Of a DNA stretch of 45,333 bases, positions 1 through 45,333 are shown one piece after another. The DNA lies in the NCBI GenBank assembly GCA_007117755.1, contig SKFY01000014.1, positions 1 through 45,333 of the forward strand. Reading direction: 5' to 3'. This DNA is from Candidatus Woesearchaeota archaeon. GTDB lineage: Archaea > Nanobdellota > Nanobdellia > Woesearchaeales > 21-14-0-10-32-9. Every line of letters begins with the position of its first letter. Position 1 is the stretch's first letter. The position numbers and the translations under genes were made by a program. The notes beneath the pieces are model-generated. The model made no database searches and had not been told where the DNA came from. It saw nothing but the letters and a program-made list of their open reading frames with translations.

Positions 1-2
1 AT

Positions 3-245
3 CCAATCAGAGAATTATATAAAGCAGAATGGGTCTTAAATAATTTTCCTGCACAAAGAAAATACTTCTACCAAGAATATTCTAAATATGTAAAATTACC
101 AAGGAATTACAAAAAAAGACTCGAATTTTATGAACTACTAGGTAGATTAAAACACATACAATACCGAAAAAAATTCGAGATAACCACCGAAGGTAAAAAA
201 ACTATTAAAGAAGGAATAAGAATTATAAAAAAAATAATAAATTAA
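3..245 (+). CDS. 3' fragment of a CDS entering from the left edge; the tail weakly resembles APH/choline-kinase-type phosphotransferases
   Basis: Frame 3 is open from the window edge to TAA at 243-245 (80 aa). The tail ...KKRLEFYELLGRLKHI resembles the C-terminal RIAFYRLLDEF helix of aminoglycoside phosphotransferases. It is absent from the ORF track because there is no start codon. Confidence 0.35.
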   Translation, partial: PIRELYKAEWVLNNFPAQRKYFYQEYSKYVKLPRNYKKRLEFYELLGRLKHIQYRKKFEITTEGKKTIKEGIRIIKKIIN

Positions 246-338
246 AATAAAACGTCATGTGCATACTTTATTATCACTCGTGAAATACATTGAGAATTTT
301 CGATAAATTTATAACAAATCTTCTTTTATAAATATTAA

Positions 339-1349
339 ATGAAAATAGGATGGATACTTTCTGGAGGTAAAGACGTTGCAGGTGCCAGAATCCAAGGCTG
401 GAATATGCACGAATATCTTCTCAAATCAGGAATAGAATCTGAAATCATTTCAGGTCCTGAAATTATGAACACAGATTTTCATTTTTCAAAAAGAGAAATC
501 AATGAATTTACTAATAAAGAATTCGATGTGATTCTAGTACAAAAAATTCAGTCAGGAAGGAATTTTCAGTTTTTTCTAGATATGTGTAAAAAAAATAATA
601 TTAAAGTAATCTATATTGGTATTGACAGAATAAACTTAGATTTTGCAATTTCTTGCGATGGTATTATCACAGTTTCTGAATATATAAAAAATCAAATACC
701 TGAAGAATATCAAAAAAAAGTTTTTATGGTCTTTGATGGATTCGAACATGATGGAGAATTACAAAAAAAACATAACGAATTTAAGAAATTTAAACTAGTA
801 TTTACTTCAAATATTGTTTTCTCAAAATTTCCTCAAATTGAGCATTTGCCTAAGAATGTCTCTTTAAAAATTATAGGCCCTCCTGAAAAAAAAATAAAGA
901 AATTCGCTCAAAAACTATCTTTTAACAAAAAAGGTAAAATATTCTCAGACACACCTTATGATTTCGAATATATTCTTTGGAATCTTAACACTGTAGATAA
1001 AGAAATTCTTGAATGTGATGTTGCAGTAATACCTTACCCTGATGAAATACTCAAAGAAAATTTTATTATTAGAAAATCAAGCAACAGATTAATAATGTTT
1101 ATGTCCTATGGATTGCCTGTAATTGTATCACCACATCCAGAATATAAAAAATTAATAAAACAAGGAGAAAATGGCTTTATTGCAAATAATCATTCTGAGT
1201 GGATAAAATATGTTGAATTCTTGCGAGATAATCCTGACAAAAGAAAAGAAATTGGACAGAAAGCAAGGTTAACTGTGATTGACAAATATTCTTTAAAAAG
1301 ACAAGGGAGCTTATATCTCAATATAATAAAAAAAGTGTTAAAGATGTAA
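339..1349 (+). CDS. glycosyltransferase, GT-B fold (family 1/4-like)
   Basis: 336-aa ORF. The C-terminal half has a GT1-type pattern (SSNRLIMFMSYGLPVIVSP...GENGFIA). A TATA-like aaatttataac at 305-315 lies ~29 nt upstream of the ATG. Confidence 0.6.
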   Translation: MKIGWILSGGKDVAGARIQGWNMHEYLLKSGIESEIISGPEIMNTDFHFSKREINEFTNKEFDVILVQKIQSGRNFQFFLDMCKKNNIKVIYIGIDRINLDFAISCDGIITVSEYIKNQIPEEYQKKVFMVFDGFEHDGELQKKHNEFKKFKLVFTSNIVFSKFPQIEHLPKNVSLKIIGPPEKKIKKFAQKLSFNKKGKIFSDTPYDFEYILWNLNTVDKEILECDVAVIPYPDEILKENFIIRKSSNRLIMFMSYGLPVIVSPHPEYKKLIKQGENGFIANNHSEWIKYVEFLRDNPDKRKEIGQKARLTVIDKYSLKRQGSLYLNIIKKVLKM

Positions 1350-1371
1350 AAAATCGTTGCACTATCCACAG

Positions 1372-1390
1372 GTCTTTTCTAAGAAAAGAC
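1372..1390 (+). terminator. perfect 8-bp hairpin with T-tract downstream of the glycosyltransferase gene
   Basis: gtcttttc-taa-gaaaagac sits 23 nt after the stop at 1349. The T-rich stem is compatible with archaeal oligo-T termination. Confidence 0.35.
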
Positions 1391-1438
1391 GCAAATAACA
1401 AAGATTAAATGCTATTTTATTATTGGTTTTTCAACATA

Positions 1439-1448
1439 TTTATAAATA
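1439..1448 (+). promoter_or_regulatory. archaeal TATA box for the 2H-phosphoesterase gene (leaderless spacing)
   Basis: tttataaata is centred ~26 nt upstream of the ATG at 1469. Confidence 0.5.
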
Positions 1449-1468
1449 GTTAAATTTGTGTATTACTT

Positions 1469-1993
1469 ATGTATATTTTAGTCCATTATATTGATGAACC
1501 AAGTAAGAGTCAAATCCAAAAATGTATTAACCAAATCATGACTGATTTTGAAGTTTTTGATATGACTGGAATTGAACCTCACTTCACTTTGAAATATTAT
1601 TTTGAAAAAGACAATCTTGAAAAAATAGAAACTATTTGTGAAGAAATATCAGAAAAATTAACTTCAGGAGAATATCAAATAACAAATTTGGGAGACTTTT
1701 CAAAAGAAACTATTTTTCTTAATTTAGAACTGGATTATAAATCTGAAAAAGTTTATCAAGAATTATTTTCAAAAATTAAAGAATCAAAAATTCCATTAGA
1801 AGATCATGAAAAAAACGGAATTCATTTCCACATAACTTTAGCTCAACAAACTAAAAAAGAATTTTCTTCTATAATGAATTTTTTATCTCATAAAAATTTT
1901 CGACAAACACAAAAACTCAGTAATTTAACAATTCTCTATTTTAACGGAGAAGAATTTACAATACACAAACAATACAAACTAAAAAACAAATAA
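1469..1993 (+). CDS. 2H phosphoesterase superfamily (LigT/ThpR-like RNA 2',3'-cyclic phosphodiesterase)
   Basis: 174 aa with two H-x-T motifs at the typical spacing (EPHFTLKY and IHFHITLAQ). Confidence 0.6.
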   Translation: MYILVHYIDEPSKSQIQKCINQIMTDFEVFDMTGIEPHFTLKYYFEKDNLEKIETICEEISEKLTSGEYQITNLGDFSKETIFLNLELDYKSEKVYQELFSKIKESKIPLEDHEKNGIHFHITLAQQTKKEFSSIMNFLSHKNFRQTQKLSNLTILYFNGEEFTIHKQYKLKNK

Positions 1994-2140
1994 TAAAACA
2001 CTCCTTTTCCTCGTCTTCGACCACAGTACTCGGGGACGGCTTACAGCCTTTCGCTTCGTTTGACCATCATTTAACACCCATTATATCCAATCAAACTCAA
2101 TTATAAACATTAAAAAAATATAATACAAAAAAAGTTAAGT

Positions 2141-2665
2141 TCAATCAGAATATTCTTTCAACGCTAAATTTTCAATTTTTTGTAAAAAAGATTTTTTATA
2201 TTCTCTATATTTTTTTCCCTCACCATCAGCATGTTTAATCGCTTCTTTCTTAATTCGTTCATAATCTTCTATTAATTTCGGATTTTTTCTTAAATAATCT
2301 CTCACAGCCAACAAAGATTTCCAAGTTTCACTATTGCTGTGAGTTAACTGTATATGAACTCGCCTTTCATTTCTTTTGTATTTTATTACTTTTTGAAAGA
2401 AAAATCTTTCCTTATCACCTCCATTTGGTCGTAAGTCATAACCATTTTTTTCTAATTTTTTTATAGAGTTTTGAATTTGATTTTTTGGAACAGAAATTGC
2501 AACATCAATAATTCCTTTTCCACCAAGCCCCTTTATTGATGAACTTCCAACATGCTCTATTTCTGCTCCGGTAAAAATCTTTTTTAATTTATTTTTTTCT
2601 CTATTAAAAAGCAGCACGTATTTTTCTGAATATTTATTAAAAGAGTATTTTTTAAGATCCGCCAT
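2141..2665 (-). CDS. GrpB/UPF0157 family protein
   Basis: 174 aa. IEHVGSSSIKGLGGKGIIDVAISV matches the GrpB signature (EHIGST.VPGL.AKPIIDI). Confidence 0.65.
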   Translation of the reverse strand: MADLKKYSFNKYSEKYVLLFNREKNKLKKIFTGAEIEHVGSSSIKGLGGKGIIDVAISVPKNQIQNSIKKLEKNGYDLRPNGGDKERFFFQKVIKYKRNERRVHIQLTHSNSETWKSLLAVRDYLRKNPKLIEDYERIKKEAIKHADGEGKKYREYKKSFLQKIENLALKEYSD

Positions 2666-2745
2666 GTTTTATTATTTGATTATTTACAGATTTATTAATT
2701 TATCTCATCAATACCTGCTTTTTTTATTACCACTATAACATATAA

Positions 2746-2976
2746 TTGCTATGGAAATTTAACAAGTATGTTTATGTTTCTCAAAAGAATAATAAAGTGT
2801 CTTATGACGAGCCAGAAGCAGAACATTACTACTACGATAAAATTGATTTCGAGAAAGCATTTCAAAAAGCAAATGCAAAACCTATTAAATGGTATTCAGG
2901 ATTCAACAATAAAACTGGAAAATACGAAGTATTCAAAGAAGACGTATCAGCAATGATCTCACCATTATTCAAATAA
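2746..2976 (+). CDS. hypothetical small protein (TTG start)
   Basis: 76-aa ORF with no recognisable motif. It overlaps alternative-frame ORFs 2768-2956 and 2862-3071, so the coding call is weak. Confidence 0.25.
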   Translation: MLWKFNKYVYVSQKNNKVSYDEPEAEHYYYDKIDFEKAFQKANAKPIKWYSGFNNKTGKYEVFKEDVSAMISPLFK

Positions 2977-2985
2977 AAAAAAGAA

Positions 2986-3558
2986 ATGTTTTTAAAGTTG
3001 TTCCTTCCTTTTATTACCATGAAGAAAAAACACTTCAGATTTTTGAGTTTGGTATTTTTCCTTATCGGCATCTTACTATTAATAAACTCAACAACAAATA
3101 TTACAGGAGCTGTTGTTGGAGTTTCAAATATTTCCTTAGGACTCAGTTCTATTCTAGGAATTGTTTTTATCTTGGCTTCTACAGCACTTTTTGTTAGTGG
3201 AGAAAGTTTGGATGATTTATTTTATGAAGACCATGCTTTTGATAGAATGAAGGAAAGAAAGATATTTCCATCAATAATAAAAGATGCTATTGAATATGGG
3301 GAACATTACAAATTAAAAAAACAAGAAAATTTCGGTGAAGCTAAAGGAGCGACTGATGTGTATATTAAAAGACATACTGCAGATATTTTGCCGGGAAAAG
3401 GCAATATAGGGGAGAGAATAATAACAATTAGAGAACCTTCAGAAGAAAGAGAATATAAAAATATAATCGTTTTAACAGAGGAGAGAGATGTTATTAAAAC
3501 GGTTTATGTTAGAAATGATAAAGAATTAGAAGCATTTTTTAACAGATATATAAGATAA
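2986..3558 (+). CDS. membrane-anchored DUF4258-like protein
   Basis: N-terminal TM segments are followed by HAFDRMKERKIFPSIIKDAIEYGEHY, which matches the DUF4258 pattern (HA..RM..R.I....I...I..G). The true start may be the ATG at 3019 (MKKKHFRF). Confidence 0.5.
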   Translation: MFLKLFLPFITMKKKHFRFLSLVFFLIGILLLINSTTNITGAVVGVSNISLGLSSILGIVFILASTALFVSGESLDDLFYEDHAFDRMKERKIFPSIIKDAIEYGEHYKLKKQENFGEAKGATDVYIKRHTADILPGKGNIGERIITIREPSEEREYKNIIVLTEERDVIKTVYVRNDKELEAFFNRYIR

Positions 3559-3559
3559 A

Positions 3560-4390
3560 TTATAATTTTTTAATTCTATAATTTTGGTGAAATTTGTTAA
3601 GTGCTTCAGTGTTAGGATTATTTTGAAGATTTGATTTGTGATAGGCAGAAATTAGTCCTTTATCAAGATCTTGAATAACCCTTTCTAATTCTCTACGATC
3701 ATAACCTCTCGCAACTCCTCTTTCTCCAAAATATTTTATTTTTAACATTGGCTCAATAATTTGTTCATTAAATCGTTTATTTAACCTACTAATATCTGAA
3801 CAAACATATCCTTCCTCAAGAATTGTAATTCCAGTCATATAAACTCTTAAAGCGTATAAATCTTTTTTGACACCCTCTGCTTTTGTTTTTCCAGACCACA
3901 TATCTCTTGCAAAATTCAAATAATGATTAAAAATCTTTTTACTTAGTGCATTTTCCTTTACAGAATCTCTTAATTGTTGAAAATCTGGTGACTGATAAAT
4001 TATTAAATCGCTAAAAGGCCATTCAATTCTATTTCCATTTGAAGAGGCAACTAATTGAAGATAGTGTCTTAATTCGTCAACAGATACATCTAATTTCCTA
4101 TCCTTACTCATAAATTCAAAAACTTTTCTTTCTTTCGGTTTAATATCAAAAAAACTTTTAGAATCAGAAGAATAAACTCCTCTAATGTCGATATCGGAGT
4201 CTTTTGAAGGAAAACCAAAATTATGCGCTCCTGAGATCATTAAAAAAAGAGGTTCTCCACAGGTTTTTAATTTTTCAAAAATATGTTCTTTTTCGCACAA
4301 TTCAAGAGCTTGTTCTAAATATTGTTTATTGTTGTCCATCCTCAATAGAAGAATATTCCACTCTTTTATAAAATTATCTGTTTTTATCAC
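3560..4390 (-). CDS. nucleotidyltransferase (COG3541-like, Pol-beta superfamily)
   Basis: 276 aa. GAHNFGFPSKDSDIDIRGVY fits the G-[SA] ... D-x-D nucleotidyltransferase motif. Confidence 0.55.
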   Translation of the reverse strand: MIKTDNFIKEWNILLLRMDNNKQYLEQALELCEKEHIFEKLKTCGEPLFLMISGAHNFGFPSKDSDIDIRGVYSSDSKSFFDIKPKERKVFEFMSKDRKLDVSVDELRHYLQLVASSNGNRIEWPFSDLIIYQSPDFQQLRDSVKENALSKKIFNHYLNFARDMWSGKTKAEGVKKDLYALRVYMTGITILEEGYVCSDISRLNKRFNEQIIEPMLKIKYFGERGVARGYDRRELERVIQDLDKGLISAYHKSNLQNNPNTEALNKFHQNYRIKKL

Positions 4391-4513
4391 TGTTGAGTTG
4401 CTACTTAATTAGCGGGAGTTCCTCTAGTTTTTACATAAATCAACTTTAATCCTAATAATATCTGTGTCTAATAAAAGAAAATAATTAAAAGCACGAAAGT
4501 CTTTTTTCAAAAT

Positions 4514-5002
4514 ATGCCAAAGATAATTATAATTCACGGAGCCATGGGAAGCGGAAAAAGCACTATATCGTCTGAGTTATCTAAAGCCCTTCCTGATTAT
4601 GTTTTAGTAGATAGGGCTTATTTTAAAGATACAATGCTTACTAATATTAAAAAACAAAATCGTGAATTAGCAATTACTCTGAGTAAAGAGATAATGTTTT
4701 TTATTTCTAAAAAATTATTAGGAGAAGGATATAATATTATTCTGACTGAGATAAGAATTTCAAAGGTTAAAGAAATGTTTGGAGAAAAATACCCTATTCA
4801 CTCTTTTTATCTGGAGTGTAGTTTAGAAGAATGCCAAAGAAGAGACGCCCAACGCCAAAATAAATATGATAGACCGGAAAGAGTTAAAGAAATGCACGAA
4901 AAACACGCTCATTCAGACAAAGAAGATATAATTATAGATACAGAGAAAAACTCGGTTAAAGACTGTGTAGGATTAATTCTAAAACAAATAGAAAAAAAAT
5001 AA
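4514..5002 (+). CDS. P-loop kinase (AAA_33/zeta-toxin-like small-molecule or nucleotide kinase)
   Basis: 162 aa with Walker A IIIHGAMGSGKSTIS at the N-terminus. Confidence 0.55.
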   Translation: MPKIIIIHGAMGSGKSTISSELSKALPDYVLVDRAYFKDTMLTNIKKQNRELAITLSKEIMFFISKKLLGEGYNIILTEIRISKVKEMFGEKYPIHSFYLECSLEECQRRDAQRQNKYDRPERVKEMHEKHAHSDKEDIIIDTEKNSVKDCVGLILKQIEKK

Positions 5003-5121
5003 CTGAACTTCTTTCTTTTCCTTACGATCTTTTTGGAATTTTTAAGATTGTTTACAATAAGTTAAAGGATCGGGCTTTATACAGAAAAGTTTTTATTCAT
5101 AAACCTTTATTTTAATGTATT

Positions 5122-5574
5122 GTGGAAGTTAAATCAATTCAAAATCAAGATGAAATTAACAAACTTTTAGATTTGTTTATTCGAGTTTTTTCTGAACCAC
5201 CCTATGAAGAAGTCTGGACAAGAGAATCTGCTTTTAAAAGATTATCTGAAATTTATGAAAGAGGAAAAGATTTTTGCTTATACATTGAACAAAATAGACA
5301 AATAATAGGTATGATATTTTGTCAAATACAGACCTGGCAAGACGGCATACATGTTATTATTGAAGATGTAGTAGTTGATTCCAAACAAAGAAATAAAGGA
5401 ATAGGTGCTTTATTAGTGAAAAAAATTGAAGAAATTGCTAAAGAAAAAAATATTACGTCTATTGATTTGCTGTCAAATACTAAATCTAAAGCCGTTGATT
5501 TTTGGAAGAAGCAAGGTTATGAAACTAATGGATACGTCCAATTTATGAAAAGAATAGAAAACAGTACATCCTAA
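5122..5574 (+). CDS. GNAT family N-acetyltransferase (GTG start)
   Basis: VVVDSKQRNKGIGALLVKKIEEIAKEK is the GNAT acetyl-CoA binding motif A (Q/R-x-x-G-x-G/A). Confidence 0.75.
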   Translation: MEVKSIQNQDEINKLLDLFIRVFSEPPYEEVWTRESAFKRLSEIYERGKDFCLYIEQNRQIIGMIFCQIQTWQDGIHVIIEDVVVDSKQRNKGIGALLVKKIEEIAKEKNITSIDLLSNTKSKAVDFWKKQGYETNGYVQFMKRIENSTS

Positions 5575-5651
5575 CACTGCAAAAAATATAAAAAAAAAAT
5601 ATTTAATAGAAACGAAAAGATTTATATTGTTAATAAAGCAGTCTTGTTTAT

Positions 5652-6395
5652 ATGACAGAATATGATAAGTTAGCCGAGCATTATTTAGCAAGGAGAAAAG
5701 ATAAAACGAGGCTTGATTACAACAGAGATATTGAAGTCCCTGCTTTAATTAAAATGATAGGGGATGTGAAAAACAAAATCGTTCTTGATATGGGTTGTGG
5801 TTTTGGAGATCATGCTAAAAAATTATCCAAGCAAAATTACAAAAAATTAGTTGGATTCGATATTAGCAAAGAATTAGTCAAATATGCAAACCAACAAAAA
5901 ATTCCTAATTCTACTTTTTACGTAGGGGAAATGAGTAAAAAATTAAAACACGAAGATTTAAGCTTTGATATTGTTTATTCTAGTCTTGCAATACATTACA
6001 TAAAAAATATTAACAAATTATTCAAAGAAGTGAATCGTGTTTTAAAGAAAAAAGGAATTTTTTGTTTTTCTACAGGACACCCAATTTTTAACTTGATTAA
6101 TCAAAATGATGATAATATGGTTGGTGTGAAAAGGCAACCAGATGGAAAATTAATACTGTTTGGTGATTATTTTGATGAATCTCCTAAGCCAAATGATTTA
6201 GGAAGCTTGGGAAAGGTCGAACTTTGTAACTTTACTTACGAGACACTAATTAAAGCAGGAATAGATAATGGATTTGAATTAATCGATTATAAAGATGCTA
6301 AGCCAACTAAAAGTTCTGAAAATTATGATTCTGAAAAATACAGATTGACAAATACCTTACCAACCTTTATCTTGTTTAAATTCAAGAAAAAATAA
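5652..6395 (+). CDS. class I SAM-dependent methyltransferase
   Basis: Motif I VLDMGCGFGDHAKKL, followed by the typical post-I and motif II spacing (DIVYSSLAIHYI). Confidence 0.8.
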   Translation: MTEYDKLAEHYLARRKDKTRLDYNRDIEVPALIKMIGDVKNKIVLDMGCGFGDHAKKLSKQNYKKLVGFDISKELVKYANQQKIPNSTFYVGEMSKKLKHEDLSFDIVYSSLAIHYIKNINKLFKEVNRVLKKKGIFCFSTGHPIFNLINQNDDNMVGVKRQPDGKLILFGDYFDESPKPNDLGSLGKVELCNFTYETLIKAGIDNGFELIDYKDAKPTKSSENYDSEKYRLTNTLPTFILFKFKKK

Positions 6396-6548
6396 AAACG
6401 AATACTTTGAGTGGACAAATTTATATAAAAAAAGCCTTTTTTTAGGGTTATGGATTTGGAAATAAGAAAATCTAGAAGAAATGATATCAATATATGATTA
6501 AAAAAAAACGAAGTTTTTTTAATAAAGAAAAAATAAGCTTAAAATAAT

Positions 6549-6974
6549 ATGGGAGATGGAATAAGTATATACGAAACTCGTCATTGGGAAGTCATCCTCC
6601 TGCCCGATCAAGCATACTTAGGAAGATGCGTGGTTGTTCTCAAAAGAGAATGTGGAAAACTGTCAAATTTAACTTTGGACGAATGGATAGATTTTCACAA
6701 TAATATTGTTAAAAAATTAGAATTTGCTTTCAAAAAAGCATTTAATGCAACAATGTTTAATTGGAGTTGTTTAATGAATAATGCTTTCAAAGCCGAAAAC
6801 CCAAAACCACAAGTTCATTGGCATTTAAGACCAAGATACGAAAAAGATGTTGAATTTGCCAAGGAAAAATTTCAAGATCTAGAATTCAGCCATCATTATA
6901 ACAAGGAAAGAAAAATGATTGTCTCAAAAGATGTTCTTGAAAAAATTTCTGAAGAAGTAAAGAAATGTTTTTAG
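6549..6974 (+). CDS. HIT-like family protein
   Basis: 141 aa. YETRHWEVILLPDQAYLGRCVVVLKRE plus PQVHWHLRPRY forms a degenerate histidine triad with only two His. Confidence 0.45.
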   Translation: MGDGISIYETRHWEVILLPDQAYLGRCVVVLKRECGKLSNLTLDEWIDFHNNIVKKLEFAFKKAFNATMFNWSCLMNNAFKAENPKPQVHWHLRPRYEKDVEFAKEKFQDLEFSHHYNKERKMIVSKDVLEKISEEVKKCF

Positions 6975-7017
6975 TTCTAGATAAATATTTATATACATCT
7001 CTCAATATTATAATTTT

Positions 7018-7764
7018 ATGGTTAAAATAGTTGCAATAGGAGGCGGGGAGAACGGAAGGCCTGGAACTGAATACGAAACTAAAAAAATTGATGAAGAAAT
7101 AGTTAAACTTTCAGGAAAAAAACAACCTTTTGTTTTATTTATTCCACCACCTAGTCAGTTTCAAGAAAGTTATTTTCAAGTAATGCAAAAAGTATTTGTA
7201 AAACTAGGCTGTGAAATCACCCCACTATACTTAAGCAATCCCCCTCCTGAAAAAAGAGAACTGGAAAAAGCCATATTAGGCACGGATATAATTTATGTCG
7301 GTGGAGGAAACACACTAAAGATGTTGAAATATTGGAGAAAACACGGCATTGATAAATTACTTCAAAAAGCTGCAAAAAAAGACATAGTATTATCCGGACT
7401 AAGTGCAGGAGCAATTTGCTGGTTCACATCAGGCTGTTCTGATTCAAAAAAATTCACAAAGCCAGACGCGGGTTTAATGAAAATAAAAGGTTTGGATTTT
7501 ATACCCGCACTGTATTGTCCTCATTACGACGTTGAAGCTGACAGAAAACCAGAATTAAAAGAAGTAATGAAAAGAACAACAGAAATAGGTTTAGCATTCG
7601 ATAATTGTAGCGCTATAGAAATTATAAACGACGAATATAGAATAATTACTTCAGATAAAAAAGCAAATGCTTACAGAAACTATTGGAAAAACGGAAAGTA
7701 TCACGAAGAAATCATCACTAAGAAAAAAACATTCACGCCCTTAAGCAAATTATTAAAAAAATAA
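7018..7764 (+). CDS. peptidase S51 (dipeptidase E / cyanophycinase-like)
   Basis: GGGNTLKMLKYWRKHGIDKLL...VLSGLSAGAICW contains the S51 nucleophile-Ser context. A TATA-like aaatatttatatac lies ~27 nt upstream of the ATG. Confidence 0.7.
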   Translation: MVKIVAIGGGENGRPGTEYETKKIDEEIVKLSGKKQPFVLFIPPPSQFQESYFQVMQKVFVKLGCEITPLYLSNPPPEKRELEKAILGTDIIYVGGGNTLKMLKYWRKHGIDKLLQKAAKKDIVLSGLSAGAICWFTSGCSDSKKFTKPDAGLMKIKGLDFIPALYCPHYDVEADRKPELKEVMKRTTEIGLAFDNCSAIEIINDEYRIITSDKKANAYRNYWKNGKYHEEIITKKKTFTPLSKLLKK

Positions 7765-7797
7765 AAATACGCCTTTTTTCCTCGCGTCATATTATTT

Positions 7798-8286
7798 CTA
7801 TGCCTTTTGAAGTTTTTCTTTAGAATATATAATTATATGTTTGTTTTTACTTTCTTTAGTCATGGGTATTCCTGCTTCTTCTCCTAATTTTTGAATTTCT
7901 GCTTTGTTCATGTTTGATTCGCGTATGAAAAGTACTTCGACATCATATTTGTCTTCAATGAATCCCTTATTACGATAAGCCAAATTCATGTTGTCTTCTG
8001 GAAAAGGTTTTCCATCAGGTTCTCTATCAAGCCAATCAGGGATTTTAAAGTCGTCTTTAACAAATACAATAAAATCAAAATCAGAAAATAAACTTCCTCT
8101 AAATCCTGGAGGTTCATATTCTCCAAAGCTATTCTTAAGTGCTGAACCAATTAATACGATTTTAATAATATCCTTATTAGGTAAGAACTTATTTTTTATT
8201 TTACTAATTGCTTTATTTCTTAACTCAATCGTTTTTTTCTCAGAGTAAATTATCTTATGAGGTCTTGATTTTAAATGATAATCCAT
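7798..8286 (-). CDS. nucleotidyltransferase-domain protein (MNT/Pol-beta-like)
   Basis: VLIGSALKNSFGEYEP...SDFDFIVFV fits the G-S ... D-x-D pattern. Confidence 0.45.
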   Translation of the reverse strand: MDYHLKSRPHKIIYSEKKTIELRNKAISKIKNKFLPNKDIIKIVLIGSALKNSFGEYEPPGFRGSLFSDFDFIVFVKDDFKIPDWLDREPDGKPFPEDNMNLAYRNKGFIEDKYDVEVLFIRESNMNKAEIQKLGEEAGIPMTKESKNKHIIIYSKEKLQKA

Positions 8287-8388
8287 AATTATTATAAATT
8301 ACTTTGATTCTTAAATATTATGGAAAACATGATCTGGCCAGTTCCTAACGCGAAAAAATTCTTGCCTAAATCAAAGCATAGAAAAGAG

Positions 8389-8826
8389 TTAAAACTTCTT
8401 TGCTCTTTCCTTATGCCATTCTTCGGCTTCTTTAGGCAAGGGGAGAAAACCCCATTTCTCAGCCCACTCATCAGCATCTACTTCTAAATCATCACCATCT
8501 TCTTCTTTCCAATTCCTACCTTGCATTGCATGGCCTAATTCGTGTGCAATAACCCACTTTAGAAGAGAAATAGGCATATTTTTATGAATGGTAAGTTGCA
8601 TAATTTTAAATTTTCCTTTAATAGAATCTAAATGAAATAGTTGACCATAAGGTTTTTCATGCAATACAGATAGAACAAGATTTTTAGTAGCTATAGCAAA
8701 ATCTTCATCGGGTAAAGCGAGAAGAACCTCTCTTAAAGCTTTCTTTGTTTTTTTATAATCAGGCCCTTGAGCCGTGAATGTTCTTTGAGCTTCAATAAAT
8801 TTATCAACATCAGACTCTTTTGCCAT
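8389..8826 (-). CDS. ImmA/IrrE (DUF955)-like zinc metallopeptidase
   Basis: VIAHELGHAMQG is an HExxH motif. It is followed by EVDADEWAEKWGF, resembling the downstream E..AN.FA motif of DUF955. Confidence 0.45.
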   Translation of the reverse strand: MAKESDVDKFIEAQRTFTAQGPDYKKTKKALREVLLALPDEDFAIATKNLVLSVLHEKPYGQLFHLDSIKGKFKIMQLTIHKNMPISLLKWVIAHELGHAMQGRNWKEEDGDDLEVDADEWAEKWGFLPLPKEAEEWHKERAKKF

Positions 8827-8923
8827 AAAACAATATACTGTACAAGAAAGTATATAAAAGTATTTAATCCGAAAAAGGAATTATTTTAAGAAAGTTTATA
8901 AAGTAAATTTGTTAGTATTAAGT

Positions 8924-9394
8924 ATGGAAATTCCTTTTTATAAACAAGAATATACGTATACATGTGGAGCCGCCGCTATGAGAATGGTTCTTGAAAGAAG
9001 CGGTGTTAAAAAATCTGAGAAGCAAATAGTTAGGATTCTGAAAACTAATAAAGTTAGAGGGACGTGGCATAAAGATTTTCCTAGAGTGGCTGAGAAGTAC
9101 AAATTAAATTATATTGTTAAAAGAAACAGTTCTATTGAAGATTTAAAAAAATACCAAAAACAAGGCTATAACCTGGTAATATGCTATTATTACCCACCTG
9201 AAAAGGTAGATCACTATTCTGTTCTGAAAAAAATTGATAAAGAAAATATATATTTTTATGATCCTTACTTTGGAGAAGACCATAAGTATTCGTTAAATTA
9301 TTTTTTAAAGATATGGAAGTCAAACCCCAAGTATGATGGTGAAAAAAGATGGTTTTTTGGAGTTAAAAAAGGTGGATTAAATGGGAAAGTATGA
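8924..9394 (+). CDS. peptidase C39-like (papain-fold cysteine peptidase) domain protein
   Basis: YKQEYTYTCGAAAMRMVL is a catalytic-Cys context like C39_2. The ORF track starts at TTG 8909. The in-frame ATG at 8924 lies 27 nt downstream of a TATA-like aagtttataaag (8892-8903), so I prefer it. Confidence 0.5.
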   Translation: MEIPFYKQEYTYTCGAAAMRMVLERSGVKKSEKQIVRILKTNKVRGTWHKDFPRVAEKYKLNYIVKRNSSIEDLKKYQKQGYNLVICYYYPPEKVDHYSVLKKIDKENIYFYDPYFGEDHKYSLNYFLKIWKSNPKYDGEKRWFFGVKKGGLNGKV

Positions 9395-9521
9395 ATATAA
9401 ATGTGTGGCAATATGCGGTCTAGGAGATAGAACTACAAGGAAGCTGAACGAGTATGGCAAAGAAGGCTGGGAATTGGTAGGTAATAGTTGGATCTGGCAT
9501 TATTTTAAAAGGAAAAAATGA
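9381..9521 (+). CDS. DUF4177-like small protein (not in ORF track)
   Basis: 46-aa ORF MGKYEYKCVAICGLGDRTTRKLNEYGKEGWELVGNSWIWHYFKRKK. The YEYK...LN.YG.EGWELV pattern is typical of DUF4177. Its stop overlaps the next ATG (ATGA at 9518-9521). Confidence 0.45.
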   Translation: MGKYEYKCVAICGLGDRTTRKLNEYGKEGWELVGNSWIWHYFKRKK

Positions 9522-9748
9522 AAAAATCTGTTAAGATAATATTACTCATATTTATCATACTAATAGTTGTTTTGCTTACAGTAAGAATTGGAACTAATTT
9601 AATCTATACATACAAATACGAATCTTGTATGAAACACGAACCAAGTCCTATTTATGATAATGAAACAAGTACTTGGATAAATAGTTGTCCCGATGGTTGT
9701 AAGTTAGGTAGTTGTTTTGGTGTAAGAACTGCTTGTTGCCCTGAATAA
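9518..9748 (+). CDS. small membrane-anchored six-cysteine protein; possible orphan paralog of the pilin-like knob proteins at 35.4-35.9 kb
   Basis: MKKSVKIILLIFIILIVVLL is followed by a C...C...C...C...CC pattern ending in ACCPE. See the finding on the six-Cys domain. Confidence 0.45.
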   Translation: MKKSVKIILLIFIILIVVLLTVRIGTNLIYTYKYESCMKHEPSPIYDNETSTWINSCPDGCKLGSCFGVRTACCPE

Positions 9749-9756
9749 AATATTAA

Positions 9757-10506
9757 TTAGCAATATTTTATATCTAAAAAACCATCCATTTCCCTAACTA
9801 AATCTTTGGTTCTTTGTATTAAAGAATCTCTTCTAGAATCATAATCTTCTATAATTAAATCAGAAGCTTCCTCACCAGTTACTTTATCAACTAGATTTAT
9901 TCTATTAAGAGTTACTGGTTCATAAACCCTGTGGAATTTATCGTTCCTTAGAGGAATATGAAAGGTTAAATAACTGTCTCCGTTTAAAAAATAAATTTCG
10001 GAATTAGAAACTAATCTACCCTTGTCTAAATTAACGGTTAAATTTTCTTCATCAATTAATTGTCTTTTCTTGTTTAAAAATTCATAGAAAGAAGATCTTT
10101 GATTGATAATAGAGTTTTGATAAACAAGGCCTGTTTTAAAAAAAGAATCTAATTGAGTGAGAGGAAGTGTTCTTATAGAAAAAGAATCTGATACTGGTAG
10201 AGGAAAACTAAACTGGTTTAATAAAAGTTGATTTTTAAAAATGTCTGAGCCGAATAAAACAATACCATCTGGTTGATTAAGATTTCTGATTAAATATTTT
10301 ATTTTAAGTGAGTAATCTCCTTCTTCTTCAGTATGTATTGTTCTTTTTACTTTGAAAGGTTTTTCCTTTCTAAACTTGTTTTTTGCTTCTAGGAGTTTTG
10401 TGCGCTCTTTATTACTGAGATTTCTATCTAATAATTCATCAGGGAAATAACCATGTCTGTGTGATTCTCTAATCGCTTTTATGGTTTCTTCAAGTCTCTC
10501 TTCCAT
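9757..10506 (-). CDS. hypothetical protein
   Basis: 249-aa ORF with no overlapping competitor. I recognise no motif. Confidence 0.45.
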   Translation of the reverse strand: MEERLEETIKAIRESHRHGYFPDELLDRNLSNKERTKLLEAKNKFRKEKPFKVKRTIHTEEEGDYSLKIKYLIRNLNQPDGIVLFGSDIFKNQLLLNQFSFPLPVSDSFSIRTLPLTQLDSFFKTGLVYQNSIINQRSSFYEFLNKKRQLIDEENLTVNLDKGRLVSNSEIYFLNGDSYLTFHIPLRNDKFHRVYEPVTLNRINLVDKVTGEEASDLIIEDYDSRRDSLIQRTKDLVREMDGFLDIKYC

Positions 10507-10533
10507 TTTAAAAAAAAAGTAATATGAATAAAA

Positions 10534-10797
10534 GCGTGCCGAGAGATGGACTTAACCTTGCACGCGTGGATTAACCCTTACCATTCCTACTTCCTGCAAC
10601 CCCTCAAACGCCACTAGTCTAGCTTATGGCTGCTCCATTCCTGGCCTGACCAGATTCACAAGCCTAGCGACCAAGAGGGACAGGATATCAACAGTTTGGT
10701 AAAGACCAGCTATGCAAAGCAAGCCTCTCCCTCGGCTTCGTCCCCCACGTAAAGCCGGTTTTGGGTTACAAGGCACGGCTAACGCCCCGGACTAGCA
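10534..10797 (-). ncRNA. signal recognition particle RNA (7S RNA)
   Basis: This is a GC-rich island in AT-rich DNA. The minus strand reads ...CUGGUCAGGCCAGGAAUGGAGCAGCCAUAAGC..., the conserved SRP helix-8 motif (compare the 4.5S/7S consensus GGUCAGGUCCGGAAGGAAGCAGCC). The 5' GCUAGUCCGGGGCG...GUAACC is Alu-domain-like. The ends can pair (GCGU...GCC with GGCACGC). A TATA lies ~27 nt upstream and an oligo-T follows the 3' end. The ends are accurate to about 5 nt. Confidence 0.85.
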
Positions 10798-10817
10798 ATT
10801 ATTTGGTAGTGTATTTG

Positions 10818-10828
10818 TTTTTATAAAA
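10818..10828 (-). promoter_or_regulatory. TATA box for the SRP RNA
   Basis: The minus strand reads ttttataaaaa, centred ~27 nt upstream of the predicted RNA 5' end (10797). Confidence 0.55.
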
Positions 10829-10830
10829 TT

Positions 10831-11253
10831 TTAGTCTTTTTTGTCTGCTGGTTCGTATATTAAAAAGTCGACTGGTAAATTTTGATAAAATAAGTCTAAT
10901 TGTTCGTTGGGAACAATATTTTTTTTTCTTATTAAGTATAGTTTTGAGTTTTCTTCTCCTCTGTCGTGTAATCTGTGGTGTTTTGTAGATTCTTTTTTAA
11001 GATCGACTACGACATATTTATCTTTTAATTTTTTGAGTGAGTTTTCTAATCCTATTCTTGCTGGCCAGTCAGGTGTTTGTTGGCCTGAAATTCTTATTAG
11101 TCTTGTTTCTATGTTTTCTTTTCCGTTATAATTTCCTAATACGGCGGCTGCTCCTGTTAATTCTGTTTCGTAGTTTGCGGATTCTAAAGCTTCGGTTATT
11201 TCGTAGAATGCTTTGGCTTGTTCATCTTTTAGGTATTTGTGTTTTCTTGACAT
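10831..11253 (-). CDS. hypothetical protein
   Basis: 140-aa ORF with no recognised motif. Antisense ORFs 10907-11131 and 11037-11282 are low-complexity shadows. Confidence 0.45.
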   Translation of the reverse strand: MSRKHKYLKDEQAKAFYEITEALESANYETELTGAAAVLGNYNGKENIETRLIRISGQQTPDWPARIGLENSLKKLKDKYVVVDLKKESTKHHRLHDRGEENSKLYLIRKKNIVPNEQLDLFYQNLPVDFLIYEPADKKD

Positions 11254-11392
11254 GTTTTTTGTTAAGTGAATATGATATATAAAACTTTCCCTTGAGTTAC
11301 TACTATTTAGTTGTTATTAATTATTTTCAATATGGACAATAAATATTTTTTAAAGTAATTATTTAAATAAAAAGAAAACATACTATGATGAA

Positions 11393-12298
11393 ATGAGCAT
11401 AGAAATAACCTTCTTAGGAACGAGTAGCATGGTACCTACTAAAGATAGGAATGTGCAAAGCATCCACCTATCATACGAAGGAGAAGGAATTTTATTCGAT
11501 TGTGGGGAAGGCACTCAAAGACAAATGAATATAGCAGGAATAAATCGATTAAAAGTTAAAAAAATATTCATAAGTCACTGGCACGGAGATCACGTATCAG
11601 GCCTTATAGGCTTAATACAAACAATAGGCAATACAGATTATCCAGACACTTTAGAAATATACGGACCAGAAGGAACAAAAGGATATATGAAAAACATACT
11701 GAATAGTTGTATTTTTGATTTGCGTATAAATTTAGAAGTTAAAGAATTTAATATAAAAAATAAAAAGAAAGTTTATGAAGGTAAAAAATATTATGTGGAA
11801 GCAATTCCTCTGGAGCATGGAGTTCCTTGTGTTGGATATGCTTTTGTTGAAAAAGATAAAAGAAGAGTGGATATGAATTCTTTAAAAAAATACGGATTAA
11901 AAACAGGTCCGTTGATAGGGAAGTTACAGAAAGGAATGGATGTGGAGTTTAAATCTAATAAAATAAGTTTTAAAGACGTTACACACTTAGAAAAAGGTAA
12001 AAAAATAACAATTATAATGGACACCAAATACACGAGTAATTGCGAAGTATTAGCTAAAGACGCGGACTTACTAATATCAGAAGCGACGTATAGTAGTGAA
12101 AGAAAAGATAAGGCTGAAGAATATAACCATATGACTGCAGAGCAAGCAGCTTTTGTGGCGAATAACGCAGGTGTTAAAGAATTAATATTAACTCATTTTA
12201 GTCAAAGGTATAAAGTTCTTAATGAATTGAAAGAGGAAGCTGAAGAGATTTTTCCTAATGTCAAGTTAGCTTTTGATTTCATGAAAATAAAAATGTGA
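11393..12298 (+). CDS. rnz: ribonuclease Z (tRNA 3' endonuclease, metallo-beta-lactamase fold)
   Basis: ITFLGTSSMVPTKDRNVQS...LFDCGEGTQRQM...SHWHGDHVSGL contains the HxHxDH motif. The ~300-aa length is typical of short-form RNase Z. Confidence 0.85.
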   Translation: MSIEITFLGTSSMVPTKDRNVQSIHLSYEGEGILFDCGEGTQRQMNIAGINRLKVKKIFISHWHGDHVSGLIGLIQTIGNTDYPDTLEIYGPEGTKGYMKNILNSCIFDLRINLEVKEFNIKNKKKVYEGKKYYVEAIPLEHGVPCVGYAFVEKDKRRVDMNSLKKYGLKTGPLIGKLQKGMDVEFKSNKISFKDVTHLEKGKKITIIMDTKYTSNCEVLAKDADLLISEATYSSERKDKAEEYNHMTAEQAAFVANNAGVKELILTHFSQRYKVLNELKEEAEEIFPNVKLAFDFMKIKM

Positions 12299-12406
12299 CT
12301 ACTTCCGAGTAGTTTGAAAAGGGTAAGTTTTATATAAGATTAAAAAATATACAAAAAAATAAACGAAACGTATAAAAAACATTAACTTTTCACAACCAAC
12401 TTTACA

Positions 12407-12826
12407 ATGAATCCATTAGAAGAAACAACAATAAAATTAGTAGCAGAAGGCGAAGTAGAAAACGGAAGAATAGTTCTAAATCCCAACGGAAAAAAAACAA
12501 TAATAAGATTAAACGGAGCATCAAACATAAAGAGAAAAATAGATCCTTATTTAAGAGAAAACATAATCAACTATTTAGAAACAAACTGGTTAAAATACGT
12601 AATAGAACAAGAAAGCATAAACATAAATAAGATATACAGAGGAAAAGATACCGTAATAAGAAACGCAACAGAAAGAGAACTAATATGGTTCTCAAAAAAC
12701 GAAGAAGCAATAAAAAAACCAGATTTTTTAGATTCTAGAGACTCACAAAGAATACTAAGAACAAACTACGTAAAAAATAACGAAACAACAAGAAATAGCA
12801 TAGAAGAATACCTACATAGATTCTAA
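12407..12826 (+). CDS. hypothetical protein
   Basis: 139-aa ORF. Its 3' end overlaps the convergent htpX 3' end by 15 nt. Confidence 0.4.
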   Translation: MNPLEETTIKLVAEGEVENGRIVLNPNGKKTIIRLNGASNIKRKIDPYLRENIINYLETNWLKYVIEQESININKIYRGKDTVIRNATERELIWFSKNEEAIKKPDFLDSRDSQRILRTNYVKNNETTRNSIEEYLHRF

Positions 12827-13702
12827 TCTTCTAATCCTCTCCTCAGTAGGAGGATGAGTACTGAACAATTTCTCCAACCACTTCTTTTTCCTTTTAGGCC
12901 TAGATATAAATAAATGACTATTACCCGCATCAGCAACTTCTAAAGGATTCGTATCCCCACTTAGCTTCCTAAGAGCATTAGCCAAGCCACCAGGATTCCT
13001 AGTGAGAACCGCCGCTGTGGCATCAGCAGCATACTCTCTTTTCCTACTTAAAGTCATCTTAATAGCTTCACCAATAAAAGGAGTTAAAATAGCTAAAACT
13101 ATACCACCTATTAAAAAAAACAAAGTAGCCCTACCATCCCTACCACCACGAGGATTAAATATAGCAATCCTTATTAACATATGACTAAGACTGGCCAAGA
13201 TACCCACTAATATAGCAGCTAAAAGCATAGTCCTAATATCATAATTCTTTATATGAGCAATCTCATGAGCAACCACCCCTTCTAATTCTTCACGATTTAA
13301 CTTATCTAATAAGCCCGTAGTTACCACGACCACCCCTTCTTCAGGACCCTTACCAGTAGCAAAAGCATTCATAGATTTACTTTCAATAACATAACCTTCA
13401 GGAGTCGGAATACCCGCAGCCAAGGACAACCCCTCCAAAGAATGAAACAAATGAGGATATTCTCTTTTAGTGACTTTTTTAGCACCAGTCAACCTCAAAA
13501 GCATATTCCTACCACTACTATACGCGATTAAAGCATAAATGAAACCTATAAAGAAAGTGAATATCATACCAAACGCTAAACTACCCATGTATAATCCTAA
13601 AAAGGCTCCCAACAACAAAACTAATGAAAAAAATATGAGAAATAAAAAAAAAGTTCTTATGTTGTTCTTCCGCACCTCGTCAAAATGAACTAGTTTAGAC
13701 AT
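12812..13702 (-). CDS. htpX: HtpX-type M48 membrane zinc protease
   Basis: N-terminal TM helices, HEIAHIKNYD (HExxH), a later REYAADA motif and further TM segments. Confidence 0.85.
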   Translation of the reverse strand: MSKLVHFDEVRKNNIRTFFLFLIFFSLVLLLGAFLGLYMGSLAFGMIFTFFIGFIYALIAYSSGRNMLLRLTGAKKVTKREYPHLFHSLEGLSLAAGIPTPEGYVIESKSMNAFATGKGPEEGVVVVTTGLLDKLNREELEGVVAHEIAHIKNYDIRTMLLAAILVGILASLSHMLIRIAIFNPRGGRDGRATLFFLIGGIVLAILTPFIGEAIKMTLSRKREYAADATAAVLTRNPGGLANALRKLSGDTNPLEVADAGNSHLFISRPKRKKKWLEKLFSTHPPTEERIRRLESM

Positions 13703-13714
13703 TTTACACCAGCA

Positions 13715-14260
13715 CTAAAATTTGACTTTAACGTTCTTCTTTTCAGATTCAGCCACTTCAAACATTTGCTTTTTCCCAAAATTAAATAATGAAGCAAATA
13801 AGTTCGCAGGGAAACTCTGAATCTTCGTATTAAAACGCATAACCATATCATTATAATGCTGTCTGGAGTAAGCAAGTTTGTTTTCAGTACCGCTTAACTC
13901 TTCCTGTAACTGCAAAAAATTCTGATTAGCTTTTAAATCAGGATAATTTTCAGCAACAGCAAATAAACTTTTCAAAGTATTAGTTAATTCACCACTAGCC
14001 TCTGCCTTTTTAGCAGGAGATTTAGCATTCATAACACTAGTCCTTGCTTTAGTAACTTCTGCTAAAGTTTCTCTTTCATGCTTAACATAACCTTTAACAG
14101 TTTCAATAAGATTAGGAATTAAATCATTCCTTCTCTTTAGTTGTACATCAATCTGTGCCCAAGCATTCTCAACTTGATTTTTTAAACGTATAAAGCTATT
14201 GTATAACCAAATAATAAAGATTACAACAAAAGCAATTATACCCCATAATAACCAATCCAT
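13715..14260 (-). CDS. lemA: LemA family protein
   Basis: N-terminal TM helix plus [34 protein letters not shown], the classical LemA signature. Confidence 0.85.
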
Positions 14261-14309
14261 TTTCTTTAAAAACCTCCTTAATTATAAAAAATAATAATCA
14301 TTAATTTTT

Positions 14310-14519
14310 TTATTTTGAAGCTAATTTTATATCATCAGCTTTAACTGTTTTTCTACCAGCATGACTAGCATACTTAACAGCCCTTTGACCAACGTGTTCC
14401 GCATGATCTTCTAAAGCTTGTTTTAAAGCCCTCTTAGCCTCTTCAGCCACTCTGTGAGCACCAGCCCTTTTTAATAAACGCTCCATAGCAGCCAGAGGAA
14501 TTCCTTTTTGATTAACCAT
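14310..14519 (-). CDS. archaeal histone (HMf family)
   Basis: 69 aa. IPLAAMERLLKRAGAHRVAEEAKRAL...HAGRKTVKADDIKLA is a histone-fold match to HMfA/B. An AGGAGG lies ~10 nt upstream of the ATG. Confidence 0.9.
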   Translation of the reverse strand: MVNQKGIPLAAMERLLKRAGAHRVAEEAKRALKQALEDHAEHVGQRAVKYASHAGRKTVKADDIKLASK

Positions 14520-14572
14520 GATAACTCAATCCTCCTATAACTAATAGTTAATAATAACTAATATAAAAAAGC

Positions 14573-14580
14573 TTTTATAA
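14573..14580 (+). promoter_or_regulatory. TATA box for hjc, in the divergent histone/hjc intergenic region
   Basis: ttttataa is centred ~30 nt upstream of ATG 14607. A second minus-strand element, ttttttatatta (14559-14570), faces the histone gene. Confidence 0.45.
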
Positions 14581-14606
14581 TTAACGAATATTACAACATA
14601 GTTAAT

Positions 14607-14996
14607 ATGTCAAGAAAAAGCAGAGGAATAGCCGGGGAACGAGATTTAATACACAAATTCTGGGGAGTAGGCTGGGCCTGTGTGAGAGTAGCAGGAAGCG
14701 GTAGTAGCCAATTTCCAAGCCCTGATATAATAGCAAGTAATAATCTCAGAAAATTCGTAATAGAAACAAAGATAACGAGAGATAATAAGAAATATTTTTC
14801 TTCAAAAGAAATAAGGAGTTTGAAATTTTTCGCGGAGAAATTCGGTGCTGAACCCTGGTTAAGCATTAAGTTTTTCCAAACACCTTGGCTTTTTATTAGT
14901 ACAGAAGACCTTAGGGAAACAAGTAATAATTTCGTAATAAGTAAAGAAGAAGCACTTACAAAAGGATTGACTTTTGAAGAATTTACTAAGGATTAA
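14607..14996 (+). CDS. hjc: Holliday junction resolvase Hjc
   Basis: RGIAGERDLIHKFWGVGWACVRVAGSG...PDIIASN...FVIETK carries the archaeal Hjc E...D...E-x-K nuclease motifs. Length is 129 aa. Confidence 0.85.
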   Translation: MSRKSRGIAGERDLIHKFWGVGWACVRVAGSGSSQFPSPDIIASNNLRKFVIETKITRDNKKYFSSKEIRSLKFFAEKFGAEPWLSIKFFQTPWLFISTEDLRETSNNFVISKEEALTKGLTFEEFTKD

Positions 14997-15604
14997 AAAA
15001 ATTTTACTTCAGAAGGCTTGAAAACATAAGTGTTTTTGTCATCAAAATAACCACACATAAATTTTTTTAAAGGTATGCCTGTTCTTTTACTAAGCATAAA
15101 TGCATAAAAATAAACTTGTGTATCCGCATACTTTTCCCTATGAGCATTAGGTTTATAATCCCAAATCCATACTAATCCATTTTCTATACGAACTATATCT
15201 ATATGACCTGATAAAGATTTTTCAGTACCGAATAAATCTTTATAATTTTCATACTCTTCAGCTTCTAACCATATAGGTATTTCAATAGCCACAGTATTCT
15301 GATCATAAGCAAGCATGAACATCTGAACGTTTAAATGATTATCACCGTAATAATCACTATCTAAGCCTATCCTAGCTAAATACTTAACTTCATGATCTAA
15401 AGATTTTTTATCAACTCCTAAATCGAATTTTAAAACACTGCTTCTTGGTCCTTCAACAAAATGTTCAGTAGGACAATTTTTTAAAACTAAAGATATGTAA
15501 TTCCAAAGATTAGAAAAACCGTTTTTGCAATGATTGGCTAATTTCTTTTTATGAACCCTAAAATAGTATTGGCCACCATGATTTAAAGAAACACCTGTTA
15601 TCAT
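14993..15604 (-). CDS. PD-(D/E)XK nuclease superfamily protein (RecB/Cas4-like core without a Cys cluster)
   Basis: GHIDIVRIENGLVWIWDYKPN supplies the D ... D-x-K motif, and TQVYFYAFML supplies the QxxxY motif. Confidence 0.5.
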   Translation of the reverse strand: MITGVSLNHGGQYYFRVHKKKLANHCKNGFSNLWNYISLVLKNCPTEHFVEGPRSSVLKFDLGVDKKSLDHEVKYLARIGLDSDYYGDNHLNVQMFMLAYDQNTVAIEIPIWLEAEEYENYKDLFGTEKSLSGHIDIVRIENGLVWIWDYKPNAHREKYADTQVYFYAFMLSKRTGIPLKKFMCGYFDDKNTYVFKPSEVKFF

Positions 15605-15664
15605 AATAAAAAAAAATAATAAACAACTAATATAAAAAAATAACTAAAAAAAAAGAAAGATTGT

Positions 15665-15934
15665 TTATTTTTTCTTTTTCTTAGCTTTAGAAGCCGGTTT
15701 TTTCTTAGCTTTAGAAGCAGGCTTCTTTGTAGACTTAGAAGATAATAGTCTAGCAATATTTCTTTCTTCTTCCTGTATCTGATCTTCTTTTCTTAGAACT
15801 TCATAAACTAAAGATTCGATATGAGTATCTATCCTAGCTATCCTTCTTTCCAATAATACTAAAACTCTTAAACTATATACAATAGCAGCTAAAGTACCTA
15901 ATACAACTCCTAATATTACAGCATCAACGCCCAT
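15665..15934 (-). CDS. small membrane protein with a Lys-rich tandem-repeat tail
   Basis: 89 aa with an N-terminal TM helix, a coiled segment and the tail KKPASKAKKKPASKAKKKKK. GAGGTG lies upstream of the ATG. Confidence 0.5.
   Translation of the reverse strand: MGVDAVILGVVLGTLAAIVYSLRVLVLLERRIARIDTHIESLVYEVLRKEDQIQEEERNIARLLSSKSTKKPASKAKKKPASKAKKKKK
15676..15723 (-). repeat. two copies of a 24-nt tandem repeat (coding; KKPASKAK x2)
   Basis: ttttcttagctttagaagc occurs at 15676-15694 and again at 15700-18, inside the CDS. Confidence 0.8.
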
Positions 15935-16082
15935 TTTATTATTACACCTCTGAAATTTTTATAAATAAAATACTAATAACAGTATATAAAGTTTTTGGAA
16001 AAATGGTTTAATTAACAAAAGCTTTAAATACTCAATAAGTATTTATGGAATGTAGTAAAAATATTATTAAGGGTGGTTTATA

Positions 16083-16352
16083 ATGTTAAAGATGAAAAAA
16101 GTTACAGAAACTTACGATATGAGGGTTTTTACGGACACGGGAGATTACTTCGGGGATATTGAAGAAGTAATTGTTACGAATACCAAGATTTTTGGTTGGA
16201 AAGTAAGAGCTACAAAAAATAGTTTTTTAAATAAAGTTTTGGGAAGTGCTAAAGGAGTTATAGTGCCGCACCAATTAGTGAAAAGTATAGGTGACATCAT
16301 GCTTATAAGTAAGAGTGCTGTTCCTAGCTATAATCCTGAAGACGAAGAATAA
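16083..16352 (+). CDS. PRC-barrel domain protein
   Basis: 89 aa. The pattern V.D..G...G.I.D.... (MRVFTDTGDYFGDIEEVIV...GVIVPHQLVKSIGDIMLI) is typical of archaeal PRC-barrel proteins. Confidence 0.55.
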   Translation: MLKMKKVTETYDMRVFTDTGDYFGDIEEVIVTNTKIFGWKVRATKNSFLNKVLGSAKGVIVPHQLVKSIGDIMLISKSAVPSYNPEDEE

Positions 16353-16368
16353 GAAAAAATTCTTTTTT

Positions 16369-16803
16369 TTATTTTTTTAAATTTATTATATCTCCTAAGG
16401 TTAAAGGACCATCGTTTTTTGTTTTGAAGTTTTCTTTTTCAAAATCCTTTTTTTCTATTAGGCTTATACCTAATTCTTTATTTAATTTTTTAGCAACAAT
16501 AAAATTAGGCTCTTGACTCTTACTCTCAAATTTTTTTATTTGACTAACTTTTTCACCTATCTTAACAGCTAGTTCTTCCTGAGAAAGACCTTTTTTTTGC
16601 CTGGCAATCCTTATTAATTCATCATAATTACTAACTAAAAAATCGTTATCCTCCTCGACAATTTTAGGCGAAGCCTTTTTTTTAAGCTTAGGCTTATGAA
16701 CTATTTTACCAAATCCAGCACAAGCTCTACAAGCATTAACCAATGTTCCTTCAACTAAAGCATTAACTAACTCAGTTTCTTCCCCACATAATTCGCATTG
16801 CAT
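16369..16803 (-). CDS. multiprotein bridging factor 1 (MBF1), zinc-ribbon plus XRE-type HTH
   Basis: N-terminal CELCG...CRAC zinc ribbon and C-terminal HTH (KKGLSQEELAVKIGEKVSQIKKFESK). This is the archaeal MBF1 architecture. Confidence 0.8.
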   Translation of the reverse strand: MQCELCGEETELVNALVEGTLVNACRACAGFGKIVHKPKLKKKASPKIVEEDNDFLVSNYDELIRIARQKKGLSQEELAVKIGEKVSQIKKFESKSQEPNFIVAKKLNKELGISLIEKKDFEKENFKTKNDGPLTLGDIINLKK

Positions 16804-16805
16804 AA

Positions 16806-17150
16806 TTACAACCTCCTAAGTTTTAAAAAATAATACTCTACTTCTCCTTGCAAAACCTTTTTTTTGTCAATTATTTCGAAACCTGTTAAAGTTTTTTCTA
16901 TAAAAACAGGCTTTTTAGTTATGAGAGTTAAACCCTCATCATTAGTTAATAATAAACTACTCTGCTTTAATAATACATTGTTTAATTCAATAGCTCTTTT
17001 TTCAGCAAGTTTTTTACTAGGCTCTATCGGCAAAGTAACTATACTATTTATTTTTTCGTGTTTTATATCTAAATAAGATAATTCACACCTCGCGAAATCT
17101 ATGAATTTATCAACACCAGCTATTTTAGCATTTTTTTTCTGAGCAGCCAA
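16806..17150 (-). CDS. C-terminal half of a THUMP-type methyltransferase, in frame with the upstream ORF and with a degenerate catalytic motif
   Basis: It shares the reading frame of 17256-17831 and is separated from it by TAA TAA (17253-17258). NAKIAGVDKFIDFARCEL...INSIVTLPIEP aligns to the region that normally reads ...D.IVTNPPYG, but NPPY is replaced by TLPI. The only start available is TTG. Confidence 0.35.
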   Translation of the reverse strand: MAAQKKNAKIAGVDKFIDFARCELSYLDIKHEKINSIVTLPIEPSKKLAEKRAIELNNVLLKQSSLLLTNDEGLTLITKKPVFIEKTLTGFEIIDKKKVLQGEVEYYFLKLRRL

Positions 17151-17255
17151 GTTCTTAAATTTAGGATCATAACTATGTATATCTTTAATTTTTATTTTTT
17201 TCTCATCAATTTTATTTAATATGTTTTCATGAGGTTTAAAATTTTTTAATTTTTA

Positions 17256-17831
17256 TTAATCAAAATTTTTATTATAATAATTAACACTTGTTTTGCTTTC
17301 TTTTAAAGCCATTTCTATAGCGATAGTTCCTGACAATCCTAAAGGATCTAAAAAAGGAGTTTTAGCATTTGCAAAATATAAAGCAGCAGCGGCTAAACTG
17401 CCTTTTATATTGTTAGGATGATTAAAAACGCGATATTGTCTTTTACTAAGATCTCTACCCGCTAAATCAAGACCAGCGACGAATTTATCATCTCTTATTA
17501 TCACCCTAAAATCAAGCTCTCCTTTTTCTTTTTTATTTTCTAAACTTGCTTGAATATCAACACTTCTAAAATGATGCAATCCTTTACGATCACACCTTAT
17601 CCTATTACAAGGTATTAACTTAATTTTTTTTAATAAATCATCAAAATCCTTGAATTTTCCACTGCTTGTTTTTAACAAAACCCTTGAAGCTAACTGAGAA
17701 GTATAAACAAAATTTACTAATTCAGCTTCAGAAAAATCTATTTCTCCATAGAAATCATTAATTACGAATTTATCATTCTCTATTTTTAATAAATCCTCAC
17801 AGCCAGGATCAGTCACTACAGCGATTTTCAT
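17256..17831 (-). CDS. THUMP-domain protein / N-terminal half of a Trm14/RlmL-like (UPF0020) methyltransferase
   Basis: N-terminal THUMP-like region, then SLAAAALYFANAKTPFLDPLGLSGTIAIEMAL (SAM motif I, compare DPMCGSGT). The ORF ends 20 aa later at tandem stops. Its ATG overlaps the minD-like stop (ATGA). Confidence 0.6.
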   Translation of the reverse strand: MKIAVVTDPGCEDLLKIENDKFVINDFYGEIDFSEAELVNFVYTSQLASRVLLKTSSGKFKDFDDLLKKIKLIPCNRIRCDRKGLHHFRSVDIQASLENKKEKGELDFRVIIRDDKFVAGLDLAGRDLSKRQYRVFNHPNNIKGSLAAAALYFANAKTPFLDPLGLSGTIAIEMALKESKTSVNYYNKNFD

Positions 17832-18541
17832 AATACTCTACCCGTGAGTATACTAGCTAGTTTTTCATACTCTTTAGAAGCTTTTCTTTTAGGATAAAGA
17901 TGAATATAAGGTTTTTTATGATGTACACTATGCATGAATCTTTTATCCTCAGGTATAACACCTATAACTGGTAAACCAATTAATTTTTCAACTTCTTCCT
18001 TAGACATATTATAAAACTTGGATTTGTGCTTAGTTAATAAAACCCCAATAACTGTTTTTTTCTTTTTAGCAGCGAAATTCTTAACTCTTTTAGCACTTAA
18101 AACACTTGGTAAGTCAGGATTAGTAACTATTATGATTTCATCACTCAAATTTATGAGGCCTTCAGTTTCTCTTCCTAAACCAGGACTTCCATCTATTAAA
18201 ACATAATCAGTGTGTAAATGTAAATCTTGTAATACTTTATAGAGCTTTTCAAAATCAACTGTTTTCATAGCACTAATAGATAAATCAGCAGGTATTATTT
18301 TTATGCCAACTTCGTGGTGATGTATTGCTTTAACAACGTCATGAAAATTTTGTAAAACATCATGAATAGTAACGGGATGATAAATATCACCAAGATGAAC
18401 AGATAAATTAGGACTGCTTAAGTTACCATCCAATAATACTATATCCCCTCCTTTTTTAGACATAGCCAAAGCTAGATTTATACTCGTAGTAGTTTTACCT
18501 ACACCCCCTTTTCCGCTTAGTACTGCTATGAACTTAGCCAT
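17828..18541 (-). CDS. MinD/ParA-family P-loop ATPase
   Basis: Deviant Walker A LSGKGGVGKTTTSINLA; 237 aa; Walker B-like YVLIDGSPG. Confidence 0.8.
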   Translation of the reverse strand: MAKFIAVLSGKGGVGKTTTSINLALAMSKKGGDIVLLDGNLSSPNLSVHLGDIYHPVTIHDVLQNFHDVVKAIHHHEVGIKIIPADLSISAMKTVDFEKLYKVLQDLHLHTDYVLIDGSPGLGRETEGLINLSDEIIIVTNPDLPSVLSAKRVKNFAAKKKKTVIGVLLTKHKSKFYNMSKEEVEKLIGLPVIGVIPEDKRFMHSVHHKKPYIHLYPKRKASKEYEKLASILTGRVL

Positions 18542-18555
18542 TTTGTATTACTTAT

Positions 18556-19014
18556 TTATTCTCCACCAAGTAAAATACTTATTTTTTTGAAAAACTCTTG
18601 CTGAAAATGATAATATTGCGTGATTATATCAATATTCACTATTTCTTCTCTTCCATCTATATAAGTTGATAGTTTAACATGTCTTCTGTATTCCTGACTT
18701 TTTTCGGGATTAGGAGATCTGTGTATTTTTCTTAGTAAAAAACATAGTTCTACGTTATCATCTATTTCTTGATTATCCTCGTAAAGACTCTTAACCAAAT
18801 TACCTCTTTCTATAGGGGTACCGGGCATGACACTCGTTTTTTCTTGTTCAATAGCATCTTGTATTATTGCTTGGAATATGAGGTCATAAGCATCGATCAT
18901 CCTACTAACCGCATTCAACAATACATCAACAGTCCTAGTGTATTTTAGACTAACATATATTAAATGATCTACTCTTTTCAATTCTTCTTTAGCTTCTTCT
19001 AAATATTCCATCAT
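18556..19014 (-). CDS. hypothetical helical protein (paralog of 18989-19480)
   Basis: It shares the pattern A...L..VDHLI...L......D..LL and LLRKIH.....K..EYRR with the upstream ORF. Confidence 0.5.
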   Translation of the reverse strand: MMEYLEEAKEELKRVDHLIYVSLKYTRTVDVLLNAVSRMIDAYDLIFQAIIQDAIEQEKTSVMPGTPIERGNLVKSLYEDNQEIDDNVELCFLLRKIHRSPNPEKSQEYRRHVKLSTYIDGREEIVNIDIITQYYHFQQEFFKKISILLGGE

Positions 19015-19480
19015 TAGTACTTGTTACTTTACTCATTTCTTCTATAAAAACTTTTGCTTCAAATAAATAGTTTTTTAAGATTTTCAAATCTAAAGTTTTG
19101 AGCTGGTAATCTTCATTAGCAATTACGAATTTATCTTTTCTTCTGAACTCAACCGGGCTTTTTTGGTGAGAAACGTGTATCTCACGCATATTCCTTAATA
19201 ATTCAAAATAACTTTTTTTGTTAACGCCATACTTACTAAGAACTTTTTTAAAAACTATAAACCTTGATTCGAATTCAACGCTTAAAGGAGGTATTCTTTT
19301 AAACAACCTCTCATATTCTAAAACACTATTCATAGACGCCTCTAAAGCTTTATAAATAGTATTGGCTGCGCTTAACAATAGTTTAGTATCATGTAATAAT
19401 GTATAAGAAGTTAAAAGTATATGATCAGCAACACCAATTTTTTTTTTAGCTTCATGCCTTAATTCTAAGAATTTTTCCAT
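18989..19480 (-). CDS. hypothetical helical protein (paralog of 18556-19014)
   Basis: 163 aa with the ADHILLTSYTLLHDTKLLL and LLRNMREIHVSHQKSPVEFRR motifs. It overlaps the next gene by 26 nt. Confidence 0.5.
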   Translation of the reverse strand: MEKFLELRHEAKKKIGVADHILLTSYTLLHDTKLLLSAANTIYKALEASMNSVLEYERLFKRIPPLSVEFESRFIVFKKVLSKYGVNKKSYFELLRNMREIHVSHQKSPVEFRRKDKFVIANEDYQLKTLDLKILKNYLFEAKVFIEEMSKVTSTNDGIFRRS

Positions 19481-19522
19481 TCTAGTACTTATTAAATTGT
19501 TATGAATATATAAAAATTTTTA

Positions 19523-19864
19523 TTATTCTTCTGATAACTCTATGATTGTCTGAGCCAAATCACCATTATTTTTTTCTAAAGCCTTAAGAGCTTCTTCCTT
19601 TGAAACATTAGTTTGATCTATTACTGTTTGGACATCTTCTTCACTTATTTCAGGCTCGACATCTAAAGACTCTGTTCTTTCTTCACCTGTGACTTGGTAA
19701 GAAGTTTGACCCATCATATTAACTTTTTGAACACTAGGATTATCAATAACTATCTTTTCATCACCTAATAAGAATATTACTTGATTAACGGGTAAATCTT
19801 CTTGTTGAACACCCATTCTCTTCATTGCCTGCTTCATCTGCCTACTATTCATTCCTGGTATCAT
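19523..19864 (-). CDS. nac: nascent polypeptide-associated complex protein (NAC alpha homolog)
   Basis: MIPGMNSRQMKQAMKRMGV... is the NAC domain, and the C-terminal UBA-like segment is SKEEALKALEKNNGDLAQTIIEL. The ORF-track start at 19882 is a TTG that overlaps the upstream Sec61-beta stop. I prefer ATG 19864. Confidence 0.85.
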   Translation of the reverse strand: MIPGMNSRQMKQAMKRMGVQQEDLPVNQVIFLLGDEKIVIDNPSVQKVNMMGQTSYQVTGEERTESLDVEPEISEEDVQTVIDQTNVSKEEALKALEKNNGDLAQTIIELSEE

Positions 19865-19874
19865 AAAACCTTCA

Positions 19875-20036
19875 TCACCCAAAATAAAATTTAAGCCCTA
19901 AAATCAATATTATACACGTAATTATTACGAAAACAGTAGCTTCAGGACTTATCATTATATTAGAACTGTAACCATCAAAGTACCTGGTTAGTCCAGCTCC
20001 GCTACTAGGCATGTTTATCTTGTCGTTTTTTGCCAT
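19875..20036 (-). CDS. secG: preprotein translocase subunit Sec61-beta (archaeal SecG); not in ORF track
   Basis: Hand translation gives the 53-aa MAKNDKINMPSSGAGLTRYFDGYSSNIMISPEATVFVIITCIILILGLKFYFG. The PSSGAGL.RYF motif plus a C-terminal TM helix is the Sec61-beta signature. Confidence 0.75.
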   Translation of the reverse strand: MAKNDKINMPSSGAGLTRYFDGYSSNIMISPEATVFVIITCIILILGLKFYFG

Positions 20037-20075
20037 TTTGTTATTTAAGAAATATTTTTTCTTTTAAATAAGTTT

Positions 20076-20507
20076 TTATTCGTTTTCAATAGCTTGGTTT
20101 ATTTCTTCATCAATATCCTCATCTATGTCTTCAGAGTCTAAAATGTCACAGCCCTCTATACAACTTACTGTTCCTGTTCTACCATCTACTAAAAAAGTGA
20201 TTTCTGAAACAACACTTTGTGTTCTTGAGCTGAATAATCCTATTACTTTATAATCGGAACCTTCCCTGAAGGAAGTTACTACTGTGAATTGTTTATCTAA
20301 AGCTTGACCGTATACTTGGCCATATGTTTGAGCATTAGTCCTGGCTCTTGATTCAGCAATTACTGGTGCCTGATCAACAGGGCAGTCTAAAGGATTTGAT
20401 ACTTCAGAACCATCACTACAAATATATACCTCGTCTGAAGTTAGTAATAAAAAGAATAAGGCTAGTGTTACCACCACTAATGAAACTAATAATATTTTGT
20501 TTGCCAT
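20076..20507 (-). CDS. membrane-anchored protein with a PepSY-like domain and acidic tail
   Basis: N-terminal TM helix. AESRARTNAQTYGQ...YKVIGLF...ITFLVDGRTGTV resembles the PepSY pattern (...VDA.TG.V). The C-terminus is D/E-rich. Confidence 0.4.
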   Translation of the reverse strand: MANKILLVSLVVVTLALFFLLLTSDEVYICSDGSEVSNPLDCPVDQAPVIAESRARTNAQTYGQVYGQALDKQFTVVTSFREGSDYKVIGLFSSRTQSVVSEITFLVDGRTGTVSCIEGCDILDSEDIDEDIDEEINQAIENE

Positions 20508-20588
20508 TGTCTTAATAAAGGGTAAAAAGATTAAGTGATTTAAAAGTTTTTTTAAAAAACCATCTTTTTTAATGAAGAGAAGAAAAAA

Positions 20589-20900
20589 GGGGTTGGGTGA
20601 GTATAAGCCGCCTTCTGTAAACCTTCCTAGACAGGAACAGGTTTTAGTAGCATTTTACTAAGCCTCTTAAATCCAGAGTTGCATCAGCCAAGGACTCACA
20701 GTTTCATCAAATCTCTTTGTCAAAGTCTAATCCAGACGATTGTCATACCGAACAAAGAGCTGTGTCTTTTCTGAGTGGTTGCCATCCCTATTAAGGATCT
20801 CTACCATTGTTTTTTATGAAGAGTTGGCTTTTTTTTATTTGATGGGCGGACTTTCCTCCTTATAAAAATAAATAAGGATTGCTACTTGTCACCCTACCCT
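20589..20900 (-). ncRNA. rnpB: RNase P RNA
   Basis: The minus strand contains the universal CR-I GGAGGAAAGUCCGCCC and CR-V UUACAGAAGGCGGCUUAUA. The terminal P1 helix pairs GGGUAGGGUGA (5') with UCACCCAACCC (3') with one mismatch. A TATA lies ~30 nt upstream and an oligo-T follows the 3' end. Length is about 312 nt. Confidence 0.85.
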
Positions 20901-20924
20901 TTGAGAATTAGTTAATACGTATCC

Positions 20925-20937
20925 ATATTTAAATTTA
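20925..20937 (-). promoter_or_regulatory. TATA box for the RNase P RNA
   Basis: The minus strand reads taaatttaaatat, centred ~30 nt upstream of the P1 5' strand. Confidence 0.5.
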
Positions 20938-20991
20938 ATCACGAAAAAACTATTAGGTAGTAAGTAATAAAGTTTAAAAAGGATTCTGCAT

Positions 20992-21987
20992 ATGTATACT
21001 TTCATGGCTCACGATCTTTTAAGGATTAACAATATTAGTAAATCTTACGGAGATATAAAAGTTCTTAATAATATAGATTTAGATGTTAAACCAGGAGAAA
21101 TAATAGGCATTATAGGTAGTAGTGGTTCTGGAAAAACAACTTTTTTACATACAATAATAGGTTTTACTAAGCCTGACACAGGCGATGTTTTGTTTAGACA
21201 AAGACACTTAGTAGAGGGTGTTGATGATGTTGAAGATATTTACAGATCTATTTTTAAAAAGCCTTCAGAGTTTAAAAGAACATATGGATTCGCCGCTCAA
21301 GTTCCTAGTTTTTATGAAAAATTAACTGTTAAAGAAAATCTACATTATTTTGCAGAATTATATGGTTTGGGTAAGGAATCCGCTATTGCAAATATTAATA
21401 CCTTGCTTAAGCTTTTGAATTTGGAAGAACATTCTAATTTATTAGGTAAGAATTTATCAGGAGGAATGGAGAGAAGACTTGATATTGCTTGTTCTTTAAT
21501 ACATAATCCTGAATTGTTAATTCTTGACGAGCCCACGGCTGATTTAGATCCTGTTTTGAGAAAAAATATTTGGGAGATGATAAAAAAGATTAATAATAAA
21601 GGTAAGACCATAATATTATCAAGTCATCACTTGAATGAATTGGAAGCTCTTTGTGATAGGATAGCAATTATTATGAGTGGACAAATAGTGGAATTGGGAA
21701 CTCCTTCTCAGCTCAAGCAGAAATTTATAAAGACTGAAGAAATAATAATACAATCTTATCCTGGTAATTATAAAGATTTGAAGCCTGTAATAAATAAAAA
21801 TCTTAAGAAAAAAATAAGTAGTATTTCAATAGAACACGAAGGTCTTTTTGTTAAAACGGAGAATCCTCAAGAAGTTTTAAATGATATTATTAAGATATTT
21901 GAAAAAGGTAAAGAAAAAATATTGGAGTTAAAATTGACAAAGCCTAGTTTAGACGAGTTATTTATAAGCTTACAGAAGAAAAAATGA
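20992..21987 (+). CDS. ABC transporter ATP-binding protein
   Basis: Walker A GSSGSGKTT, signature LSGGMERRL and Walker B LLILDEPT. The in-frame ATG at 21004 (MAHDLL...) sits 29 nt from a TATA-like aagtttaaaaa and may be the true start. Confidence 0.85.
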   Translation: MYTFMAHDLLRINNISKSYGDIKVLNNIDLDVKPGEIIGIIGSSGSGKTTFLHTIIGFTKPDTGDVLFRQRHLVEGVDDVEDIYRSIFKKPSEFKRTYGFAAQVPSFYEKLTVKENLHYFAELYGLGKESAIANINTLLKLLNLEEHSNLLGKNLSGGMERRLDIACSLIHNPELLILDEPTADLDPVLRKNIWEMIKKINNKGKTIILSSHHLNELEALCDRIAIIMSGQIVELGTPSQLKQKFIKTEEIIIQSYPGNYKDLKPVINKNLKKKISSISIEHEGLFVKTENPQEVLNDIIKIFEKGKEKILELKLTKPSLDELFISLQKKK

Positions 21988-23906
21988 AAACTACTAATTC
22001 AATAAGGAAAAGTTTGAAAATACTTTTAAGATCTAAATCCTCTGCGATAGTAGTTTTATTAGCTCCTTTAATAATAGTCTTGATTATAGGCTTGGGTTTT
22101 TTAGATACTGGCGAGACTATTATGAATTTGGGAGTTATAACGCCAAGCACTACTGATACTACTGAAAGGTTTGTGAGGAATCTTGATACTGTAGAGAATA
22201 ATATTATAAGATATGAAGTGATTGAAGATTGCGTACTTAGTATACAAGAAGGTAGGGTTTTAGCTTGTGTTTATTTCCCACCAGGCTTTGAAATAACTGA
22301 TGAAGCGAGTGAAGAGATTACTTTTTATATTGATGAGTCAAGAATAAATCTTGTTTATAGGTTAATATCGAGTTTGAGTTTGAGTGTGGAAGGTGAACAG
22401 GCAGAGATCAGAGAAGAAATAACTAGTGATATTTTAAGTGTTCTTGATCAGACAAGCAGAGATGTGGATAGGACAATTACAGAAACTATATCTATAAGGA
22501 GTTCTATTAATACAGTTCTTGAAAAAATAGAAGATGCTTCTAAAGAGTTAGGGGATTTAGATACCAGTTCTGAAGATTTCGTTATAGATGATTATAGTTC
22601 TGAGCTTGATGATTTAGAAGAAGAGTATTCTTTATTAGTTGAGAGAGCGGAGAAAGTAATTGATGAATCTAGTCAGTTTAGTAATGAATCAGCTGCTTTT
22701 GATGATGCAATTACTGATTTAGACGATGTTTTGTATGATTCTGATGACGTAATAGAAAATTTTGAGGTTTTAAGTGATGCTTTAACGTTAGTTAGTGAGA
22801 GTTTTGTTGATTTGCAAGCTAAACTATCTGATGTTGAAAGTACCAGTAGTGAGGTTCAAAGTGCTTTAGATAGTATAGAAGATGAATTAGATGAGATTAA
22901 TACAGCTTTAGATTCTTTAAGAACTAGACAAGATTTGATGGTTGAGAGAATTGACCAAATGCAGTTTAGGGATGCGGGGAGGATAGCAAGACCCGTGGGG
23001 ACGAATATAGAGCCTATAACTAGTGACATGACTAGACTTACTTATAGCTTTCCTTATTTGTTAATGTTAGTTATAATGTTAGTAGGTGTTATGCTTAGTA
23101 GCACATTAGTTTTTATGGAAAAAGATAGTAAAGCTTATTTTAGAAATTTCACAACGCCTACAAAAAACATATTTTTTACAATGGTTACTTTTTTAACATC
23201 TGCTTTAGTAATATTTTTACAAGTTTTCATAATAATGATAGTTGCTTATTTCTTCCTTAACGTCCCAGTACTTGATAATCTTAGCGTTACAATCACTTTA
23301 TTGCTTTTAGCCACCATAGTTTTTATAATGATAGGTATGTTTATAGGTCATTTGTTTAATACTAGCGAAGCTATAACAATGGCTAATATAGCAATAGGAA
23401 GCATATTCATATTCTTATCTAATTTAATATTACCAATCGAGACTTTATCAGAAACTATACAAAAAATTTCTAGTTATAATCCTTATGTTATTATGAGTGA
23501 AAGCTTAAGAAGTAGCTTGTTATTTAACTCTACTTATCAGTCTTTATTGACTGAAATACTTCTTATCATTGCATACTCAGCCATATTATTTATTATAATA
23601 CTAGTCTTGCTAAAAATTTCTAGCTCTAAATACATATATGATTTAAGACATAAAAAAAATAAGAAGAAACAAAAAGGAGAAGATTTCATAATTAATAAAA
23701 AGAAAATAACTAGTGTAGAATCTTTATTTGAAGCTTTAGAATCTATTAGTGAAAAGGAGTATAAAGAATTAACAACGCCTAAGAACGTGATAAGCGAATG
23801 GTTAAAGGAAGAATTAGGACGAAAATATTTGGCTATGAGGATTAAAAAGAAAAACAAGAAAGACGCACTTAACATAATAAAGAAAAGACTTAAGAAAAAG
23901 AAATAA
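21984..23906 (+). CDS. ABC-2-type transporter permease with a large acidic extracytoplasmic domain and a Lys-rich C-terminal extension
   Basis: Its start overlaps the ATPase stop (ATGA). It has one N-terminal TM helix, ~300 aa of D/E/S-rich helical sequence, a cluster of ~5 TM helices and a ~90-aa K-rich tail. Confidence 0.7.
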   Translation: MKTTNSIRKSLKILLRSKSSAIVVLLAPLIIVLIIGLGFLDTGETIMNLGVITPSTTDTTERFVRNLDTVENNIIRYEVIEDCVLSIQEGRVLACVYFPPGFEITDEASEEITFYIDESRINLVYRLISSLSLSVEGEQAEIREEITSDILSVLDQTSRDVDRTITETISIRSSINTVLEKIEDASKELGDLDTSSEDFVIDDYSSELDDLEEEYSLLVERAEKVIDESSQFSNESAAFDDAITDLDDVLYDSDDVIENFEVLSDALTLVSESFVDLQAKLSDVESTSSEVQSALDSIEDELDEINTALDSLRTRQDLMVERIDQMQFRDAGRIARPVGTNIEPITSDMTRLTYSFPYLLMLVIMLVGVMLSSTLVFMEKDSKAYFRNFTTPTKNIFFTMVTFLTSALVIFLQVFIIMIVAYFFLNVPVLDNLSVTITLLLLATIVFIMIGMFIGHLFNTSEAITMANIAIGSIFIFLSNLILPIETLSETIQKISSYNPYVIMSESLRSSLLFNSTYQSLLTEILLIIAYSAILFIIILVLLKISSSKYIYDLRHKKNKKKQKGEDFIINKKKITSVESLFEALESISEKEYKELTTPKNVISEWLKEELGRKYLAMRIKKKNKKDALNIIKKRLKKKK

Positions 23907-23928
23907 AAAAAAAGGTGTTGTTTTTTAA

Positions 23929-24975
23929 TTATAAATCATCCAGATCATCCAAAGACATGACTTCTTCATCTAAATCATCATCGTCTTCATAAGATTTTTT
24001 GTTTTTTGAATCATCATCCCCTGTAATTTCTGGCTTTTCCTCTTCTTCAACACTTTGTTTTTCAGGCAGTTTTTTTATTTCTTCATCAGGATCCACATCT
24101 AATTTCATATCATAAACAACAAGCTCTAATCTCTCAAACATCTTATTCTTCTGAATCCTACCACGAAACTTAACCATTTTACCTAGTAAATCAGTCTTTA
24201 CTTCTTCAAAGCCAGAAACATCTTCTTTATACTTATTAAGTTCAGCTTCGGAAACATTCAACAATTTCAATATTTGATCTTTCCATAAAACACATCTTAT
24301 ATTATCACTTCCATCATCAACAAATAAATTAAGAACAGCACCCTCTGTACCATCTTTCATCTGGAAGAATTTAGGATCGAATACTTGAACAATAGTTACG
24401 AAAACCTCTACGTTATTATCTTCTTCTTTTAAGTCACTTATTTTTTTATGCTGAACTTCTGATTGGACTTGTTTAGCTTCCACAGATAAACCTTCCGGAT
24501 TAATTTTTATTTCAGTAGATTTTGAAGCATGAATTTCACTTCTGCCTCTGTTCTCCCTAACATCAACATTACTTATTGATAACACGTCTTCTTCTTTTAC
24601 TTTATTTAATAAATCAGCATTTTCATCCCATAATACTAACATAGTAACTCCTGTTTCGTCACCAATTAATAACCTCGCAACTTTGCCTTGACCGTCTGCT
24701 TTTTCAAATGTTCTTACTTCGTAAGTTCTTAAGACCTTAGCGTTTAAAGAAACGTTTTTCATACCACCTACTATTTTATCAATTTTGGTGACTCCTTCTT
24801 GCTTCATAAGGTCCACGCCGTATTCATTAGCTACTATGTGAGCTGCTCCTTCTTCACTTATTAAACCAGATAATTCTTCAAGTTTGTCATCTATTTTTTT
24901 CTTAACTTCTTCAGCTTTAACTTCTTTGTCAACTACTATTTTTTCAATTATTTGTTCTTTAGAAATATTAATCAT
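23929..24975 (-). CDS. replication protein A-like ssDNA-binding protein (OB folds) with an acidic tail
   Basis: N-terminal ...LSGLISEEGAAHIVANEYGVDL, then the OB-fold pattern VSLNAKVLRTYEVRTFEKADGQGKVARLLIGDETGVTMLVLWDE, a second OB fold, and a C-terminal DDDDLDEEVMSLDDLDDL. Confidence 0.75.
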   Translation of the reverse strand: MINISKEQIIEKIVVDKEVKAEEVKKKIDDKLEELSGLISEEGAAHIVANEYGVDLMKQEGVTKIDKIVGGMKNVSLNAKVLRTYEVRTFEKADGQGKVARLLIGDETGVTMLVLWDENADLLNKVKEEDVLSISNVDVRENRGRSEIHASKSTEIKINPEGLSVEAKQVQSEVQHKKISDLKEEDNNVEVFVTIVQVFDPKFFQMKDGTEGAVLNLFVDDGSDNIRCVLWKDQILKLLNVSEAELNKYKEDVSGFEEVKTDLLGKMVKFRGRIQKNKMFERLELVVYDMKLDVDPDEEIKKLPEKQSVEEEEKPEITGDDDSKNKKSYEDDDDLDEEVMSLDDLDDL

Positions 24976-25088
24976 TTTAGCTTTAATCCCCCTCGGTCTA
25001 TAAAAGGATTAATAACATTATTTATAAAATTATTGGTAAGAAAGTACGAAAAAAAAATTCGTTAAACCAATCATGATTTTTTTAATAA

Positions 25089-26717
25089 TTAATTAAATAT
25101 AAATGCGAAGTTAATTCTGAAACTTTTAGCTCTTTCCCAAAAATCTACTTTGTTTTTGTAAATATCTTTATTATCTATTACGTGATTATTAGATGCGCAG
25201 AATAAATAATGATTTTTCGTAGGTTGACAAGCTGATTTATTTATTTGAGCTTCACGCATATAAACAGTGTTGTTTTTAACCAGTAATTCTTCTACTCTGC
25301 TTTCTGCTATGTGAAAAGGAAAATTAGTTATTCCCGTTATAGTATTTAGTTTTATACTCGTATTCGTATCAATACTCACTCCTTTAAAAGAAATCATTGA
25401 ATTGTTAAACTCTAAGGTATCCATATAACCAGGAAGTGTTATGTTACAGCTACAATTACCAATACTCGTACTACAGTCTTTTATTTGACGAGCAACATCA
25501 CCTAATAAATATTCTATTCTATAACTAGCATTTGTGTACTCTCCTGCTTTAAATTGATTAAAACGATTAGGTACAATATCTAAGGTTTGTGTTCCTGTTT
25601 GAACACCTCCTTCAATAACTTCTTCAACGTCTGAAACGTTCAGGAATTCTAATGCGACGCCATTATCATATATTAATTCAACATCTCTTTCAAAGTCAAC
25701 TATGAAGACTTCATCATAATAACTATTATTGAAATAAGCTCTTTCTCCACCACTACCTTCAATGAAATCTATTAATTCTCCAGTCACGACTAAGAAATCG
25801 TCATTTGTTGATAAATTCCCGAGATTATAATCGCTTAAAGGACAAGATCTTGAAATACTAACATTCCTATTTCTTTCCAAAACTTCTTGAACACAATTAT
25901 CATAATCATCATTACAACTAGCATGTAAATCATCAACGAAATCAAAAACATCATTATAAAACAATCTCAAACCCCTTATTACATGGGTAAAAGAATAATC
26001 CCCGCGCAACATACCCATAACGGATCCTGACCTTGCGGAAGCACCAACTACATTAGCATTTTCATCTAATAAGTAAATACTAGGGAACATATTGTTAATA
26101 CGATCATCTAAAGCAGATTCATAACTAGTCCTACCCACACCTGTGTATACACCTATTTCGCAACTACCTCTATAATTAGCACCTGAATCTTCTGCTTTAT
26201 ATATTCCGTTCCAATCATTTCCATCGCCCCAATAAATATACACATAACTATTGATGGGTATGTGACAATTAGAATTAGGATCGTCATTAACAGATATGGT
26301 GAATTTAGCAGCGGGATCTGTACGTGTACTAGTAACTCCTTTGTCGAAATCGGCTTCTACTGAGCTTTCTTGTTCAACATCACTTATTGAACGCAAAGAA
26401 TAAACACCTCTGTTTGAAAATCCTCCTATTTCTTGACACATAACGTCTTCAAAAAAACCTCTTTCTTCAAAAGGAATGAAACACCAACCCCTGACACTAG
26501 CATCGAATTCTTCTCCTTTACCAGTACTCCAGTCATCATAATCCTGTCTGTCAGGAGTGTAATAAATAACGCTTTTAATATTAGTAAAGCTAGGTAAAAC
26601 TTCATCATTTTCAATAGTAGATTCTATTTCTCTTATTTGTTCACTACTAATATCAGCCGCGACTAAGGGTAATAATAAAAGTAAAGCCACTAATATTATC
26701 ATACTTGTTTTTTTCAA
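25089..26717 (-). CDS. secreted MltA/3D-domain-like (double-psi beta-barrel) putative murein lytic transglycosylase with an unknown ~300-aa C-terminal region
   Basis: Sec-type signal MKKTSMIILVALLLLLPLVAAD. IYYTP...GFFEDVMCQEIGG resembles MltA (YYEP...FF.QIQGSG). SVNDDPNSNCHIPINSYVYI...YKAEDSGANYRGSCEIGVYTG resembles the 3D domain (VAVDP..IP.G..V.I...A.DTGGAI.G..IDI). The TTG start overlaps the amidase stop (TTGA), with GGAGG 7 nt upstream. Confidence 0.5.
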   Translation of the reverse strand: MKKTSMIILVALLLLLPLVAADISSEQIREIESTIENDEVLPSFTNIKSVIYYTPDRQDYDDWSTGKGEEFDASVRGWCFIPFEERGFFEDVMCQEIGGFSNRGVYSLRSISDVEQESSVEADFDKGVTSTRTDPAAKFTISVNDDPNSNCHIPINSYVYIYWGDGNDWNGIYKAEDSGANYRGSCEIGVYTGVGRTSYESALDDRINNMFPSIYLLDENANVVGASARSGSVMGMLRGDYSFTHVIRGLRLFYNDVFDFVDDLHASCNDDYDNCVQEVLERNRNVSISRSCPLSDYNLGNLSTNDDFLVVTGELIDFIEGSGGERAYFNNSYYDEVFIVDFERDVELIYDNGVALEFLNVSDVEEVIEGGVQTGTQTLDIVPNRFNQFKAGEYTNASYRIEYLLGDVARQIKDCSTSIGNCSCNITLPGYMDTLEFNNSMISFKGVSIDTNTSIKLNTITGITNFPFHIAESRVEELLVKNNTVYMREAQINKSACQPTKNHYLFCASNNHVIDNKDIYKNKVDFWERAKSFRINFAFIFN

Positions 26718-27877
26718 CTTAACTCCTCCATTAATCTGAAAACTTCCGAGTAATTAAAAGCTGGGCCCGGATCAGATTTTTGTCTGTTAATTTCATCATG
26801 ACCAATTATGTGATTCCTATCAACTCTTATATTAGGATGTCTTTCAATAATATCATTAATTAGCTCCGCAGTAGATCTTATTTGTTCGGGAGTGTAAGCT
26901 TCCCAGCATCTACGTTCTCCACTAAGTTGATGAGGTACGTTAGGATTGCCCAAGTAACAACTAGTTACGGGACACGTAGAGTGGGAATAACCACAGCCTA
27001 CTAAACTAATACCTATAGATCGGGAGTTATAACCCGCATCACAAACTTCTTCTGCATAACCTAAACAACCAGCATGATTCGCAACTTTATTTTCATCTAC
27101 AAATTGAAATACTTGACCGTCTTTGTCAATTACGTAATGATAACTGAAACGTCCTTTACCGCCGTTCCACAGAACATTAAAAGTTGAGTCTGCAGAGGTA
27201 GTTACTGTGTAATGCATAACTATGGTATCTACTTGGCCATGTCTAGTTGAGTATGTTAATCCGTCTCTTTGCATGTATCCCCTGCTATTTTCGTAATAAT
27301 CTGTACTTATTGGTTTTTTAAAAGTTATTCTATAATCTCTTAAATCTCTGTAAATAATTGTTTCTAATTGTGATAAGCTATCAATCCTTACTAAATAATC
27401 ATTATTTTTTCCTTCTATGTTTATTTCGTATCCTGGTTGTCTTAAATTACTGGGATGATTAGCAATTGTGGTATAAAAATAAGGTTCTAAATAGTTTGTG
27501 AAACTCTCTTCAATATCCGGTTTGCATTCATTGGTTATAATTGGGTAAATGAATTCTCCACATTCAAATTCTTCTATTTCATGTTCATATGCTTCAACGT
27601 GGTATCCTGAAAAATCATTCAGCACATTTATTGTTTGAGCACTAGCTATTTTCATTGATGAATCTAAATAATTAAATTTTTCTTGTTGCGCGTCATAGGC
27701 GTGCATAACGGATAATTGATTATAACCTATGAATTCTGTTTCTTCTAACGCGGTTAGTAGTAAAAAGAGTGCTCCTACGAAGAATAAGACGAAGGCGAGG
27801 ACTAAGAATAGTAAAGTAACTACGCCTTTTTTGTTATTTGGTGAGTTCCCCATAATTTTTTTTCCCATAAAAAACAT
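26714..27877 (-). CDS. N-acetylmuramoyl-L-alanine amidase (Amidase_2/PGRP fold) behind a class III signal/TM anchor
   Basis: C-terminal domain DTIVMHYTVT...FSYHYVIDKDGQVFQFVDENKVANHAG...YNSRSIGISLVG...YTPEQIRSTAELINDIIERH...IIGHDEI...KSDPGPAF matches the Amidase_2 consensus (H.T...sYHy.Id.dG.i.q.v....A.HAg..N..SIGIe..G...yT..Q...l..L......I.gH.e....K.DPGp.F). The N-terminus is ...NNKKG|VVTLLFLVLAFVLFFVGALFLLL. Confidence 0.8.
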   Translation of the reverse strand: MFFMGKKIMGNSPNNKKGVVTLLFLVLAFVLFFVGALFLLLTALEETEFIGYNQLSVMHAYDAQQEKFNYLDSSMKIASAQTINVLNDFSGYHVEAYEHEIEEFECGEFIYPIITNECKPDIEESFTNYLEPYFYTTIANHPSNLRQPGYEINIEGKNNDYLVRIDSLSQLETIIYRDLRDYRITFKKPISTDYYENSRGYMQRDGLTYSTRHGQVDTIVMHYTVTTSADSTFNVLWNGGKGRFSYHYVIDKDGQVFQFVDENKVANHAGCLGYAEEVCDAGYNSRSIGISLVGCGYSHSTCPVTSCYLGNPNVPHQLSGERRCWEAYTPEQIRSTAELINDIIERHPNIRVDRNHIIGHDEINRQKSDPGPAFNYSEVFRLMEELS

Positions 27878-27897
27878 CCTTTATTAATAACTTTTTT

Positions 27898-28440
27898 TTA
27901 ACGACCACCTCTAGAAGGTCTAGGAACGAAGTATTCTGAAATACTCCTAACATCATCACTTGGTTTTATTAGTGTTGCAATAAAATAATAATCTTCACCC
28001 ATCATATTAGGCGTTAATTGAGGTTGACCAAAATCTAAAAACCTATATTGAATAGGAGCTCCCTTGGTGCAATCAAAATCCTCATCTTCAACTTTTTTTA
28101 TCCTAAAAACTAATTCGTTCCTACGAGAAATGCCTACTTCCTCATGTACAAAATCACTTAGTTTTTCTTTGAAACTTTCACATTTGTCTTCGTTCATATA
28201 CTCTACTAATAAATCAGCTACTGTGTTATTATTATTAGTATTATTAACAGGTAATCTGACAAGTGAATTCGTGAATGTTTGAGATTCTAAAAGCTTAGCT
28301 TCAGCTAAAAACCTATTTTTATTTTCTTGAATAGAACTGTTAAGAACAAACATTAACACTATACCTATTAGTATTAACATACCGAGAGCCATGAAAGCCC
28401 CTAAAAACTTCTCCATAATACCTTTTTTTCCTAATATCAT
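27898..28440 (-). CDS. type IV pilin-like (class III signal) protein, function unknown
   Basis: N-terminus MILGKKG|IMEKFLGAFMALGMLILIGIVLMFV; 180 aa. Confidence 0.55.
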   Translation of the reverse strand: MILGKKGIMEKFLGAFMALGMLILIGIVLMFVLNSSIQENKNRFLAEAKLLESQTFTNSLVRLPVNNTNNNNTVADLLVEYMNEDKCESFKEKLSDFVHEEVGISRRNELVFRIKKVEDEDFDCTKGAPIQYRFLDFGQPQLTPNMMGEDYYFIATLIKPSDDVRSISEYFVPRPSRGGR

Positions 28441-28447
28441 TTTATTT

Positions 28448-28906
28448 TCATATGTATAAATACGTAATTTTTAAAACTCCTATGCTACCATTTATAAAAA
28501 CGGGATACTCGAAAAATAATTGGTCACCGGTTAATAAAACCATTACGTTCTCAGTCTCAACATAACCTGTTTGTAAATCACCTGAAGAGTTAAAATAAGA
28601 ATACTCCACTATTAAACCACCTTCGAAACGACTTTTTAAAGGAATACAATCTTTAAAGTCTTCCTCGTTAAACTTGTTTAAATCTATACTGCCAAAACCA
28701 TGATTTTCATCAATCAAACAGTCTCTTAACAAAACAGATTCATAAATCTGATATTGAACAACAGGAAAAACCCCACTAGATAACTCACTAATATTACCCG
28801 CGTAAGCTGTAGAGAAAGAAAAAACAATAAGTAAAAAAGGCAACACAACTAATAAGAAGTAAAATAAGTGGTCAGCTTCAGTCATACTTAAAACGCCTTT
28901 TTTCAA
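28448..28906 (-). CDS. type IV pilin-like (class III signal) protein, function unknown
   Basis: The TTG start overlaps the upstream stop (TTGA), with GGAGG 7 nt upstream. N-terminus (M)KKG|VLSMTEADHLFYFLLVVLPFLLIVF. Confidence 0.55.
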   Translation of the reverse strand: MKKGVLSMTEADHLFYFLLVVLPFLLIVFSFSTAYAGNISELSSGVFPVVQYQIYESVLLRDCLIDENHGFGSIDLNKFNEEDFKDCIPLKSRFEGGLIVEYSYFNSSGDLQTGYVETENVMVLLTGDQLFFEYPVFINGSIGVLKITYLYI

Positions 28907-29688
28907 TTTGTAACCTCCATTATCTCATCAGCTAATGAAAAACTATAACGACTACCACTATATTCGTTAGGTAACCAAATAACTAAGATGTTCTCCATAA
29001 TAACTTCTTCACGATAACTATTAACACCCATTTCCCTCATGTTAGCACCTAAAAAACAACCAAGTTTACGGTACTCGGGGAAACGCTCAGGATACCTGAC
29101 CATAAAAGGACCGTCATGAAGACCGATAAATAAAAGTATGTCTGCTTGATGATCAAAAGTAGGTATTGGATAACCGTTAAAACCGAGATGATGATTGAGA
29201 TTCTCCACGAAATTAAAACTACCAACACCTATAGAATTTACTTTTACAATCCTATTATCTAAAATACCTGGTAAACTATTACAAAAAGATCTTAATTCAC
29301 CAATATCTTTAATCCCGAATTCTAATTCATCACCTTGCCTATAAATAGGTAAAGTAACACCTCTTTGAGATGTGAAACCAATTACTTCAACACCAGTAAA
29401 AGTTCTGAACTCACTCACGTCACTACCTTCCAAACTAGAAACCCTTACGCTATCACTACTTACAACCTCTAACAAATAATTAGGTCCTGCGCTATAAACA
29501 ATTTCTACGTCGCTACGCGAAGCAGTAACGGACTCTATTAATAAAGCTAAATCCCTGCTGAATAATTCTTCTTGACTAGAAACGCCGTAGTTTAGAAGAT
29601 TCATCATGCCAAATAATATCAGAGCGCCTATAGCTACGTTAAAGCCAGTAAAGAAAACCATTTGAACAGAATTTCCTTTTTTATTCAT
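28903..29688 (-). CDS. type IV pilin-like (class III signal) protein, function unknown
   Basis: I prefer ATG 29688 (GGAGG 6 nt upstream, TAATG overlap with the upstream stop) to the track's TTG at 29715. N-terminus MNKKG|NSVQMVFFTGFNVAIGALILFGMM. Confidence 0.55.
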   Translation of the reverse strand: MNKKGNSVQMVFFTGFNVAIGALILFGMMNLLNYGVSSQEELFSRDLALLIESVTASRSDVEIVYSAGPNYLLEVVSSDSVRVSSLEGSDVSEFRTFTGVEVIGFTSQRGVTLPIYRQGDELEFGIKDIGELRSFCNSLPGILDNRIVKVNSIGVGSFNFVENLNHHLGFNGYPIPTFDHQADILLFIGLHDGPFMVRYPERFPEYRKLGCFLGANMREMGVNSYREEVIMENILVIWLPNEYSGSRYSFSLADEIMEVTN

Positions 29689-30386
29689 TAAGAACCTCCT
29701 GGTGTTGGAGAACAATTATTATCGGAAGAAAAGCAAAAACTAATAACACCACCTTCTTTTTTAGTTAAATAAAAATAAGAGTCACGCACGAGATCATGAC
29801 GGATGCCGAAACTGTTAGTCCATTTAGCAGTATCTGCATCTGGATCGACAACATCCGGATTGACAACATCCTGATCGTCAGGATAAGCATCTTCAAACAT
29901 TATTTCTTCTTCAATAACATAGTTTTCAAAGGACAAACAAGAATACTCGCTGCAAGAATACTCTATAGTAATCATCTCACCATGTCTTTCATTAAATCTT
30001 TGCACTCCTTGATTACATAAACAAATACACAGATTATTAGAGTCGCAAGAACTAGGTTTAAAATTGCTTGTTACATCAGAAAAAAGATGACGATTGCGCG
30101 AAATAGCCAAAGGACCAGGCTTATAATCATATTCACTATCAGGGTTTAAAAAAACTATTTTTGAATCAGGCTTTAAACTAAATCTGAAAGACTCCGTGGA
30201 GCCTTCATCCATGCTAATTAAAGTTTCTTCTAAATAATTCGTGAAAATTTCTAATTCTGTAGTATCCTCTCCGAAGAAATAACTTCCTAAACGAACAGTG
30301 AAAGTACAGGAAGCAATAAATAAAGACATAAATAAAACTAGGCTTAATATCCTAAAATACATAGTGCTAGTCTGTCCTTTTCTCAA
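29688..30386 (-). CDS. type IV pilin-like (class III signal) Cys-rich protein, function unknown
   Basis: TTG start with AGAGGT 8 nt upstream. N-terminus (M)RKG|QTSTMYFRILSLVLFMSLFIAS. It contains a Cys cluster SSCDSNNLCICLCNQG...YSCSEYSC. Confidence 0.55.
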   Translation of the reverse strand: MRKGQTSTMYFRILSLVLFMSLFIASCTFTVRLGSYFFGEDTTELEIFTNYLEETLISMDEGSTESFRFSLKPDSKIVFLNPDSEYDYKPGPLAISRNRHLFSDVTSNFKPSSCDSNNLCICLCNQGVQRFNERHGEMITIEYSCSEYSCLSFENYVIEEEIMFEDAYPDDQDVVNPDVVDPDADTAKWTNSFGIRHDLVRDSYFYLTKKEGGVISFCFSSDNNCSPTPGGS

Positions 30387-30393
30387 AATAAAA

Positions 30394-30567
30394 TTACCTC
30401 TTTATTAAAAAAAATATTAGTAGTCCTAAATCAACATCTCCCGCGCCTGCTATACCTTCTAATAATCCTCCGCTGTGGTTAAATGCGAGGTATCCTAGTA
30501 GTAAAACTAGCAGTCCTAACACGAAATATATTAGTTCTTGTATTCCTAATGCACCTTTTTTTTTCAT
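30394..30567 (-). CDS. mini pilin-like ORF (57 aa; not in ORF track)
   Basis: Hand translation gives MKKKGALGIQELIYFVLGLLVLLLGYLAFNHSGGLLEGIAGAGDVDLGLLIFFLIKR. Its N-terminus closely parallels that of the 590-aa protein (KKAMGIREVIYWLIGIV). Confidence 0.5.
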   Translation of the reverse strand: MKKKGALGIQELIYFVLGLLVLLLGYLAFNHSGGLLEGIAGAGDVDLGLLIFFLIKR

Positions 30568-30620
30568 CACGTCATCACCCTTGTTGTTAAGTTATTAAAT
30601 CTTTTAATTTTTAAAACTTT

Positions 30621-32012
30621 TTAATTAAGCTCATCAAATGAAATATAGCCATAATTATCAGCATAACTTGCTACATTGGAGTTAGGAGGCCCTATGAAGA
30701 TTACTTCACCATTACCTCTAAATGCATCCTCAAGAATCCTGGAAACATCACCTCTAAATATAACTTCATTTAAGTTATTATCATCAAAAGCTTTTTCTCC
30801 TATAAGTTCTAAACTTTCAGGGAATTCAACCCTTGTTAAATTATTTGATCTGAAAGCAAAATCCCTTATTTCTTCAATATTATTCCCGAATTTGACTTCA
30901 GACAATTCATTCATACTAAAAGCATGAATACCTATAGACTTAATACTGTCTCCAAATTCAACTTTTGATAACTTATTTTCACTGAAAGCACCACTTGGAA
31001 TAGTATCAATTGTATCAGGAAACTCTACAGACTCTAAGTTTTTACGTTTAAAAGCGTCCTGAGCAAGTGCAACAACCGTTCTACCATCTATTTCCCGAGG
31101 AATTACTAAACGGGTTTGTGGAGGTGCATAATCGCTGAAACCCCAAACCGCGATAGAATTATCCCCCCGTGCAGAATACATAAAAATGTTATAACCTGCT
31201 AAATTTCTAGAATTATCATCACAAAACGCATCGTGTTCTATCATCCTTTTTTTTAAAGTGACAACATCATCAAAATCAGTATCTAAGCAACCTGGTCTTA
31301 TAATATCCCTAATAATAGGCATTGTTCTAGCAGGATCCCTACAAGCTGTAACGTGAGCATTCACCACTCTTCTCCCAGTTACGGGAATGAAACAAATATT
31401 ATCCTGGTTTTTTAATATGTATAAAAAATAATTGTGTGAATATCTATAATTTATTTTTTTTTTTTTTTCTAAAAGTAAGCTTTCCCATTCTTCAAAAGAT
31501 AAACTTTCAACACGTGAAAAATCTATATTAGATGGATAAAGACCTCTATTATAATCCCTAATTTCATCATATAAAGATTTGGCTTCTTGTTCTCCATAAA
31601 CTACGCAAGGTTTTAAATCGTTAAATTCATGACGTTGTATTACATTCTCCCCACTATAAAGTTCTAAACGAGTTACTGAATTTTCCTCTTTTAAACTTAT
31701 AGAGAAATCATTGTCAAAAAAACTCTTGTGAAAAATATCAATTACTCCAAAACAAAAATTTTCATCAGACTCCACCACGTTTGTTAATTGATTGCGAAAA
31801 CCCGAGAATACATCCATAGCATCACGCTGATCCATAACTATAACTTCTCTACCCCCTCCGGATCTACTACGCTCAGAAAAATCTAAAAAATCAATTGCCC
31901 TATCAAAAGTAGGTAATAAGCCAGACTGTATACTGTTAAAGATGAATATTAAGAATAAGACTACTATAACTGCGGATACAAGCGTTACAGCACTCAAACC
32001 TTTTTTATTCAT
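30621..32012 (-). CDS. class III signal protein with C-terminal BspA-type leucine-rich repeats
   Basis: N-terminus MNKKG|LSAVTLVSAVIVVLFLIFIF. The C-terminal ~140 aa hold ~23-aa repeats (FPDTIDTIPSGAFSENKLSKVEF / GDSIKSIGIHAFSMNELSEVKF / GNNIEEIRDFAFRSNNLTRVEF / PESLELIGEKAFDDNNLNEVIF). Confidence 0.7.
   Translation of the reverse strand: MNKKGLSAVTLVSAVIVVLFLIFIFNSIQSGLLPTFDRAIDFLDFSERSRSGGGREVIVMDQRDAMDVFSGFRNQLTNVVESDENFCFGVIDIFHKSFFDNDFSISLKEENSVTRLELYSGENVIQRHEFNDLKPCVVYGEQEAKSLYDEIRDYNRGLYPSNIDFSRVESLSFEEWESLLLEKKKKINYRYSHNYFLYILKNQDNICFIPVTGRRVVNAHVTACRDPARTMPIIRDIIRPGCLDTDFDDVVTLKKRMIEHDAFCDDNSRNLAGYNIFMYSARGDNSIAVWGFSDYAPPQTRLVIPREIDGRTVVALAQDAFKRKNLESVEFPDTIDTIPSGAFSENKLSKVEFGDSIKSIGIHAFSMNELSEVKFGNNIEEIRDFAFRSNNLTRVEFPESLELIGEKAFDDNNLNEVIFRGDVSRILEDAFRGNGEVIFIGPPNSNVASYADNYGYISFDELN
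30692..31115 (-). repeat. protein-level LRR (BspA/LRR_5-type) repeat block inside the CDS
   Basis: About 5-6 units with the ..I..IG..AF....L..V.F periodicity. Confidence 0.65.
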
Positions 32013-32146
32013 CCGAACGTTACCTCTATCAAATTAAAAAATTCTCCACTTAATGTGTATATGAAATATATTATTACGGCAAGGGTAATAGCTATAGCAA
32101 CCCATTTTCCTAATTCACTAAATAATATATTGGCTTTTTTATTCAA
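32009..32146 (-). CDS. mini pilin-like ORF (45 aa, TTG start; not in ORF track)
   Basis: (M)NKKANILFSELGKWVAIAITLAVIIYFIYTLSGEFFNLIEVTFG. Its TTG overlaps the upstream stop (TTGAATAA) and its TGA overlaps the downstream ATG (ATGA). Length is 138 nt in frame. Confidence 0.45.
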   Translation of the reverse strand: MNKKANILFSELGKWVAIAITLAVIIYFIYTLSGEFFNLIEVTFG

Positions 32147-33473
32147 TTAAATCACACTCATCAAATATTTCACTAGCAGGAGCTATGATCAAAGCATTAT
32201 TACCTATTATGTCCGGACTGAATAATCTGTGATCACTGTCAAAAATTCTTTTGTACCACGCAGGTACGTCACTAGTGCTTACGAAAGCGACGTAGTAAGG
32301 AACAGATATGTTAATATCTTTTACGATAGGAGGGAATCTCATACCATCAGATATTTCAAACATGTAAGAATCACCAGGTATTACGTCAGAGCTTAAATCA
32401 GTTATTTTTAAAGTATCGTGAAGCTCTATTAAAGTATTTATTATAGCCTGGCCTAATTCTTGTACCGAAGAAACTTCAGAGCCTACTCCTTGATAGAAAT
32501 GTTTACTTAGTAAAGGTCTTATTTGTTCTCTTAATATTCTTGATTCATGATCACTGCCTATTAATAAACGCACTTCCTCATTTTGAATACCAAGCATTAA
32601 CATTACTCCTTGACGGGTAGATGCGTTATCTAATGCTATGTTATCAGCTATTTGTCTAGTTCGAGATAATGCTAAGCTATTGAATTCTTCAGCTACTACA
32701 ACAAATAAATCCCCTATGTTATCTTCTCTAAAATCCTGACCTAAACTTTGTATTTCGTTTAAAACATCATGGCTTAGTCTTCCAGAATAATCACTTACGT
32801 AAATGAAGTCGCTTTCATCAATTAATCGAGATCTTATACTTCTATGCATCAGGATTTCATGATCAGAAGGAGGACTTAAACGAGTTTGGAATTCGAAAGA
32901 AGCACTTATATACTCATAACTAGCTCCTCCTCTTAGTACTGGAGGATTATAAACTGTGTTCACCCAATAATTTACTACTTCTTCTGCAGAGATTGTTTTT
33001 TCATTACTATTACCCATATCAGGACGATAATCAATAGGGTAATCACTTATGTTACCTTCGAATTCATCCCCTATAAATCTGAATCTTGAACATACACCAC
33101 AAGCTTTTCCACTCTCCAGTCTTTGCTGTCCAAAAACGTCAAGTACTTGTCCGTCAGCGAATTTATACCAACACTCAGCAGCCAATTCACTTATAGTATT
33201 TAGAGCATCGTCCCTAGTGGATACTTCTACGTCTTTAGCTTCGCCAGTTTTACAAAATAAAGGAGGGAGTATGTCGTCTCCGAATATACCTATGTCTATA
33301 AAGTATCTGTCTCTTGCTAATACCGATTTTCTACACAATTCTATGTCTGCTGAGTCCGTAGCGGCTCTTATTATAGTTGCGTAGGCTATGCTGAGTATTC
33401 CACTAACTAATATTATTAATATTAAAACAACAAGTGTTTTCCTGGTTAATCCTTTTCTATACGCCAATACCAA
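32139..33473 (-). CDS. class III signal protein with a TPM-like domain
   Basis: N-terminus ...YRKG|LTRKTLVVLILIILVSGIL (TTG start at 33473 or 33467). The segment VSDYSGRLSHDVLNEIQSL...LFVVVAEEF...IADNIALDNASTRQGVMLMLGIQNEEVRLLIGSDHESRIL follows the TPM-domain pattern (V.D.A.lLs....l...l...i.vvtv....A..lf..w.iG....nGVLLLva..dR.vRIevGyGLE). Confidence 0.5.
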   Translation of the reverse strand: MVLAYRKGLTRKTLVVLILIILVSGILSIAYATIIRAATDSADIELCRKSVLARDRYFIDIGIFGDDILPPLFCKTGEAKDVEVSTRDDALNTISELAAECWYKFADGQVLDVFGQQRLESGKACGVCSRFRFIGDEFEGNISDYPIDYRPDMGNSNEKTISAEEVVNYWVNTVYNPPVLRGGASYEYISASFEFQTRLSPPSDHEILMHRSIRSRLIDESDFIYVSDYSGRLSHDVLNEIQSLGQDFREDNIGDLFVVVAEEFNSLALSRTRQIADNIALDNASTRQGVMLMLGIQNEEVRLLIGSDHESRILREQIRPLLSKHFYQGVGSEVSSVQELGQAIINTLIELHDTLKITDLSSDVIPGDSYMFEISDGMRFPPIVKDINISVPYYVAFVSTSDVPAWYKRIFDSDHRLFSPDIIGNNALIIAPASEIFDECDLIE

Positions 33474-33573
33474 TCACCCTGGCAGCTATTATTAGTATAG
33501 CTCCACATACTAAAATAGTTAATATAATTATCATTAATTGTTCTAAACTCATTAATCCTTTTTTTTTAACCAT
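33457..33573 (-). CDS. mini pilin-like ORF (38 aa; not in ORF track)
   Basis: MVKKKGLMSLEQLMIIILTILVCGAILIIAARVIGIGV is a class III-type N-terminus and helix only. Its 3' end overlaps the start of the next gene. Confidence 0.45.
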   Translation of the reverse strand: MVKKKGLMSLEQLMIIILTILVCGAILIIAARVIGIGV

Positions 33574-33623
33574 AACTTTCTCATTATGAATAGTCATAGA
33601 AGTGGTATTTAAAAGTTTCTTAA

Positions 33624-35396
33624 TCAGATAATATCAATGTATAATCTGTAATTATCTTGCACACTACTTCCTAGTTGGTTATATAGGCCAACGTTTAACG
33701 TGAATGTTTGTCCGGGTTCGGCACCTGGTATGCTTAAAGGGTTTAAATCTTTACAATCTTTATAAGATATGGTAGTGTCTACCCCGGGTCCTGTTAATGA
33801 TCCTGAACACTTAGCCGTATAATAATCATTTTCAATCCCGAAACTTATGTCTACATGATTATCAAAAGGCGGGTTTAAAGAGGCAGTGACTGTTTTTGTT
33901 CTTTGATTATTCATCTCGTAATCAACACTATTAACTCTAAATGTTAAATAAGGAGGATCTGTTATTACGTTAAAATACCTTCTTTGTTCGTCTACTATTG
34001 TCGCGTCTTCTCGTAATATCGTGATTAATTGATATCTTCCTATATCATCAGATCTTAAAGTTATGAAGTCGCTTAATGATAATTCGCTAGAACAACTACT
34101 TGTATCTCCCCAGACTTCTTGACCTTCTTGGTTTTGTATAGAGTAAGAACAAGTAAGTTCTTCATGGCTTCCAGTATATTTGACAGCGAGTGTTAAAACT
34201 ACTTCTTCGTCTGAAGAAACAGGTATTTCCGCAGGGAATGATTGGAAGTCTAGTAAGTCTTCATAATCGTCTATGCCGAATAAAGTGTATAATCGTGGAG
34301 ATTCAAAACTAGAATCTCTTGTTTGTAAAACCACTCTATACGTTGCTAGTTGAGAAGTGGTTTCTTCTCCGAATAATCTGAAAATTAGTTCATACTCAGC
34401 GTCTCTGATAAAGTTTTCAACATCATAATTTATTCTTATAGGTAATAACATTAAGTTTGAACAGCCTGAAATATCACTTCCTAAAAGATTTTGTGGAGAG
34501 CCAGCTTCGTTTAGTTTCCAGAAGTGGTAACCGCATTGTTTTACATTACTACCTTTGATATTGCTAACTTCTAAAAACACACTACTTAAAAACTCGCTAT
34601 CTTGTTTTAACTTTACTAAATCCACAGGTATTGTATTAACAGCTTCTTTTGAAAGGTGTATTGTTCTTCCATAAAGTTTAAAATCTGCACTAGCAGGAGT
34701 TACTATTTGAGGAGGCGGAGGAGGAGTTACAGGTTCAATAGTTGTCTCATCTGTTACTTCAGGAGGTTCTTCATCCGGAGGTATTACTGTGAAAGGTATT
34801 ATTACACTAGTCAGTATTTCTTCTTCTACACTAACTATTACTGTGAGTGTGTAAGAACCTACTTCTTCTTGAGAAAGACGGAATGTGTTATTGAAAATTT
34901 CTTCATTTTCATCTGTTTTAATGCTCGCTGTATAGTTCCAAGACATGTTGTTAGAAGCTATTCTACCATTGGAATCAGTCATTCTAATACTAAGATTGAA
35001 TTCTCGTATGTTATCAACCCATAATTCATAAGTGTAATTATTAGGAACTTGCAGTGTTTGTCTTTGATTATGCCTTACGACTTCATTATCTTCTTTTCTA
35101 ATTTGTATAATAGGAGGATCTTGAGTATCTACAGGCCTTCCTCCTGGTCTGAAATTAGTAGCGTTTACACAACATACTTGATTGGGGACGATGCTACCGT
35201 CTGATAATTTACATTGAGAAGAAGCTCTTATTTCTTGAGGTCCGCAAGAGTCCCTGCATTCTCCTGGGCAAATGCTTATTTGGTCTCCGAAGGGATCCCA
35301 GGCTTGGTATATACCGTATAAGATAGTTGTGAAAATAACTATGCCTATAAGCCAGTATATTACTTCTCTAATACCCATGGCTTTTTTGTTTAGCAT
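33624..35396 (-). CDS. large pilin-like (class III signal) protein: six-Cys knob, beta-rich repeats and a Pro-rich linker
   Basis: N-terminus MLNKKA|MGIREVIYWLIGIVIFTTILYG. Then ICPGECRDSCGPQEIRASSQCKLSDGSIVPNQVCCVN and the Pro-rich PPDEEPPEVTDETTIEPVTPPPPPQIVTP. Length is 590 aa. Confidence 0.6.
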   Translation of the reverse strand: MLNKKAMGIREVIYWLIGIVIFTTILYGIYQAWDPFGDQISICPGECRDSCGPQEIRASSQCKLSDGSIVPNQVCCVNATNFRPGGRPVDTQDPPIIQIRKEDNEVVRHNQRQTLQVPNNYTYELWVDNIREFNLSIRMTDSNGRIASNNMSWNYTASIKTDENEEIFNNTFRLSQEEVGSYTLTVIVSVEEEILTSVIIPFTVIPPDEEPPEVTDETTIEPVTPPPPPQIVTPASADFKLYGRTIHLSKEAVNTIPVDLVKLKQDSEFLSSVFLEVSNIKGSNVKQCGYHFWKLNEAGSPQNLLGSDISGCSNLMLLPIRINYDVENFIRDAEYELIFRLFGEETTSQLATYRVVLQTRDSSFESPRLYTLFGIDDYEDLLDFQSFPAEIPVSSDEEVVLTLAVKYTGSHEELTCSYSIQNQEGQEVWGDTSSCSSELSLSDFITLRSDDIGRYQLITILREDATIVDEQRRYFNVITDPPYLTFRVNSVDYEMNNQRTKTVTASLNPPFDNHVDISFGIENDYYTAKCSGSLTGPGVDTTISYKDCKDLNPLSIPGAEPGQTFTLNVGLYNQLGSSVQDNYRLYIDII

Positions 35397-35403
35397 GGGA
35401 TTA

Positions 35404-35643
35404 TCAACCCCCTACATGACAACAATAAGGACGATTAGGTTGACAACTATTATCACCATCAGGTAAATGAGCAGGTCCGCAGAATTCGGCTTGACACCTA
35501 CCTCCTAATCTGCTACAAGAAGCCGCGTCGTCCCAGCCATCCGCTGTGGTAAAGAATATATAAATCAGAGTTACCATAACTAACAGAGCTATTATTACAA
35601 CAACGACTGTAGTTATGGTTAATTCTGCTTTTTTATTTATCAT
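35404..35643 (-). CDS. small type IV pilin-like protein with a six-cysteine knob (candidate major subunit)
   Basis: 79 aa. MINKKA|ELTITTVVVVIIALLVMVTLIYIFF, then SCSRLGGRCQAEFCGPAHLPDGDNSCQPNRPYCCHVGG. Confidence 0.6.
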   Translation of the reverse strand: MINKKAELTITTVVVVIIALLVMVTLIYIFFTTADGWDDAASCSRLGGRCQAEFCGPAHLPDGDNSCQPNRPYCCHVGG

Positions 35644-35668
35644 ACTTTTGACAACTCACTTCTTTTTA

Positions 35669-35935
35669 TTATTGTGGTACACAACAAACTTCTCCATCAG
35701 GACATGAATAGCTAGGAGCTCTAACGTACGTAACATCTGGATTAGCTAGTGTTAATTCTTCACAACCTAGTTCTACTGGTTGACACTGAGCATCTCTTTC
35801 TAGAGAAACACATCTAGTTCCTTCGAAGACACTAGAACCTGCATTGAATACTAAAACTGCTAATATAACAAGTACTATCATAGCTAACGCCGCTGCTACG
35901 ACAACATTAAGACTTAATTCTGCTTTTTTAAACAT
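35669..35935 (-). CDS. small type IV pilin-like protein with a six-cysteine knob (candidate major subunit)
   Basis: 88 aa. MFKKA|ELSLNVVVAAALAMIVLVILAVLVF, then RCVSLERDAQCQPVELGCEELT...YSCPDGEVCCVPQ. GAGGTG lies 7 nt upstream of the ATG. Confidence 0.6.
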   Translation of the reverse strand: MFKKAELSLNVVVAAALAMIVLVILAVLVFNAGSSVFEGTRCVSLERDAQCQPVELGCEELTLANPDVTYVRAPSYSCPDGEVCCVPQ

Positions 35936-36011
35936 TATGACACCTCTTAGTTTACAAGGACTATTCTCATTTATAAATTTTTCTAAAAACCACGCCTAAA
36001 AAAAGTTTTTT

Positions 36012-36527
36012 TTATGTGCAGATTCTTATTTTAAAAAATACTACGACGTTGGTAAAACCTTCCCTTACGTTTTTAGGCGTGAATAATTCAAAACCTTGCC
36101 TGTTTTCAGCACATTCATTGGCTAAATAAGTTATTGTTCCAGAAGGACTTGTACGACTCACATTTATAAAGTATCTTAAGCCATACTCGTCAAAAGTATC
36201 ACCTACCATTTCTTTAAGAGTATCGTTAAAAAAAACACAAGCATCATAATAATCCCCGCATTCAAAAGTAGGCAGATCAAGTATACATTGTTCTAATACT
36301 TCACCCATATTTTTTTGTTTATCATTAGCGTCTTTACAAACAGTTTCGCTGTTAAAAAAAGCCGTTGCGAAATTCTCAATTAATTGACGTTCAGCAAAGG
36401 AATCATCGGGAGCCACCGATGAATCAGAAGAGTCTAATAAGAATACTAGTACGAAAAATAAAACTAGTGTTATTAATATAACTATTATTAACAAACCTAC
36501 TATTTCCATCTGGCTTTTTTTTCTCAT
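36012..36527 (-). CDS. type IV pilin-like (class III signal) protein, minor-pilin candidate
   Basis: MRKKS|QMEIVGLLIIVILITLVLFFVLVFLL. Its ATG overlaps the upstream stop (ATGA). Confidence 0.55.
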   Translation of the reverse strand: MRKKSQMEIVGLLIIVILITLVLFFVLVFLLDSSDSSVAPDDSFAERQLIENFATAFFNSETVCKDANDKQKNMGEVLEQCILDLPTFECGDYYDACVFFNDTLKEMVGDTFDEYGLRYFINVSRTSPSGTITYLANECAENRQGFELFTPKNVREGFTNVVVFFKIRICT

Positions 36528-37003
36528 TGAACACTAACCTCTAATATTGCAAAATAAGTTTTTTTATCTACGGGATGATAAACATTAATTGGATAAAAAG
36601 TTCTTTCTATACGCCTATTTTCTTGTAAATTATCAAAGAAGTTTATTGATTCATTGATTTGAAGAGTGGTGTTTAAATCATCATATATTATCAATGTTAA
36701 GTTAACATTGCCCATTCTTCTTATGTAATAAGGGTCGTCTTGTAAATTCTTAAAAGCTTTAACTTTAAAATAATCAAAGCATTTGTAACCTATAGTAGCT
36801 ACTTCACTTGTACAAGTGAATTCTTCCATGTTAGATATTCTTAAACTGGTGCTTAAAATGTCTAGATCAGACTCGTCTTCTAGTAAAGATTGTGTCTGGG
36901 TAGTTCTGAAATTGGATAAATAAACTAATCCTATGATTATTAAAATCATTACTATTATAACTACGGTTATTGATTCCCCGCTTTGAATTTGTGCTTTTTT
37001 CAT
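36524..37003 (-). CDS. type IV pilin-like (class III signal) protein, minor-pilin candidate
   Basis: MKKA|QIQSGESITVVIIVMILIIIGLVYL; 159 aa. Confidence 0.55.
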   Translation of the reverse strand: MKKAQIQSGESITVVIIVMILIIIGLVYLSNFRTTQTQSLLEDESDLDILSTSLRISNMEEFTCTSEVATIGYKCFDYFKVKAFKNLQDDPYYIRRMGNVNLTLIIYDDLNTTLQINESINFFDNLQENRRIERTFYPINVYHPVDKKTYFAILEVSVQ

Positions 37004-37027
37004 TATTAACTAATCCTTATTTGTTTT

Positions 37028-37876
37028 TTAATATATTCTTGGAAGATTACGGTTTCTTAAAAGATCATTAACCGAAGCCAATTCATTCCTATTAGCAGGA
37101 CTCGGTATTTCTTCTTCTTCAAATATAGGTAGTACTTGGTGATAAAAAGTTATGCTTACCGATTCGTTTAATTCGTAAGTCCTATTGTAATAAACTTTAT
37201 TTATAGCCCTAGTTCTTTCCTGTATTTTATCCATTGTGCAATTAAATAAATCTTCATCACCAGTTATTATAAAACCCATTTTTAAAACATCAATATCAAT
37301 ACCTTCATATTCAACTCCATTAACAACCAAATCATCACCTGTTACGTCTATGTTTATAACATCTCTAAAACCAGGAGGAACATAATTTAACGACTTGGAT
37401 ATTTCACCCGGGAACAAATCAAAATAATACTTTGCATCATTTGAAAAGTTATAATGCGTCATGTTATCAACTAAAAAAGTCACTCTCCCCACAGGATAAG
37501 GCACATTTAAAACAGTAGACCAACTTATTAATCTAGACTCCCCCACCCTAGGAGGAGAAAACAATAAGTCTTGTTCTAAATGAACACTACCCACACTATT
37601 TTCTAAAGAAAACCTATGACCATCAATACCACAAGAAAATATGAGTAAACGATTAAAAGGAGTCGTGGATATCCTAACACTATCCACACTAGACTCGTAA
37701 GAACTCAGAACAATACTCATTCTTTCCATCACAGTCCTTCCTAATTGATCAGAAGTAGCATCAGTTTCGAAACTAATGACGTTATAAAACAATACTAATA
37801 TCGCAGCTCCAGCTACTAATACGAACACCCAATTAAAAGATATTTCTATTTGAGCTTTATTAAACATGAAAACCAT
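37028..37876 (-). CDS. type IV pilin-like (class III signal) protein, minor-pilin candidate
   Basis: MVFMFNKA|QIEISFNWVFVLVAGAAILVLFY. AGGTGAAGG lies upstream of ATG 37876. An alternative ATG is at 37867. Confidence 0.55.
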   Translation of the reverse strand: MVFMFNKAQIEISFNWVFVLVAGAAILVLFYNVISFETDATSDQLGRTVMERMSIVLSSYESSVDSVRISTTPFNRLLIFSCGIDGHRFSLENSVGSVHLEQDLLFSPPRVGESRLISWSTVLNVPYPVGRVTFLVDNMTHYNFSNDAKYYFDLFPGEISKSLNYVPPGFRDVINIDVTGDDLVVNGVEYEGIDIDVLKMGFIITGDEDLFNCTMDKIQERTRAINKVYYNRTYELNESVSITFYHQVLPIFEEEEIPSPANRNELASVNDLLRNRNLPRIY

Positions 37877-37912
37877 TATAAAACCTTCACCTTAAAAAAT
37901 TTTTTTTATTAA

Positions 37913-38383
37913 TTATTCATCAACACTAATCACGACTTCTCCACGATGACCAAGCATGACAAAAGATATGCTACCCACAGAGGATTCTGCACAAGTAATA
38001 TTTTGCCCAGCATATAAATTATCAAATCGTAACGCGTCAATTAAAATGTTATCATCAAATAAGAATATGTTATTATGATCATCAAGACTTAACTCAGTCC
38101 CTATTATATCAGTCGCAGCAAGATCATGCGCCCCGCCTTCATCGTTATTTGCGAAACAAACACTACTTATATAATTAGATCTGTACTCAACATCCCTAAC
38201 ACTACCATGACTAGTAGTCCTAGACAAATCCCTTAATAAGTCAGATTTTAAACGAACCAGTTCGACTTCTTCACCCCTATCTAAAATATTAATAATACTC
38301 CTATAACCAACTAATAATAAAGCACCAACTACTAATATAACCATTAAATAAATAAAAACTTGTTGAACTTGTGATTTTCTCAT
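37913..38383 (-). CDS. type IV pilin-like (class III signal) protein, minor-pilin candidate
   Basis: MRKS|QVQQVFIYLMVILVVGALLLVGY. It starts 1 nt after the stop of the giant gene. Confidence 0.55.
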   Translation of the reverse strand: MRKSQVQQVFIYLMVILVVGALLLVGYRSIINILDRGEEVELVRLKSDLLRDLSRTTSHGSVRDVEYRSNYISSVCFANNDEGGAHDLAATDIIGTELSLDDHNNIFLFDDNILIDALRFDNLYAGQNITCAESSVGSISFVMLGHRGEVVISVDE

Positions 38384-38384
38384 T

Positions 38385-41300
38385 TTATATCTTTTTTAGT
38401 TTGTCAAAAATCTCATCTTGAGATAAAGATTCGAATTCATCAGATTTTTTATCAGAATCAGATTTTTTAGAGGTTTTGCTTTTGTCAGAGTCAGATTTGG
38501 ATTCAGTCTTTTTTTCTTGTTTTTTAGTTTGAGAAGAAGACGAAGAGGATGAAGAGGCTGAAGAAGTTGAAGATGATGAAGACGAGCTTGTTTTTTTAGA
38601 CGAATCACTAGACTGAGATTCAGAACTTGATTTAGAGCCAGACGTGGTTTTATCACTAGATTGTTGTTTCTTAGCAGACGAGCTTGTTTTTTTATCTTTA
38701 GATTCGAACTCTTTGAACAATTTCTTTCTCGTGTCTAATCTGTTTTTTAAAGCCATTTTAGCTTTTCTTTCTCTTTCTTCAGTCACACTAATATCTTCTA
38801 CTTTTTCAAGTTGCACCTTGTTAGGAGATTCTTCAAATTCTTCTATATTCTTATTAAGACCAGGAGATGAATTAATACTACCCCCCCTACTTCCTCCTTT
38901 TTTTTGCTTATTATAATAATCAAATATTATCAATCCTAAGCCTATTAAGAAGCTTATTAAAGCTAACACCCACATAAGTTTAGAATCTCTTTCAGTGACA
39001 TCTTCAACAATAGTGTCTTGTCTAGGCGTTGTACAAATATTGTTTTCACAATAACCAGTTATACAGTCACTGTGCTGTTGACATTTCTGATCCACGTTAC
39101 AAGGTTCACAAGGACCTCCACAATCTATATCAGACTCACCCTGATTCTTAATACCATCAAAGCAAGAAGCAGCAGCACAAATACCATCTTCACAGTTCAA
39201 GCTTTCACAGTCACTATCCACAAAGCAAGACCTGCCCTCTGTACAAGCTACGCAGTTAGGTCCTCCACAATCTATATCAGACTCACCCTGATTCTTAATA
39301 CCATCAAAGCAAGAAGCAGCAGCACAAATACCTTGAGGATTACAATAGCCAGAGTCACAATCTTCATCAGCTGTACAAGTATTGCCTGTGCTACAAGGTT
39401 CACAAGGACCTCCACAATCTATGCCTGTTTCTCCAAGGTCCGCATCCATTCTATTGTTGAAACAATGTGGAGGATATTCGAAAGTTACGATTTCTGAATT
39501 ATTAAATTCGTTATTGTTTTTGTCTTGTACAGAGTAACAAACCCTAGCAGTGCTGCTTAGTGTGAAGAATCCTGTATTAGCCATTATGTTCTTATCAAAA
39601 GTACATTCTTCGTCTAAATCTTTATGGATGCTATACCTGGCTTGTTCATCACAACCACTGTGATCATCATGACACATAACACTTATTTCATAGGTTCCGT
39701 CCGCTCTCAAGTTTTTATCAAGTCTTCCAAGAGGAGGTGTGAAGTCACATCTTATATTTTCTGGTTCTAATACTCTGGAGAATCTTTGACTCCAGTCGCC
39801 GTAGTTGCCAGCTTTATCAACGGCTCTGACTATTATTTGAACTTCTTCTCCAATTATAGATTCTCTGTCGAAGACAAGTCTGTCAATTGGTACATTAGCA
39901 GACCTTGATGAAGTGGTACGATTATAAAATACTGACTCGTTATACTCGTTATCGTAAACAGCTACGCTATATTCGTAATGGTCAATTCCTGAAATCCTAT
40001 CTTCAGCTCTGAAACTAAAGCTTATGGTATCTCCACAAATATTGTCATCTAGTGTTATGTTTACTTCTGAAGGTTTGGAAGTGTCTCTTAAAACGTTTCT
40101 AGCAACTACGTTATCAAATTGCGCGTTTTCACAATAAGCTCTTATTGTGTGTCTTCCTAATTCAAAGTTTTCTTGAGCTGTGTAAACATTAATACCCTCT
40201 ACATAGCTAGGATCGTCAAATCTTACGAATGAATCCGGAGTGTTGTTATTAATAGAATAGTAACAAGTATCTCTTAGTACTGTTTCCAGAATTATTTCTT
40301 GAGATTCTTCGTTGAAGTGAGTAGGTGGAGCTACTATTCTGATTACTTGATCCTCACTCATATCAGATGTTAAAGTCGCAGTCCTAGAATTTTCTAAGCC
40401 CGCAAGGTTAGTACACGTAACGGTTATGTCAAAATCTCTAGTTTCTGGTATTATTTCTGAGAATACGTTTTCTTCGTCGTAAGTAGTGCTGAAGTCAGTT
40501 AAGTATGATGGTTGTGACTGCGCACTTCTTTGGAATCCACCTTCTAACAATCCTTCAACTTCTAGCTGTAAACTATTCAAAGTACAGTAACTAGGAATAT
40601 TAGTCTCTACAATTGTTTCAAAGCTTTTCCTATTAGTATCAGTTACTGTTTCAGGATCGAATTCTAAAGTATCAATGCTTGGAGGATTAGGGTATGAACC
40701 AACAGCAATGCTAGCGTAGTGATGCCAGTTAATACTTTCTTCATAACACACTATGTTAAGAGCGTATGTTCTTTCCTCGCTTAGTTCTCCAAGTGAGAAG
40801 TTTGTAGCTGTGTGTATTCTTCCATTAGGTGTGAATTCATTAGAGTAATCTGCGTATAATTGTGAAGGCGCTCTGTTTTGAGTGTTACCTAAGCTATATT
40901 TACAATGTACGTCTTCTCTTTCTGTTTCTATAACAATATCATAACTGGACTCTTCACTAAATGCGAAGTTAGGATTTTCTATAGGTGTAGTTAAAGGCTC
41001 TAACACTACTACTTCTAAAGTATCCATACCTGCTCTTTCTACACAGAATTGATCATTAGGATCTCTTAAAGTGACTGTTCTGTCAACAATATTTCCTTTG
41101 TTGCCAGATTCAGATACAGCTCTTACTAATATGGTTAAGTCTGTTTCATGATAATCAAGGCCGCCGTATAATTCATTAAGATCGACACTTAACACTCCTT
41201 GTTCTCCTTCTACGATTTCATCTCTTAAAACATTGTTATTCGCCCCTGTTAAAACATATTCGTAGTGAGAAATTTCTGAGTATAAAGATTCGGCTTCGAA

Positions 41301-44300
41301 AGTCATGTCTAACACTTCAGTACATACATCATCCTGAACCCTTATGAATGTGTCATAAGGAGGTTGGTTATCAACTAGTACTGTTTGACTTATAACATTA
41401 GGATCTCTTTCACACATAGCATATACAGTGTTATAACCTGATTCTAATTGTAAGCGAGTAAAGTATAAGTGTTCTTCCATATCAACACTGGACAAGTCTA
41501 TTACTTCTTCACTTCCAGAGTCCATACCTGAGAATAGAGTTTCTGCTAATTGTTCTATGTTGAAATAATGCTCTAGATAATCTTCGAATTCTTGGAAATT
41601 ATTAGTATCTCCTATAGAGTATAAACAATTATCTTCAACAGTGGCTTGTAATAATAATGGAACTACATCACTTGTTGAAAATTCAGATACTAATATGTCA
41701 AAGCTTTGAGTCGTAGTCATGTCAGTTCTTAAATTTTTAACTACTGAACTTGTTAAGCCACTTAAGGATTCACAAGTTAAATTAATAGGGAACTCTCTAG
41801 GCGTGGTTAAAGGATCTTCAAATCTCTTACTTAATTCTTCATATTCTGTTCTGTAATCATCTAAGTTTATAGGTGTGAAAGAAGGATTTCTTATGAAACC
41901 ACCCATGGTTAATTGTTCTAATTCTTCACTTTCAAATCTACAAATAGTAGGTATGTCTGAGTAAGCAAATAAGTTATAACTTCTTCCTATACCATCTTTT
42001 ATTAATTCTGGAACGAGGAATAATTCTATTTCTGGTTCGTCAGGGTAAAACCCTGTTCTTATAGTATCTCCTTTGTATTGTCCGAATTCATCAGTACAAA
42101 TAATTGTTAAGTCATAAATTTGATTAACACCTTCAAGTCCTAAGCTTAAATCTTCTAATACGAAGAGTACATCACTGACTTTTTCTAAAGTGTTTAAAGG
42201 ATGGTTTCTGAATTCTCTTTCGAACTCATCTTCAGATAAGGATAAGAAGTTATACCTACATTCCTCTACAGGTCTGTGAGTTCTTATTTTTATATCAAAT
42301 ACTTCTTCATGACTAAATGCTAAATCAGTTATGCCGTAAGGATTTCTAGGCTCTTCTACTTTTATATCTAAATAATCGTAACCTAATTCTTCTAAGCATG
42401 TTTGAGACGCCGCTGGGTGTATGAATATTTCATCACTCACTCTTTGTCCTTTGTTGCCTAATTTGTCTATTGCTGAAGCAAATGCTTGGATTGTGAATCC
42501 TTCGTAAACTTTTCTGTTACCAGCTGTGTTAAATAGTTCTAAAACGTCTATATCTGTTTGTTGTGTGAATCCACTTCTTACTATTTCGTTGTTGTCTGTA
42601 TGAGTGGCTATTATTTCATATTCATAATTTTCTATACCTACTCCTTCATCGAAGGCGTTTAGTAATTCTAACTGTATGTTGTTTAAACAGTTGTCTTTTA
42701 AATTCACTTCTAAACCTACAGGTCCTTGGTCATCACGATAAGCCCATGTTGTTATGGTTTCTTCATCGTCACACCAAGCACTTATTGTATTGTTACCTCT
42801 TTGTATGTTGAAGTTTGCTGAATAAACAAGGTCTTCTCCTAATACTAATTGTTTTTCTACTCCCCCTGTTTGGGCTCTACAACTCATGTCATCTCTGAAG
42901 CCTCTGATTTTTACGTCTACATTATCTTGTTTTGTGTAATGCCCGCTTTGCAAGTCTCCTATGAATGTGTAATTAGTGTTGAGAGTCATGTCTGTAGATA
43001 CAACTGCTCTTTCTGTTGAGTGAAGACCGCTTAAAGAGTAACAAGTAATGTCAATATTGAATAATCTGTTACTTGGTATGTATTCTTCAAAGACATTATT
43101 TTCTTCATATAAAGTGTTGTAGTTTTCAACACTTGTTGTTATTAAATAAGCGTTGTTGAAATCACTTCTTAATTCATTAGCTAATAAAGCATCAGGTTCT
43201 GCGAAACAATAACTAGGGATGTCTGTTTCAGTTGACACCTTAAAGCTTCTAATAAGGCCACTAGTTATAGGTGAAGGAATAATTTCTACGTTCATAGTAG
43301 GTTCTTCATAGGCGCCTACCAATATTTTTTCTCCGAAGAATAAGTCTATGAATTCTGTTGATTCTCTACATATTATGAATAATTCTTCAGCATCTCCTAC
43401 GAATAATTCTTGTACGGAGTGTTGTAATCCGTTAATTGATTCTAGAACTTGCTGACTATAAGTTCCGTAAGTAAAGGATAAGTTTCTGCCAAATCCTTCA
43501 AAGCCATATCTACAATCTACGCTCCTATCAGTTCTTAGTGTTAAATCAATAGATTCGTCAGGGCTGAAAGCGTTAAGTTCTTCTACGTATTCATTAGTAG
43601 GGTTTAAAATTTCTATGTTTAAGCTGTCTAGTTGTCTTTGTCTTAAACAATAATCAGAATTGACTTCTTGTACTAAGAAATCAGTAGATAAAGAATCTCC
43701 TTTATTGCCTAATTTGTCAACGTTACGAGCTTCAACTCTTAAAACACCACCTTCTAGGCTAGCTCTGTTGCTTAAGCCTAGTTTTTCTAAGGCGCTAAAT
43801 TCTGAAGTTGTAAAGCCTTTAGCAGAGTGAGAGTTAGATCCATAAGTAAATGTTAAGTCGTATTCGTAATGTTCAAATCCTATACCTGTATCTATTCCTC
43901 CACGGAATTCGACAGTTATATCATTTACACAATCATCAAATATATTCGCGTCAATACCTGTTGGTCCTCTATCGTCTTTGTAAACCCAGGTGTTAATATT
44001 ATTACCGTTACAAATTACGTCTACAGAGTAATTTCCATAATTGTTAAAGTTAAATGCTGAAGAGTAAATTCTTAAGTTATTATTGACTGATTCTGATAAT
44101 GTGCCTGTGCTTTCACCATTAACTGTGTAAGAACAAGACATTCCCGGAACTAAAGATTCTACAACGATGTCTAAGTCGTCTGTGAAGAATACTTCTGAAG
44201 AGCTTGATGCGAACCAGAAATCAGTAGTGTCTGTCATGTTAGATATTAATAATGTGCTTGCTGTAGAGCTCTGACTTGATAAAGAGTAACACGTTACGCT

Positions 44301-45333
44301 TGCAGGGAATGTCGTGTAGTCTTCTAAATAATCGCTTATTTCTGTTTGTATGGAGTAAGTGTTTTGGTAATCGCTTAGAGTAGTGGGATTATATGAAGTT
44401 CTTGAAAATGAGTTTTTAACAGATGCACTTATTAATTCGTCTGCTTCAAAGATACAGTAACTTGGCACATCAGTAGTTACTTTTAATTCATATGCTCTGT
44501 TTGCTAAGTGTGAAATTTCTGTAGGTATGAATTCAAAGCTTTCTATGATAGGAGCTTGGTAAGTTCCTACTTTAATACCTTTATATCTGTAATAAGTTTT
44601 TTGTGAGTACGGGTCTGATTCTCTACAAATAATGTGGAGAACTTCGTTATTTTCCACGTCTAAATCAGTGGTTGTGTGAGTTAGGCCGTTCTTGTTGAAA
44701 GTATTGGCTGCGAAGTTTCCGAAGCTTCTGTTAAGGTTGCTTTGATCGAAGTAGTCAAAGCCGTACCTACATTCTTCTACTGCTCTTTCTGTTCTAATGG
44801 TTAAATCAAATACTTGTTGGTCGTGGTAAGCGTTAACTTCTTCTATGTAAGGATTCGTGGGTGATTCTACTATTATGTCTAATCCGCTGTATCCTCTGAC
44901 TCCTTCACAATAAGGTGCTAGTACGTTTTCTATTTCTGTGTTTTCTGTTATTTCTGCGTAGTTTCCTATTTCATCTATAGCTTTTAATTGGATTGTTAAT
45001 GTTCCTTCTATTTCGTTTCTTGTTTTTCCTAGTATTTCTAGTACGTTTATAGTTGGTGAATTAGGATTGGCAGATCCTTCTTTTTCTTGTTGACCGTTTA
45101 AGCTTAAGGTGTAGTTGAATCTTTGTATTTCAGCGAATAATGTTTGGTCAGCATCGAAAGTTGCTGTTATAGATCCTCTACAATCATCAACTACTTCTAT
45201 GCTTAGATTGGTTGGTGGTTGATCGTCTCTTATTACTGTTCTTGATACTGATTCATAGCTTCCTGGTTCTCCACAATAAGCCACTATTGTATTTTCTCCA
45301 CGGGCGAAGTCACGTGTTGCTCTGAATTCGTGC
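38385..45333 (-). CDS. giant modular surface protein (5' end outside the window): at least 5 large modules, three Cys-rich repeats, a TM helix and a Ser/Lys-rich tail
   Basis: The frame stays open to the window edge. The track's 'M' at 45284 is an internal GTG; upstream codons read ...HEFRATRDFARGENTIVAYCGEP with no stop. More than 2,315 aa are visible. See the repeat features and findings. Confidence 0.85.
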   Translation of the reverse strand, partial: HEFRATRDFARGENTIVAYCGEPGSYESVSRTVIRDDQPPTNLSIEVVDDCRGSITATFDADQTLFAEIQRFNYTLSLNGQQEKEGSANPNSPTINVLEILGKTRNEIEGTLTIQLKAIDEIGNYAEITENTEIENVLAPYCEGVRGYSGLDIIVESPTNPYIEEVNAYHDQQVFDLTIRTERAVEECRYGFDYFDQSNLNRSFGNFAANTFNKNGLTHTTTDLDVENNEVLHIICRESDPYSQKTYYRYKGIKVGTYQAPIIESFEFIPTEISHLANRAYELKVTTDVPSYCIFEADELISASVKNSFSRTSYNPTTLSDYQNTYSIQTEISDYLEDYTTFPASVTCYSLSSQSSTASTLLISNMTDTTDFWFASSSSEVFFTDDLDIVVESLVPGMSCSYTVNGESTGTLSESVNNNLRIYSSAFNFNNYGNYSVDVICNGNNINTWVYKDDRGPTGIDANIFDDCVNDITVEFRGGIDTGIGFEHYEYDLTFTYGSNSHSAKGFTTSEFSALEKLGLSNRASLEGGVLRVEARNVDKLGNKGDSLSTDFLVQEVNSDYCLRQRQLDSLNIEILNPTNEYVEELNAFSPDESIDLTLRTDRSVDCRYGFEGFGRNLSFTYGTYSQQVLESINGLQHSVQELFVGDAEELFIICRESTEFIDLFFGEKILVGAYEEPTMNVEIIPSPITSGLIRSFKVSTETDIPSYCFAEPDALLANELRSDFNNAYLITTSVENYNTLYEENNVFEEYIPSNRLFNIDITCYSLSGLHSTERAVVSTDMTLNTNYTFIGDLQSGHYTKQDNVDVKIRGFRDDMSCRAQTGGVEKQLVLGEDLVYSANFNIQRGNNTISAWCDDEETITTWAYRDDQGPVGLEVNLKDNCLNNIQLELLNAFDEGVGIENYEYEIIATHTDNNEIVRSGFTQQTDIDVLELFNTAGNRKVYEGFTIQAFASAIDKLGNKGQRVSDEIFIHPAASQTCLEELGYDYLDIKVEEPRNPYGITDLAFSHEEVFDIKIRTHRPVEECRYNFLSLSEDEFEREFRNHPLNTLEKVSDVLFVLEDLSLGLEGVNQIYDLTIICTDEFGQYKGDTIRTGFYPDEPEIELFLVPELIKDGIGRSYNLFAYSDIPTICRFESEELEQLTMGGFIRNPSFTPINLDDYRTEYEELSKRFEDPLTTPREFPINLTCESLSGLTSSVVKNLRTDMTTTQSFDILVSEFSTSDVVPLLLQATVEDNCLYSIGDTNNFQEFEDYLEHYFNIEQLAETLFSGMDSGSEEVIDLSSVDMEEHLYFTRLQLESGYNTVYAMCERDPNVISQTVLVDNQPPYDTFIRVQDDVCTEVLDMTFEAESLYSEISHYEYVLTGANNNVLRDEIVEGEQGVLSVDLNELYGGLDYHETDLTILVRAVSESGNKGNIVDRTVTLRDPNDQFCVERAGMDTLEVVVLEPLTTPIENPNFAFSEESSYDIVIETEREDVHCKYSLGNTQNRAPSQLYADYSNEFTPNGRIHTATNFSLGELSEERTYALNIVCYEESINWHHYASIAVGSYPNPPSIDTLEFDPETVTDTNRKSFETIVETNIPSYCTLNSLQLEVEGLLEGGFQRSAQSQPSYLTDFSTTYDEENVFSEIIPETRDFDITVTCTNLAGLENSRTATLTSDMSEDQVIRIVAPPTHFNEESQEIILETVLRDTCYYSINNNTPDSFVRFDDPSYVEGINVYTAQENFELGRHTIRAYCENAQFDNVVARNVLRDTSKPSEVNITLDDNICGDTISFSFRAEDRISGIDHYEYSVAVYDNEYNESVFYNRTTSSRSANVPIDRLVFDRESIIGEEVQIIVRAVDKAGNYGDWSQRFSRVLEPENIRCDFTPPLGRLDKNLRADGTYEISVMCHDDHSGCDEQARYSIHKDLDEECTFDKNIMANTGFFTLSSTARVCYSVQDKNNNEFNNSEIVTFEYPPHCFNNRMDADLGETGIDCGGPCEPCSTGNTCTADEDCDSGYCNPQGICAAASCFDGIKNQGESDIDCGGPNCVACTEGRSCFVDSDCESLNCEDGICAAASCFDGIKNQGESDIDCGGPCEPCNVDQKCQQHSDCITGYCENNICTTPRQDTIVEDVTERDSKLMWVLALISFLIGLGLIIFDYYNKQKKGGSRGGSINSSPGLNKNIEEFEESPNKVQLEKVEDISVTEERERKAKMALKNRLDTRKKLFKEFESKDKKTSSSAKKQQSSDKTTSGSKSSSESQSSDSSKKTSSSSSSSTSSASSSSSSSSQTKKQEKKTESKSDSDKSKTSKKSDSDKKSDEFESLSQDEIFDKLKKI
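39115..39185. repeat. copy 1 of a perfect 71-nt direct repeat
   Basis: cctccacaatctatatcagactcaccctgattcttaataccatcaaagcaagaagcagcagcacaaatacc is identical to 39262-39332. Confidence 0.9.
39262..39332. repeat. copy 2 of a perfect 71-nt direct repeat (offset 147 nt = 49 codons)
   Basis: Identical string to 39115-39185. Both copies encode GICAAASCFDGIKNQGESDIDCGG. A diverged third copy lies at ~39408-39430. Confidence 0.9.
39735..45333 (-). repeat. protein-level tandem modules of ~415-455 aa (diverged at the DNA level)
   Basis: Module starts are marked by a recurring anchor: RDDQPP (nt ~45230), KDDRGP (~43979), RDDQGP (~42737), VDNQPP (~41375) and RDTSKP (~40088). Each anchor is followed by ..DD.C......F......G.-.YEY, D-x-x-GN-x-G, NPY...VFDL.IRT.R.VEECRY, IIC.E, (D)IPSYC and TC.SLSGL landmarks. 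The tail of a further module sits at the window edge. Confidence 0.8.

What the first reader, a model, noticed from the sequence alone, without database searches (positions are those of the whole stretch)
38385..45333. Giant surface protein (more than 2,315 aa visible) built from at least five ~415-455-aa super-modules, with its N-terminus beyond the window
Hand alignment shows the same ordered landmarks recurring with periods of 417, 414, 454 and 429 aa. The landmarks are RDDQPP-like, an Ig-like unit with (H)YEY and a D-x-x-GN-x-G end motif, C....G.D.L.I.V.EP.NPY, VFDL.IRT.R.VEECRY, IIC.E, YP.P, (D)IPSYC and TC.SLSGL. The D.(A/L)GN motif is typical of bacterial-type Ig-like adhesin domains. 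The modules are strongly diverged at the DNA level, so they are old rather than an assembly artefact. The frame is still open at nt 45333, which sits in the tail of a sixth module. Because the start is unseen, it is unknown whether this protein also carries a class III signal.
Basis: seen in the sequence. Interest (0 to 1): 0.78.

Follow-up and report, generated by a model that had tools for sequence, protein, structure and literature searches.

The report
Giant archaeal surface stalk protein
This is a real, very long membrane-anchored cell-surface protein of a tiny Woesearchaeota (DPANN) archaeon, made long by repeating a four-domain cassette, and it heads a conserved gene cluster that probably serves contact with other cells.

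Summary
The minus-strand frame 38385-45333 is open to the window edge, giving 2,315 aa. It holds four complete super-modules of 417, 414, 454 and 429 aa, plus partial ones at both ends. The modules share 23-39% protein identity and almost no DNA identity, so they are old duplications, not an assembly artefact.

Each module is four beta-sandwich (Ig-like) domains, which I call A, B, C and D, with exactly 8 cysteines. After the modules come a fifth A, a further Ig-like domain E, three 8-Cys repeats F, one transmembrane helix and a 175-aa basic cytoplasmic tail.

No Pfam, NCBIfam or PDB-sequence family reaches threshold. An exhaustive profile search of 1.84 billion proteins found only 88 relatives; every one that carries an organism name is Woesearchaeota or Nanoarchaeota.

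The canonical relative is about 1,000 aa: Sec signal, N-domain, B-C-D-A-E-FFF, TM helix, tail. In six other loci it sits at the same position of a colinear cluster: Memo, large secreted proteins, this protein, 12-16 downstream genes (most with class-III-signal starts), a TPM protein and a peptidoglycan amidase. The window protein is therefore a positional ortholog lengthened by lineage-specific BCDA duplication.

The most likely role is a long, disulfide-stapled stalk or adhesin for host contact. That function is inferred, not shown. The N-terminus could not be recovered.

The parts
45231..45332 (-). aa 1-34: C-terminal end of a D domain from an upstream cassette. The gene continues beyond the window edge.
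   Evidence: translation. The motif 'RGENTIVAYC' matches 'G.NT..A.C' at the ends of the D domains in alignment A2.
43980..45230 (-). Super-module 1 (aa 35-451, 417 aa). Domains: A 44925-45230, B 44568-44924, C 44250-44567, D 43980-44249. 8 Cys.
   Evidence: AF2 model of this module: all-beta, four sandwich domains, pLDDT 69.
42738..43979 (-). Super-module 2 (aa 452-865, 414 aa), A-B-C-D, 8 Cys.
41376..42737 (-). Super-module 3 (aa 866-1319, 454 aa), A-B-C-D, 8 Cys. It has a ~30-aa insertion in D.
40089..41375 (-). Super-module 4 (aa 1320-1748, 429 aa), A-B-C-D, 8 Cys. It is the most diverged module and is orthologous to the last cassette of locus L010 (the 915-aa alignment spanning M4 to the tail is 45% identical).
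   Evidence: AF2 model of B-C-D of this module plus A5 and E: pLDDT 84.5.
39756..40088 (-). Fifth A domain (aa 1749-1859), carrying HYEY and VDKAGN. It is not followed by B-C-D.
39474..39755 (-). Domain E (aa 1860-1953), 'CDFTPP...SGC...YS.H...C.F', 5 Cys, a beta-sandwich. It is present once in nearly all family members.
   Evidence: (invariant columns).
39018..39473 (-). Three F repeats (aa 1954-2105) of ~49 aa with 8 Cys each: 'C.dG..N.gE.d.DCGG.C..C...C...DC....C....C'. F2 and F3 share a 75-nt near-identical DNA repeat.
   Evidence: F-type repeats are widespread in other archaea and bacteria.
38922..38978 (-). Single transmembrane helix (aa 2119-2137, LMWVLALISFLIGLGLIIF), followed by a K-rich stretch (positive-inside).
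38388..38921 (-). Cytoplasmic tail: 178 aa by these coordinates (aa 2138-2315). The last 175 aa have pI 9.6, 28% Ser and no Cys. It carries the family's conserved short motifs: TRKKLFKEF, DEFESLS and DEIFDKLKKI at the very C-terminus. The stop codon is at 38385-38387.
25089..38383 (-). Co-oriented downstream cluster, starting 1 nt after the giant gene's stop. It holds 14 genes with class-III-signal-like N-termini. These include two tiny Cys-rich pilin-like genes (35404-35643, 35669-35935), a BspA-LRR protein (30621-32012), a TPM-domain protein (32139-33473) and an Amidase_2 protein (26714-27877). A Sec-signal protein follows at 25089-26717.
   Evidence: BLASTP finds positional orthologs for ten window ORFs from 37913 down to 28448 in L001 and L004, and for six of them in L005. 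The gene order and gene sizes recur in L006-L008.

Best explanation
The gene encodes a type I membrane protein of a Woesearchaeota (DPANN) archaeon. By homology it has an N-terminal Sec signal, which is not visible here. It has a very long, acidic, disulfide-stapled extracellular rod of Ig-like beta-sandwich domains, then three 8-Cys knots next to the membrane, one TM helix, and a disordered basic cytoplasmic tail with three conserved short motifs.

It is the positional ortholog of a ~1,000-aa family protein with the architecture signal, N-domain, B-C-D-A-E-FFF, TM, tail. It has been lengthened by lineage-specific tandem duplication of the four-domain B-C-D-A cassette: four complete copies and part of a fifth are visible. 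About 19 Ig-like domains are visible, so the rod would reach roughly 70-80 nm if extended. That length is my inference from about 4 nm per domain.

The gene is the last large gene before a run of class-III-signal (type IV pilin-like) genes, which includes a pilin-like peptidoglycan amidase, and the two appear to be co-transcribed.

I propose that the protein is the membrane-anchored stalk or adhesin of a cell-contact apparatus. It would hold a distal head (its own N-terminal part) far from the archaeal membrane to bind a partner cell. The pilin-like proteins and wall hydrolases would act on the partner's envelope. The tail motifs would tie the stalk to a cytoplasmic partner.

Shown: the architecture, the repeat history, the family, the topology logic and the synteny. 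Inferred: adhesion, a host that has peptidoglycan, co-operation with the pilins, and the role of the tail.
For: Repeats and domains:
- define the modules.
- There are 8 Cys per module, 8 per F repeat and none in the tail. The ectodomain has pI 4.2 and the tail pI 9.6.
- The AF2 model of B-C-D-A-E has pLDDT 84.5 and shows five beta-sandwiches.
- Foldseek finds strings of Ig/FN3 domains: NCAM2 2jll at 2.6e-13, PTPdelta 4yfg, Aureispira grappling-hook GhpA 9flv/9flw, MpIBP and LapA-type extender repeats 4p99/5irb/6xi3, and Haloferax S-layer csg 7ptp.

Family:
- There are 88 hits among 1.84e9 representatives.
- The named ones are Woesearchaeota or Nanoarchaeota.
- The canonical B-C-D-A-E-FFF-TM-tail architecture with a Sec-type signal is seen in about 20 representatives.

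Synteny and evolution:
- Six loci share the synteny, with the family protein ranging from 964 to 3,026 aa at the same slot. Neighbour orthology is shown by BLASTP.
- The window's B domains are each other's best hits, so the expansion is lineage-specific.
- The closer relative L010 (45% identity over 915 aa) is also multi-cassette.
- In P0004, P0001 and P0024 the separate upstream secreted protein is fused to the N-terminus of the family protein. The match is 39% identity over 930 aa with E=6e-169. This links the stalk to a distal head.

Other:
- The tail motifs are conserved across the family.
- Giant membrane-anchored Ig-rich acidic surface proteins are already proposed as host-interaction devices in other DPANN archaea (PMC10266531).
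- Pili-like contacts between ultrasmall cells and hosts have been imaged (PMC7906910).
Against: - There is no functional, expression or localisation data.
- No recognisable ligand-binding or enzymatic domain lies in the visible part, and the tip is outside the window.
- N-glycosylation sequons are not enriched: 15 found against about 24.5 expected.
- No TFF ATPase, platform protein or prepilin peptidase is seen in the window or within 10 kb either side of the family gene in the related loci. The link to a pilus machine is by neighbourhood only.
- The Foldseek similarities are generic for tandem Ig arrays (TM-scores 0.2-0.37). The best TM-score is to an archaeal S-layer protein.
- The host is unknown.
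Confidence: 0.6

Rival explanations
1. The family is the S-layer protein, or an S-layer-like pillar or scaffold, of these Woesearchaeota. In this reading the Ig-like array anchored by a C-terminal TM helix builds or supports the cell wall, or locally remodels it so that the co-encoded pilus-like filament can pass. The giant form is just a taller spacer, not an adhesin.
For: - The highest Foldseek TM-score (0.37) is to the Haloferax volcanii S-layer protein 7ptp, and Deinococcus HPI 8cka is also hit.
- C-terminal membrane anchoring and an acidic ectodomain are typical of archaeal S-layer proteins (my own knowledge).
- S-layer-like multi-Ig proteins encoded inside archaeal type-IV-filament loci have been noted (bioRxiv 10.64898/2026.04.22.720090; PMC6393860).
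- The family occupies one slot per locus.
Against: - Positional orthologs range from 964 aa to more than 3,000 aa. That is hard to reconcile with a lattice of fixed geometry.
- There is a long cytoplasmic tail with conserved linear motifs.
- Sequons are not enriched.
- There is no PGF-CTERM or other known S-layer anchor.
- The family was detected in only 88 representatives.
Confidence: 0.22
2. The protein is itself a subunit or tip adhesin of the pilus-like filament encoded downstream. It would be class-III-signal processed and carried on the filament, rather than being an integral membrane protein.
For: The gene sits immediately upstream of 14 class-III-signal genes, 1 nt from the next start. 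In related loci a ~1,000-aa class-III-signal protein lies two genes upstream.
Against: All full-length family members seen have Sec-type signals with A-x-A-like cleavage regions, not the K-[GA]-Q type. They also have a C-terminal TM helix with a positive-inside cytoplasmic tail. That fixes them in the producer's membrane.
Confidence: 0.05
3. The repeat structure or length is an assembly artefact (collapsed or expanded repeats, or a chimeric contig), or the gene is a decaying pseudogene.
For: An independent ENA assembly of the same organism (L009, 99.84% identical over 12.2 kb) breaks inside this gene, at window position 39187.
Against: - That break is at the 75-nt F2/F3 repeat, not in the modules.
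- The modules share almost no DNA identity.
- The ORF is uninterrupted over 6.9 kb in DNA of 34-38% GC.
- All 8 cysteines are conserved in every module.
- Relatives with the same multi-cassette layout exist in other assemblies.
Confidence: 0.03

Closest known systems
Unnamed Woesearchaeota 'hypothetical protein' family with architecture signal-Ndom-B-C-D-A-E-FFF-TM-tail (e.g. P0012 993 aa, P0008 1125 aa; giant forms MFT4261176.1 3026 aa, MCC7574058.1 2291 aa, MFT4311220.1 4593 aa)
   Same: Same domains in the same order, the same 8-Cys F repeats, TM helix and tail motifs, and the same genomic slot in a colinear cluster.
   Different: The window protein has four complete B-C-D-A cassettes and part of a fifth, instead of one. 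Its expansion is independent of the one in P0001/P0002/P0004, which repeat B-C-D largely without A. Its tail has a unique poly-Ser tract.
Giant membrane-anchored surface proteins of Nanohaloarchaeota ('SPEARE' proteins, e.g. SVXNc_0300, 9,409 aa)
   Same: DPANN archaea. Sec signal, a huge acidic ectodomain (pI ~4) with tandem Ig-like/fibronectin-like domains, membrane anchoring, and a proposed role in host interaction (PMC10266531).
   Different: No detectable sequence relationship. The SPEARE-type proteins carry a VirB4/TraG-like ATPase domain and sit next to another such ATPase. Here the cytoplasmic part is a 175-aa disordered tail with short motifs, and the neighbours are pilin-like proteins and a peptidoglycan amidase.
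Bacterial giant RTX adhesins with Ig-like extender regions (MpIBP, LapA-type; PDB 4p99, 5irb, 6xi3)
   Same: A long rod of tandem beta-sandwich domains that projects a distal binding region. These are the top Foldseek hits for module 1.
   Different: In those proteins the repeats are near-identical single ~100-aa domains, secreted by T1SS with C-terminal RTX repeats, and retained in an outer membrane (my own knowledge). Here a heterogeneous four-domain cassette at 23-39% identity is stapled by disulfides and anchored by a C-terminal TM helix in an archaeal membrane.
Metazoan Ig-superfamily/FN3 cell-adhesion receptors (NCAM2 2jll, PTPdelta 4yfg)
   Same: Type I topology, an extracellular string of Ig/FN3-like domains with one disulfide-type Cys pair per domain, a single TM helix and a cytoplasmic tail. 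These are the best Foldseek E-values.
   Different: There is no sequence homology; the resemblance is architectural only. The tail has no kinase or phosphatase domain or any other known domain.
Haloferax volcanii S-layer glycoprotein csg (PDB 7ptp)
   Same: An archaeal surface protein made of consecutive Ig-like domains, anchored at its C-terminus. It has the highest Foldseek TM-score, 0.37.
   Different: csg forms a lattice, is lipid-anchored and heavily glycosylated, and has a fixed length (my own knowledge). Here the length varies more than threefold among orthologs, sequons are not enriched, and there is a TM helix plus a long tail.

Membership tests
Woesearchaeota B-C-D-A-E-FFF-TM-tail family (unnamed) | Domains B, C, D, A, E in this order, detectable with profiles | tested here: met
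   Local HMMs give the window architecture A-BCDA-BCDA-BCDA-BCDA-E-FFF. About 20 representatives show BCDAEFFF. The profile search scores reach 1.5e-107.
Woesearchaeota B-C-D-A-E-FFF-TM-tail family (unnamed) | Membrane-proximal 8-Cys F repeats, one C-terminal TM helix, and a basic tail carrying the R[KR]x[LIF][FL]xxF and DD[VI]FxKLKx[IM] motifs | tested here: met
   Window: three F repeats, TM helix at aa 2119-2137, TRKKLFKEF and DEIFDKLKKI.
Woesearchaeota B-C-D-A-E-FFF-TM-tail family (unnamed) | Genomic slot directly upstream of the colinear class-III-signal / TPM / Amidase_2 cluster | tested here: met
   Six loci share the layout. BLASTP finds positional orthologs of ten window neighbours in L001 and L004, and of six in L005, at 23-45% identity.
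Woesearchaeota B-C-D-A-E-FFF-TM-tail family (unnamed) | N-terminal Sec-type signal peptide and a ~125-aa N-domain | not testable with these tools
   The N-terminus lies beyond the window. Exact-pattern scans of genome contigs and metagenome contigs found nothing. The only other assembly of this organism stops inside the gene.
Bacterial Ig-like domains (Pfam Big_13 / HYR, NCBIfam barrel_OmpL47) | A score above the curated family threshold | tested here: not met
   Pfam gives 0 families at E<=1. NCBIfam barrel_OmpL47 scores 31.4 bits against a cutoff of 40, and the match is restricted to the D-x-x-GN strand.
Bacterial Ig-like domains (Pfam Big_13 / HYR, NCBIfam barrel_OmpL47) | Beta-sandwich fold with a terminal D-x-x-G-N strand | tested here: met
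   The AF2 models are all-beta. The A-domain profile aligns its last strand onto the ends of Big_13, HYR_4C and fn3 domains in distant hits.
RTX / T1SS giant adhesins (MpIBP, LapA type) | C-terminal RTX nonapeptide repeats with a T1SS signal, and near-identical single-domain extender repeats | tested here: not met
   The C-terminus is a TM helix plus a K/S-rich tail. No RTX/HemolysinCabind Pfam hit was found. The repeats are four-domain cassettes at 23-39% identity.
Archaeal type IV pilin-like proteins (class III signal) | N-terminal [KR]-[GAS]-x cleavage motif directly followed by a hydrophobic helix | not testable with these tools
   The window N-terminus is missing. Full-length family members have Sec-type signals instead, whereas the 14 downstream neighbours do show the motif.
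Archaeal S-layer glycoproteins | Enrichment of N-glycosylation sequons; a lattice-forming protein of roughly constant size among orthologs | tested here: not met
   15 sequons were found against about 24.5 expected from composition. Positional orthologs range from 964 to 3,026 aa or more. Lattice formation itself cannot be tested here.

The most novel reading that the evidence does not exclude
The whole ~25-30 kb cluster would be a Woesearchaeota-specific host-contact organelle. Its parts are secreted Cys-rich 'head' proteins, this TM-anchored Ig-rod, about 14 pilin-like proteins (including pilin-anchored peptidoglycan amidase, LRR and TPM proteins), and wall hydrolases. Within it, the number of B-C-D-A cassettes would act as an evolvable ruler that sets how far the head reaches across a bacterial partner's envelope. 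The conserved tail motifs would couple the rod to a cytoplasmic partner. The rod would then be an archaeal analogue of eukaryotic Ig-superfamily adhesion receptors. The reading implies peptidoglycan-walled (bacterial) hosts for these archaea.
Probability: 0.25. Interest if true: 0.8.

Novelty: new variant of a known kind. Interest (0 to 1): 0.55.

Why it matters
Woesearchaeota are abundant and, as far as I know, have no well-studied cultured representative. Their hosts and their means of attachment are unknown.

This work defines a lineage-restricted, unannotated surface-protein family. No Pfam, NCBIfam or PDB-sequence family reaches threshold. The family has a clear architecture and a fixed place in a conserved cluster of pilin-like proteins and peptidoglycan hydrolases.

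The results give concrete targets for metaproteomics, cryo-ET labelling and binding assays. They offer a testable hint that some Woesearchaeota engage bacteria. They also provide a natural series of orthologs, from about 1,000 aa to more than 3,000 aa, in which rod length changed by cassette duplication and by fusion with the upstream 'head' protein.

Giant Ig-rich surface proteins in DPANN archaea are already known as a class, so the kind is not new.

Tried and rejected
1. The word-index homology search was run three times: with the whole protein, with the protein minus its Cys-rich and tail regions, and with a 13-sequence profile. It returned nothing useful. The exhaustive profile search was needed.
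2. The search for related loci with alignment A3 failed because no stretch of the alignment was conserved enough.
3. I tried to recover the N-terminus in three ways.
   - The exact 60-nt end-of-window pattern is absent from genome contigs and metagenome contigs.
   - Look-up of the 156-aa neighbour found no record.
   - The 282-aa neighbour led to an ENA contig that starts inside the gene, at window position 39187.
4. I tested whether A, B, C and D are diverged copies of one domain. hhalign found no significant relation; the best pair was B against D at probability 39%. The cassette is therefore treated as four distinct domains.
5. Sequon enrichment as a sign of an S-layer-type glycoprotein was not found.
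6. Pfam on the F repeats alone and on canonical members gave nothing above noise. There was only a 14.7-bit Dickkopf sub-domain hit in P0012. The resemblance of F to disintegrin or 'Myxococcus cysteine-rich repeat' motifs is from my memory only and is untested.
7. Five literature searches found no description of this family or cluster. They returned only general statements about DPANN pilin islands and murein hydrolases.
Full report

Yes. Translating the minus strand from 45332 down to 38385 gives 2,315 residues and a single terminal stop. The ORF lister shows a 2,299-aa ORF starting at a GTG at 45284. The 16 residues before that codon still belong to a conserved domain end: '..FARGENTIVAYC..' matches 'G.NT..A.C' in every module. 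The true start is therefore outside the window.

The RDDQPP-like landmarks are at aa 35, 452, 866, 1320 and 1749.

A BLASTP of overlapping 150-aa pieces against the protein gives 33 off-diagonal alignments at those offsets and their sums. Identities are 23-39% and E-values go down to 3e-29. The four complete modules align with 37 invariant columns.

At the DNA level the modules share only three short hits, and no module-scale direct repeat exists. So the repeats are ancient and cannot be an assembly artefact.

The only near-identical DNA repeat is 75 nt, inside the Cys-rich repeats F2 and F3 (39111-39185 and 39258-39332). An independent ENA assembly of the same organism is 99.84% identical over 12.2 kb. 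It breaks exactly there, at 39187. Only the number of F repeats is open to assembly doubt.

**2. Anatomy**

With profiles built from the window I split each module into four parts: A (~105 aa, with HYEY and D-x-x-GN), B (~120 aa), C (~107 aa) and D (~90-120 aa). These parts are not detectably related to one another.

The full layout is: [D-tail] A-BCDA-BCDA-BCDA-BCDA-E-F-F-F, then the TM helix and the tail.

Every module has exactly 8 cysteines, two per domain, at aligned positions. Each F repeat also has 8, E has 5, and the tail has none. This pattern suggests one disulfide per sandwich and three Cys knots near the membrane. That reading is an inference.

The ectodomain is very acidic: pI 4.2, with 17.4% D+E against 6.6% K+R. 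The 175-aa tail has pI 9.6 and 28% Ser. A K-rich stretch follows the single hydrophobic helix, which fits an N-out/C-in type I topology.

The AF2 model of module 1, using only the four window copies, was mediocre: pLDDT 69, with A and B good. With a 13-sequence family alignment, the model of B-C-D-A-E reached pLDDT 84.5 and shows five beta-sandwiches.

Foldseek returns only strings of Ig/FN3-like domains:
- MpIBP and LapA-type extender repeats (4p99, 5irb, 6xi3)
- NCAM2 (2jll, 2.6e-13) and PTPdelta
- titin-like arrays
- Aureispira grappling-hook GhpA fragments (9flv, 9flw)
- the Haloferax S-layer protein 7ptp, with the highest TM-score, 0.37

These matches confirm the fold class. They say nothing specific about function.

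**3. Family**

Pfam finds nothing at E<=1 and PDB sequences give nothing. NCBIfam gives only a sub-threshold barrel_OmpL47 match on the D-x-x-GN strand (31.4 bits, cutoff 40).

That strand also aligns with the ends of Big_13, HYR_4C and fn3 domains in distant hits.

An exhaustive profile search of 1.84 billion representatives found only 88 proteins at E<=1e-3 and 10 at E<=1e-30. All members that carry an organism name are 'Candidatus Woesearchaeota archaeon' or 'Nanoarchaeota archaeon' hypothetical proteins.

The window's own housekeeping genes are archaeal: Hjc, NAC and an RPA-like OB-fold protein. The DNA is 26-38% GC.

About 20 representatives of ~1,000 aa share one architecture. It is a Sec-type signal peptide, a ~125-aa N-domain, then B-C-D-A-E-F-F-F, a TM helix and a 100-290-aa K/E-rich tail.

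The tails are low-complexity but keep three short motifs across the family (also L010):
- R[KR]x[LIF][FL]xxF, about 70-90 aa after the TM helix. In the window this is TRKKLFKEF.
- [DE][YF][IV][DE]LS. In the window this is DEFESLS.
- DD[VI]FxKLKx[IM] near the C-terminus. In the window this is DEIFDKLKKI, at the very end.

**4. Genomic context and evolution**

I obtained the DNA around six family members: L001/L002 (3,026 aa), L004 (2,727 aa), L005 (2,344 aa), L006 (1,004 aa), L007 (964 aa) and L008 (1,378 aa). All show the same gene order:
- a large beta-helix or polysaccharide-lyase-like protein
- Memo
- a ~700-1,100-aa protein, which has a class III signal in the three loci where I read the sequence (L001, L004, L005)
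- a ~1,170-1,380-aa Cys-rich Sec-secreted protein (absent as a separate gene in L004, where it is fused; see below)
- the family protein
- four genes of about 150-185, 280-360, 150-170 and 145-175 aa
- two or three tiny pilin-like genes
- a TPM-domain protein (a Pfam hit in L001/L002, L004 and L008; a gene of matching size in the others)
- several more small genes
- Amidase_2, seen in L001/L002, L004 and L007; in L007 a 3D-domain protein follows. The other loci end before this point.

The window has the same series downstream of the giant gene. BLASTP finds positional orthologs for ten window ORFs (37913 down to 28448) in L001 and L004, and for six of them in L005. The two tiny Cys-rich pilin-like genes are at 35404-35935.

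Fourteen consecutive window products begin with a [KR]-[GAS]-x motif followed by a hydrophobic helix. The next gene starts 1 nt after the giant gene's stop.

The window protein is therefore the positional ortholog of a ~1,000-aa protein.

Its B domains are each other's best matches. A closer relative (L010, 45% identity over 915 aa) also has an A domain in front of its last B-C-D-A. So the cassette multiplied within this lineage.

P0001, P0002 and P0004 expanded independently, using a B-C-D cassette largely without A.

In P0004, P0001 and P0024 the separate upstream Cys-rich protein is fused to the N-terminus of the family protein. The match is 39% identity over 930 aa with E=6e-169. This is a Rosetta-stone link. 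It suggests that the upstream protein, or the N-terminal part, is the distal working end of the rod.

**5. How it most likely works**

What is shown: a type I membrane protein whose exterior is a long series of Ig-like sandwiches. Its length varies more than threefold among orthologs through cassette duplication and fusion. It is encoded at the head of a conserved run of pilin-like genes that includes a peptidoglycan amidase.

What is inferred: the rod is a disulfide-stabilised stalk, roughly 70-80 nm for the visible ~19 domains. It would present a distal head to a partner cell. The pilin-like proteins and hydrolases would act on that partner's wall. The tail motifs would bind a cytoplasmic partner.

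This fits what is proposed for other DPANN giant surface proteins (PMC10266531). It also fits pili-like contacts seen between ultrasmall cells and hosts (PMC7906910), and the reading of murein hydrolases in DPANN MAGs as signs of interaction with bacteria (PMC10936187).

The main rival is a structural S-layer-like pillar or scaffold for the filament, as noted for other archaeal TFF loci. I rate it at about 0.2. My reasons are the length variability, the conserved cytoplasmic motifs and the lack of sequon enrichment.

**6. Novelty and verdict**

Giant, acidic, Ig-rich, membrane-anchored surface proteins are a known kind in DPANN archaea and in bacteria. What is new here:
- an unannotated, lineage-restricted family built from a heterogeneous four-domain cassette
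- its C-terminal E-FFF-TM-tail module with conserved linear motifs
- its fixed slot in a conserved cluster of pilins and hydrolases
- the ortholog series showing repeated, independent elongation

The function remains inferred, and the N-terminus is missing.

My confidence is about 0.9 for the structural and evolutionary description, and about 0.5 for the adhesin or contact function. Interest is 0.55. Novelty is a new variant of a known kind.

Noticed in passing
window 25089-38383 (minus strand): Fourteen consecutive genes have class-III-signal-like N-termini. They include a BspA-type LRR protein (30621-32012), a TPM-domain protein (32139-33473) and an N-acetylmuramoyl-L-alanine amidase (26714-27877) in an archaeon. 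The cluster is colinear with six other Woesearchaeota loci. No TFF ATPase, platform protein or prepilin peptidase was seen nearby.
   Followed up: partly
window 35404-35643 and 35669-35935 (minus strand): Two tiny (79 and 88 aa) pilin-like genes, 'KKAELS/T..' followed by a hydrophobic helix and a Cys-rich C-terminal knob. They are candidates for the major filament subunits. Two or three such genes occur at the same place in the related loci.
   Followed up: partly
window 38388-38921 (cytoplasmic tail of the giant protein); tails of P0002-P0086: Three short linear motifs are conserved across the family inside otherwise low-complexity tails: R[KR]xΦΦxxF, [DE][YF][IV][DE]LS and DDΦFxKLKxΦ. The last is sometimes duplicated. 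Two members (P0033, P0045) add a ~70-aa C-terminal helical domain. The partner is unknown.
   Followed up: partly
window 39018-39473; loci L011-L089: The 8-Cys F repeat is not family-specific. tblastn-confirmed copies occur in many Woesearchaeota and Nanoarchaeota. They also occur in Altiarchaeota, Myxococcales/Polyangiaceae, Bradymonadia, Bdellovibrionales and several Patescibacteria/Saccharibacteria MAGs. This distribution leans towards predatory and episymbiotic microbes, but the search patterns bias it. Many hits are titled 'uncultured Methanosarcinales archaeon' (TPA bins), which may be mislabelled.
   Followed up: partly
L004 10001-18184 (P0004) compared with L001 6409-9909: Gene fusion: the separate ~1,170-aa Cys-rich Sec-secreted protein encoded just upstream in L001 and L005 forms the N-terminal ~900 aa of P0004, and partly of P0001 and P0024.
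   Followed up: yes
window 39187; L009 (ENA ERZ27301260 k141_1145006): An independent assembly of the same organism (99.84% identity) ends exactly at the 75-nt F2/F3 repeat inside the giant gene. This shows where short-read assemblies of this gene fail.
   Followed up: yes
window 26714-38383 and 38385-45333 compared with 1-24000: By eye, the exported proteins of the cluster look strongly acidic and poor in Lys, while the cytoplasmic proteins in the window look Lys-rich. Only the giant protein was quantified (ectodomain pI 4.2). This may reflect a saline habitat or cation binding at the surface.
   Followed up: no
window 1469-4390 and 7798-8286: A group of accessory-looking genes: a 2'-5' RNA ligase-like protein (1469-1993), GrpB (2141-2665), a membrane-anchored DUF4258-like protein (2986-3558), and an RlaP nucleotidyltransferase of an RNA-repair pathway (3560-4390). 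This may be a small accessory or repair island.
   Followed up: no
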